Shown here one piece after another: positions 1-64,000 of a stretch of 64,000 nt of DNA (within the stretch, counting starts at the first letter, position 1; each line of letters begins with the position of its first letter). A model generated the notes under the pieces. The model made no database searches and was not told the DNA's origin. It was given only the letters and a program-made list of their open reading frames with translations. The stretch spans positions 26,228,001 to 26,292,000 of the forward strand of contig CM075988.1 of NCBI GenBank assembly GCA_038087875.1, given 5' to 3'. The translations under genes and the position numbers were made by a program. Source of the stretch: Malacoraja senta. Lineage: Eukaryota.

Positions 1-744
1 AACACTCACTCCAAAAAGGTTAAATATATAATCCAGTTTGCTACTCCCAGTGCTTGCTACAGTGTCAGAGGTAGAGTGGTCCAAAATGCACGAAAGGAAT
101 TTCTAGTAGCACGAAGACAGTATGTGTGTCACGACAATACTGCTTTTAAAATACGCATAAATGTTGCAACCTTCAGTTGCCAAGTTCCAGAATATGGGTC
201 TCCTGCACAAAGTCAGTTCAATGGGTACTACTGCACTGGGTCATTGCTAATCTTGTGACTGTCAGCATATAGCTTTGCAGCTGTGATCCCAGCAGCCAGC
301 TTTCAAGGGAAAATAAAACTGCACTCTTCCAGTTACACGGCAAAGTCACTCATTCTCAACTTACCTGCAAAGTCCCTCTCACAAACTTCTGAGGACTGGT
401 GCCCAGTTGGTTAAGTGATAACCTGGCTTAGTTTCCTTCACTGAGTGGTATCTTACTGACAAGGTGGCAGACTCCTCCATCACAATCTGCAGCATTTCCT
501 GTCCATCTGGCAGCAAAGACCAAAGTGGGGAATGCATTGATATATAGGTGGGAAGGAATAGCTCTGGGCTTCCTCAAGTACATTCAAATATGGGCAAGAA
601 TACTTCCTTCTGATTATCAATCATCATTCTCCCTCAGTTGATAAAAATCAGTGCTCCCCCATGTTGTACAATACTTGTTAGAACCAATTAAAATAATAAT
701 AATAACAAAAAGTATACTTTGGGCAAAGAAACTCAATTTCTGTC

Positions 745-1115
745 AGCTTGGTACCACCACAGTGACTGAGATGACTGAGCCCTGAAATATGTAGCAGCCA
801 GTCTGCACGTGAGGCAGGTAATGAGACAGCCAACACAGAGGATAAACCTGAATGACCTTGTGCTCACCAACAGACCAGTGGCAGATGCATCTGTCAAACA
901 CGGCATTAGTAGATGTGGCAACTGTACAGTCCCTGTGGTGATAAAGCAGAATGCTCACATTGAGAACACGGTGCATCATGTTGTGCAGCAGTGTAATCAT
1001 CAGCACAATACACTCAATAGATATCTGACAGCTCAAAAATGGACATCCATAAGATTCTGTGGACCATCAGCAGCAGCAGCAATGTGCACCACCAGAAACT
1101 GCAACTTCATAGCTC
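745..1115 (+). mobile_element. Degenerate LINE (CR1/L2-group) fragment, end of the APE endonuclease domain
   Basis: ORF 809-1159 reads RQVMRQPTQRINLNDLVLTN-PVADASVKHGISRCGN, resembling the LINE endonuclease end (PTR...LDLVLTN...SDH). Recognised from memory; boundaries approximate. Confidence 0.6.
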
Positions 1116-1399
1116 GCTGTGAGGAGTGCTTATTAAATAGATTCTTCACTGGCATATGAGCATGCATTTTTCAATTTATTTGGATGTGTGAGAATGTATG
1201 AGAATGTATATAAATATCTGGATACATGTACTCTTTAGTTTTTTATCATTCCTTCTCTCCAGAGATGCTGCCTGTCCCGCTGAGTTACTCCAGCATTTTG
1301 TGTCTACCTTCGATTTATACCAGCATCTGCAGTTCTTTCCTACACTTTTTATCAGGATACATTACATTTTAGCAGGACGTGTGTACTTTTCAATCATTA

Positions 1400-1620
1400 C
1401 CCTAAGGAAATCTGAGGCTCACCAATATTCATCCCTCAATCAACATTACTCAGGCATATTATCTGGTCATTACATGGCTCTATAAGAGATTGCTTTCTGA
1501 AAATTTGCTAGACCATTTCCTAACTGGGAAGAGTGAGCACTGTTCAAAAAAGCTCATTGACTGTAAAAATGCCTTGGGATGACCATGTATGTGCAAGGAG
1601 GACTTTGAATTTGATCATTA
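1400..1620 (+). mobile_element. Ancient DeuSINE (SacSINE1/AmnSINE1-like) relic
   Basis: ccaatattcatccctcaatcaacattact...attatctggtcattaca...cattgactgtaaaaatgccttgggatg resembles the Deu domain and 3' tail. Boundaries approximate. Confidence 0.45.
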
Positions 1621-3039
1621 TATGCAATTGGCGTGATTGTTACCCAAGATCAGTTGCATAGCTATTGAAAATAGTTGACACTCATTAGATGCAAACTGAA
1701 AATATAATCTATATTGCAACAGAGAAAACCAAGAAACTAAACTGAATTCTGTTGAAGTGAAAGAACAGACTGCCTATTGCAGTGCTGAATACTTTGTAAT
1801 TTAATTCATCTTGCTTAGTTAAGATCTTGAGGGATTAGAAGGGATTTAAAGGTAAGTATTTGGTTGCATCTTCCAGTTCAACAGCAATAACATTCATAGC
1901 ATCATATAGCAAAGAAAGAGGCCATTTGGGCCATTGCGCTTGTGCCAGCTCTTTGAAAGTCTATCCAGTTTGTCCCACTTCCCCTGCTCTTTCCCCACAG
2001 CCCTGATAGTGTTTCCTTTTTAAATATGTATCCATTTCCCTATTGAAGATTTTTGCTGACTTTGCTTCCACTACCCTTCAGGCAGTGAACTCCAGATCAT
2101 AACAACCCACTGCACAATTTAAAAACAATCTCATTTGCCCTTCTGGTTCTTTTGCCTATTTCCCTAAATTTACATGCACTTCTTGTAAATAGAACATTTT
2201 TTGTTTCTTAAAACCTTTAATTCCTGTGAGCACTTAGACTTCTTTGCACTGAGTACAATTGCAGTTGTGTGCATCATTGCACATAAAAGAAGCCCTTCAC
2301 TACTGGTATCTTTCCAGTATCTAATCGTTGCATCCTCCCAAGGTCTTGAACATCCAGAACCTGACCGTCCTTCTCTTCAGAAATGCTGCCTGTCCCGCTG
2401 AGTTACTCCAGCATTTGGGGTCTATCTGTCCTTTACATAGTGTACTGTAACAGTGTTATAGTGTTATACCAAACTAAAAAAAATAACTTGGATGTGAAAG
2501 AACCTCAGTATATTCCAAAAGCATGTTACCGCCAATGTCTTACTTCTGAAATTTAGTTGCTGTTCTAATGCGGGAAATGCAGTAAACTCCCACATTCAAA
2601 TTTTGCATGGGCCCAAATTCAACAGAATGGGAATTAATGCAACATTTTATCATCATAATTTGATCTTATTACTTCTTCTGGAGGTCCAACAGTTCAGGTG
2701 TCCCCGACTCCTAATCACTCACATCCCATCTCATCTGAGGAAGGGTCTCGACCCAAAACATCACCCATTCCTTCGCTTCATAGATGCTGCCTCACCCGCT
2801 AAGTTTCTCCAGCATTTTTGTCTACCTCCCATCTAATCTGCATGCTTGAACTGTAACAGTAAATTCCCATCCTGAATTCTAAACCGAGCAGCCAGTGCAC
2901 TCCAAATCTATTTGGTTTAACATTTCAATTGGAAGACAGTGCCTTCTAATTGTGCAGCATCCCCTTAGTATTGCAATGAATAAAGACGGGCCTAGGTAGA
3001 TTGTGGCACAGAATATAAAAGTTGGGGTATTATATTGCA

Positions 3040-3562
3040 ATTTTGTTAAATTAGACTACACTTGCAATATTATGTACAAATGTGGTTTCTATAGGAAAGA
3101 TGTGATCATGCTGGAGAGAGTGCAGAGGAGATTCATCAGGATGGTGCCCGGATTGGAGAATAGTTTTAGGAAGAGACTGGATAGGCTGCCCTGGAGGGAA
3201 GGGTACTAAAGTATGACCCAATAATGTATATAAAAATCATACAAGAGACAGTAGACAGGGATCATTTCCCATGTTAGTGGCATTAAAAACAAGAGGGTAT
3301 AGTTTTAAGGTGAGAGGAAAGTGTTTTAAAAGAGATTTGAGGGGAAGTTTTTTTTTTTTAAAGAGCGTAGTTGATATCTGGAACTCGTTGCCAGAGGTGG
3401 TGAAATCAGATACAGTCACCATTTAGACAGGCACTTAAATAGCAATGCATGTAAGGATACATGCGAAATGCAGGGAAATGCGATTAATGTAAAGGGACGA
3501 AAATGTCAGCATGGACATGCTGGGCGGAATGGCCCATTTGTGTGCTCTAGAATTCTATGACT
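3040..3562 (+). mobile_element. CR1 LINE 3' fragment (old)
   Basis: Encodes YRKDVIMLERVQRRFIRMVPGLE...RLDRL, followed by a CR1-type 3' UTR. Confidence 0.8.
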
Positions 3563-4254
3563 TTATCTGTCAAAAAATGTTGATGAAGAGTCTTTGATGT
3601 GAAATGCCAGTGCTGTTTTATTTCCACATTTTACGCATGACTTACTTGCCACATGTTTCCAGCAGGTGTTTTCACAAGATTTTCAGCAGCTTTTTGACTT
3701 TCAATTACAGAGAAAATGAGCAGATCATTTGTCTCTTTAATCACTTTGGCTAATATATAAAGAGATTTGTTATGTATAAGTGTAACAAGGAACTGGTAAC
3801 AAGGAACTGCCTGCTCTTCTTTAAAACAACGCTGTAGTTTGTTTATGCTTACCCAAGCTGCACTCGGAGTCACACTTTAACCCTGGATCCAAAAGACAGA
3901 CACCTAGAAGTTTCTGCTGTCTTTGCTCACCTGGCTGTTACTGGATGACTACTGTACTACTGTCACTTGGTCATGTGGTGAATTGGCCACAGGCCATGCA
4001 TTAAAGTGGATTGAGTCTGAAGAAGGGTCTTGCCCCGAAAAGTCACCTATTCCTTTTCTCCACAGATGCTGGCTGACCTGCTGAGTTACTCCAACCTTTT
4101 GTGTCTGTCTTCGGTTTAAACCAGCATCTGCAGTTCCTCCCTACACAAATAGTTCATGCTCCCTTTCATATTCCTAAAGGAGCATTGTACAGGAAATGGC
4201 ACCATCCACATGCATTATCTGGTGAAATCACTCTGAGTGTGCAATGGTGTATAG

Positions 4255-4600
4255 AATCATGAGAGGAATATGTCAGGTAGATGCACAGAGTCTCTTGCCC
4301 AGAGTAGGGAAATCAAAGCCCAGAGGACACAGGTTTAAGGCAAAGGGGAAATGATTTAGTAGGAATCTGAGGGGTAACATTTTTACACAAAGGGTGGTGG
4401 GTGTATGGAACGAGCTGCCAGAGGAGGTAGTTGAGGCATGGACTGTCCCAATGTTTAAGAAACAGTTAGACAGGTACATGATTAGGACAGGTTTGGAGGG
4501 ATATGGGACAAACGTAGGCAGGTGGGACTAGTGTAGCTGGGACATGTTGGCCGGTGTGGGCAAGTTGGGCCGAAGGGCCTGTTTCCAAATGTAATACTCT
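4255..4600 (+). mobile_element. CR1 LINE 3' end
   Basis: Encodes RGHRFK...FTQRVVGVWNELPEEVV-like terminus; 3' UTR gggccgaagggcctgtttcc. Confidence 0.8.
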
Positions 4601-4899
4601 CTGATACCACAAGTACCAAGTCAAATTTTCAGAGTGATGTGAAATGTCAAAAGCAATTTAATTTCCCTAATGCTTCAAAATAAAACATGCTTATACAATT
4701 GAATTTCTAAACATTAATGTGTATCGGTCAAATGAATCAGTCCTCTGATAATTAGATCGGGGGAAGATAGGGACTTTTGTTAAACAGTAGTTAAAAGAAG
4801 GTAGCAAAACAATAATTTCACAGAATCTTTTTAGTTTGTTCTTTCTTTTCAACCTCTGACAGGAAACATCTGTCTTTCAAGTTGATGACTCATGATATT

Positions 4900-5910
4900 G
4901 GAGATTTACTCCATACCCATGAATGTGTAGCTAGACGCAGTTACAATCAATCTAATATTCCAAATTCACTGACGACACCACTGTTGTTGAACGAATTACA
5001 GATGATGATGAGTCAGAGTATATGTGGGGGGGGGGAGAAGGAAATCGATCGACCGATTGAATGGTGCCTGAACAACAATCTTGCTCTCAATGTCAGTAAA
5101 AGTAAGGAACTGATTATTGACTTAGAAGAAGGCAGCCATGGATCTACAACCCAGCAAGGTTTAGAGGTACAACATGAAAATAGGCCCTTCAGCCTTAAAG
5201 AGTCCACACCAACCATCAATCACCCGTTCACACTGGTTCTATGATATCTTGGCGAGATAAATAATGGCAAGATCAATGGCACTTGCTATTAATTAATAAA
5301 TTACACTGCAAGCTTTTGTAAAGAAAATATACCCCAATAGCTGTAAATCCCCATGACTGTAGACAGTTTGCACTGTTACCCTTGTGAAAATGGAAGCTTC
5401 ATTGCAACCTCCCTGTGACTTTCACACCTTTCCTCCATTTTGCATCTTCTTCGCTGTTGTGTGCTGGGGTAGCAGGGTGAAGGCCACAGAGGTCAACAGA
5501 ATTTACAAGCTCACCAGGAAGGCTGACTCTGTCCTAGGGGTGGAGTTGGATTCACTGGAGATAGTCTTGGAGGGGAGGATGCTCTTCAAACTGCGGAGCA
5601 TCTTGGACAATACAGCTCACCCCCTCCATGACTCACTGAGGAGCACCTTCAGCAACAGACTGGTGCCACCAAGTTGCAGCACAGAATACCAGAGGAGATC
5701 CTTTTTCCCTGTGGCTATCAAACTGTACAACTCCTCCCCCTTCTGTCGTGGGCTAGACTGATTCCCCTCATCAATCTTTGCCCATCCCCAATTCTGGACT
5801 TTCCACTCGTTACTTTAATTTCATGCTTCATGTATCTTGTGTTTTGTGACTGCTAGTAGACCAATTTCCCTCCTGGGATAAATACAGTTCTATCGTACCG
5901 TATCGTAAGC
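4900..5910 (+). mobile_element. Rex1/Babar-clade LINE fragments (RT piece about 4900-5130; C-terminus and 3' tail about 5440-5910)
   Basis: Peptides IEWCLNNNLALNVSKSKELIID and IFFAVVCWGS...SILDNTAHPLHD...RSFFPVAIKLYN; tail tatcgtaccgtatcgta. Confidence 0.7.
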
Positions 5911-6492
5911 CAATTAAACATCGCAAAAAGCAAGTCTGATGCTTGATATTACACTGTAATATTAGAATGAATGTGACAGTACATTCTTTCAAGGTTTCTG
6001 AATCTCCACTACACAATGCAGCTTGTCATTCAGCTAGTAATTTGGTCACATTTGTCTTCAGAATTTAAAAAACAGAAGTGATAGAATGTTGTCCTTTCTT
6101 TTGTGTCCTAGCACTGATCCTTGCAAAACGTCTCTGGTCACAGATCTCCAGCCAGAATAATGCCTTCCCACCACGACCCTCTGTCTTTTATAGGTAAGAC
6201 ATTTTTTTGAATTTCCACAGGAAATGTTGCTATTTCCCCTTGCTTCTCAAGGCCATTTACATTGTGCAGTCACATAACCTGCTGAGGATCAACATTGACA
6301 GAAGTTTAGTTTATTTATTGTCACGTGTACCGAGGTACAGTGAAAATGACTGATCTGATACTTAATAACCCCAGTGACCAAAACATATCAAACACAACAT
6401 ATACTTCAGCAAAAAATAATTGCTGACTTTGCAAAGCACACTCACCTGTAACAAGATGTAACTCAGTTAGCAAAAAGCAGCAGCAATAAGGG

Positions 6493-6972
6493 AGGCACAC
6501 TGGCACACATGGTAGAAGATGCCTCATAACACCAGAGTTTGATCCTGATATCTGTGTGGAGTTTGCACATTCTCCCTGTGACCACATGGTTTTCTTCTGA
6601 GTGTTCTGGTTTCCTCCCATATTCCAACGATGTACAGATGTCAGTTAATTGGCTTCTGCAAACTGTCTCTAATGTTTAGGGAACAAAATGTGTAGGAAAG
6701 AACTGCAGATGCTGGTTTAAATCAAAGCAAGACATAAAATGCTGGAGTAACTCAACAGGACAGGCAGCATCTCTGGAGAGAAGGAATGGGTCTGAAGGGT
6801 CTCGAACCGAAACGTCACCCATTCCTTCTTTCCAGAGATGCTGGCTGTCCCGCTGAGTTACTCCAGTATTTTTTGTCTAGCTTCTAATGTTTAGGGATGG
6901 ATGAGAAAGAGGGATAACAGAACTAATGTGATGGTCAGCATGGACGTTTCCTTCTGTATCTCTAAACTAAAC
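6493..6972 (+). mobile_element. HE1-type V-SINE interrupted by a fold-back Penelope-type element (6683-6882)
   Basis: V domain gtgtggagtttgcacattctccctgtg...ggtttcctccca and tail tgtatctctaaactaaac. The insert is flanked by the 15-bp direct repeat TCTAATGTTTAGGGA (6668-6682, 6883-6897). Confidence 0.8.
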
Positions 6973-7119
6973 ATCAAAATAATGTGCAACAAAAGGCTGG
7001 ATTTTATTCCCTTGAGTGCAGGAATCTGAGGTGACCTTGTGAATATTTATAAAATCAGGAGGGGAACAGATAAGGGAAATGGTGACAGTCTTTGTTCCAG
7101 AAGGCCTGGGGAGATAGGA

Positions 7120-7290
7120 ACCATATGGACAGAAGGGCTGCCGGTTACCTAAAATTGGAGAATTCAGTGTTCATGATGCTGGGTTGTAGACTGCCCAGTA
7201 AAATGCAAAGTGCCCTTCCTCCAGCATTTCATAGTGACAGTAGAGAAAGTCAAGGACAGACAAATTGGTGTGGGAATGGGATGAGAAATT
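7120..7290 (-). mobile_element. Penelope-like element fragment, GIY-YIG C-terminus
   Basis: Minus strand 7198-7145 encodes LGSLQPSIMNTEFSNFR*, typical of the end of a PLE endonuclease ORF. A similar relic lies at about 12810-12880. Confidence 0.6.
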
Positions 7291-7929
7291 TAAATTTCCA
7301 ATTTAAGAGACTGCAGATGCTGCAATCTTGATTTTTTTTTAAACACGTTGCTGGGAGAGGTGCTGGTAAGTAAAACTCTGAAGAAGGGTTGTACTCGAAG
7401 GGTCATCTGTCCATTTCCCTCCTGACCTGCTGAGTTCCTCCAGCAGTTTCGCAAGTTATAGGAGTAGATTTAAGCCCTTCGGCCCATCAATATCCGCCAT
7501 TCAATATTGTCTGATCTCTGCCTCCTAATCCCATTTTCCTGCTTTCTCTCCGTAACCATTGACACCCATTATAATCAAGAATCTGTCCATCTCTGCCTTA
7601 AAAATATCCACTTGGCCTCCACAGCCCTCTGTTGCAATGAGGTCCACAGATTAACTACCTCGTTTACAATGGCTGGCACCCAGGATACTCAGATCTTTTC
7701 CCCAGGGTAGGGGAGTCTGAAATTAGAGGGCATGGGCTTAAGGTGAGAGACTAAAGATTTTAAAATGATCTGAAGGGCAACTTTCTCACCATGGCATGGG
7801 TGGTGGATATAGGCCACAACCTTGCCATTGGCAGTGGCAGCAGTGGCCAGACGCTAGCAAGTGGGACTAGGACAATGGCCAGCATGGACACGTCGGGCCG
7901 AATAACCACTTTGCATGTGGAATGAACCA

Positions 7930-8325
7930 GCCGTTACCCCCCACGTGACCCCGGCCCCGTCCCGCGCGCACCGGCCGTTACCCCCCCACGTGACCCCGGC
8001 CCTCCCGTTGGCCCCCACGTGACCCCGGCCCTCCCGTTGGCCCCTACGTGACCCCGCCTCTCCCGCGCGTCATGTTGTTCAACATTATACGGCGCTCATT
8101 GGTCGGTTGAACTGTCCATAATCAGTGTGGGCCACTTGAGCCAATAGCGCGCGGCGGGGGCGGGTCCTTGAGGCGGGGGCGAATGAGGTAGGGTGGAGGC
8201 GGGGCCTTGAGACGGGTGACGTGAGTGCGGTGGGGGGGGGCGGGTGACGTGAGTGTGTGGGGGAGGGCGCGTGTCCGGGTCCGGGTCCGGGTCCTTGAGG
8301 CGATTGCCGGATTACAGGTGGTGAG
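7930..8325. promoter_or_regulatory. CpG-island promoter
   Basis: Very GC/CpG-rich. CACGTG at 7942, 7987, 8016 (TACGTG at 8045); ATTGG at 8098 and CCAAT at 8141; several GC boxes at 8157-8244; TGACGTGA at 8217 and 8245; possible + strand donor near 8318-8322 (cag|gtggtgag). Confidence 0.8.
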
Positions 8326-8539
8326 AGTCGAACCTTGTGGTCATGGCATGAATGATGCAGATAACCTAGTAATTGTACATTTTGGAATGGTTCACATTGA
8401 AGCTTCCTAACACATTAGTGTATTCTGTGCCTTAGTTACCAAATATTTAAAACTGACACCAACCTGTCTTTGGAACTTAGTGTTTCAGAACTGGTTGGCC
8501 TGGTTTTGAGGTCTTTGTATGTGGTTCAATGGTACATTA

Positions 8540-8910
8540 GGTCATAAGGTCATGTGATAGGAGCAGAATTAGACCATTCGGCCCATCAAGACTACTCTGT
8601 CATTCAATCGTGGCTGATCTATCTCTCCCTCCTAACCCCATACTCCTGCCTTCTCCCCATAACCCTGACACCCGTACTAATCAAGAATCTTAACTATCCC
8701 TGCCTTAAAAATATCCATTGACTTGGCCTCCACAACCTTCTGTGGCAGAATTCCACAGATTCACCACCCTCTGACTAAATAAATTCCTCCTCTCCTTCCT
8801 AAAGGAACGTCCTTTCATTTTGAGGCTGTGACCTCTAGTCCCAGACTGTCCCACTAGTGGAAACATCCTCTCCACATCCCCTCTATCCAAGCCTTTCACT
8901 ATTCGGTAAG
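8540..8910 (-). mobile_element. CR1 LINE 3' end
   Basis: ORF 8705-8998 contains YRIVKGLDR...MFPLVG...RGHSLK...FSQRVVNLWNS. Confidence 0.85.
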
Positions 8911-11900
8911 TCCCATGTACCGAGCTACAGTGAAATAAATACATCTTAGATAAGCATCCCAGATACAGATGTATAAGAGTGGTACACTGAGACAGCATAC
9001 AGAGTCACCAGTTTGGCACTATTTTCTATATTTCTATTGTGTACATTGGAGAGGTCCTCTTACGGATGGACGTCTTGCTATTCTTTCTGTTCACATAACA
9101 AACTAACTGGCCCAAATATCTATTTAAAGTCACTGAGCAATTGCCACTTGCCTTCTACTGCTCATCAACCCAATCACCTCTATAATATTTTCCAGTCCAA
9201 CTACTCTCCCATATCACTCATAGACACAATGTGCTGGCGTAACTCCTAATCAGGCAGCATCTCTGGAGAAAAAGGATGTGTTAAGTTTTGGGTTGGGATC
9301 CTTCCTCTGAAGATTTAGCTCTTAGGGCTAACGGAATCAAGGCATATGGGGAAAAAGCAGGAACAGGGTACTGATTTTGGATGATTAGCCATGATCATAT
9401 TGAAAGGCGGTGCTGGCTCGAAGGGCCAAATGGCCTACTCCTGCACCTATTTTCTATGTTTCTAACCTTTTGAAGAAGGGTTCCGACTTGAAACATCATC
9501 CATCCTTTTTCTCCAGAGATGATTATAACTAGACACTTTTCAGCAGAAAACAACAGATTGGGATTTATTGTAAATGCAGACTAAATTTTACTCTTCCCTA
9601 ATTAGGAACTTTGAGATAATGGGCTGCTATTGCCGCCCAACGTACGTGGCTCACTCAGCACGAGTAATTGAAGATGGAACTTTTATGCCCTCTGTGACTT
9701 GGTTCCTCATTTGATAGCTCATTTACCCACAAGAAGCATCAGATATCAATGTGATGTAAATAGCAACCTATCTTATACAGGACAGAATACTCGTTGGCTC
9801 ATTGGGTGAAGATCAGTTTTTAGTTTGTTAAGCCTGATGTCACTTTTAATGTTGTGTTTATAGTTTGGCTTTAGCTAATAAAAGGTTTTATTAGGTTTCC
9901 ACAGAGCTATTCTTTGATTTGATATTTCCTTACAGGAATGTCCAGGATATTTTTGAACCTCCAGTTGTTAATTTGACCAGTTCAGTGTTGATGGAGGTTC
10001 AGAAAGGAGATGGATATGACCATTTTAAAAGACATAACATAAAGATTGTATGAAAAGCAATAAATGGGTTAATCAACATGAAAGAATCTGTATTCGCCCG
10101 AGTTGTGCCATATACATTTTTAAATGGTTCATAGAGTTGTACAGTTCAGCTGGCCAAAATGCCTATCTTTACTAATTCACATGCATTTAGGTCTAAATCT
10201 CTCTCTCCCTCATTCAAGTAGCAGTCCGGATGCCTCTTAAATGTTGTTACTATTCCTGCCTGCACCACCTCCTCTGGCAGCTCATTCCATTCACCACTGA
10301 CTCATTGTGTGAAAATTCTAGCCCCTGGGATCATCTTTAAAACTCCTCCCTCTCACCTTAAACCTTTGCCCTCTAATTTTTGATAGTCCTACCGCAGGAA
10401 ACAGACACTGGATATCTACCCTATCTATGCCTCTCATAATTTTATATACCTCTACCATGTCACCCCTTGACCACCCTCGCTCTAGAGCGAGCAGAGCCAG
10501 CCCATGAGAATTTTGAAGTGACAGAAACAGTAGGAAGTTACTTGAATTAGCACATAATAAACCATTTTATTTATTTTTGAAAGGGTCCTTAAAATATCAG
10601 GAACAATCTGGTCAAAAGTAGAATATTTAAGATGTGGTTGAATGTTTGCTTATAATTCTTGGGGGGCATGAGATATGAACTCTACCTTATTTTTGCATCA
10701 TAACTGACAGTTGATCAGGTGGACTTTGGACAAATATATTGTTCCTAAGGAATCTGCATTCTGGATTAAAATGGATGCTTGTCCTTTATCAGAAGTGGAA
10801 ATAAAATGTTCTTGAACATTTCAAGTTAACCATTCAAGTTCAAGAAAACAATTAACACCTGCTGTATAAGTGAGTGCAGCTGCGGAGGGTTTTTTCTCTG
10901 ATCAGATATCATCAACCACAAGGGTCTAGAAATTGAGAAAAAGAAGTTAAAGATAGGTAAAAGTTATTTTCAGGAAAGTACGTTCTTCAGAATCAGTTAT
11001 TGAGCAACTTCAGGCAGAATCAGACAGAAAATTGAATGTTAACTGCACTTGTTTGAAAAGGGACTGAAATATGGATCTTATCAGTAAACCAACAAAATGT
11101 GTTCTGCCCATTTCTTCTTTTGGCGTCTCTGATATGACACAAGGTTAAAAAAAATACCTGATAACTGAGCCACAAGCTCATGTTCTGTTTTTACAGTGTT
11201 TATTTAAAGAATATTATACTGCACCCTTCAAAATCCAGAATGGCATAAATAAGGTAAAAATCTTTTGCAGTGTACATACAGGAGCAGTTAGTCTTAAAAC
11301 AGATAAATAGAAAGGAGACTTGAAGAATGCTTTTTACATTGCCTGTGAAACAGAATGTCCTCAAAAGCAATGGCACATGAACAAAGAGTAGACACAAAGA
11401 ACAATGCAGCACAAGACAAACACTGTGGCCTACAGTGTCTATGCTGACCATAATATTACTCCTTTTCTTGTTTGTTTATGTTCCTGAGTAAATGCCTCTT
11501 AAACATTGCAATTGTAATCTGGTTTCACCTCCTTCCCTGGCAGATCACTACTACTTGGCCCTGGAAGCCCGCTCTGCCATTCCACAAGAACATGGCTGAT
11601 CTACCTCAAATATCTTATTCCTGTCCTATCTGATTCCTTAATTTATTTAATATCATAATCCATAAATTTATGTATTGAAACCAAACAATGACTAAACCAC
11701 AGGTAGACCCAAAATGCTGGAGTAACTCAGTGGGACAGGCAGCATCTAATTTTTCTAAATTCTGGAGATTACAAGCCTAGTCAATTTAATTTCTCTGCCC
11801 AGGAACTAGTTTGTTGAATCTTTGCTGCTCTCCTTGTGGAAAAGGGAGCAAAACTGTGTACAATTCACCAGATGTGGTCTTCCTGAGACTCCTTCACACC

Positions 11901-13259
11901 AATCGTCTAGCACTAAATTCAAGCAGAATCTTCCCAAATGCCTGCTGAAGCTGCAAGTTAGAATTCAGCAACTTGAGTAGAAGTACACCCTTTTTCCTTC
12001 TCTCACCATTAAAAAAAAAGAAATTAAAAAAAAAATCTATTTGAATTGCTTTAAGAATGAAGAAGTTAAGTCACTGCTTAGGGGTGAGATTTGGGAGGAT
12101 GTGGAGGTTTGAAAGTTAAATGAAATTTCTGATGACCAACAGATGACGTATGATTTTTTATGTCCAGGAGAAGGTTTGCAGCCAAACAATTGCATATAGA
12201 CAAGTACTCGGGAATATTTTTAGGCCATGTGGGGACAAGCAGCATACAGTCTGAAGAAGGGTCCCGACCCAAAACATCACCCATCCTCTTTCTCTGGAGT
12301 TGCTATCTGACTCACTGAGTTACTCTAGCATTTTGTGTCTATTTTTGCCATAAACCAGCAACTGCAGTTCTTTGTTTCTACAGTTTAGTTTCATTGAAAC
12401 TAGACTGAAAGGCAAGAGAGGTCATAAGTGATAGGAGTAGAATTAGGCCATTCGGCCCATCAAGTCTACTCCACCATTCAGTCATGGCTGACCTATCTCT
12501 CCCTCCTAACCCCATTCTTCTGCCTTCTCCCCATAACCCCTGAGAGATAAAGTAACAGATGAATGACCGTGCAAGGTAAAATAAAAATGACCAAAGGTCA
12601 GTCTGTAGGCGGTGTGAATGCATGATGGAAAAACACGACATTAGTTAGCAAAGGTCATTCTGGAGGAGGTGTGAATGCAAGATGTAAAATGGTTGAGGAT
12701 GAGGTCAGTCTGTAGTCTTAGAAATACTGCAAAAGTGTGGAATTACAAAAGGATTGTGGAGTACCTGCTGGAAATCTGAAATATAAATTAAATTGGAAAT
12801 ATTGATTATATGAAATTGTTGAACTCATTGTTATCCAGATGTGATGTGCCTAGTAAGAAGATGAAGTGCGACTTCTCATACTTGCATCAAGCTGCATACT
12901 AGGTGGCTGAGTAGGAGTGAGTAGTGAGCAGCAAATACAGAATAGTAAACAAAAATAATTTGGTGACTCATATGGAAAGTGTATTTAGAGCCCTGGATGG
13001 TAGCTGGGAGGCAGTAAAAGGGTAGATATCGTAGGTACAAGGAACTGCAGATGCTGGTTTACAAAATAAGATACAAAGTGCTAGAGTAACTCACCGGGTC
13101 AGATAGCATCTCTGGAAGCCTTGATGTGTCGGGTGGGGACTGTGTCTGAAGAAGGGTCCCGACCCAAAACGTCACCCGTCCATGTTCTCCAGAGATGCTG
13201 TCAGATCTGCTGAGGAAAGGAGGGGGCAACATTCAAAGTAATCAGGAATGGACAACATG

Positions 13260-14130
13260 ATTTTATGAAAGGTAAATCATTTTTGGCTAATTTTATTGGA
13301 GTGTTACAAAAAAAAGGTAACATGCAGTTTATAAAAAGGAACTGTCGGAGGTATTGTACAGATTTCTAGAAGGCATTTCTAAAGGTTCTTGACTAGGAAG
13401 GGTGTTGAAGGTTACGGAGAGAAGGCAGGAGATGGGGTTAAGAGGGAAAAATAGATCAGTCATGATTGAATGACAGTGTAGACTCTGGGCTGAATGGCCT
13501 GATTCTGCTCCAATGACGGTATAAGATGCCACAGTATAGATTACTGTAGAAAATAACAGCTCATGATGCAAGAAACATTGATGTGAATAGGACATTGGCT
13601 AGTTAACAGAAAACAGAATAGGCATGAATGGGTCTTTTTCTGCTTGACAAGGTGAAATAGTTGCCGTGCCACAGGGATTGTTTCGGGATCGGTGACTTTT
13701 TACAATATATATAAAAGACTTGCCTAAAGGCATGGAAGGTCTGATTGCCAAATATGCCAATAATAATAATAATAAATTTTATTTATGGGCGCCTTTCAAA
13801 AGTCTCAAGGACACCTTACAAAGTTTAACAAAGTGTAGAAACATGTAAGCGGAATGAAATAAATAGTAAAGACATCACGAGCCAATGACACAAAGATTAC
13901 TAGCAAAGTTAGGTGTGAAGAGGACAAAAGAAGTCTACAAAGAAAATGACTGTGTGAGCAAAGGTCTGGAAAATGCAATATAGTGTGTGGGAAAATATGA
14001 AATTGTACAACTGGCAGGAAAAATAACATGGAGCATGTTTCGGGAGATTAAAGGATCTTTATGTCCAAGTGCATAATTTATAAAAGGTTATTGTACAGGT
14101 GCGGCAGGTAATTAAATTAACAATGTTGTC
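13260..14130 (+). mobile_element. Highly decayed CR1 RT region with nested younger fragments
   Basis: Remnants of KGKS..NF.E, DF.KAF, GVPQG and IAK.A motifs with many stops. Boundaries approximate. Confidence 0.55.
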
Positions 14131-14274
14131 ATCAATGCAATGAGATGAAAAGCAGGTGATTACAGTTATGTACAGGTGCTCCCGAGGATACGAATGCCGG
14201 ATTTATTACAGCCCGTACATAGGGATGAATGTTTGGAAGGCCGGCAGGGTGGATTTGCTGGCAGCTGCAGGCAC

Positions 14275-14680
14275 CATAGATACATAGACAATAGGTGCAG
14301 GAGTAGGCCATTCTGCCCTTCAAACCAGCACCACCATTCAATGTGATCATGGCTGATCATCCACAATCAGTACCCCGTTCCTGCCTTCTCCTCATACCCC
14401 TTGATTCCCATAGCCCTAAGAGCTCCACTGAACTCTTTTTTGAATGCATCCAGTGAATCGGCCTCCACTGCCTTCTGAGGCAGAGAATTCCACAAATTCA
14501 CAACTCTCTGTGTGAAAAGGTTTTTCTTCATCTCAGTTCTAAATGGCCTACTCCTTATTCTTAAACTGTGGCCCCTGGTTCTGGACTCCCCCAACATTGG
14601 GAACATGTTTCCTGCATCTAGCGTGTCCAATCCCTTAATAATATTATATGTTTCTATAAGATGCCCTCTCATCCTTCTCG
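14275..14680 (-). mobile_element. CR1 LINE 3' end
   Basis: ORF 14367-14726 ends RRMRGHLIETYNIIKGLD...GIKGYEEKAGTGY*, with a CR1 3' UTR and tail. Confidence 0.9.
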
Positions 14681-15374
14681 ACCTCAAAGGGTAGCAGAAG
14701 CAGAATCTTTGCTTTTTTTTAGGCAAAGGTGTCTATGCTTTTCATAGGCAAGGGAGAGAAGGGTTACTGGGAATTGGCAGAAATGTGCCGTATAGATTAT
14801 AATCAGATGGCTCACGATCTTATCGAATATCAGATCAGCTTTGAGGGGCATGTGGCTACTCTTGCTCCTAGTGTGTATCCCTGTATTGAATAACAAAGTG
14901 TTGGAGGAACTCAGCAGGCCAGGTAGCATCTGTGCTGGGTCTGAAGAAGGGTCCCAGCCTGAAACATAGTCTGACAATTTCCCTCCAGATACCAGAACCT
15001 GCAGTCTCCAGTGTCTCTTAGTGCTCCAAGAAATTGTGACAAAGCATTTCAAGACTAAATATTTCTGTCTTGCAGGCAATGAATATGAGCAGAGAATATT
15101 TCAATTGGTTTAGATAAGCAATACTGGAGGCCAGAGGTTGTCTCCTAAACTTGAGGTGATTTAGGTATGAAATGTAACAGGAAAATATAGGGAGTAGATG
15201 ATTGTTGATGGTAAAGAGTGACAAATATTGTCTTCTAAATGACCATTAACAGTTTTCACTTTGCAAATGCTTATGTGGGATGATGAAAGACGATTGTTGG
15301 GTTACCTCTGAGAAACTATATTAAAAATGATTTTTCTTCTCTCCTCCCCCTTTCATATTGTAAAATCAGACAGT

Positions 15375-15445
15375 GCAACTTTTCATTTCCTCATTGGTGC
15401 AGCACAAGGAAACTCAGCATCGTTCCACGTAAGCATTGGAAATTG
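15375..15445 (+). promoter_or_regulatory. Candidate proximal promoter of the MZB1-like gene (EICE, reverse CCAAT boxes, XBP1/ATF6-like site)
   Basis: TTTCATTTCC at 15381-15390 (reverse of GGAAnnGAAA), ATTGG at 15393 and 15435, CCACGTAA at 15425, all within 135 bp of the ATG. Confidence 0.4.
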
Positions 15446-15514
15446 TTATTATCAGCCTTCGATTTTGAATTACACTGATTGAATATATCGCCAACCATTA
15501 ACACTTTGGCTATC

Positions 15515-15739
15515 ATGAAGCTTCTTGTTCTGACAATTCTACTTTTATGCGTGCATGACATCGTCGTCGGAATCAGTCAGAAGATTACCAAGAAATTGTC
15601 TATTACTCAAAATACGGGTCAATTTCAAAGCTCGGGGACTTTTGAGATGAAAGCGCCAGATCTAAATGATGAAGAGTTTCACTCCAGCCATATGCCTGAT
15701 CATTTGAAATGTGATTCCTGCAGAGCTATTTCTTACCAG
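15515..15739 (+). CDS. MZB1: MZB1-like coding exon 1 (signal peptide and CxxC)
   Basis: ATG at 15515; 75 codons ending CDSCRAISYQ|gtaggt. Confidence 0.93.
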
Positions 15740-18700
15740 GTAGGTAACGTACTGTGCTGTGCTACCAGTGCAATGTTTTGGCACTGTTCGTGTTGAGATG
15801 CAGTGATCTTTATCTGCACCGATCTGTCATTATTTCTGTCTTTACTTATCATTTCCTTTATATTTTGCAACCAGGTTTATTCATCTAATAATGCAAATTT
15901 GAACATTTATTCAATTAACAAATTACTAATTCGTTGACATGTCAATTCAATACCAAAGGGAAAATTAATAAGTTCATAACCAAAAGTCTCCATACTATCC
16001 CCATATTATAATGGTGACCACAATCCCAAAATACCCTGATAGACCATAAGATAAGCATGGCTGTTCTATTTTTCCCTCTCAACCCCATTCTCATGCCTTC
16101 TCCCCATAACCTTTCATGCCCTTCCCAATCAAGAATCTATCTATCCCTGCCTTAAAAATACTCAATGTCTTGGCCTTGCCACAGCCAACTGTGGCAATGA
16201 ATTCCACAGATCTTTTGGCTTAAGAAATTCCTCCTCCCATTTTGAAGGTACGTCCTTTTATTCTGAGGCTGTGCCCTCTGGTTCTAGACTCCCCCATTAC
16301 TGGAACCATTCTCTACATGTCCACTCTATCAAAGCTTTTCATTATCCGGTAGGTTTCAATGAGTTCCCCCTCATCCTTCTCAACTCCAGCGAGTGCATTC
16401 ACAGAGCTTTCAAACACTCATCATACATTAAGCCAATCATCCCCGGATTCATTCTCGTAAACCTCCACTGGACCCTCTCCAATGCCAGCACATCCTTCCT
16501 CAGACATGTGCCTCAAAACTGCTCACAATATTCTAAATGTGGCCTCACCAGCACCTGATAAAGCCTCAGCATTACATCCATGCTTTTATATTTCTAGTCC
16601 CTTTGAAATGAATGCTAACATTGCATTTGCCTTCCTTACTGCCGACTCAACCTGCAAATGAACCTTTTGCGAATCCTGCATCTGCATTCCCAAGGCTCTT
16701 TGCACTTCTGATTTTTGAATCCACTCCCCATTTAGAAAATAGCCTGCGCCTTTATTCCTTCTACTAAAGTGCATGATCGTGCACTTTGCGACCCTGTATT
16801 CCATTTGCTACTTATTTGCCCACTCTCCCAACCTCTCCAGGTCCTTCTGCAACCTGAACTTAAAGAAAGGTAACTTTGAGGGTATGAGACGTGAATTGGC
16901 CAAGATTGACTGGCAATTAATTCTAAAAGGGTTGACGGTGGATATGAAATGGAAGACATTTAAAGACTGCATGGATGAACTACAAAAATTGTTCATCCCA
17001 GTTTGGCAAAAGAATAAATCAGGGAAGGTAGTGCATCCGTGGATAACAAGGGAAATCAGGGATGGTATCAAAGCGAAGGATGATGCGTACAAATTAGCCA
17101 GAAAAAGCAGCATACCGGAGGACTGGGAGAAATTCAGAGACCAGCAGAGGAGTACAAAGGGCTTAATTAGGAAAGGAAAAATAGATTATGAAAGAAAACT
17201 GGCAGGGAACATAAAAACTGACTGCAAAAGTTTTTATAGATATGTGAAGAGAAAGAGATTAGTTAAAACAAATGTAGGTCCCTTGCAGTCAGAAACAGGT
17301 GAGTTGATCATGGGGAACAAGGATATGGCGGACCAATTGAATAACTACTTTGGTTCCGTCTTCACTAAGGAAGACATAAATAATCTGCCGGAAATAGCAG
17401 GGGACCGCGGGTCAAAGAAGTTAGAGGAATTGGGTGAAATCCAGGTTAGTCGGGAAGTGGTGTTGGGTAAATTGAATGGATTAAAGGCCGATAAATCCCC
17501 AGGGCCAGATAGGCTGCATCCCAGAGTACTTAAGGAAGTAGCTCCAGAAATAGTGGATGCATTAGTAATAATCTTTCAAAACTCTTTAGATTCTGGAGTA
17601 GTTCCTGAGGATTGGCGGGTAGCAAACGTAACCCCACTTTTTAAGAAGGGAGGGAGAGAGAAAACGGGGAATTACAGACCAGTTAGTCTAACGTCGGTAG
17701 TGGGGAAACTGCTAGAGTCAGTTATTAAAGATGGGATAGCAGCACATTTGGAAAGTGGTGAAATAATTGGACAAAGTCAGCATGGATTTACGAAAGGTAA
17801 ATCATGTCTGACGAATCTTATAGAATTTTTCGAGGATGTAACTAGTAGCGTGGATAGGGGAGAACCAGTGGATGTGGTGTATCTGGACTTCCAGAAGGCT
17901 TTCGACAAGGTCCCACATAAGAGATTAGTATACAAACTTAAAGCACACGGTATTGGGGGTTCAGTATTGATGTGGATAGAGAACTGGCTGGCAAACAGGA
18001 AGCAAAGAGTAGGAGTAAACGGGTCCTTTTCACAATGGCAGGCAGTGACTAGTGGGGTACCGCAAGGCTCAGTGCTGGGACCCCAGCTATTTACAATATA
18101 TATTAATGACCTGGATGAGGGAATTGAAGGCAATATCTCCAAGTTTGCGGATGACACTAAGCTGGGGGGCAGTGTTAGCTGTGAGGAGGATGCTAGGAGA
18201 CTGCAAGGTGACTTGGATAGGCTGGGTGAGTGGGCAAATGTTTGGCAGATGCAGTATAATGTGGATAAATGTGAAGTTATCCATTTTGGTGGCAAAAACT
18301 GGAAAGCAGACTATTATCTAAATGGTGGCCGACTAGGAAAAGGGGAGATGCAGCGAGACCTGGGTGTCATGGTACACCAGTCATTGAAAGTAGGCATGCA
18401 GGTGCAGCAGGCAGTGAAGAAAGCGAATGGTATGTTAGCTTTCATAGCAAAAGGATTTGAGTATAGGAGCAGGGAGGTTCTACTGCAGTTGTACAGGGTC
18501 TTGGTGAGACCACACCTGGAGTATTGCGTACAGTTTTGGTCTCCAAATCTGAGGAAGGACATTATTGCCATAGAGGGAGTGCAGAGAAGGTTCACCAGAC
18601 TGATTCCTGGGATGTCAGGACTGTCTTATGAAGAAAGACTGGATAGACTTGATTTATACTCTCTAGAATTTAGGAGATTGAGAGGGGATCTTATAGAAAC

Positions 18701-21700
18701 TTTCAAAATTCTTAAGAGGTTGGACAGGCTAGATGCAGGAAGATTGCTCCCGATGTTGGGGAAGTCCAGGACAAGGGGTCACAGCTTAAGAATAAGGGGG
18801 AAATCCTTTAAAACCGAGATGAGAAGAACTTTTTTCACACAGAGAGTGGTGAATCTCTGGAACTCTCTGCCACAGAGGGTAGTCGAGGCCAGTTCATTGG
18901 CTATATTTAAGAGGGAATTAGATGTGGCCCTTGTGGCTAAAGGGATCAGAGGGTATGGAGAGAAGGCAGGTACAGGATACTGAGTTGGATGATCAGCCAG
19001 GATCCTACTCCTGCACCTAATTTCTATGTTTCTATGTTTCTATGTTAACCTTCCTCCTTCTTCCACACTACCTGATGGCCTACAATAGAAACTGCAGCCA
19101 AATTTGAATTGGGGAAAAAAAAGAGTAAATTTAGAATGAATGCATTTATGAAGGACTAAGATATTTCATTGATTGTGTGCCGTTGTGCTATCGGATAGGT
19201 ACATTTTGATTGCTAGCTATCGATTATTAGATTTTTACTTCCAAACTGAGAAGCACTACCTTTTTGTTAAAGACAGACTAAACAAATTAGTGAAGCCAGT
19301 CCTTTACAGGCTGTCATATATTTCAGTGGACAAAACACTAGAGATAATGAAAGTATAGCAAAACAATGAAGTCCTTATGATTTTATTTTGCTGGGAATTG
19401 ACATATCTGATTATTAAGGATGTCTAATCTTAACTTCTTCAAAATAGAGAATATTATTATGGGAGTTTGGAAATGGGTGAAACAAAGAAATATGTATGCC
19501 GTGAAGAAGTTTTGGGTGAGGAATAAGTATTAATGTTCTTGTTGACCATATCCAGAAGGAAACTGAATTATAATAATGAATAAAAAGTGGTTTTACTTCT
19601 TTGAAACTTATTGATATTTTGCCAAACTACTCTTCCATTGTTGTTCAACTTGATGTGGAAAAGATGCAAGAATATCTTTCCAAAAGGGAATCACAGATCT
19701 CCGCAGTGAAAGAGGGCAAAGCAATGCTGAGTGAATCTGAGTACACTGATGCTTTGGAGAAGTGTTGTGGTCAGAGTTGGGAAAGGTGAGTGTGCTGCGA
19801 GTTTGTCTTTGATGTAAAATGAAACATTTAGTTTTTTGTCATTGACAGTGATATAGATAAGTAAGTAAGTGTTTGAAAAAAACACTGAAATGAGGTTATG
19901 CGTAATAGCTTGGCATGGATGAAAAATTAACTCATTTGTTATGTTACGTTTTTTAGACATCAATAATCATTTACTTATATGTTGATCACAACTCCATAGT
20001 TTTTAAGAAGGGTTTGAATTGGGAAAGTACTAAATTGGAGTAAGGCAAACTACAACTTTATTAGGAGGAGCTCGGGAGGGTATACTAGGAGCAATTACAA
20101 TTGGGTAATCTGACATGGGAGTTGTTTAAAGACCAGTTGATCATAGTTCAGAACTGGCATGTTCCAGTGAGAAGGAGGGCCTTGGATTACTGAAGAGGTT
20201 GTAGATTTAGTTTAAAAGAAAATTGAAAGCATGCAAGGTTTAAGAAGATGGAATATAAAGAAAGAAGGAAAGAACTCAAGTGGCCGTTAAGAAGGGCTAA
20301 AGGGGGCCACAAAATGGCTTTGATGATTCGGATGAAAGAAAATCCCAAAGCCTTCTGTACCTATATTAAAAACAAGATAGTAACCTGGGAAAAAGTAGGA
20401 CCACTCAAGGATCACAAAGGGAATTTCTATTTGGAGTCTGGGATGTAGGATAGGTATTAAATGAACACTTTGCATTTGTTATCACCAAAGAGAAGGAAAT
20501 TGAAGTAAATGTGGAGAACACTAATATGCAAGGGCAGTTTGAGATTAACAAGGAGGAAGTGTAGAGGCTTTTGAAGAACATTAAGGTGGATAAATCCCCT
20601 GGACCTGACGAGGCTTATCCCAGGTTATTGACAGAAGCAAAAGAGGAGATTGCAGGAGCCTTGATGACGATCTTTGTATCTTCACTAGCCAGGTCCCAAA
20701 GGATAGGAGAGTAGCTAATGTTGTTCCTTTATTTAAGATGGGAAGTAGATAAAATCCAAGGAATTATCAGCTGATGTGCCTGATGTCGGTGGTAGGGAGG
20801 TTATTGGAGAGAATTCTTCAGCATAGAATTTACTCCCATTTGGATGAGAATTGGTTAATTGGGGACATTCAGCATGGTATTGTACACAGCATGTTTTGCC
20901 TTACTAACTTGATCGAAATTTTTGAGGAGGTGAGGAAGGATAGGGCAGTGCATGTTGTCAACATGGATTTTAGTAAGTCATTTGATAAAGTCCCCCCCAT
21001 GGTAGGCTGATCCAGAAGATTAAGAAGCACAGGATTAACAATAACTTGCTTGTTTGGATTCAGAACTTTCACAATAGAGGGCCGTGATGGATGAACAATA
21101 TTCAGACTGCAGGTCTGTGACCAGTAGACTTCTGCAGGAATCTGTGTTGGGACCTCAACTGTTTGTGATATATATAAATGACGGACATAAATGTGGACAA
21201 ATATAAAGGGGAAATATACAATGAATGGCATGACCCTTAACAGCATTTTGGGGCCCAAGTCCATAACTTCCTGGACAAGTAGATAGAGTGGAAAATAAGT
21301 CATATGGCGTGCTTGCTTTCATAGGTCAGGTCATAGTGTACAAGAGTGAGAAAGACATTATCTGACTAAACTTTCCATCAACATCACAAACCACAAACAA
21401 AAGTGAATTGTGGTTCAGATCATATACGATGAGATCATCATCTGATAAAGCAAAAGTATATTCGGAGCGCCAATATTTTTAACCCTTCTCTAAAATATTA
21501 GTCTTTAACCAGAATTTTCAGTTTTATCAAGAAACAATGTTTAGTTGATTTCCATGAAATTATGTAGCATGTAGACACAAAAAGCTGGAGTAACTCAGCG
21601 GGACAGGCAGCATCTCTGGAGAGAAGAATGGGTGACGTTTTGGGTCGAGACCCTTCTTCATCAGCATGTAATCGATTTACTAAATTCATTCAGGTTTTGC

Positions 21701-24093
21701 AGAAAAAAATTCTATCTCCACCTTAAATGTATCTAATGATCTAGCCTGAACCACCCTTGAAGGCAGTGGATTCTAAAAATGTATTACCCTCTGACATGAG
21801 AAACTGTTATGCATTACACAAAGTGCTGGAGTAACTCTGTGCGTCAGGCAGCTACTCGGGAGGATACACACAAAGATGGATAAGCGATGTTTCACTTCCC
21901 CATCCGAAATGTTGCCTATCCATGTCCTCCAGTGATGCTGCCTGACCCGCTGAGTTATTCCAATACTTTGTGTTTTGCTCAAGACTCCAGTATCTGCAGT
22001 TCCTTGTTTCTCTAATTTTTTATTCATTTCAGTTTTAAATGAATGGCCCCTTATTTTTCAGCTTTGTCCCCTTTTTTGTAACTCTCCCATTAGTGAAAAC
22101 ATTTTGGCATCAAACTTGGGATCTTATGTTTGAATAAGTTCAAAACTCCAAGGAACACAGAACTAACGTGTTTTTCCTCTGAAGGGACGGCCCTATCATC
22201 CCTGGTATTAGCCTGGTGAATCTCCTATGGAACATTGTAGACCTGAGAAAATGAACCCCAAACCTTGTGCACCCTGCAGCCATCTCTCCATGACAACTAT
22301 TAAATCATACTTATACATTGTTGTGTGCCATCAACTCATCTATATTGTGCTTTGATATTTTTAATAGTTTGGACTAACTCTGAATATGCTCTGTGCTGGG
22401 TACTGTTTACATTTGCTGTCACGAGTCATTTCCCCTCACAGTCCCATGTCACTGCACTCTCATTTCCTCATGATTTACCATACATCCCATTGAAGGGAAA
22501 AAAGACACAATGTGCTGGAGTAACTCAGCGGGTCAGGCAGCATCTGAGGGTGAACATGGATAAGTGACGTTTCGGGTCGGGACCCTTCTTCAGATTGGGA
22601 CCGTTCTTCAATCCCAAAAAGTCATCTTTACATGTTCTCCAGCGATACTGCTTGACCCACTGCGGTACTCCAGCACTGGTACTCCACCAGTTATCTCATT
22701 CTTGGAGCCTATTCTTAACATAAACCCCTGTCCAAAACCCTATGGTTGACAAAACACAGGTCTCGGTAAGATCCAGATGAAGCCTATTCCAACAAAATAG
22801 CTCTCTGAAACATAGTCTAAAGAAGGGTCTCGCCCTGAAACTTCACCCATTCATTCTATCTAGAGATGCTGCCTGTCCCGCTGAGTTACTCCAGCATTTT
22901 GTCTCTATCTTCAGAATAGCTCTCTCGTTCCGCAGTGTCGCATGACTAGGGACCCATTTCTACCACACCACACTTTTACCTTTCTAATTCTGTTTCACAT
23001 TCACCAATTTGCATGTGGCTCAAGTAATAACTTGGAGATGACCAACTTTATTGTATGTTGTGTACTGTGGTGTGTAGTTTAATAAATTACGATCACACCC
23101 TGGTAAACTTACCAGTTTCAACATGTATCCAAAGGCTTCTACTGCATAATCACGTTTTTACAATAATGAGTTTGCCCTACAGCCCTATAGATCAGTGATA
23201 TTTTTGACTTTATTTGATATGCCATACAGGCATGGTGTAATAGACGTTGGTAGTGTTAAACGCCTGTCGGGTCCAGGACTGGAAACAGAAGACTTTACAG
23301 GAGTGAAAATGTTGAGTGGACCATGGCCTGGAAGGTAACTAAAAACTGTACAAATCCTCCCCCCTTCTGTCGTGGGGTAGACTGACTCCCCTCTCTCCCC
23401 TCCCCCCCCCCCCCCCCCTAAATCTTTGCACATCCCCAATCCTTTCCACTCATCACCTTAATTTCATGTATCTTGTATTTTATGACTTGGCAGATCAATT
23501 TCCCTCCTGGGATAAATAAAGTTCTTTCGTATCGTATTGTTTCATTATTTCTGATGTCCATTAAGTTGTGAGAACTTTAACATCCCCTTCTGAATGTTAA
23601 ATGTAGATGATAGTTGAAGTGGAAGGCCTTCTGGTTTGGTTGGCCCACACTTTTGGATTATTTCTACACAGTAAATTTGGTGCTTAGTGTGTGTTCAAAT
23701 GTCACTTTAGAGGAACAACATTCCAGTTTAAAGTTGTCTTTTAGATGTAAATCATTTTAAATGCACAAAACTGTAATCATTTTAAGATATTTTTAAGCTC
23801 TTCATTGATTTCATTATAAAATCTCAAACTGAAAATGGCTTTGGTGTAATTTTGGGTAAGAGGAAGCAGAAATTGCTTTTGTACTTCTCACTTCAGTTCT
23901 TCCACGCAGATTAACATTTATGTGTAATTGTTACAGATTGTTCAAAATGTGCCAGGCTTACCTGGGAGAGTTTACAGAAGATGACATTTACAAGGAGTAC
24001 AGAAATAATCGGGATTACTTGGAAGATTTTCTCTGCTATGGTGAAAATGGAGCTTGCACCAAGCACACAACAGGTTTTAAGGATGAAATGTAA
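15515..24093 (+). CDS. MZB1: Marginal zone B and B1 cell-specific protein (MZB1/pERp1)-like, 202 aa; join(15515-15739,19664-19785,23230-23334,23937-24093)
   Basis: Signal peptide MKLLVLTILLLCVHDIVVG. APDLNDEEFHSSHMPDHLKCDSCRAISYQ matches human APQLDDEEMYSAHMPAHLRCDACRAVAYQ. Also LSESEYTDALE, VKRLSGPGL, GPWPGRL, YLGEFTEDDIY and C-terminal KDEM. All introns GT-AG, phases 0/2/2, total 609 nt. Confidence 0.93.
16045..16855 (-). mobile_element. Older CR1 LINE (RT C-terminus to 3' UTR), split by a younger CR1; continues at about 19047-19075
   Basis: Minus-strand peptide MEYRVAKCTIMHFSRRNK...AVRKANAMLAFISKGLE. The sequence resumes after the young insertion. Confidence 0.85.
16856..19046 (+). mobile_element. 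Young 5'-truncated CR1 LINE with uninterrupted ORF2 (RT) to stop at 18983
   Basis: About 700 open codons with KSPGPD, NYRPVSLTS, YLDFQKAFDKV, GVPQGSVLGP and KFADDTKL; (TTTCTATG)n tail; AACCT duplicated at 16851-16855 and 19047-19051. Confidence 0.95.
19664..19785 (+). CDS. MZB1: MZB1-like coding exon 2
   Basis: aag|ATGCAAGAA...GAAAG|gtgagt; MQEYLSKRESQISAVKEGKAMLSESEYTDALEKCCGQSWE. Confidence 0.9.
20010..21360 (+). mobile_element. Decayed CR1 LINE ORF2 fragment
   Basis: Peptides KENPKAFCTYIKNK...VGPLKD, DKSPGPD and CLTNLIEIFEEV...MDFSKSFDKVP, with stops and frameshifts. Confidence 0.85.
23230..23334 (+). CDS. MZB1: MZB1-like coding exon 3
   Basis: cag|GCATGGT...GGAAG|gtaact; HGVIDVGSVKRLSGPGLETEDFTGVKMLSGPWPG. 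Not in the supplied ORF track. Confidence 0.92.
23937..24093 (+). CDS. MZB1: MZB1-like coding exon 4 (last)
   Basis: cag|ATTGTTC; LFKMCQAYLGEFTEDDIYKEYRNNRDYLEDFLCYGENGACTKHTTGFKDEM*. Confidence 0.92.
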
Positions 24094-24640
24094 ACATTGA
24101 GCACAATAGTAAGCATATTGGGTGTGGGGTGCAAGTGGATAATTGGGAAAAGGTGACGAGAGGTAGTGAAGGTGACAGAAACAGCAACATGCAAGGTTTC
24201 CATTTATTAAAATGGTGGAACTGAAAATGAGGAATCAGGCACAATTCACACCAGCCCTGACATGCTTTCACATGAAGCGTTACATAATAAATATATTAAT
24301 CCAACTAAATCTTATTTAAATTGATGATCAGTTCTGTTTTCAAAACTTAATATTCTAAGATATTCTAGCATATAAATGTTTTGGATACAGGGAAACCAAT
24401 TATATCCAAATACATACCGGCCATATTTAAAACAAACTTGATTGTGTTGAACAATAAGTGGAAAACATTAACTAGTTTCATTAAAGTTAAATTCAGTTAT
24501 CTGTTGTAGCGTCTTCAGCATTCCATTTATTTTGGGCAGAAATACCTGGAGATTAGTGTTTTATTGGATATTGTGCCAATAGTTGATGTCAGGGCTGCAG
24601 TTTTTCTGTGTTCCAAACTTATGTAACAGAGACCAACATA

Positions 24641-24646
24641 AATAAA
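24641..24646 (+). terminator. Candidate polyadenylation signal of the MZB1-like gene
   Basis: AATAAA about 550 nt after the stop, in an AT-rich 3' UTR. Usage not provable from sequence. Confidence 0.35.
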
Positions 24647-26489
24647 CATATTTGACATAATTTCAAGCTTTGAAATTACATTGTTTTAAGGCAAAGTATT
24701 TTATCAATAATGACAACACCATGATACCGAGCTCTCTATTTCCTTCTTGTACTCATATTGTTCAAAATCCACGCCACTATGGGTGGTGTCATCTGCCAAC
24801 CAATGGTCAGTGTGGTCTTGTTAAAGCAGTTGATATCTCAGATTGGAGTAGGGGAAGGTTAAGGATGTCCGCAAATACTACTTCCAGCTGATCCACACAG
24901 GTTCTGAGAACCTTGTACCTTCCGAAGAGTCCGCCAGGGACTATACTGGAAGTTGGACAATTTTATACTGGACAATTTTGACATTTATCAAGCCAATTAA
25001 CCTACAAACCTGTACGTCTTTGGAATGTGGGAGGAAACCGAAGATCTCGGAGAAAACCCACGCAGGTCACGGGGAGAATGTGCAACACCTTGCACCTGTT
25101 TGCATTAAATTTCATCTGCCTCCACCTCTTTTGCCTCCCTCTCGATCATATCTGAAACAATGAAAGCCCAGAACCTTGAACTGCCAGTTGTATCCTTCTC
25201 ACAAGCATGCTTCCACAATGACCTCAACATCATCGTTCCAAGCACTGATCCAGGCTCTGTTAATTTGATTTATCCACAACACTCCTTGCATTGAAACAAA
25301 CATACGTCAGTCCATCAGCATGACCATTGTCCTTCACCCCTCCCTACCTCTCCTTCCTTTGAGCCTTACTGATCCTAACCACTTTCCCAAGGGCAATTAG
25401 GGATGATAATAAATGATGCCTTTGTTATGGATGACCACATCCTGCAAAGAAAAGAGAAAAAAACACTTTAAAAAGACTAAACAGAGTGACCAAAGAGAAA
25501 AGACCATTGTATTTAACCATTTATGAATTTGAACAACAATGAAAGCCCAGAACATTGAGCTGCCAGTTGTATCCTTCTCACGAGCATTATTAAGCATTAT
25601 TGAACAAAATTTGATACTGAGCCACATAGGAGATATAAAAATAGGTGACTAAAAGTTTGATAAGAGAAATATTTAATCTTAACATAGAATATAGCCGAAG
25701 AGCAGGCCCTTTGGCCCACAAAGTCTGTGCCGAACATAATGCCAAGACCATCTCTTATCCACCTTCACATAACCCACATCCATTCATTCCCTGCACATCC
25801 ATGTGCCTATCCAAAAGTATTTTAAATGCCATAAACATATCTGCTTCAGCCACCACCCCTGGCAGCACATTCCAGGCTCTCACCACCCTCTATGTAAAAA
25901 TAGGAAAGGTAGAAAAATTTAGGGCCTAGTAAGCTGATGCTGGAACAATTGTCCTGAGGAGTGAACAATACTGTAACTGGACAGAAATATGAAGGCTGTA
26001 AAGGTTGAAGAGGTTACAGCAATAGGGAACGATCAGGCTATGGAGGGAAGCAGGAACTTTTGAACTGAACCACAACTTGGTTTGAGCTACAGTTCACATG
26101 AAACAGCAACATTATATGAAAAAGTGAAACTGGAATTTGGGACAAGCCAGTGTTACTCTGAGTAGTACAATGACTTTTAATCCTTTGTTTTTCTTGAGAA
26201 AGTACAGAATAACTACACTAGCAATCAGCTTAATTTAGCTTTGTAAAATGAACAAGTATGATCCTATTTTACACAGGCCACTGGTCCCATAATCTCATGA
26301 CACCGTTCAGTTAATACATAAGGAACCAAAAATGAAACACAAAACATTTTCCCTCGAATAATCCTTTACTGTTATGAAGTCAAAGCAAGACAGGAAGTGA
26401 ATTTATAGATATGTGTTAGCACTTCTCCCCCTTTACACAAGATCATAGAGTCACGCAGTCACGCAGTCTTCTATGTCTAGATGATTCAA

Positions 26490-26935
26490 GTTCATAAGTT
26501 GTGTCGTAGCAGAATTAGGCCATTCGGCCCTTCCAGTCTATTCCGCCGTTCAATCATGGCTGATCTATCTCACCCTCCCAACCCCATTCTCCTGCCTTGT
26601 CCCCATAAACCCAGACCCCCCTACTAATCGAGAATCTATCAATCTCCAGCTTAAAACTAGCCATTGACTTGGTTTCCACAGTCGTCAGTGGCAATGAATT
26701 CCACAGATTCACCATCCTCTGGCTAAAGAAATTCCTCCTTATCTCCTTTCTAAAGGTACGTCCTTTTATTCTGAGACTTTGTCCTCTGGTCCTACACTCC
26801 CACTAGTGGAAACATTCTCTCCACATCCACTCTATCCAGGCCTTTCACTATTCGGTAAGTTTTAATGAGGTCCCCCCCCCCCCCCCGATCCTTATAAACT
26901 CCAGTGAGTACAGGCCCAGTGCCGTCAAATGCTCT
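26490..26935 (-). mobile_element. CR1 LINE 3' end
   Basis: Reverse-strand CR1 terminus (agaattaggccattcggcc...ccacagattcacc...cccactagtggaaacat). Confidence 0.8.
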
Positions 26936-27329
26936 AGATACCTCTTAAATGTTGTCACCAACTCTGCTTCTATCCTTTGTGTGCAGTGCATTCCAGCTAC
27001 ACACCACTCTCTGGGAGAAAAGGTCCTCTGCAGATACCCTCAAAATTTCATACCCCTTACCCTAAACCTATTCTAGTTTTATCCCCCTTTAATATGGGCA
27101 AATGTATCTGGCAAATAGCCGCATTTAATGTTAATATATTTGACTTGGGAGAAGGCAGGAGAATGGGGTTGCGAGGGAAAAATACATCAGCCTCATACAG
27201 CTATGATTTTTGGACTCCCAACCTCCTCCACACCAGGGGAAATAGACCTCCTCCCACCAGTTTCATCTCCTAACTGAAACCTCCCTACACCAGGTACCAT
27301 CCTGGTGATTCTCCAGGTTACATTGCCCA

Positions 27330-27575
27330 TTGATCACCCATTCACACCAGTTCCACATTATTTAACGTTCGTATCCACTTCCAACACATTAGGGACAATT
27401 TTGTAAATTAACCTACAAACCTGCACGTGTTTGGAATGTAGGAGGAAACCAGAGCACGCAGAGAAAGTACATGTGGTAACAAGGAGAACGCATAATCTCC
27501 ACACAGAGGTAGGGATCAAACCCAGGTCTCTGGTGCTGTGAGGCGGCTGCTCTACTGGCTGCGCCACTGTGCTGA
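27330..27575 (-). mobile_element. HE1-type V-SINE
   Basis: Reverse of gcacagtggcgcagccagtagagcagccgcctcacagcaccagagacc...V domain. Confidence 0.8.
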
Positions 27576-27694
27576 CCAGTTTGAGAACCTGCCATCTTGT
27601 TTGCGGTATGATGCAATATCGACATGCGGGAGGAACGGGGGCAGTCTGGTGCTTCCCTTCCTTCAGATAGACAATGAAGAACAAGGAATTGTAG

Positions 27695-27940
27695 TTAGAC
27701 AAAAGTGCTGGAGAAACTCAGCGGGTGCAGCAGCATCTATGGAGCGAAGGAAATAGGCAACGTTTCGGGCCGAAACCCTGAAGGAAATAGGCAACGTTTC
27801 GGGCCGAAACCCGGAAGGGTTTCGGGCCGAAACGTTGCCTATTTCCTTCGCTCCATAGATGCTGCTGCACCCGCTGAGTTTCTCCAGCACTTTTGTCGAC
27901 CTTCGATTTTCCAGCATCTGCAGTTCCTTCTTAAAAAAAT
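27695..27940. mobile_element. Fold-back (inverted-arm) Penelope-type short element
   Basis: About 80-bp near-perfect inverted arms; 8-bp direct repeat AATTGTAG at 27687-27694 and 27941-27948. Confidence 0.8.
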
Positions 27941-28164
27941 AATTGTAGATGCTGGTTTAAACCGAAGAGAGACACAAAAAAGCTGGAGTAACTCAGCAGG
28001 TCAGGCAGGATCTCTGGAGAGAAAGGACAAGTTGACTCTGGATGATATCCCTGCGTGCCACTACCATTCTTCACTAATTCTAATGAGTGCCGTCAGTAAT
28101 AAAAACGGTGATTTTCAATATATCCTGTAAAGTTGTAAACAAACCTACACAGAAGTAAACGTTT

Positions 28165-29047
28165 GGGGTGGGAGATTGCAACCTTCATGTGGTCCGCCCT
28201 GTTTCGACCAAAGATACCAGAGTTTCTTTGGTTTCGACGAATGCAATCAACCCGGCGTGCACAATCAAATAAGATCAAATAGAACAAGTTGTCCTACAAC
28301 TTTAGGCTGTGCTCACCATACGCAAGCAGAAGTGAACTTCTACCGCTGCACCATCGAGAGCATCCTTACCAACTGTATCACAGTATGGTATGGCAACTGC
28401 TCTGTCTCCGACCGGGAAGCACTGCAGAGGGTGGTGAAAATTGCCCAACGCATCACCGGTTCCTCACTCCCCTCCATTGAGTCTGTCCAAAGCAAGCGTT
28501 GTCTGCGAAGGGCGCTCAGCATCGCCAAGGACTGCTCTCACCCCAACCACAGACTGTTTACCCTCCTACCATCCGGGAGGCGCTACAGGTCTCTCCATTG
28601 CCGGACCAGCAGGTCCAGGAACAGCTGCTTCCCTGCGGCTGTTACACTACTCAACACTGTACCTCGGTGACTGCCAATCACCCCACACTCCTCCCACCAG
28701 GAAAAATACTGTCCCCTCCCCCTCATCAGCCCTCTGGTTGTCTCCTCCCATCCCCCAGCCCTCGGGCTCCTCCTCCGCCTTTTTTCCTTTCTTCTCCCCA
28801 CCCCCTATCAGTCTGAAGAAGGGGTTCGCCCGAAACGTTGCCTATTTCCTTCGCTCCATAGATGCTGCTGCACCCGCCGAGTTTCTCCAGCATTTTTGTG
28901 TACCTAGGAAAAATACTATGACTGTATGCACGTAAATAGATTTATTTATTGCTCATATTTATGTCGCTCTTCTAGGGAGATGCTAACTGCATTTCGTTGT
29001 CTCTGTACTGTACACTGCACAATGACAATAAAGTTGAATCTGAATCT
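28165..29047 (+). mobile_element. Nested retroelements: short element with AAG-like end (28165-28330), Rex1/Babar 3' end (28331-29047), and a Penelope-type insert (28711-28905)
   Basis: Peptide VNFYRCTIESILTNCITVWYG...LLPSGRRYRS...RNSCFPAAVTLLN and (TCTGAA)n tail. Outer direct repeat GAAGTAAACGTTT at 28152 and 29048; inner AGGAAAAATACT at 28699 and 28906. Confidence 0.85.
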
Positions 29048-29449
29048 GAAGTAAACGTTTAGCATTTACTTTTCTGGTGGCACTGATTAAATCTAGTGTA
29101 ATTCTAGTGCACCCAATCCCTTTTTAACTAAATGGATTATTATTTAACTAAACCTAACTCTAACCCTTTTAGAAAATTGTTTAATAGTGTTTCACGAAAA
29201 TTATTGAATATTGACATAACAATATTTACAAAAATTATGACACAGATTTCATTTTCCCAATACATGGGATAATTGATGATCCGAAACGTGGACTATCCCT
29301 CTATCTCCACAGACGCTGCCCGACCCTCTGTGTTCCTCCAGCACTTTATTTTTCTGTTCCAGATTCCGACTTTTCTGTATCCATTCAAAAATGCAGAACA
29401 CTTATATATTGCCAATGTGGAGTTTTAAATGGTTTGTGTTATGTGAAGG

Positions 29450-29756
29450 GCAGATTTCGCTTTCGTCGCCCTATTTACACCGGCCGGCCGGGAATAGGTC
29501 CAAGAAGCTCTTCCTCTGCGTGCATCCCGTGCTGGTGAGCTCAGTGCAGCAGCTTCAGGGAGAGTTTGAAGAAAACTCCCCGCTACTGGTGATTACTGGC
29601 CGCGGTTGTGGAGGCGGAAGCGGATTGTCCTTCCCTCCTCCCTCCTCCCTCCCACGCTTATACCTGCCCCGGGGCCAGGCTGGCTGGCGTAGTACACTGA
29701 GGGCTGAAGGCGGGGTATACTCTCTGGATATCTCATCACTGGAACAGCAAAGGGCA
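29450..29756 (+). promoter_or_regulatory. CpG-enriched promoter/5' UTR of the IL10RA-like gene
   Basis: Local CpG enrichment, ETS-like GCGGAAG near 29613, GC box near 29709, kB-like GAAAACTCCCC at 29571, directly upstream of the signal-peptide exon. Confidence 0.55.
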
Positions 29757-29805
29757 ATGGAACTTGTGATCCCAACTCTCCTGTCACTGGCCATCACTCT
29801 CGCCG
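29757..29805 (+). CDS. IL10RA: IL10RA-like exon 1 (signal peptide)
   Basis: gcaATGG; MELVIPTLLSLAITLA G|gtaggt, phase 1. Confidence 0.75.
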
Positions 29806-32800
29806 GTAGGTTCATTCATCTGCTAAAGCGATCTTCTCGGCAAAATGCGAAAACTTTCAAGTTGCTGTAGAATTTTTTGATCACATTTTATCCTGTCGTG
29901 TCGATCATTAACTCAGCAATGAAACGTGTTGAAATGAGAGAATTTGAGGAGTGGCGTTAGTTGGTGTTTCCTGTGTGCAGTTGATCCTGCTGATTAGGAC
30001 TTAGTTACAGCTAAAGGGATATGGGGAAAAAGCAGGAACGGGGCACTGATTGTGGATGACCAGCCATCATCATATTGAATGGCGGTGCTGGCTCGAAGGG
30101 CCGAATGGCCTGCTCCTGTACCTATCTTCTATGTTTCAAGGCAGGGGCGGTCTGAAGAAGGGTCTCGACCCGAAACGTCACCCATTCCTTCTCTCCAGAG
30201 ATGCTGCCTGTCCCACTCAGTTACTCCAGCATTTTGTGTCTCTCTGCAGGGTCGCTTAATTTGGCCACAAAAATTCAGCCAAATGAGTATTCCCTGAAAT
30301 GCAATCTTCGCCCTGTGTAACGTAGCAATGCTCCGTGTTATTGATCCGATAGTCTTTTGTTTAATGTTAATGAAGGACAAACTCTCCAGAGGAGGACACT
30401 GCCGCGGGGAATGCGGTTGTACCACGCCGTGGTTTCACTCACCTCCACCAGAGAGAGGGACACGATTGTTGCTTTAAACTCTCACAAGCTCGGAGATTCA
30501 CCGAATCTTGATTAGTACGGGTGTCAGGAGTTATGGGGAGAAGGCAGGAGAACGTGTAGGAAGGAACTGCAGATGCTGGTTTACACCGAAGATAGACACA
30601 AAAAGCTGGAGTAACTCAGCGGAGTAAACGCCACCCATTCTATCCAGAGATGCTGCCTGACCCACTGAGTTACTCCGGTATTTTGTGTCTATCTTCGGCA
30701 GGAGAATGTGGTTGGGAGAGAGGGATTGAATGGGGGAGTAGTCTTGACGTGCCGAATGGCCTAATTCTGCTCCTATCACATGAACTCACAACTGTACACA
30801 CCCGGGTTAGCTAGCTGCACCCTGCGCCTGAGCCTCTAGAGGCGACTTTGAATTTAAAAGGCAGTGTTAGCTGAAGGAAGGATTTGGTTTTTAAATTACG
30901 GAAGCATAGAAACATAGAAAAATAGGTGGAGGAATACGCCACTCGGCCCTTCGAGCCATATAATCATGGCTGGTCATCTAAAATCAGTTAAAAGATCATA
31001 AAAAGAGAGTTAGATAGAGCTCTTAGGGCTAACGGAATCAGGGGATATGGGGAGAAGGCTGGGACGGGATACTCATTGCGGATGATCAGCCATGATCACA
31101 TTGAATGGCAGTGCTGGCTCGAAGGGCTGAATGGCCTACTCCTGCACCTATTGTCTATGTATCTAAGTACCCCGTTCCTGCTTTTTTCCCATATCCCTTG
31201 ATTCCTTTAGCTCTAAGAGCTAAATCTAACTCTTGAAAACATCCAGTGAATTGACCTCCACTGCCTTCTGTGGCAGAGAATTCCACAGATTCACAACTCT
31301 CTGCGTGTAGAAGTTTTTCCTCATCTCAGTGCTAAACTGTGACCCCTGGTGCTGGACTCCCCCAACATTTGGAACATTTTTTCCTGCATCCAGCCTGTCT
31401 TAAAATCCTTTAAGAATTTTATGTTTCAATAAGATCCCCTCTCATCCTTCTAAATTCCAGTGAATACAAGCCCAGTCGACCCATTCCTTCATCATATGTC
31501 AGTCCTGCCATCCCGGGAATGAACCTGGTGAACCTACAATGCACTCCCTCACGCCACCCATTCCTTCTCTCCAGAGATGCTGCCTGTCCCGCTGAGTTAC
31601 TCCAGCTTTTTGTATCTATCTTAGGTTTAAAACAGTATCTGCAGTTCCTTCCTACACATAATGTGTGATATGATTTGCCAAGGCCCAAGCAATGATCTCA
31701 CTAGTTTTCATCTACCACTCCATTTAATCCTGTTTTCTCTCTTCTGTCTCTTCTCAACTAGTCTTCACTCCATGTTCCATGCACCTCATTTTACCTTCAT
31801 ATGGGTCTTTACCAAAGACTTTACGAAAATCCAATTACGCCACGTCTACTGGTTTTCTCCCATCTGTAGTTACACCTTCACAAAATTCCAACAGTCAATG
31901 CACATAACACCATGAATAAGAGATAATTCCATGAATCACCGTGAGAAACAGGAACACTGGATGGTGCTTCCTCCACCTTCCTTTCCATCCCAACATAGCG
32001 TGCTGCAACAGATCCCATTTCCCAATTCTTTTGCTAGGGTCCAGTCAACTCTAATCTGCACTGATCCTGAGGATCTTTGGTATTCACCTATGCACAAAGC
32101 AGGGACGTTTGGTGGTAAATAGTAACAAAAGGTCAGACGGGATTATTAGTAAACCCGATAAGGTTTTGTTTACGTGACAATCAGGCAGCTACTAACATGC
32201 AGAGTTATTGAATTCACTTTAATTACTTGCCACAATAGGTAGGCAGCACACAAACCACAACAAGAAGACAGCTGATAAAGATCTGCACATGATAGGTGTG
32301 AAGAGGAACAAATTAGTTAAGACAAATGTGGGTCCCTTGAAGACAGAAACGGGTGAATTTATTATGGGGAACAAGGAAATGGCAGACGAGTTGAACAGGT
32401 ACTTTGGATCCATCTTCACTAAGGAGGACACAAATAATCTCCCAGATGTACTAGTGGCCAGAGGATCTAGGGTGACGGAGGAACTGAAGGAAATTCACAT
32501 TCGTCAGGAAATGGTGTTGGGTAGACTGATGGAACTGAAGGCTTATAAATCCCCAGGTCCTGGTGGTCTGCATCCCAGGGTACTCAAGGAGGTGGCTCTA
32601 GAAATCATGGACGCATTGGTGATCATTTTCCAATGTTCTATAGATTCTGGATCAGTTAGTGTGGATTGGAGGGTAGCTAATGTTATCCCACTTTTTAAGA
32701 AAGGAGGGAGAGAGAAAGCAGGGAATTATAGACCAGTTAGCCTGACATCGGTGGTGGGGAAGATGCTGGTGTCGATTATTAAAGAGGTAATAGCGGCACA

Positions 32801-35800
32801 TTTGGATAGCAGTAACAGGATTGGTCCAAGTCAGCATAAATTTACGAAGGGGAAATAATGCTTGACAAGTCTTCTGGAATTTTTTGAGGGCGTAACAAAT
32901 AAAATGGACAAGGGAGAGCCAGTGGATGTAGTGTACCTGGACTTTCAGAAAGCCTTTGATAAGGTTCGACACAGGAGATTGGTGGGTGAAATTACAGCAC
33001 ATGGTATTGGGGGTAGGGTACTGACATGGATAGAAAATTGGTTGGCAGGCAGGAAACAAAGAGTAGGGATTAACGGGTCCCTTTCAGAATGGCAGGCAGT
33101 GGGGTGCCGCAAGGCTCGGTGCTGGGACCCAGCTATTTACAATAAACATTAATGATTTAGATGAAGGAATTAAAAATAACATTAGTAAATTTGCAGATGA
33201 CACAAAGTTGGGTGGCAGTGTGAACTGTGAGGAGGTGGCAATGAGGATGCAGGGTGACTTGGACAGGTTGGGTAAGTGGGCAGATGCATGGCAGTTGCAG
33301 TTTAATGTGGATAAATGTGAGGTTATCCACTTTTGTGGCAAAAACAGGAAGGCAGATTATTATCTGAATGGTGTCAGGTTAGGAAAAGGCGAAGTACAAT
33401 GAGACTTGGGTGTCCTTGTACATCAGTCACTGAAAGTAAGCATGCAGGTACAGCAGGCAGTGAAGAAAGCGAATGGCATGTTCACCTTCATAACAAGAGG
33501 AGTTGAGTATAGGAGCAAAGAGGTGCTTCTGCAGTTGTACAGGGCCCTGGTGAGACTACACCTGGAGTATTGTGTGCAGTTTTGGTCTCCAAATTTGCGG
33601 AAGGACATTCTTGGTATTGAGGGAGTGCAGCATAGGTTCACAAGGTTAATTCCCGGGATGGCGGGACTGTCATATGATGAGAGAATGGAGTGACTCGGCT
33701 TGTATTCACTGGAATTTAGAAGGATGAGAGGGAATCTTATGGAACCATATACAATTATTAAGGGATTGGACATGCTAAAGGCAGAAAACATGTTCCCAAT
33801 GTTGGTGGAGTCCAGAACCAGGGGCCACAGTTTAAGAATAAGGGGTAGGCCAAATAGAACTGAGATGAGGAAAAACCTTTTCACACAGAGAGTTGTGAAT
33901 TTGTGGAATTCTCTGCCTCAGAAGGCAGTGGAGGCCGATTCAGTTGATACATTCAAAAGAGAGTTGGATAGAGGTTTTAAAGATAGCGGAATCATGGGGT
34001 ATGGGGGGAAGGCAGGAACGGGGTACTGATTGTGGATGATCAGCCAGGATCTCATTGAATGGCGGTGCTAGCTCGAAGGGCCAAATGGCCTACTCTTGCA
34101 CCTATTGTCTATATCTATGTAGATCTGTAATATTAGATTCATAGAACCATACAGCATGGAAATGGGCCCCTCAACCTAACATCTATGCGGACCAAGATGC
34201 CTCATCTAAGCTAGTCCCATTTGCCGCATTTGGTTCACATCCCTCTAAACCTCTCCTATCCATGTACCTGCATAAGTGTTTTTTAAATGCTGTTATAGTA
34301 CCTTGATTTCCCAACCCTGGGCAAAAGAGTCTGCGCATTCACTCGATAAGCGAATTCCCCACATTATTTTATTATGATATAGTTTAACAGGGAACAGGTG
34401 GAAAAGGTGTTTCCACTTCAGAGAAACTCTAAGACTAGGAATCAATAATGACATAATTACTTGCTCATGAATGGGTGACTCTACCTGCAGAGTGACTAGA
34501 GAGCTAGACATATGACTGTTGGGTCCCGGAAGTGAATGTAATGCTGGTACATTTGTGAGTAAGCCATGTAGATGAGATAGAGAAGATTGGGTTTCCTGGT
34601 GACGGAGCACAAACAATGGCATGTATTGTACGGTAAAAGGTATGTTTCTGAGTTCTCAATTTTATATATTCTATATAAATAACGAGTATTGCAAACATCG
34701 TGTCCCCTGGCTGCCGTAAAAGACCACACACAATCATTTGTGCCAAGGTAAAACCGCCATCACTATTAACACGATTAGAGCTGTGAGCCTCATATGGATA
34801 TATTCCAGTCCTGTTTCTCCTGCTACCCCACCCCATCTCCCTCCAGCTAAGTCGCACGCACCAGGGGTTGTTGCAAAGGCCTTCTACAGACTTGTCGAAC
34901 AAACTATTGTTGAATTGCAGATTTTGTTTTTGCCTTGGGAATTGCAACGTGAACGAGGTGGAACCAAACGTTATGTTTTCTGGTCTACATAGAGTAATAG
35001 GTTGTCTTTCTTTGGTATCATTGGGCCCACATTATCTCCACGTACTGCATATACGGTTGAATTTTCCTAGTGTAAATCATGGCAGGAATTACATAAGAGC
35101 CTTGTGTCATACAAGACCAAATGTAATTATTTGCACAACGCATTGATATATTTGTGCACAATTCCACACACTGATTGCTGCATGTTTTTTTCTGTTGCTC
35201 TCTGCTCATTGTATTCCCCTCTTGGGTCTTTAACTTTCTATCCCGCCTAAGAGAAATGATTTGAAAAAATGTGCGGAAGTACAGAGCAATTCTAATTGTG
35301 TGAAACACCATTGACAATCAACCTGTGGAGTGAACTTGCATTGATTATTGGAATTATTGTTTTAACTTTTTTTACAGCAGCTGAACTCATCCTGCAGCCC
35401 CCTTTATATCCTCATTTTAATTCTGTGAATACTGAAAACATCTTTCACTGGAGTCCAGCAGAGAATGGTCCACAACACATCCGATATGACGTGCAGTACC
35501 ACAGGTAAGAGAATCTCGTTGTCTCATAGCCAACATGGTGATCGATGAGGATATGTGAAGGTTCTAATGCAGCAACTGCATTAAGCTCAGTGAATCTGTT
35601 ACTGGCTTTACCTTGCACTAAACATTATTCCCTTATCATGTATCTATACACTGTAAGTGGCTCAATTGTAATCATGTATTGTATTTCCGCTGACTGGTTA
35701 GCACGCAACAAAAGCTTTTTACTGTATCTCGGCACACGTGACAATAAACTGAACTGAACTGAATTGAACTGGCATATGATTGGCGTGAACTGGTGGATAC

Positions 35801-38800
35801 GTGGACAATGTGAGCTCTGTAATGCGGGCAGGGGCTGGGGTGCCTGTAATACAACAAGCAGCACTTATTCTAATTGTTTCAACTGTGACTATTTGTTTTT
35901 GGAATCAGGGAGCATGCAGACAGGGTATCAATCAGTGCAAGCTGTATTGTGGACCAAGCATCCAAAGTTAGCAGCACCCAGTAGACCCCAGTCAGTGGCA
36001 GGCAGCTCTGTCCAGAGCACGCCTCACATTCTTCCCGGGGCACCGTATGCAACACAGTTTATAGGCCCTATCTCACACTCTGCCTTTTCATCTCAGGCCT
36101 TTATCCAACCAAATCTGCCAGTCATAAACACCCCTCATCCGTATCCACCTATCACTTCCCACAAAAAAAAAAGACAAAATGTGCTGGAGTAACTCAGCGG
36201 GTCAGGCAGCATCTGTGGAGAACATGGATAGGTGACGTTTCACAGAGTGCTGGAGTAACTCAGCGGGTCAGGCAGCATCTGTGGAGCGAAGGAAATGGGC
36301 AACCTTTCGGGCCGAAACCCTGAAGGAAATAGGCAACGTTTCAGGCCAAAACCCGGAAGGGTTTCGGGCCGAAACGTTGCCTATTTCCTTCGCTCCATAG
36401 ATGCTGCCGGAACATGGATAGGTGATGTTTCACAGAGTGCTGGAGTAACTCAGCAGGTCAGGCAGCATCTGTGGGGAACATGGATAGGTGACATTTCACA
36501 GAGTGCTGGCGTAACTCAGCGGGTCAGGCAGCATATCTGGAGAACATGGATAGGTGATGTTTTGGGTCAGGACTCTTCCTCAGATGCCAGGTTTTGTCCC
36601 ACCTCTATTGCAGCTTTCTTCCACCCGCTACAATCAGTCTGAAGAAGGGTCCCGAACCAAAATGTCACCTGACCCTGTTCTCCAGAGATATTGCATGACC
36701 TGCTGAGTTACTCCAACACTTTTATCTCTTTTTAGATAGCACATGAGGCTGTGTCTCCTTCTTTCCCCTCATAACTTCTAATTGAAAACGTCACATTACA
36801 CATTTTGCAGCATTAATTTTATGCTTTCAGAGTTAATTTGCCAGGTTAATCAATGTTGGCCTGGAGACCATAGTACAACCCCTTCATTATTTACCACAGT
36901 TGAGTTATGGGTCATCCTGCTTAATCTGGACCAGGTGGAAAGCTAGGTGTAATAGGAATTGTACGTTTCCAGATGAACAATTCACATCACATTTGGGCAG
37001 AGATTCAGTGGAGGTCTGAGCCAGTGAAAGAACTGAAATAGCTTTATGTAGGGACTAACATGATGACTCAGAACATGCCTGTATCAAAGAAATTCAAGTT
37101 TGATTTACTCAATATTTCAGTATTTTACGGTTAACTTCCTGATTTATCAATATTTTGTTAATATTGACTTTCACTGACGCTGTTTCGTGTATTTGTGTTG
37201 CAAAGGCGCTATATAAATCCAATCCATTATTATTATTATTAATGTTGGGAATGCCTGATTGTGGAAATGTTAAAACACGCACACAGTGATCATGAATCTT
37301 GCGTGTGATTACGCACTCATCTCAGCAACGTGGTTTAAACTGAGAAGTAAACGGTGACGTGAAGAACTGTGTCAACACAGCACTCTAACTAGAACACTAT
37401 ATGCCAGCCTCAGAAACTACAGCAGGAAAGTCCGAAAATCACCAATAAAGCCAGCATTCTGTCACTAATCCCCAGTAACCCTCGAGAAGGTGTTGAGCCC
37501 ACTTGTACTGTGAGATGTTTCGGAATTATAAGGGCTAAAGCAGCCTTTAAATGCACTTTGATTATGCTCTTCCGAACATAGACCCGAATATAGACACAAA
37601 AAACTGAAGTAACTTACCGGGTTAGGCAGAATCTCTGTTGAAAAGGAATAGGTGACGTTTCGGGTCGAGAATCTTCTTAAGACTTCTTGTTCCTGGTTTG
37701 GCCCCGAGTCATCCATTACATGTAAACACATCCACCATTATTGTGAAAAAACCTATTCTTACCAGGTCTGTTTGCGAGTTAAGTGTAAAAACCACAATTG
37801 ACATTGTCTATCTGTAAAACTGTAATTCTCAGTATTCTGACCAAGTCCATTTGCAAGTCGTTGCAATGACTTGGGGTTTCCCATTCCACCACTAAGCCTT
37901 TACTGCGGAGAGCCAAACCTTCAGTGCGCAAGGATCAGGGTAATTGGACAATAATACTCTGCGGCCTGCTGTGAAAATGGTGTTGACTTAGTCAGATTAC
38001 AGGATTAATGGTTCTGCCAAAGTGTCTGAAGAAGGGTCTCGACCTGAAATATCACCCATTCCTTCTCTCCAGAGATGCTGCCTGTCCTGCTGAGTTACTC
38101 CAGCTTTTTGTGTCTATCTGCCAAAGTGATGTTGTGTCGCCATATTAATACAATGTTTTGCATGCCCAGAGTGGAAATGTTTAAGGTAATTTCAAAGTAT
38201 TAGACTTTTCTCAACAGAGCACCTTTAGAAAACACACAACTGGTATCATGATTGATACACACAACTTTGGACGCCACATTAATGTCATATAAAAAATACC
38301 CGCATGAAACTAATGCCTTTCAAATGCCCTTTCAGCATGGCCAAATCACATTGAAATATAGTTACTGTTTAATGTGGAGAACACAGCAGTGTACTGCAAG
38401 CTCACATAGACAGCAATGCGGAAAAGAGTAGATTGATTGAGAGATATAGCATGGAAACAGGCCCTTCAGCCCTCCGAGTCCATCCCGATCATCGATCACC
38501 CATTCACGGCAGTTCTGTTTTCCCACTTTTGCATCCACTCCCTACACACTCAGGGCAATTTACAGAACTGATTAAACTACAAACCCGCACGTCTTTGGGA
38601 TGTGGGAGGAACCCATGCTGTCACGTGGAGATCGTGCAACCAACACATAAAGTTCACCCGAACACCACACAGACAACACCCAAAGTCAGAATCGAACCTG
38701 GGTCTGGGGCACTGTGAGGCAGCAGCTCTACCCGCTGCATCACCATCTTTCTACATTTCCACTGCGTTTACTGGTGGGTTGTATGAAGGTTGGTTTGGAC

Positions 38801-41800
38801 ACAAGGAGTCCTCCCCTGTTTTTATAAGTATCAGGGAGGGTGGTTGTAGGCAAGAGATCGTGTGAAAGAACATCCTGAAATATGAATGCGCAGAGTTAGC
38901 ACAGGAAATGTCCGCAATGAGGATGCTTCTTGAGAGAGTTAGCTTGCCTGATAATGTGTTGATGAGTCTGGTTATTGATTCCCAGGTATGGACATGATGA
39001 AGAACCTATCCCTGTGTCACACTGTACAGGGATACCCCACTGCTACTGTGACCTGACTGAGCAGACATGGGATGTCAACATTACCTACTTTGCCAGTGTC
39101 AGAAGTGTGATTGGCAACACAAGCTCGACATGGGAACGGACGATGTTCAAACCCTTCGATTCCAGTAAGTGACCTCTCAACCCACAGTGACTGTTACATC
39201 AATCATCTCTAGTGCCCACTACTCTTATGGAACAGTTTTTAATCAAAGATGACAGCTTGAAATATTTCTGCAAATCTGGTGATTGATGATAACTTTTAAG
39301 TTGCTTTGTTATGAGTTATACCTTTTTTTTTAAAATTCACTGCTGAGGTTGATATCCATGGCACAAGTTGAGAACACAGCTTTTGTCTCACTTTCAAGAT
39401 CGGTCTGGGATTATAATCTCTCGATCTACTCTATCCTAACCAAAGGTTAACCAAAAACCGAAAGGCTGCCTGATGTTTTTGCTTTGTAAGCATTGATACT
39501 AACAGAAGCTACGACTCTTGCCTCCAGCTAGCGTGACACAGTTAATTGTGGGAGGTGGACTGTGTGTGCAACAAGACCTACATATTGTGGAGGAAGGAAC
39601 TGCAGATGCTGGTTTAAACTGAAAATAGACATAAAAGTTTGGAGTAACTCAGCAAGTCAGACAGCATCTCTGGAGAGAAGGAATGGGTGACGTTTCCGGT
39701 CGAAACCCTTCTTCAGACTGATGTCAGGGGAGTGGGTGGTACGGAGATAAAAGACTAGTCAGAGAACTGGGAAGAGGGAGGGGATGGAAAGAGAGGGAAA
39801 GCAAGGTCTACTTGAAGTCAGACAGCATCTCTGGAGAAAAGGCATAGGTGAAGTTTTGGGTCAAGACCTTCAGACTGAGAGTCAGGGGAGAGGGAACTGA
39901 GCAGAAAGGGAAGGGAGAGAGACTGAGTCGCTCATACTCACTGACATGCTCCGTCTTATAAACATGGCAAGTATATTTACACTCACTGACACGTCCAGAC
40001 CAGAATACGCATTGATATTTACATAGATATCATCATTGACATCCATAGTCATTGACGTGCAGGCTCACTGATGTAAACACTGCCACATTCACCTATGGAC
40101 ATCAGGCACTGACAGGTTTGCTCATCAATGCACACCTATGGAAACATTCACCATGAATATCCATACTCATTCATTGGCACATTAATACTTACAGGTTAAT
40201 TCATTTTCATTTTGTATGTGGACCAAAATCTAATTTTGGATTTCATTTCCTTTCAGCCTTGTTGGGTTTGCCATCCTTTGTTACCGAAGTGGAGCATGAC
40301 GTGATTACAGTCCGACTCTTCCCGCCCACCCTGTACACAGCAAAGAGAAACAGGTCGATGGGGGACGTGTACCCACAGGAATTGAAGTACATCATTTATG
40401 TCCATGCGAATGACACTGACAGGGTAAGACCTTGTGGATCTCTGCCAATCTCTGCGACGGTTAATAATGACAATGGTAATTCTCATAAATTTGATGATTG
40501 CTGATGACAAATTTACACATTGCTGCCCCATCCCTGCCCTCGTAGTCAAACAGCCACCTACATCTCCCCACTCACTCCTGACAGGGCTGTAGCAAAATCC
40601 TCCTGTTGCTTGCCCTGATGATTGTTTCTCAAGAGCGAGTCATCCCAGGAGTGTAAGGCACAGTTGGGCAGTCAGTTACCTGCACGACCCTGCAGCTGAG
40701 CATTGCTAGGCCCACACTGGTTTTGGTCTACTGGGCTTCTTTAATACTAATAAATTGAATGCATACAGAGCTTCAACATAGCTAATGTGTTTCCGGCTCA
40801 TGTTCCAACAGACTGAGAAAATTCACAGTTCGGGAGCACCGGTCAAAACTACCATGCGACCAGGGAATATCTATTGCATCAGCGTCAGAGTACATTTGCA
40901 CGGAGACTCGAGGAAAAGCAACATTACAGAAGAGACATGTATCAAAATCCCAACTCCTAATCCAGGTAATGTATCGCATTAATCGTAATCATAATCATAA
41001 TTAATTTATTAGCCAAGCATGGTTTGCAACATACAAAGAATTTGACTAATATAAATGTTAGTGGCGTCTCAGGAGCCTGTTGTTAGTTTAGTTTGACAAG
41101 ATTAGTCTGGCATAACAGTTAGAACAGAGCCAAGTGAATTTCGTCCAGACAGATTGAGAAAGGTTTTGCCTCCCATTCTGGTCTATCGTGCTGAGTTGAA
41201 AAGTCAGTAAATGAATCAATTCCTGTCAGAAACTGCTTGAACATTTCCAATTTTGAAGTTTTCTTTTCTTTGGCCTACTAATGTTCCTAGAAAACCTGTT
41301 AGGAAACAATGGACTTAAGATCTTATCTCAGTGGAAAGACCAAGAAAAGAATGTAAAAAGTGCAAAATGAAAAACTACTTGGCCCGTCCAAATAGATTAC
41401 AGTATAAATGCTGGGAGCCAAAGGGGATGTGAATTTGTGAAGTATTTAACTGTGACGCAGTTAGTAACACTTCCTGTTTGAAGTCAGCCCCTTTGTCACA
41501 GTGCCTACTTTGCCATTACACTTACTTACAATTTAACAGGAAGCCAAGCTGAATAGGAATCTGATGGATAAAGACAACAGTGGCATGAAAGTCACTAGAT
41601 AACACATATCTCGTCTTGCTTAATTATATGATAAAACACTTCTCATTATAGAACAGGGTGATGTATTTGGCAGCGCTTTGATTCATAACCATTTCTGGGG
41701 CAACATATATTTTCACATTGACTTCATAAACAAAACAATAAATGCTAAGTCCATGTCCATGCAAAACCCCCTTGTAATAAAGGTCTTGGAGCAAGAAGCA

Positions 41801-44475
41801 TAGACTGGGTTGACGTGGCCTGAAATATGTGGAAGTATCGGGCTGGTTTAGGGATTATGAACAGATTATAACAGGGTAGTTTGGAACAGGGATGGGTGGG
41901 ATGTCTGAGGGTGATAGATTGTTATCCACAAAGAACAAAAGTACCCAGGCAAATGGAGATAAGATTTGGATCAACGTTGATCTCATTGAATTGCAGATGA
42001 ATCTCAAGGGCCTGAATTAAGATTTTATTATGTTGTCATTCCTACTGATAATTAGTGGCCTTTTATTTTCCAGATGTGGAGACTTTGATCAAGACTGTCG
42101 TTGGAGTCATTAGTGCTACCATCACACTGTTTGTTCTCTGCTTCTGCCTGGCCATGTTCTGCCGGTATTATTTGAAGGAACGAAGAATGACTCCAGCTGT
42201 CCTGGTAAGTTCTCCTCTCACTCACTCACAGTTTAGCAAACCATTATATCCAAATTAATTACTGCCAAGAACTCTGATCTAATCTCTCACCTCCAGAGTG
42301 AGCCCAGTGGCATAACTCTACCCTGACTCCACGCCAACCCATTCCTATTGTTGGCTATCCTCCATACCCCAAACCTGCCCGCCCTCCTGCTCCTCTGACT
42401 GACTATTTAGTGCCCCCTGTATTTCCATCAGGGTTACTAAACTAGATCAAGAAAACTAGCAGAATTTAGCATAGTTTAGTTTAGAGATACAGCGTGGAAA
42501 CAGGCCCTTCGGCCCACCGAGTCTGTACCGACCAGCGATCCCCGCACACTAACACTATCCTGCAAACACTGGGGACAAATGCGTACAGGGTAATGTTAAT
42601 GTCACTGTTTTTTTGTATGTATTAAAAATAAAGAGCCGCTTACAGCTACATAAGCAGTTTCCACATCCCTTTCAGAATGACCCCGTGTGCGTTTACCAGA
42701 TAGTAACGTCACGGTGTTAATCCTCACGCCTGGTTTGCTAGCTCAGTATGGGAACATTGATGATTAATAATCTGGATGAGTAATTGACAATTTGCAAATC
42801 TGAGTTTATTATTCACCCGGGTGTTAATCATACACAGCATTAGGGCAACAGGGGCAAGACCAGCAATGTTCATTTCTACTTCCCTTTGAGACATGTACAT
42901 CTGGGGGAAAAAAGCTATGCTTAGAAACTACTATGAAGCAGTAGGATCGTACAAACGTAACTGGGTCACGTGAGTCTGTCAGAGAAGGAAACGCGTCGTT
43001 TTAATCTACGTAGGGTTTATGAGTAACTGCAGCTTGGATTGGACTTCCTGGTGGTGTAGTAAAGGAAGCTGGTACAGACAGTGGCTCAGCTGGTAGAGCT
43101 GCTACCCTCCAGTGCCCAACTTGCCCACGCCAACCAACATGCCCCATCTACACTAGACATGTCCCATCTATTGCCCCATCTACACTAATGCCCCATCTAC
43201 ACTAATGCCCCATCTACACTATTGCCCCATCTACACTAATGCCCCATCTACACTAATGCCCCATCTACACTATTGCCCCATCTACACTAATGCCCCATCT
43301 ACACTATTGCCCCATCTACACTAGACATGCCCATCTACACTAATGCCCCATCTACACTAGACATGCCCATCTACACTAATGCCCCATCTACATTAATGCC
43401 ACATTTACACTAATGCCCCATCTACACTAATGCCCCATCTACATTAATGCCGCATTTACACTAATGCCCCATCTACACCAATGCCCCATCTACACTAATG
43501 CCCCATCCACACTAGACATGCCGCATTTACACTAATGCCCCATCTACACCAATGCCCCATCTACACTAATGCCCCATCTACACTAGACATGTCTCATCTA
43601 CACTAATGCCCCATCCACACTAGACATGCCCCATCTACTCCGGTACACAACACTCTTTACCTTGATGCAGGAATGTTCATAATGTTCAGATGGAATCACG
43701 TTGGTGAATGAGGTTTAGGCTGCATTCAGACCTGATGGTGGATTTGCATGGTCTATACCTGGCACCTCAGGATAGGCTCGAAGCCGGGCTGAAAGGTTTT
43801 GGCTTCCCTCATTGTGGTTCAGCAGATTTCCCATCTTGTGTTCTCCGTTGCGTTGCTTTGCATTTGCATTCACAATTAAACTGTTATTTCCTTTCACAGG
43901 AAACCTTTGGAAAGAACAGGAAGTTTTTGAGCAAAATGGACTACCTGAGTTTAACAGAGGATGTGGTGGTACAGAAGGTGATTGCTGACGATGCTCATCA
44001 CAGTGTCACCAAGATTCTGGACCAGGATGACCCATGGCCGGAGCAGAAGATGAGGGAGGCATCCTCCGTGGACAGTGGGATCGATATTGGCAGCCACTCG
44101 CCTGGGCGGATAGTTTTGATTGGTGAGGTTATGAACCTCTACAGGCAGCAAACGCCAGACTCCAGTGGTGTCCAGAGCACGAACTCCAGCAGTGTCCAGA
44201 GCACTGACTCTGAGTGTGGGCAGACCAGTTCTCAGCCCATCAGTGTCTGCTCGGTACACATCCCGGCTGCAAGCCCGGACCTAGGCGACTGCACTGGGGG
44301 CTATCAGAGGCAGATGCCCAGGGTTAACGATGACTCAGTGGCAGCAATGAGCAGTGTCATGCCAGAGCCTGCCCCAGACTGCACCATTTCAATATCAGGC
44401 ATCACTGTGGCACAAGACTTTACAAACAAATTTCTTACTTTAGGTGACATCATGTTAAAGGATAATGAACTTTAA
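29757..44475 (+). CDS. IL10RA: Interleukin-10 receptor alpha-like class II cytokine receptor, about 460 aa; join(29757-29805,35378-35504,38986-39164,40257-40423,40812-40965,42074-42204,43900-44475)
   Basis: Seven exons with class II receptor intron phases 1,2,1,0,1,0. FNIII motifs FNSVNTENIFHW, YDVQY, CDLT and YCISV...C; TM; box1 PAVL; DSGIDIGS (human DSGIDL); YRQQ and GYQRQ (human GYLRQ/GYLKQ). A convergent SMIM35-like neighbour matches the human locus. Confidence 0.85.
30905..31550 (-). mobile_element. CR1 3' end (minus) with a nested plus-strand CR1 3' end (about 30990-31165)
   Basis: Minus-strand peptide EGVHCRFTRFIPGMAGLTYDEGMGRLGLYSLEFRRMRGDLIET; 3' UTRs in both orientations. Confidence 0.8.
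32292..34120 (+). mobile_element. 5'-truncated CR1 LINE, ORF2 with a few stops and a frameshift
   Basis: Consecutive ORFs 32289-34029 are collinear with the 16856-19046 element; CR1 3' UTR and tail. Confidence 0.93.
35378..35504 (+). CDS. IL10RA: IL10RA-like exon 2 (FNIII D1a)
   Basis: tttacag|CAG|CTG; AELILQPPLYPHFNSVNTENIFHWSPAENGPQHIRYDVQYH; |gtaaga. Confidence 0.9.
36170..36725. mobile_element. Cluster of Penelope-type units: tandem 66-bp copies (minus), an internal fold-back junction and a plus-strand copy
   Basis: Repeated gtgctggagtaactcagcgggtcaggcagcatctgtggagaacatggataggtgacgtttcacaga; junction 36283-36407 nearly identical to that at 27743-27866. Confidence 0.8.
38440..38745 (-). 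mobile_element. HE1-type V-SINE
   Basis: Reverse-strand tRNA-like head, V domain and gggcctgtttcc tail. Confidence 0.75.
38986..39164 (+). CDS. IL10RA: IL10RA-like exon 3 (FNIII D1b)
   Basis: ccag|GTATGGA; YGHDEEPIPVSHCTGIPHCYCDLTEQTWDVNITYFASVRSVIGNTSSTWERTMFKPFDS; |gtaagt. Confidence 0.92.
39590..39920 (-). mobile_element. Tandem Penelope-type terminal-repeat fragments
   Basis: Two copies of the gcatctctggaga...cttcagactga unit; the reverse strand includes an ORF-end-like ACTTCAAGTAG followed by a pyrimidine tract. Confidence 0.7.
40257..40423 (+). CDS. IL10RA: IL10RA-like exon 4 (FNIII D2a)
   Basis: tttcag|CCTTG; LLGLPSFVTEVEHDVITVRLFPP...MGDVYPQELKYIIYVHANDTDR; |gtaaga. Confidence 0.9.
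40812..40965 (+). CDS. IL10RA: IL10RA-like exon 5 (FNIII D2b)
   Basis: aacag|ACTGAG; TEKIHSSGAPVKTTMRPGNIYCISVRVHLHGDSRKSNITEETCIKIPTPNP; |gtaatg. Confidence 0.9.
42074..42204 (+). CDS. IL10RA: IL10RA-like exon 6 (TM and box1)
   Basis: ttccag|ATGTG; VETLIKTVVGVISATITLFVLCFCLAMFCRYYLKERRMTPAVL; |gtaagt. Confidence 0.92.
43139..43640. repeat. 17-bp minisatellite (ATGCCCCATCTACACTA)n
   Basis: About 500 bp of directly visible tandem units, with variants, in IL10RA-like intron 6. Confidence 0.95.
43900..44475 (+). CDS. IL10RA: IL10RA-like exon 7 (cytoplasmic domain)
   Basis: tttcacag|GAAACC; 191 aa containing DSGIDIGS, YRQQ and GYQRQ; TAA at 44473-44475. Confidence 0.9.
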   Translation, partial: ETFGKNRKFLSKMDYLSLTEDVVVQKVIADDAHHSVTKILDQDDPWPEQKMREASSVDSGIDIGSHSPGRIVLIGEVMNLYRQQTPDSSGVQSTNSSSVQSTDSECGQTSSQPISVCSVHIPAASPDLGDCTGGYQRQMPRVNDDSVAAMSSVMPEPAPDCTISISGITVAQDFTNKFLTLGDIMLKDNEL

Positions 44476-44719
44476 GCAAAAGATCTTCATATTTAACATT
44501 CTGAAAGTGATTACCGTGCGTTTTATAATTAACTATTTATTAAAAAAAACTTCATTTCTTCCACCCATTGTAATTTGATTTATTTCTAGAAGCTCCTTGA
44601 TAAACCATGATTTCAACACATCACAAAGCTGGAGGCTGCTCAAGCTATCCACAAGGGCACAAATTCAAATCTTCATTCAATTCTAGACACGAGCATCACA
44701 ATCAGAGCATTGCCACCAC

Positions 44720-45630
44720 AGGGTCAGAATGCTCAGGACCCACTGCTGAGGTGTGAACATATAACCTGACGTTCTCTCTGACATGAAGGTGCTGAACCTT
44801 GGAATAGACAGCACCCTAGGGGGACGGTCTGTTCTCTCAGGTAGACTAGTAGATCTCCTCGATCTGAGTACTTCCTGCCCTGATACCCTGGCTGATATTT
44901 ATCCCTAACCAACATCTGAAGAAGGGTCCTGACCCCAAACGTCACCTATCCACGTTCTCCAGAGATGCTGCCTGACCCGCTGAGTTACTCCAGCACTTTG
45001 TGTCTTTTTACAGTGAAACAATTAACTGGGCATTATATCTTAGGAGCTTGATCTGTACAAATTGGCGCACACCAGACCACAGGTTCATGCCAGAACATTT
45101 CTACATTTATAGCAATAGCTCTATTCCAAAATCACAACTAGTTGCAAAGTACTTGCTGGTGAGATGTAGCTCAGGGCTAGTATAAATGCAAGGCATCAGT
45201 CTTTTTCTTATGTTCAAATGATTAAACAAATATTGAATTAAAAACATTTGCACTCTGGCAAATCAATCTCAGAAATGGGAAAAATGTAAACTACCTGCCC
45301 AATGTTTCTCACAAAACTCTGAGGTGGTGAAAGATATCAAGAAGACCCATTGCACCAATGTCAAAGATAACTCACTCACTCCTTTTATGAGCTTGTAGCG
45401 ACTCTAGAGTGGTCACTGTTGGGGGAAATGCAGGAGCCATTTTGTGCCAAGTAAGCCCAGATCAGTACTTTACCAGATCTGTTTCTGTAATAGTGTATTA
45501 TTATTTTTATTATTAATATATGGATAAATATTGGCCAGAATTATCCCTCTTCATTGTCCTCTTAAAACTTACTCTGGGGTATTTTATTTCTCCCCAAGAG
45601 GAAAGGTGGGGCCTCAGTTTAAACTCCTAG
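44720..45630. mobile_element. Two DeuSINE-like relics in opposite orientation (+ about 44720-45195, split by a Penelope-type unit; - about 45390-45630)
   Basis: ccctggctgatatttatccct...tataaatgcaag on +, and ggataaatattggccag...ggggcctcagtttaa as the reverse complement. Confidence 0.5.
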
Positions 45631-45982
45631 CCAAAGGCGGGCACAGATAAAGCTCTGCTGTCCAGCTGGGCCAGTCTGGAGGAGACGCCTAGTCTCAAGT
45701 AGTCTTGGCCTCCAATCAGCTGGCCATTACCGAGGCAAGGCTGGCTCGCGTCCTCGCGGGCAGGCATTGATGGCAACGTCTTTGCCCCGTCACTGACCTT
45801 ATCCAGAGAGTGGGACAACCCAGATTCACCAAAACCAAAGCTGTGAACTGACTAATTATGAATGAGCAGGAACTCTGGAACTTCTTGAACTTGTACAAGG
45901 TGCAGAATGAATGGCAGAAGCTTACGGCTCCACTCTGGGTTATGTACGCCTCACATGGACACTCCGTACACACAGCCGAGCA

Positions 45983-46357
45983 GCTATTGAGGGAGCGCAG
46001 CGTAGGTTCAACAGGTTAATTCCCGGGATGGCGGGACTGACATATGGTGAAAGAATGGGTCGACTGGGTTTGTATTCACTGGAATGTCCAAGTCACTCTG
46101 CACCCTCAATGCTATGAGGATGCAGGGTGACTTGGGCAGGTTGGGTGAGTGGTCAGATGCAGTATAATGTGGATAAATGTGAGGTTATCCACTTTGGTGG
46201 CAAGAACAGGAAGGCAGATTATTATCTGAATGGTGTCAAGTTAGGAAAAGGGGAAGTACAACAAGATCTGGGGGTCCTTGTTCATCAGTGACTGAAAGTA
46301 AGCATGCAGGTACAGCAGGCAGTGAAGAAAGCGAATGGCATGTTGGCCTTCATAACA
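45983..46357 (+). mobile_element. Rearranged CR1 RT fragment
   Basis: AIEGAQRRFNRLIPGM segment precedes the normally upstream MQGDL...KKANGMLAFIT segment. Confidence 0.8.
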
Positions 46358-47306
46358 AATTTAACAAACAAACTGGTCATTCCTTCTTCTCCCTGCTGCT
46401 GTGAGGCGAATGGTACAGAAATCTGCACCACCAGACGGAGCTACAACTCCTTCTCACTCTGCACTTTTGTTGTAGATTGTCCGGTTGTGTTACTCCAGTA
46501 CTTTGTGCCTTGTTTTGTAAACCGGCATCTGCGGTTCTTTGGGGATAAACCAATATTGCTAATGTTATATGCAGTAGTACCAATATCTCCCTTTTTCCCT
46601 GAACTCATGTTGCCTCCTGGGAGAGTGGACCTTTCCTTGTGCGGGGGGTCACCCTCGGGAGTTGGGGTCATGAGGACCAGTGGGTCTATTGTCCAACCAA
46701 GGAGTTGTTCTGAAGTCCTGACCTCCCTTTCTTTTGCAGCAGGTGACTCAAATCCCACCCACCTTTTTCAAAGGTCATTGTAAAAGCCACTAATAAAGAG
46801 CCGTGATCTTGTATATTGGTCTCTTTTTATTTTGTGTCTCTGGAATTCTTGACTCTCAATACATCTCACCAAAGCTAAGAAATCTGGTTATGGTGTAACT
46901 GGGGCGCAGGCACTGAATCCTGCCGAGGTGAAACAAGAATTTGGTTTTCTTTTGGGAGGAGGAGGGGTGGGGGGGGAGATGGAGCATGAATTACAGTAAA
47001 CCCTTGCTATGGTGAACCACACTTGTGGGGGGCAGGGGGGGGGGTGGGTTGGGGGCAGTTGAGAGGGAGGAGGGAGGTAGTGCCTGTTATTGCCAATGTT
47101 CTGCTACAACCAAATAAGGGGCTTAATTTGTACTATACACTTGGAAAAAACAGCAAATAAACATACAATAAATAAACAGTAAGGGGCACCAAATATACCA
47201 TGCCTTGTAGTGGCACAGTGGCACTGCAGTCGAGGAATGTCTATCTGTGATTGAAATTCTTGATTCTCTGCATTTCTTTGCAAAACGAGCTGTGATTTGG
47301 TGAGAA

Positions 47307-47463
47307 TTACGGCTCATCCTCTTCAGTCCCATTGCGCCCCCAGTCCCCTCCCTTCATATTGCGATACTGGAACTGGTGGTCTGAGCTGCGATTTCCCACA
47401 CTGTTCATCATCCCACTGACAGTAAACGGGGGGTGAAACTCCAGCTGGATGGCGTTCAGCTCC
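47307..47463 (-). CDS. SMIM35: SMIM35-like last coding exon
   Basis: tttttacag|GGAGCTG; ELNAIQLEFHPPFTVSGMMNSVGNRSSDHQFQYRNMKGGDWGRNGTEEDEP*. Confidence 0.8.
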
Positions 47464-50400
47464 CTGTAAAAATAACCCAGCAGTTAGTACATTGCCACTT
47501 CCACAAGTCAAGGTGAGGGAGGAAATATTTAATAGGAACCCAAGGGGCAACTTGTTTTACACAAAGGCTGGTGGGTGTATTCTGGAGGCACCCATGTGTG
47601 TTACAATGGGTTAATGAAAAGAGCCGCGTTTAGTGCAAGATTCTTCAGACCTGCAATGTGAAGCGGAACTGCAATGCAACTGGCATGCAGCACATTCACT
47701 CTGCTCAGATATGAGCACAGGTTTACTGAACAACAATTAAACATTGTGGTTTTACATGGAACAGCACGTGTTGCCCTCCATAGAACGGCCAGTCTTTGAC
47801 TTCATTCTGTTTTATGTCCACGCCCACACTGATGGTGAACTATCCACAAATACACCAATAGTGAACTATCCACATCTACACCAATAGTGAACTGTCCATG
47901 CCCACACTGATAGTGAACTATCCACAAATACACCAATAGTGAACTGTCCACATCTACACCAATAGTGAACTATCCACATCTACACCAATAGTGAACTGTC
48001 CACGCGCACACCAATAGTGAACTATCCACAAATACACCAATAGTGAACTATACACGCCCACACTGATAGTGAACTATCCACATCTACACCAATAGTGAAC
48101 TGTCCACGCCCACACCAATAGTGAACTATCCACATCTACACCAATAGTGAACTGTCCATGCCCACACCAATAGTGAACTGTCCACGCCCACACCAATAGT
48201 GAACTGTCCACGCCCACACCAATAGTGAACTGTCCACGCCCACACTGATAGTGAACTATCCACAAATACACCAATAGTGAACTGTACCTCAGAATATTCC
48301 GACGGAAGTTCATCTTGGGTCCTGTGGACGTACAGAAGGAGGAACAAAGATTACAACGGGCTTTGCATTGAAGCAACAAGCTGGTCTCATATTAGACACA
48401 CCCACAGACACATCCACACAGACACCCATACACACATGCACACACACACGCAGCACAGTATCCCACAGAAACATAAGCCTATTTCCTTCGCTCCATAGAT
48501 GCTGCTGCTGCACCCGCTGAGTTTCTCCAGCATTTTCGTGTACCTTCGATTTTTCAGCATCTGCAGTTCCTTCTTTAACACAACATAATCCCCTTCACAG
48601 AAGAGATTTCTGACTGTATTTTTCACTTCCCATTCTCTATCCTAAACCTACTCATTCATATCTAGGCTATACTGTTTAATGACCCAAGTGTAGGGTCCCA
48701 GCGCCAGGTCCTGCTTCACCCCATGCCTGTTCCCCAGGAGGTCCTACACCAAGAGTGACCACCGCCGCGTGTGACCCCTCCCACGGGGGTCAGTGGGGGG
48801 GTCAGTGGGGCAGTGGGGGGTCAGTGGGGCAGAGGGGGGTCGGGCGGGTCAGTGGTTACAGAAACATTGGTGGTCTACGTTTAAAGGAGTGTCCACGTCA
48901 GTGGTAGAGGATGAAGAGGGCAGCCAGGGAAACAATGGTGAGCAGCAGCAGGCAGATGGCAATGATGATCCCTCGCGTATTCACACCGCCATCTGAAACA
49001 AGAGAGAGGAACATCATCAGAATGAGCACATCTCAGCACTCTGCCTTTTCATTAACTATTGGTTTTGTTTGATGTTTCTGATTGGACCTCTTAAATGACA
49101 ACAAAGACACAAGGAACAGTCCCTGCCTCATGTGCACGCATCTACCTCATCTCAGCCCATCAACCTAGCTTTCCCTTACTGTCTCCCTCACATATTTATC
49201 ATTCTCTCTCTTAAATGAATATAATCCACTTTACAGCAAGTCCCATATTCTACTGAACTAGGAAGACAATTCTCCAGACATGTTAGTGTGGGGCTGGTTC
49301 AGGATACCTCCACTACATTCACAGCTAGCATTCACCACAGTAACGATTTAAATGAGAATGGAACTGGTATAATTAGCAAGTGAGCAGAAGTCACCACAAT
49401 TGGTGCATGGTGGACAGTGAAGAAGGTTGTCTAAGATGACCTCATGATATAGATTACCCGTGAAATTGGTCAGGAAATGGATGAAATTTAACTTGGACAA
49501 ATGCAAAGTGATGCATTTTGGAAAATTAAACTACGAGAGGATGTGCAGAGGGAACGAGGGACTGTTGTTGATCAGAAAGACCTTGAGGTACAAGTATAGA
49601 GTTCCCTGATAATGGAACAGGGGGTGAGGATGGCCGAATAAGGTGCTGGTTTACAATTGACATGCTTGCCGTCATTGGTCAAGGCACTGACTATATGAGT
49701 TGGGTGGTCATGTTACTGTTGTAGGAAGGGTTAGTTAGGTTGCATTTGGAGTATTTTATGCAGTTCTGGTCACTCGCCATACAGTTAGATGGATCTGATT
49801 AAAGCAGAGGAAGGGTTTCGGGCCGAAACGTTGCCTATTTCCTTCGCTCCATAGATGCTGCTGCACCCGCTGAGTTTCTCCAGCACTTTTGTCTACCTGC
49901 AGGAGAGATTTGCAGGTATGTTGCATGGACTGGAGGGCTTGAGTTGTGAGGAGAGATTGGAGACACTAGATTTATTTTCCCTAGAGTGATCGAGGCTGAG
50001 AGGTGACATGAAAAATACAAATAGTTCTTCTATTAATATCTTCCATGTTACTAATATTTAGTAATAAAATCGTGCCTTTTGCTAGGTTCACTGGTTTTTT
50101 TCTCCCATTATTTCTTAAGTAGAGACTGACTCTAATCTGCAGGAACCATTCTAGGATGTCTGGAGCTTTGGAAGATTTCAACGTGCATCCATTATCCCCA
50201 TGGACGCCTCGTTCAAAGCCTTGAGATAAAGTTCATCAGGTCCTTGAAAGTCAATATTTTGTCATTTCCATTAATTTTACCAATGCCTCATTTTTACTTA
50301 CTTTACATAATATATACATTACATGTACACCCCCCCCCCCCCACCTCTACCCCCTCCCCAATCTTTGCACATACTCAATCCTTTCCACTAGTCACTTTAA

Positions 50401-53400
50401 TTTCATGTTTCATGTACCTTGTGTTTTATGACTGTCGGCAGATCAATTTCCCTCCTGCGATAAATAAAGTTATTTCGTATCATATCATATTGTATAGTGA
50501 TGTCACATCACACATTATTTTCTTTCAGCTCCTTATTCACTAGATCTGCATCCACCCATCATTCCCCAAGGCTCTCTGTATCACCTCCTAATTTTCGCTG
50601 AAATTCTCTGTCATTTCCTTATTTCCCAATATAATTTCTCCTCTCTCCGTCATTATAGGCTCCCCATTATAATGTACTAATCCTTTCCTTTATGCAAATT
50701 TACAGCATCATTTAAAATCTGCCTTTGTTTCTGACAATTACATTTACCCTTTATTTTTACAAGTCATCAATTTTTTAATTGCCCTTTGTTGAATTCTGAA
50801 AATGCCCCCCCAGTCAGGCTTATTGCTCATTTGGTAATATTATAAAACATATTCATTCATCTTATGCCAGCTTTAACTTCCCTTGTTAGCCATTCCTGAG
50901 CAATTTTTCACTTTCAAATTTTTGCGCCTTAAAATAAATGTATCCCTTTAAAATGTGCACTAATGGCTTCAAGTTTAGTCTGTCCTTGTTTCCTGTCACA
51001 TCGTTCAATATAGTTTCCTGAGACACCAGAGGACATTCATGAGGTAGATTCAAGACCTTGCTTAACATTTTAAAGTTACGTTACAACTTTATATAAATTC
51101 TAATATATTGCGATCTCTCTTCCCGGAACTATTAGAGTTTGTCTACACTAAATATTTACCGTCCAATCCACGCTATTAGAAATGTAGAATATCTGGTCAC
51201 GTTAGGGTTTCTGGAAGAATGTTTTGTACTGATTAGTTAGTGTGGGCGGCACGGTGGCGCGCAACAGAAGAGCTGCTGCCTTAAAGGCCTGTCCCACTTG
51301 GGCGTCATTTGCACGTCATTTACGCGACAGGCCGGTAGTGACTGACGTGCGACAGTTGCGCGAAAATCGTCTAGCAGTACGACAGTCGCGCACCAAGTGC
51401 TCTTGAGGGCCCTGCTTCTTTTGGGAGCCATTTACGATGTGGTTCGTACTTAGTCCGATCTCCGTGGCAAGGATTTTCCCAATGAAAATTTTTCAAAACT
51501 ACGCACGCTTTATACCCGGGTGGTCATGTGGTGCGGCGCTCAAATCACGCGCAATGGCGCGCCGACGGCGTACGGGCGGGGCATAGTTACGGACGTTGAC
51601 GTACGGTGACACATAATAAATTAGCATAGGCAATGTTCGTGCGTAACCATGCATCACCACGCGCTACACGTACGCCGTCAGTAGGTCAGCGTGCGCAAGG
51701 GATACGTCACGCAGGTGGCGCGCGAGGATTTTGAGCATTCCAAAATCCTGGGGTGCCGCATCTTGGGAGATGGCGGTGGCGCGGGCACAGACTGTTTACC
51801 CTCCTCCCATCTGGGAGGCGCTACAGGTCTCTCCGTTGCCGGACCAGCAGGTTCAGGAACAGCTTCTTCCCGGCGGCTGTTACCCTACTTAACTCAGCAC
51901 CTTGGTGATTGCCAGTCATCCCCCCCCCCCACCCCGACACTCCTTCCCCCAGTGACTGATCTCCCCCCCCCCCCCCCGAAAATTACACTACTACTACTGT
52001 ATATACATAAATATATTTGACTGTTCCATTATTCTGTATTGGCACTTCTGGGTGAGATGCTAACTGCATTTCCTTGTACACTGCACAATGACAATAAAGT
52101 TTGAATCTGAATCTGTCACGACACGCCAACCAATTTTTAGGATGTCGCGTAAATGAGGCACAAATGACGCCCAAGTGGGACAGACCCTTTACAGCGCCAG
52201 AGACCCAGGTTTGATCCTGATCAGGGGTGCTGTCTGTACAGAGTTTGTACATCCTCACTGTGACCGCGTGGGTTTTTCTCCAGGTGCTCCAGTTTGCTCC
52301 CACACTCCAAAGACATGCAGGCTTGTCGGTTAATTGGCTTCATAAGTTGTACAATTGGCCCTAGTGTGTGTAGGTTAGTGTACAGGGTGATGGCTGGCCA
52401 GCACGGTCTCGGTGGACAGAAGGGCCTGTTTCTGTGCTGTATCTCTAAAGTCTAAAGTTACAAGTTCTGTAAAGGTACTGTACAACTCTAAAGCATCTGA
52501 GATCATTAGGAACACGCTAAGATTGCACAAGGTAGCATATAAATGGCATTTCTGCTTTCTTTAAGTTTCAGGTATTGGTTAGATATTTAAGACTTGGTTT
52601 ATTTGGCAATGAATGGAATGTCGGCACATTTCTCCTTACTATTTCCCGTCTCTGTGTGGTTCGTGGGAGTAAGCAGCCTTTCGATAAGTCGGAGGACGTC
52701 ACCTGAAGGAACAACCGTTGTGAGTTTGCTGTACGGATGATCTACAGACAAGAAGAGATACACATTACCGTAGGTTTGGTGGCAGCCGGGCTCTGGTCAA
52801 CGCTGAGGTGTGGTCACCCTATACTTCTGATAAGGTTCAGGTCTCGATCCACTGGGGCTAGCCATGCTCGCATGGATAGTGGTCATGCCTTTGAACTAAA
52901 AGCTTGAGAGTCTGAGTCATCATAAGAAACTTGAGCACAAATCTAGTGTGCTTGTTGCCAGAACCGTCATCATTCTGATCAGAATTTAAAGCTGGATCCT
53001 ATCTGTCATTGACACGGACGGCTGTGGAGACCAAGTCAATGGATATTTCTAAAACAGATTGACAGATTCTTGATTAGTACGGGTGTCAGAGGTTATGGGG
53101 CAAAGGCACGAGAATGGGGCTGAGAGGGAAAGATAGATCAGCCATTATTGAATTGCGGAGTAGACTTAATGGGCCGAATGGCCTAATTCTGCTCCTATCA
53201 CCATATGTTCTCACAGATGGTGATTAACAAGCTGGCGGAACCATTAACGAGGAGCTCGACTCAGATCTGTGGCCACGTTTAGAACCAGGAAGAGCAGTGA
53301 AATATTGGTAACTGATGTTGCACTCAGTTGTATTGGCTAGCAAACTTTGCACTCTGTGAATCTGCCATCTACAAAATACCCACTGTGCTTCCTGCAATTC

Positions 53401-54138
53401 AACATCAGCTGCTGTGCTCTAAGATTCCTTAGAAGATAAACCATCAGCACCCTCTATGAAGAGAGATTGTGTTCAGGGTGGGCCCAGCAAATCCACTTTG
53501 CACACACAAAAGCTGCCAGCTAGACATGGCCCAGATACATGGATGGCCCCCCTCCATGTCTATAGCATTGGAGATGCGGTGTGATTTACCACACAGGGCC
53601 GCGTGCACACAGCTCTGGAATTAGTCTCAGGGAGACTTTCAGCCTCTTGGGTAATTGCTCACCTGTCCAATAGTAATAATTGCAGAAACATTGGCACCAA
53701 GTTAAAAAAAGTTCCTGTCCTTTTAATCGGAACAAAGGATAGAGATTGGAGAAACTCAGCGGGTGAGGCAGCATCTATGGGTCTGAAGAAGGGTCTCGAC
53801 CCGAAACGTCACCTATTCCTTCGCTCCATAGATGCTGCCTCACCCGCTGAGTTACTCCAGCATTTTTGTCTACCTTCGATTTTTTCCAGCATCTGCAGTT
53901 CTTTCTTAAACAAAGGATAGAGGTTGTTAAGTAATAAATATATTCAGAGGCAGAGAGCATCTCATGTTACAAGCGTACACAATCCCCACATTGTTTACAG
54001 TCCCATTACCCTCCAATGCTACGGAGATGGGGGTGAGGGGGGGGGGGGGGGGAGGGCAACAGGAATAAAACCGGTTTAAACATTGAAGCCACAAACCAGA
54101 GCTGTACGCAGGGTCCTCGGACCTTAATGCTTACCCAT
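47307..54138 (-). CDS. SMIM35: Small integral membrane protein 35 (SMIM35)-like; complement join(54138-54135,52741-52703,48992-48879,48321-48288,47463-47307), 115 codons with in-frame TGA at codon 46
   Basis: MDHPYSKLTTVVPSDGGVNTRGIIIAICLLLLTIVSLAALFILYH*RGHSFKRPKMNFRRNILRELNAIQLEFHPPFTVSGMMNS... is collinear with human SMIM35 as recalled (STLGLILGVGLLLL...YQRGY...GPNFVF...LEMGPPFTISG). It lies tail-to-tail with IL10RA as in human. The two 5' exons rest only on splice signals, phase and Kozak context. Confidence 0.75.
47815..48287. repeat. 26-bp minisatellite (CCACGCCCACACCAATAGTGAACTGT)n, about 18 units
   Basis: Directly visible tandem array with variant units. Confidence 0.95.
48288..48321 (-). 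CDS. SMIM35: SMIM35-like 34-nt exon
   Basis: Strong polypyrimidine tract and ccacag|GACCCAAG...CTGAG|gtacag; (R)PKMNFRRNIL(R); phases 1/2 fit both neighbours. Confidence 0.7.
48879..48992 (-). CDS. SMIM35: SMIM35-like TM exon (contains in-frame TGA at 48900-48898)
   Basis: tctcttgtttcag|ATGGCGG; DGGVNTRGIIIAICLLLLTIVSLAALFILYH*RGHSFK; weak donor gtagac. Confidence 0.75.
49340..50010 (+). mobile_element. Old CR1 RT/C-terminal fragment with a Penelope-type insert (about 49810-49898)
   Basis: MKFNLDKCKVMHFG and RLHLEY..QFWS remnants. Confidence 0.7.
51243..52460 (+). mobile_element. HE1-type V-SINE split by a DNA transposon
   Basis: Head gggcggcacggtggcgc...gctgcc (51244-51280) resumes as acagcgccagagacccagg at 52191; V domain; tail tgtatctctaaagtctaaag. 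Confidence 0.85.
51284..52188. mobile_element. Non-autonomous PIF/Harbinger-like DNA transposon (MITE) containing a Rex1/Babar 3' end (about 51785-52114)
   Basis: About 46-bp imperfect TIRs (AAGGCCTGTCCCACTTGGGCGTCATTTG... / ...CAAATGACGCCCAAGTGGGACAGACCCT); TTA duplicated at 51281-51283 and 52189-52191; no transposase ORF. Confidence 0.8.
52703..52741 (-). CDS. SMIM35: SMIM35-like candidate 39-nt exon
   Basis: tctcttcttgtctgtag|ATCATCC...TCAG|gtgacg; (D)HPYSKLTTVVPS; phase 1-1. Confidence 0.55.
53745..53908 (+). mobile_element. Penelope-type short element with 5' inverted arm and the best-preserved hammerhead-like core (53779-53814)
   Basis: 14-bp direct repeat AACAAAGGATAGAG (53731-53744, 53909-53922); GGGT-CTGAAGA-A-GGGTCTCGACCC-GAAA-CGTC-ACCT. 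Confidence 0.75.
54135..54138 (-). CDS. SMIM35: SMIM35-like candidate start exon (ATG G)
   Basis: ataATGG|gtaagc: good Kozak context, strong donor, phase 1. Confidence 0.5.
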
Positions 54139-55573
54139 TATTCCCCCTGAGAGACTGCAGCCAGTGCAGCATTTGCTGTCGAGATTGAGAGCTCCCAGCA
54201 AACTCGGCTATGATTGAAACTGGTTTGTCCTGATTCCTGACAAGTCAAGCACAGTGGTGCTCAAAATAAACTGGACCATCAGCTGAGTTAAGGCAAACAT
54301 CATAACTTCACCAATATCACCCTACCCCTATTTCATTCTCCACACCACACCTCACTTGTCCTAACGTCTCTGTTGCCCTTCCTCTCCAGTTACTCTTCCC
54401 TTCTCTCTACATCTCCTCCCCCTCCCCCTCCCCCACGCATTCTCCTTCTTTATCATTTCTCTCCACTCTCCTTCCCCCACCTCCCCTCTCCGCCTCATCC
54501 TCCATGAGCAAGCGCAGTGTGTGTGTGTGGGAAACCATACCATTCTGGTCTTCAGACACCTGGTGTAGCAGCAGTGGGCTGGTCAAGGGGTTGCGTTGTT
54601 ACATTGTTCCTGGGCCTTGCTACTGTGACCATTCATAGATCTAGGCACTGGGCCATCAGGGAAGCATCAGATTACTGCTGGACCTCCACAGTTTATGCAT
54701 GTCATCCTGGACAGAGTCAGCAAAATACTCGAGCCCTTCTGTGATCTATGGTCACTGCATCCTCAATGCTAAAGTTCACCCTCTAGTTTGCATCTTCCAC
54801 ATGCTGCGAGTGAAATGAAATTCTATTTTTAATTTGTTAAATGGGAACCAGAGGGGACTGCTCTAAACAAATTAAAAATATAGATATAGAGTAACGCAAC
54901 TTAAACATTGGAATACACTTGCTGAAAATGTAGCTGAATAAATCAGTGGGATCTTTGTTGCCAGAGTATCTCCCAGAGATTGGTTCAGGCAGGTGTTACG
55001 GCTCTGGGGGATTGAAGCAGGAGAGGATTTGTGCGTCTCGTTGGTTGTAACCAGCCTCTTGCCGCACCTTTGTTTGAGGTTATGATCTTTGCCTGTTCTT
55101 TTCCTCAGATGAGCAGTCAGCGCGGACAAGAATCGCGAGTGTTCACCTGTCGTATGAACCAGACGTTCTTGCTGTTGCAGCGTTACAGGTGCACTGGAAG
55201 CAACGGTAAATTCCACTGTTGTCCAACTTGTGGAGAATATATGTTTTGTACAATCTGTTCATCTGACACCGTTTCTAATCTCTGGCCTTTGTTTACACCA
55301 TCTGCCCATCAACCCCCCCCCCCTCCACATATTACCCACCATGCTCTGTTGTGCCTCTTTCCTCTCCGAGCTTTCCCTTTCCCCCCCCCGACCTCCTACA
55401 AACAGTCTGAAGAATATCCCAACCCAAACATCACCTATCCATGTTCCCGCGAGATACTGCCTGACCTGCTGAGTTACTCCAGCACTTTGTTTCCTTGTTC
55501 GTAAACCAAGCATCTGCAGATCTTTATGTCTACACAGGCAAGCACCAACCCAGTCTCCATATAACGTTCCCAA

Positions 55574-55917
55574 GGAGGAAAAATGTTCCCAATGTTGGGA
55601 GAGTCCAGAACCAGGGGCCACATTCTTAGAATAAAGGGGAGGCCATTTAAGACTGAGGTGAGAAAAAACGTTTTCACCCAGAGAGTTGTGAATTTGTGGA
55701 ATTCCCTGCCACAGAGGGCAGTGGAGGCCAAATCACTGGATGGATTTAAGAGAGAGTTAGATAGAGCTCGAGGGGCTAGTGGAGTCAAGGGATATGGGGA
55801 GAAGGCAGGCACGGGTTATTGATTGGGGACGATCAGCCATGATCACAATGAATGGCAGTGCTGGCTCGAAGGGCTGAATGGCCTCTTTCCTGCACCTATT
55901 TTCTATGTTTCTATGTA
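55574..55917 (+). mobile_element. CR1 LINE 3' end
   Basis: ORF 55583-55822 MFPMLGESRTRGH...GYGEKAGTGY*; (TTTCTATG) tail. Confidence 0.9.
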
Positions 55918-57889
55918 ATCCACCGGCAGATCAACGAGCCAAGCGCCTCCAGCAGCCAAGCTTGAATAAGACACGATCGACCAGCTAACCAGCTGCCTTC
56001 ACCATTCACATGCTGAGTAATGGGTTCCCAACACAGGCACTCAGTTCACATCTCCACCACAAGGAGGGATCCCCAGGTACACAAAGGAAGCATTAAGGAT
56101 TCTCTCAAAGACTCTTTAAGAAGATTAAAATGTCCCCACTGCCTGTATTGTCTTTCTGCTGACTGGTTAGCACGCAACAAAAAGCTTTTCACTGTACCTC
56201 GGTACACATGACAATAAACTGAACTGATGATGGGAACCCTCCCCCCCCCCCCCCCCCCCACACCCACTCCCCCAGAGAAGGTGCATCCAGTTAGCGAGTG
56301 AGAACCTCTCTGATGACCACGCATGGAGGTCCAGTGCAAATGACCATTCCCCAGCAATCCCCACACTGACCATATCAACCACAACACAGCTGCAGGAGAA
56401 GCAACCCTTGGCCACTGGGGACTCTGAGAAGGAACTTGGGTTTTCCCCAGGTCCTTCCAAAGACGTGTGGTTCAGTGGGTGAACTGGAGACTGTAAATTC
56501 CCCTGGCCTGTGGATGTGGTGTGGATCCAGGGGCCGTTGATGGGAATGTGGGAAGAACAGGTTTCAGGGAATATGGTGGTGGTGACTTTCTGTGAGTGGG
56601 ATAGACCTCATGGGCTGAAATCAACTGATTCTATGCGTGAATATGGGAAAGATGTGTAGCAGGCAGTAGATGAAAGTGTTGAGCAGTCCCTGTTGATGTG
56701 GGCTGTGGGGGTTTGCAGACCAACAGTGGCATTCGCTGAGGAATCTTCGGGCATGTAGGGCTAAGAGAGGTCCGGTTGGTTGAGACATGGTATGGACAGA
56801 GAATGCCTGAGCTGACCCAGGCCTGGAGTGATGGAGGAGCAGACACCATGTGTAGGAAGGAACTGCAGATGCTGGCTTACACCGAAGATAGACACAAAGT
56901 GCTGGAGTAACTCAGCGGGACAGGCGGCATCTCTGGAGAGAAGGAGTGGGTGATTTTTTCGGGTGGAGACCCAGTTTGACTCACCCAATGTGAGGTCCGT
57001 CCCTTGAGTGGTACTGAGCGTCCGAGAGAGGAGCAGTGAGGGAGGAGAGGAGAGAGTGCTGGCCTTGGCTCAACCCACAATCACAATGAGTTTAGTTCAG
57101 TGTAGCTTCGTGTCACCTGCACCAAGGTGCGGGGAAATGCATGTTTGTTGCCTGCTATCCGGTCACTAGAAAAACGATATACCATTACAATCAAGCCATC
57201 CACAGTGTACTGATACAGGACAAAGGGAATAACTTTTAGTGCCAGTAAAATCTGCTTAAAGATATCCGAAGGTCTCAACTCAGTTCCTCCCACATCCTTG
57301 GACATTGGATTCTCCGGCCCCCCTCGCTACCATCCACAGCCCCTGGCTGAATCCCATTCATACCCCCCCCTCCCCTGCCCCTCCACCACCACCCAGCCCC
57401 AACTTCCTGCCCCCATTCACTCCACGCCCTCTCCTGGGGTCGACATGGTAGGATGGACAATGCCTGGTGATCTCACTGATGGTGACAGGAGACGAGATAG
57501 GCAACGTTTAAAGGAGATGTGCGGGCAGTATTTATGTCACTGGCGCAGTGAGAGAAGTGAACAGTAGATGGAGCTGCTGGCATCTTCCACACTCTTGGTC
57601 AATTAGTAGGTAGCTGGCAGACAAGGTGGAGGTTCCATCACACAAGTAACCGGGAACAGTGGGCGTAGCTCGTTGTCTCTTCAATCCAGCCGGCCATTCA
57701 ACAGGATACCCACGTACCTCTCCATGCCGGTTCCCCTTAGCCCTCAACTCCCTGCTCTTGCATATAAATGGTCTCCACATACAATATTCCTAATCAGCTG
57801 GCTTCCACAACTCTCTGGGGCATAGAAGTTGCACGTGATTATTCTAGAGTATTCAACTCCTATTGGAGTATTCAACCCCTTACCCTGAA

Positions 57890-58180
57890 ACTTTAGAGAT
57901 ACAGCATGGAAACAGGCGCTGCAGTCCGCACCAACCAGAGATCCCCGCACACTAACACTCTGCTAAACATGAGGGGCTCTTCACAATTTTACAGAAGCCA
58001 ATTAACCCAAAAACCTGTACGTCTTTGGAATGTGGGAGGAAACCGGAGCTCCCAGAGAAAACCCACGCGGCCACAGGGAGAACGTGAAACTCCGTACAGA
58101 CAGATCCTGTAGTCAGGATCACGCCTGGGTCTCTGGCGCTGTAAAGTATCAACTCTACCGCTGCGCCACTGTGTTGCCCC
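57890..58180 (-). mobile_element. HE1-type V-SINE
   Basis: Reverse-strand head, V domain and tail. Confidence 0.8.
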
Positions 58181-58309
58181 CTATAGTCCCCTCATTCGTG
58201 ATTCTCCGACTAATGAGCAAGGGTGTGACAGAACCACACGACAAAAAAATACAGGTTAAAGTCGATAGAAAATGTACACAGACAAACAAAGGAGAGAGAC
58301 ATAAAGAGA

Positions 58310-58596
58310 GGGGCAGAGGCACAGAGATAGGGGCAGAGAGAGGGGCAGTGAGAGGGACAGAGAGAGGGGCAGAGAGAGGGGCAGTGAGAGGGACAGAGCG
58401 AGGGGCAGAGAGAGGGGCAGTGAGAGGGACAGAGAGAGGGGCAGAGAGAGGGGCAGTGAGAGGGACAGAGAGAGGGACAGAGAGAGGGGCAGAGAGAGGG
58501 ACAGAGAGAGGGGCAGAGAGAGGGGCAGTGAGAGGGACAGAGAGAGGGGCAGAGAGAGGGGCAGTGAGAGGGACAGAGCGAGGGGCAGAGAGAGGG
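58310..58596. repeat. Purine-rich 12-bp-based minisatellite (GAGAGAGGGGCA / GTGAGAGGGACA)
   Basis: Directly visible; it produces the low-complexity ORFs at 58030-58740. Confidence 0.95.
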
Positions 58597-59889
58597 TCTC
58601 GACCTGAAACGTCACCTATTCCTTCGCTCCATAGATGCTGCCTCACCCGCTTAGTTTCTCCAGCATTTTCGTCTACCTGGAATGGTGCTTGCAATTCTGG
58701 CCCCTTATCTAGGAAAGAACATAGTAGCAAAATACAGTAACTGGTCCATTTACAGATAAGAGACTATCTTATTACGAGATACTAAATAATGTTTGATTGG
58801 TATTCTTTGCAGTTGAGAAGAGTAAGGGGTGATGTTATGGAAATGTGATGTCCCAAGGAGATGACAGACATCCTGGTCTCTTTCCCGCTGTGTAATGGCT
58901 CAGAGCTGGTGCCGGTCCAGACAGCCCAATGCCTTTGTCTTTCATCTGTCTCCACCAAGCTTTACAGAATTCTCTTGTTGTCAAATTTAGTTCTTCCTGT
59001 TCTGTCATTTTCCCCTTCTCTCTCGGTTTTTGCCGATCTCGGTTTCACTTCTTCTATCCATTTCTCGGCCTCTCTTTTCCCTGCCCGTTTTCTCCGTTTC
59101 TTGCTCCCTCGTTCAGTTCCGTTGTCTTATCTCAGTGTTTCTTTTACAGCCTCATTTCCTGTCGCCCCCCCCCCCCCCCACCCCTCCACACTCTGTACCT
59201 GCGATGAGCCTCCTGGCCCACTGTCCACTAACTAACTCATGGGTACACAAAAATGCTGGAGAAACTCAGCGGGTGCGGCAGCATCTATGGAGCGAAGGAA
59301 ATAGGCAACGTTTCGGGCCGAATTTTCTGCTCTAATAACCAATAGCCAGACCTCGAAAGTTTACTATTGTGGATGTTGACATTGTTACTGGATGAGGAAC
59401 AGGCGACTATTGATCCAGTATTATATTTTAATGAGAATTAAACATTATTCAGCACATTTCTTGCAATGGGGTCAGATGGACGGAGCAGAGACTAGTTAGC
59501 AGTTGCGTTTAATGTGGTCTGACCTCCAGTTACACTGTGGAGCCACATTCATGGTCACCGATACCGAATATATATGCAGATGTGGTCAAGGTAGAACCAC
59601 TGATACATTCAATGATATCAAGTCTGAAGAAGGGTCTCGACCCAAAACCCCACCCATTCCTTCTCTCCAGAGATGCTGCCTGACCCGCTGAGTTACTCTA
59701 ACATTTTGTGTCTACCTTCAATGATATCAATATAGATTCTAAAATTAGTTCAGATACTAATGTAAAATATGGCAGTTAATTAATTTCAGTGTAGAAATTG
59801 TTCTTCTTCTCCAGTCCAAAAAATCCCAATTTACCCCCAGCCGCTCCCAGGTCACATACTTCATAACTGTCAGGTGTTCACTTTCATAC

Positions 59890-60197
59890 TTTTAGTTTAG
59901 TTTAGAGATACAGCGGGGAAACAGGCCCTTCGGCCCACCGATTCAGCGCCAACAAATGATCCCCACACACGAACACTATCCTACACACACAGGGGACAAT
60001 TTATAATTATACCAAACCAATTAGCCTACAAACCTGTATGTCTTTGGAGTGTGGGAGGAAACCGGAGCACCCGGAGAAAACCCACGCAGCTCACAGGGAG
60101 AACGTACAAACTCTGTACAGACAGCACCAGTAGTCATGATCGAACCTGGGTCTCTGGCGCTGTGAGGCAGCAACTCTACCGTTGCGACACCGTGCCA
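59890..60197 (-). mobile_element. HE1-type V-SINE, near full length
   Basis: (TTTAG)n tail at 59891; head cggtgtcgcaacggtagagttgctgcctcacagcgccagagaccc on the reverse strand. Confidence 0.85.
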
Positions 60198-60884
60198 CAC
60201 ATGTGGAAAGGGAAAGGACAGTTCCTTATAACTGAGGAAGGGTTACAGACGCGAGACATCGATTCCCTTTCCACAGATACCTCCTGACCCGCTGTGTGTG
60301 TCCAGTGTTTTCTGTTTTCACACAGTGGGTGGTGGGTGTCGTGTAAAGAGCTAGCTGCCCAGGGTTGGTGGGTGGGAAGGGGCAGGTTGAAGCAGGTACA
60401 TGGATAAACAACATTTAAAAGACATTTGGACAGGTACATGGATAAAAACTTTAGAGGTATATGCCAAATATGGGCATGTGTGACTAGTGTAGATGGGGTA
60501 TCTGGGTCAGCGTGGGCAAGTTGGGCCGAAGGGCCTGTTTCCAATCTGTACAACTCTATTTCAGATTTCCAGCATTTGCAGTGTATATTTTTAAACTTAG
60601 CCTCATTTTCGTACTTCAATCATTCAATTGAAATCACGTTCTGTGGGAATCCTCCCCCTTCTCTTCAGTTCCAAGTTTCTTTGAATTTCAGTGCTGCTTC
60701 TCTAGCTTAGTTTCAGATTAATTCAAATGAAACCTTTTATTGACATAAAAGCCTTAGTTCCCTTGGGCATTTCCCAATGATTCAGCAGCTCATCAATCAC
60801 TGTTGGCCAAGTGACTGGGAAAGGTAACATGTACACATCAGAGCCTCACACTGACAGGTGACTCACTGAGCTGGAAACCTGCTA

Positions 60885-61150
60885 GAGTTGCGCAGCGGGT
60901 AGTGTTGCTGCCTCACAGCGCCATAGACCCAGGTTCCATCCTGACCTCTGGTGCTGTCTGTGTGGAGTTCCCACGTTCTCCCTGTGACCACGTGGGTTTT
61001 CTCCGGGTGCTCTGGTTTCCTCCCACATCCAAAGACGTGCGGGTTTGAAAGGTGAACTGTCCTCTGTACATTGCCACTAGTGTGTTAGCAGCGATGATTG
61101 GCATAGACTTGGTGAGACAAAGGACCCAATTCCACGCTGCCTCACTAATC
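60885..61150 (+). mobile_element. HE1-type V-SINE
   Basis: gcgcagcgggtagtgttgctgcctcacagcgccatagacccaggttc...V domain. Confidence 0.8.
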
Positions 61151-62084
61151 TCAACAAGACATTTGCTGGTGGGAGTCTGAATGTATTTGAGTTTGTTCCC
61201 TCTGCCTCAGGGACTGGGTGAGTGAGGAACCACATTCATCAGAATACAAAGCACACGCCAGTCCTCGGTGACAGTGTTTGCTATGTGTGTGACTGACCAC
61301 AAATTGCAAAACATTCTTTAATGCAGCATGAAGCCTTTTATCCAAGACAAGCCAAGCACACACCCAGTTTCTGTTTATGATTTGTCAGGAAAGGTCACAG
61401 ACAGGAATCACTACGTGATGCCGTTTGTCATTGACTGCCAGGTCTTCACGTCTCATGGGGAAAGCATTTAGTTCAATTTTCAAAAACTCAGGTAATTATT
61501 GAGAAATACTGGAAAATATAAGCCACATTTCCGCAAGTCCGCTCTGCTAATGTGCAGCTGAGCAGTAGTTCCTGATTCTGCCGTTCAAACCTTTACTTCA
61601 GGTTGTGTCTGGCTGAGCTCCAGCTCCCAAGTGTTCACAATGCCACATGCCCACAACCACGTGAATCAATTAGAAGAGAGAACAGTACAGCACAGGAACA
61701 GGCCCTTCGGCCCACAATGTCTGTGCCGAACATGATGCCAAGTTAAACTGATCTCATCTGTATGTGATCCATATCCCTCTTGTAGCCACCGTCCACACAC
61801 ACATGTCTAAAAGCCTCTTAAACACCACCATCGTATCTGCCTCCACCACCACTCCAGGCCCCACCACTCTGTGTAAGAAAAACTTGCCCCGTACATCTCA
61901 TTTAAACTTTCCCCTCTCACACCATAGTGCCCTCTAGTCTTGGGAAAAAGTATTTCTTCTCATCTCAGTCCAAAATGGCCAACTATATATATCCCAAAAC
62001 AATGAACATTAGCCCAGGATTCCCAGAAAACAGCTGCTCAAATCAATAGCAACACATTAGACTGCTCAGCCTGGCATTAGTAAT

Positions 62085-62365
62085 CAGGGTCTCGACCCAA
62101 AACGTCACCTATCCATGTTCTCCACAGATGCTGCCTGACCCGCTGAGTTACTCCAGCACTCTGTGAAACATCACCTATCCATGTTCTCCACAGATGCTGC
62201 CTGACCCGCTGAGTTACTCCAGCACTCTGTGAAACGTCACCTATCCATGTTCTCCACAGATGCTGCCTGACCCGCTGAGTTACTCCAGCACTCTGTGAAA
62301 CATCACCTATCCATGTTCTCCACAGATGCTGCCTGACCCACTGAGTTACTCCAGCACTTTGTCTC
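62085..62365 (+). repeat. Four tandem 66-bp Penelope-type units
   Basis: Period 66 (62100, 62166, ...): aaacgtcacctatccatgttctccacagatgctgcctgacccgctgagttactccagcactctgtg. Confidence 0.9.
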
Positions 62366-63244
62366 CTTTTGTGATCAATAGCATCCGCTCCTTGAAGCTA
62401 ACACAAATCCAGAACTCCTGCACACAATGGTACAAATCAAAAAGGCTCCTTAGGAACAGCTGTCAGCATGCAAATGCCAGCGAGAATCAGGATGTTACTC
62501 CCAAAAATGGGGGAAACTAAAATAAAGGAAGCAAAAAGAGAGTGAATGAGAATAGATTAGCTGCTAATTTAAATGGGAATTCACAAATGATTTAAAGAGT
62601 AAAAAGGCAGTAGAGAGGAGCATGGTTTACTCAGAAGAATAATGGGACCTTGCAGACTGATGCGGAGGGGAGTGTTACAGTATTCAATGAGCTCTTTGCA
62701 TCTTGTCTTTGCCAGTGAAGAGGGTACTTCCAAGGTAACAGCGTAAGAGGAGATTATTGAGAAAACAAAATATTATAAAACTTGAATAAGAAGGAACTGC
62801 AGATGCCAGTTTACACCAAATACAGACACAAAAAGCTGGAGTAACTCAGCGGTTCAGGCAGCATATCGAGAAAAGCAACAGGTGATGTTTCAGGTCAAGA
62901 CCCTATATCAGTCTGAGAGTCAGGGGAGAGGAAAACCAGAGATGTGTTACCTGTATCTCTCCCGATCCCTACACTGCTAAAGGAACTCGACCCGAAACGT
63001 TACCTATTCCCGATAAATATCGAGGTTTTGGAAAAGTTGGCAAACTAAGATCCAAGGGAATCTCCAGAGGAAATCACAGGGATGGTGACCCGTAGTCTGT
63101 CAATGTTGTTTGGGTACAGGGTGATGCTGGAGGGTGGGAGAGTGGTGAATATTATTGGACACAAAGTGCTGGAGTAACCTAACGGCTCAGGCAGCATCTC
63201 TGGAGAACGTGGATAGATAATGTTCTGGGTGGGGACGAGGAAGA

Positions 63245-63505
63245 TTGCAAACAGCCCGGTCCATCACGGTTACTGACCTCTCCACCATCCAAAGTCCAGC
63301 ACAGTTACTGACCTTCTCATCATCCAAGGCATCTATAGCAGTTGCTGCTTCAAAACGGCAGCCAGCATCGTCAGCGACCCACACCACCCTGACCACACTC
63401 ACATTTCACTCCTGCCTTCAGGAAGAAGGTACAAGAGTCTGAAAATTGTAATGTCCAGGTTCAGGAGCAGCTTCTTCCCAACAACCATCAGGCTATTAAA
63501 CACCT
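63245..63505 (+). mobile_element. Rex1/Babar LINE C-terminal fragment
   Basis: SITVTDLSTI...HPDHT...LLPSGRRYKSL...RFRSSFFPTTIRLLN-like remnants. Confidence 0.7.
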
Positions 63506-64000
63506 GAAACTCATACGATCATAAGGCCATAAGTGATAGGAATAGAATTAGGCCATTCGGCCCATCAAGTCTACACCATTTAATCATGGCTGATCCATCT
63601 CTCCCTCCTAACCCCATTCTCCTTCCTTCTCCCCGTAACCTCTGACACTCTCTGACATGCTCCAACTAATCTCCAAACTACAAACGGTCTTGATTGCACC
63701 AGGGACTTGGGGGGTGATGCTTCTGTCGTGGAACCATTGTTTGCTTGTTTTCATATATTGAACTGTTTGTTGATGAAGGTGACTATGTTTACATATCTGT
63801 TGTTGCTGCTGCTGCAAGAAAGGATGGCACTGTTCCGTGTCAGGACCAATGACAATAAAACACTCTTGACTCTCCTTCAGTCTGAAGTCTGAAAAAAAAG
63901 GATTTTGACCCAAAACATCACCTATCCATGTTCTTCAGAGATGCTGCCTGGCCCATTGAGTTACTCCAGCACTTTGTGTCCTTTTGTATAAACCAGCATC

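What the first reader, a model, noticed from the sequence alone, without database searches (positions are those of the whole stretch)
48879..48992. SMIM35-like microprotein gene with an in-frame UGA right after the TM helix
Seen: the exon reads ...CTC TAC CAC TGA CGT GGA CAC (LYH*RGH; TGA at 48900-48898, minus strand). The next two exons keep correct phases, stay open, and retain LEFHPPFTVSG, close to human SMIM35 LEMGPPFTISG as recalled. Inference: four explanations fit: (a) a recent CGA>TGA CpG nonsense allele or young pseudogene; (b) programmed readthrough, since UGA-C is the leakiest stop context, switching a 45-aa tail-anchored peptide to a 115-aa form with a cytoplasmic tail; (c) selenocysteine, though I saw no convincing SECIS; (d) an assembly error. 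The weak donor (gtagac) slightly favours decay. Standard annotation would likely miss this gene.
Basis: partly seen in the sequence, partly recalled or inferred. Interest (0 to 1): 0.72.

Follow-up and report, generated by a model that had tools for sequence, protein, structure and literature searches.

The report
Recent nonsense mutation in skate SMIM35
A skate's copy of the small membrane-protein gene SMIM35 carries a real stop codon where related skates, rays and sharks have arginine, so it is most likely an ordinary recent knock-out mutation and not a special way of reading the genetic code.

Summary
The TGA at 48900-48898 (minus strand) is real. The gene is the SMIM35 orthologue: 129 of 136 codons match the Amblyraja radiata protein, and it lies tail to tail with an IL10RA-like gene. 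Two runs of the window's organism read TGA, so it is not an assembly slip. Two related organisms read CGA, and 10 of 10 named shark and ray species have Arg in this column. I found no SECIS, no stem-loop after the stop and no UGA-CUAG context. Two corrections: the main form is 136 aa with the stop at codon 67, not 115 aa with the stop at codon 46, and the exon 3 donor position is used in a relative's spliced contig. The stretch looks homozygous; whether the allele is fixed in the species is open. The stop would remove the whole predicted cytoplasmic tail. Ordinary finding, low interest.

The parts
54135..54138 (-). Start codon and end of exon 1 (ATG G, donor GTAAGC); 5' end of the exon unknown
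   Evidence: Sequence and splice signal; the A. radiata N-terminus matches just upstream at 54172-54152, 6 of 7 residues. Exon 1 itself is inferred; no transcript covers it.
52640..52741 (-). Exon 2, long form (102 nt), with an N-x-T sequon; an internal donor after 52703 gives the short 39-nt form
   Evidence: tblastn of A. radiata X1 and X2; spliced contig in run X22 lies on 52640-52742
48879..48992 (-). Exon 3 (114 nt): transmembrane helix, codons 44-64, and the basic stretch after it
   Evidence: both boundaries match spliced record 17 of run X22
48898..48900 (-). Premature TGA, codon 67 of 136; CGA (Arg) in relatives
   Evidence: TGA in runs X1 and X2; CGA in runs X3 and X5 (classified); Arg in 10 of 10 named cartilaginous fish species
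48288..48321 (-). Exon 4 (34 nt), open; holds an in-frame ATG (codon 77) 27 nt after the stop
   Evidence: 11 of 11 residues match A. radiata
47307..47463 (-). Coding part of exon 5, with the conserved PPFT-V/I-SG motif, a Y-R-N-M motif and the normal TAA
46826..46831 (-). First AATAAA, 475 nt after the normal stop: likely polyadenylation signal
   Evidence: use not shown
54135..54172 (-). Upstream ATG 34 nt before the main ATG, out of frame; would open a 26-codon ORF overlapping the start
   Evidence: in A. radiata the annotated protein begins at the matching ATG 11 codons upstream, in frame
35332..44472 (+). Neighbouring IL10RA-like class II cytokine receptor gene, tail to tail; matched exons open (context, not part of the finding)
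   Evidence: Pfam Interfer-bind; homologues; exon matches without stops

Best explanation
The window holds a five-exon SMIM35 orthologue whose codon 67 reads TGA where relatives read CGA (arginine), most likely through one recent CpG transition, so the allele would make a 66-residue stub without its cytoplasmic tail and is likely a loss-of-function allele or a very young pseudogene. Shown: the gene structure, the TGA in two runs of this organism, and CGA or Arg in relatives. Inferred: methyl-CpG deamination as the cause; recency, because no second lesion and few amino-acid changes have built up; homozygosity in the sequenced animal (about 80%). Predicted: the mRNA would meet only partial nonsense-mediated decay, because the stop lies 53 nt before the last exon junction and 198 nt after the start, on the edge of both escape rules. 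The stub would lose the +5 charge after the helix, the PPFT-V/I-SG motif and the tyrosine motif, and would likely be inactive. Whether the allele is fixed in the species or segregating is open (about even odds).
For: Relatives: runs X3 (organism B, depth 7.5) and X5 (organism C, depth 2) both show A>G at 48900 on the plus strand, i.e. CGA (codon classification); 2 of 2 related organisms read at this site. Proteins: Arg in 10 of 10 named cartilaginous fish species; the 6 bony vertebrate rows have R, R, K, K, L, Q. Not an error: X1 (depth 25.1) and X2 (depth 2.82) cover the site with 0 other letters. Recency: 7 of 136 positions differ from A. radiata, the stop included. At codon 48 runs X3, X5 and X22 list no difference from the window, and at codon 121 Met stands in 9 of 10 species, so those two are likely A. 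radiata changes. All four introns have GT-AG ends and no frameshift. Homozygous look: 0 other letters in the long X1 pieces (3,532 bases) and X2 pieces (4,002 bases). CGA>TGA was the most frequent nonsense change in a human survey, 203 of 1,183 (PMC2561068, passages and Table 5). Decay rules: 50-nt and 200-nt rules as described in PMC12776119 (passages).
Against: Only two runs of this organism cover the site. X1 is near-identical and may be the window's source; X2 shows no letter difference either, so it may be the same animal or a low-diversity species, and is not an independent population sample. X2 and X5 are single contigs under depth 5. Logan contigs drop minor alleles, so a CGA allele in the same animal is not excluded. 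Organism D's codon could not be read: it lies 22 letters from the end of the piece and 2 of its 3 differences in exon 3 were not listed. The downstream frame is still open, as readthrough would also predict. No RNA or protein evidence from this organism.
Confidence: 0.9

Rival explanations
1. Programmed stop-codon readthrough: the leaky UGA-C would let a share of ribosomes make the 136-residue form, so the stop acts as a switch between a stub and a full protein.
For: The base after the UGA is C and the downstream frame is open and close to A. radiata.
Against: The stop is not conserved: CGA in organisms B and C, Arg in 10 of 10 named species. The C is simply the first base of the next ancestral codon. 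The context is UGA CGU, not the UGA CUAG consensus (10.1101/2021.04.18.440353, passages). No stable structure follows the stop in the spliced message: z = -0.17, -1.0 and +0.41 for 60, 100 and 150 nt. That paper puts basal readthrough commonly under 0.1%.
Confidence: 0.03
2. The stop is tolerated because a changed product keeps a job: the 66-residue stub, a 60-residue tail restarted at the ATG 27 nt after the stop, or a 98-residue form that skips exon 3 in frame.
For: Codon 77 is an in-frame ATG with A at -3; exon 3 is 114 nt, so skipping keeps the frame. Decay is predicted to be weak.
Against: Each product separates the tail from the membrane anchor. Met at codon 77 is found only in the window and A. 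radiata among the rows. No transcript or protein evidence.
Confidence: 0.04
3. Assembly or base-calling error.
For: A single base makes the difference; X1 may be the source data of the assembly.
Against: Contigs of two runs, built separately from the window, read TGA with 0 other letters. The neighbouring IL10RA-like exons matched carry no stops or frameshifts.
Confidence: 0.02
4. Selenocysteine: UGA would be read as Sec through a SECIS in the 3' UTR.
For: In-frame UGA in a vertebrate gene.
Against: Orthologues have Arg, never Cys, in 10 of 10 cartilaginous fish and no Cys in 6 bony vertebrate rows. Rfam scan of 44400-49100 gave 7 weak matches, none a SECIS and all under the family cut-off. 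My pattern scan found 0 hits in 507 and 2,907 bases (it had no positive control and models canonical SECIS only).
Confidence: 0.005

Closest known systems
SMIM35 (small integral membrane protein 35) of Amblyraja radiata, XP_032905554.1 (X1) and XP_032905555.1 (X2)
   Same: 129 of 136 positions identical from its Met12 onward; same two exon-2 donors; same exon order.
   Different: Arg at codon 67 instead of a stop; its annotated start lies 11 codons upstream in frame, where the window has 34 nt and so is out of frame.
CGA>TGA nonsense polymorphisms and young unitary pseudogenes
   Same: Single CpG transition at an Arg codon in an otherwise intact gene; the most frequent class in PMC2561068 (passages read).
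   Different: Nothing in kind. Here the allele frequency is unknown.
Programmed readthrough genes with the UGA CUAG context
   Same: UGA followed by C, open frame downstream.
   Different: No CUAG, no downstream structure, stop not conserved, and it lies mid-protein as a derived change.
DAP10 (YINM) and CD28 (YMNM) cytoplasmic motifs
   Same: The lost tail holds Y-R-N-M; YxxM occurs in 9 of 10 and YxN in 8 of 10 cartilaginous fish orthologues. YINM and YMNM are described as PI3K p85 sites (PMC5852076, passages).
   Different: Motif likeness only; no homology was found or tested. The 5 tetrapod rows have YxxF instead. A lead on what SMIM35 may do, not a result.

Membership tests
SMIM35 orthologues | Sequence similarity to proteins named SMIM35 over helix and tail | tested here: met
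   E 7.5e-25 for the last exon; the A. radiata protein finds tetrapod SMIM35 at E 1.9e-6 to 8.1e-4; shared PPFT-V/I-S motif in 16 of 16 full-length rows
SMIM35 orthologues | Position next to IL10RA | tested here: met
   IL10RA-like gene tail to tail in the window. In S. torazame the two have adjacent locus tags 4955 and 4956; in 4 more species they show the same longest-contig length. Human adjacency is recalled, not tested.
SMIM35 orthologues | Intact reading frame through the tail | tested here: not met
   Stop at codon 67; this makes it a broken allele of the orthologue, not another family
Nonsense allele / young unitary pseudogene | Stop is derived from a sense codon conserved in relatives | tested here: met
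Nonsense allele / young unitary pseudogene | Stop is in the organism's DNA, not only the assembly | tested here: met
   Runs X1 and X2
Nonsense allele / young unitary pseudogene | Fixed in the species (needed for 'pseudogene') | tested here: inconclusive
   X2 has no letter difference from the window over 4,002 bases and may be the same animal
Nonsense allele / young unitary pseudogene | No intact second copy elsewhere in the genome | not testable with these tools
   No genome is held; no second copy within the window
Programmed readthrough gene | Stop codon conserved across species | tested here: not met
Programmed readthrough gene | Stimulatory context (UGA CUAG) or downstream structure | tested here: not met
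   UGA CGU; z-scores -1.0 to +0.41
Programmed readthrough gene | Measured readthrough above background | not testable with these tools
   Needs a reporter assay or ribosome profiling
Selenoprotein | SECIS in the 3' UTR | tested here: not met
Selenoprotein | Sec/Cys pairing in homologues | tested here: not met
   Arg in 10 of 10 cartilaginous fish; no Cys in any of 16 rows

The most novel reading that the evidence does not exclude
The stop is fixed in this skate species yet the tail is still made at a low level by UGA-C readthrough and kept by selection: a readthrough switch caught at birth, turning a membrane adaptor with a PI3K/Grb2-type tyrosine motif into a mostly tail-less form.
Probability: 0.03. 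Interest if true: 0.55.

Novelty: new member of a known kind. Interest (0 to 1): 0.12.

Why it matters
Little, as it stands: premature CGA>TGA stops in small genes are routine. Two modest uses remain. If the allele is homozygous or fixed, this skate is a natural knock-out of a gene conserved from sharks to birds. I found no paper naming the gene in its title or abstract (searches SMIM35, TMPRSS4-AS1 and 'integral membrane protein 35' listed 12, 4 and 3 papers, none with the term there; listings only). The alignment also points to a conserved tyrosine motif in the tail, a testable lead on SMIM35 function.

Tried and rejected
Own-genome search: no genome is held, so a second copy elsewhere could not be sought. 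No RNA holder on record was listed; not used as evidence. X23 had no cover on exon 3; not used. The second lay took in repeats that flooded the joint and loose-end tables, so the exon 3-4 junction and organism D's codon could not be read. Pfam: no family for the SMIM35 exons and none at its cut-off for 17 aligned rows. ESM Atlas gave generic single-pass membrane proteins (TMEM154, SMIM33, opalin at 0.93, LIME1 at 0.89) with no agreed family and no structural match above TM 0.50. The one metagenome match, L001, is a chance 21-base hit in an unrelated prokaryote-like open frame. dN/dS after the stop was not computed: I had no full relative DNA for exons 4 and 5. Listed exon 3 differences, the stop aside, were 2 of 2 synonymous in B and 4 of 6 in C. 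The weak-donor argument was rejected; no difference was listed at the donor in B or C, but 7 of 15 and 5 of 16 of their other letters were not listed, so identity there is not shown. Several annotated sharks and rays returned an IL10RA-like hit but no SMIM35 hit; the word search also missed two true orthologues, so this is no evidence of loss. Earlier scan notes: none near this place or like this sequence; those concern other genes. No structure was predicted, as it would not bear on the stop.

Full report
Observation. The minus strand at 48992-48879 is an exon with an AG acceptor and a GTAGAC donor. It encodes a hydrophobic helix followed by L-Y-H, a TGA at 48900-48898, and R-G-H. The next two exons, 48321-48288 and 47463-47307, keep phase and stay open.

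Identity. The last exon finds SMIM35 of Amblyraja radiata at E 7.5e-25 and 94% identity. Further searches gave orthologues named by NCBI or UniRef in 10 cartilaginous fish species, plus sturgeon, axolotl, turtle, snake, ostrich and gecko proteins (the Scyliorhinus torazame and gecko records are named hypothetical). The neighbour on the plus strand is an IL10RA-like receptor. In S. torazame the two genes have adjacent locus tags, and in four more species they show the same longest-contig length. The window is therefore from a skate close to, but not the same as, the A. radiata record.

Gene model. Five coding exons: 54138-54135, 52741-52640, 48992-48879, 48321-48288 and 47463-47307, all introns GT-AG, 136 codons. 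That is the length in 7 of 7 shark species. Record 17 of run X22 (organism D; 462 letters, depth 7.96) lies on 52640-52742 and, directly adjoining in the record, on 48878-48992. The tool labels this run 'RNA? (probably DNA)', but a contig that skips the intron at exact exon ends is spliced sequence, a transcript or a processed copy. It confirms the long exon 2 and both ends of exon 3. Its other 240 letters fell outside the laid stretch; that they are exons 4 and 5 is my inference. So the GTAGAC donor position is in use in a relative and is no sign of decay.

The codon. Runs X1 (depth 25.1) and X2 (depth 2.82) of the window's organism cover 48900 with no other letters. Runs X3 (organism B, depth 7.5) and X5 (organism C, depth 2) both read G on the plus strand, which is CGA. 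All 10 named shark and ray species have Arg in this column; the six bony vertebrate rows have R, R, K, K, L and Q. The stop is thus derived and confined, so far as seen, to this organism. CGA>TGA at a CpG was the most frequent nonsense change among human SNPs, 203 of 1,183 (PMC2561068, passages and Table 5).

Age and zygosity. Seven of 136 positions differ from A. radiata, the stop included; at least two look like changes on the A. radiata side. There is no frameshift or second stop, so the lesion is likely young. The long X1 and X2 pieces show 0 other letters over 3,532 and 4,002 bases, with small gaps in one piece each. One skate species has a reported heterozygosity of 1.6% (PMC10115646, passages); at even 0.1% divergence, zero differences in 4,002 bases has probability about 0.02 if sites are independent. 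The stretch therefore looks homozygous, and X2 is either the same animal or the species has low diversity. X1 may be the assembly's own source, and contigs drop minor alleles. I put homozygosity at about 80% and cannot tell fixed from polymorphic.

Recoding tests. The context is UGA CGU, not the UGA CUAG consensus, and basal readthrough is commonly under 0.1% (10.1101/2021.04.18.440353, passages). The C after the stop is inherited from the next codon. The spliced sequence after the stop folds no better than shuffles (z -0.17, -1.0, +0.41). Rfam gave 7 weak matches in 44400-49100, none a SECIS; my own pattern scan gave none, without a positive control. Homologues have no Cys here. Neither readthrough nor selenocysteine has support.

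Likely consequence (predicted, not shown). In the intact relative the best 21-residue helix is codons 44-64, with net charge 0 in the 15 residues before it and +5 in the 15 after it; an N-x-T sequon precedes it in 9 of 10 cartilaginous fish. By the positive-inside rule (general knowledge) this is an N-out, C-in protein. The stop falls two residues after the helix and removes the basic stretch, the PPFT-V/I-SG motif and a Y-R-N-M motif. The stop is 53 nt before the last junction and 198 nt after the ATG, at the edge of the 50-nt and 200-nt escape rules described in PMC12776119 (passages; mammalian data), so decay may be partial. The 66-residue stub would resemble a tail-anchored peptide with no signalling part and is likely inactive. 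Restart at codon 77 or in-frame skipping of exon 3 would give tail fragments without an anchor.

What SMIM35 may do. YxxM occurs in the tail of 9 of 10 cartilaginous fish species and in sturgeon, YxN in 8 of 10; the five tetrapod rows have YxxF. YINM of DAP10 and YMNM of CD28 are described as PI3K p85 sites (PMC5852076, passages). A role as a small membrane adaptor is a lead from motif likeness only. My three searches for the gene's names listed 12, 4 and 3 papers, none with the term in title or abstract; I saw listings only. No supplements were read.

Verdict. A real, recent, ordinary nonsense change in a known gene; confidence 0.9. Readthrough 0.03, a tolerated alternative product 0.04, error 0.02, selenocysteine under 0.01. 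Interest 0.12.

Noticed in passing
window 54172-54135 (-): An upstream ATG lies 34 nt before the main start, out of frame; it would open a 26-codon ORF overlapping the start (62 codons with the short exon 2). In A. radiata the matching ATG is annotated in frame. If transcribed it could damp translation, a possible second small hit. Direction of change unknown.
   Followed up: partly
window 47307-47463 (-): Tail tyrosine motif: YxxM in 9 of 10 cartilaginous fish and sturgeon, YxxF in 5 of 5 tetrapod rows; resembles DAP10 and CD28 motifs.
   Followed up: partly
window 35332-44472 (+): IL10RA-like receptor, matched exons open. Orthologues are named inconsistently in databases (IL10RA, IL10RB, IL20RA, IFNAR2, tissue factor-like). 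Its last exon has a 24-nt duplication at 44158-44210, also seen in P0026 but not in P0028.
   Followed up: partly
window 15479-15793 (+): An exon with a signal-peptide-like start and a C-D-S-C motif that resembles MZB1/canopy proteins from recall; Pfam gave no match on this fragment.
   Followed up: no
window 16743-18980 (+): A 746-codon open frame that reads as a CR1-type LINE reverse transcriptase (recalled likeness); further broken copies at about 32200-34000.
   Followed up: no
window 47817-48283 and 43168-43638: Intronic minisatellites: 26-bp unit x 18 starting 4 bases into intron 4 of SMIM35, and 17-bp unit x 27 in the last IL10RA-like intron.
   Followed up: no
window 48860-54300: No letter differences in the long unique pieces of two runs over 3.5-4.0 kb: a homozygous block or a low-diversity species.
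   Followed up: partly
P0012 (Carcharodon carcharias isoform X2): An annotated 88-residue isoform ends just after exon 4 and lacks the conserved tail motifs, so short forms are annotated in another shark too.
   Followed up: no
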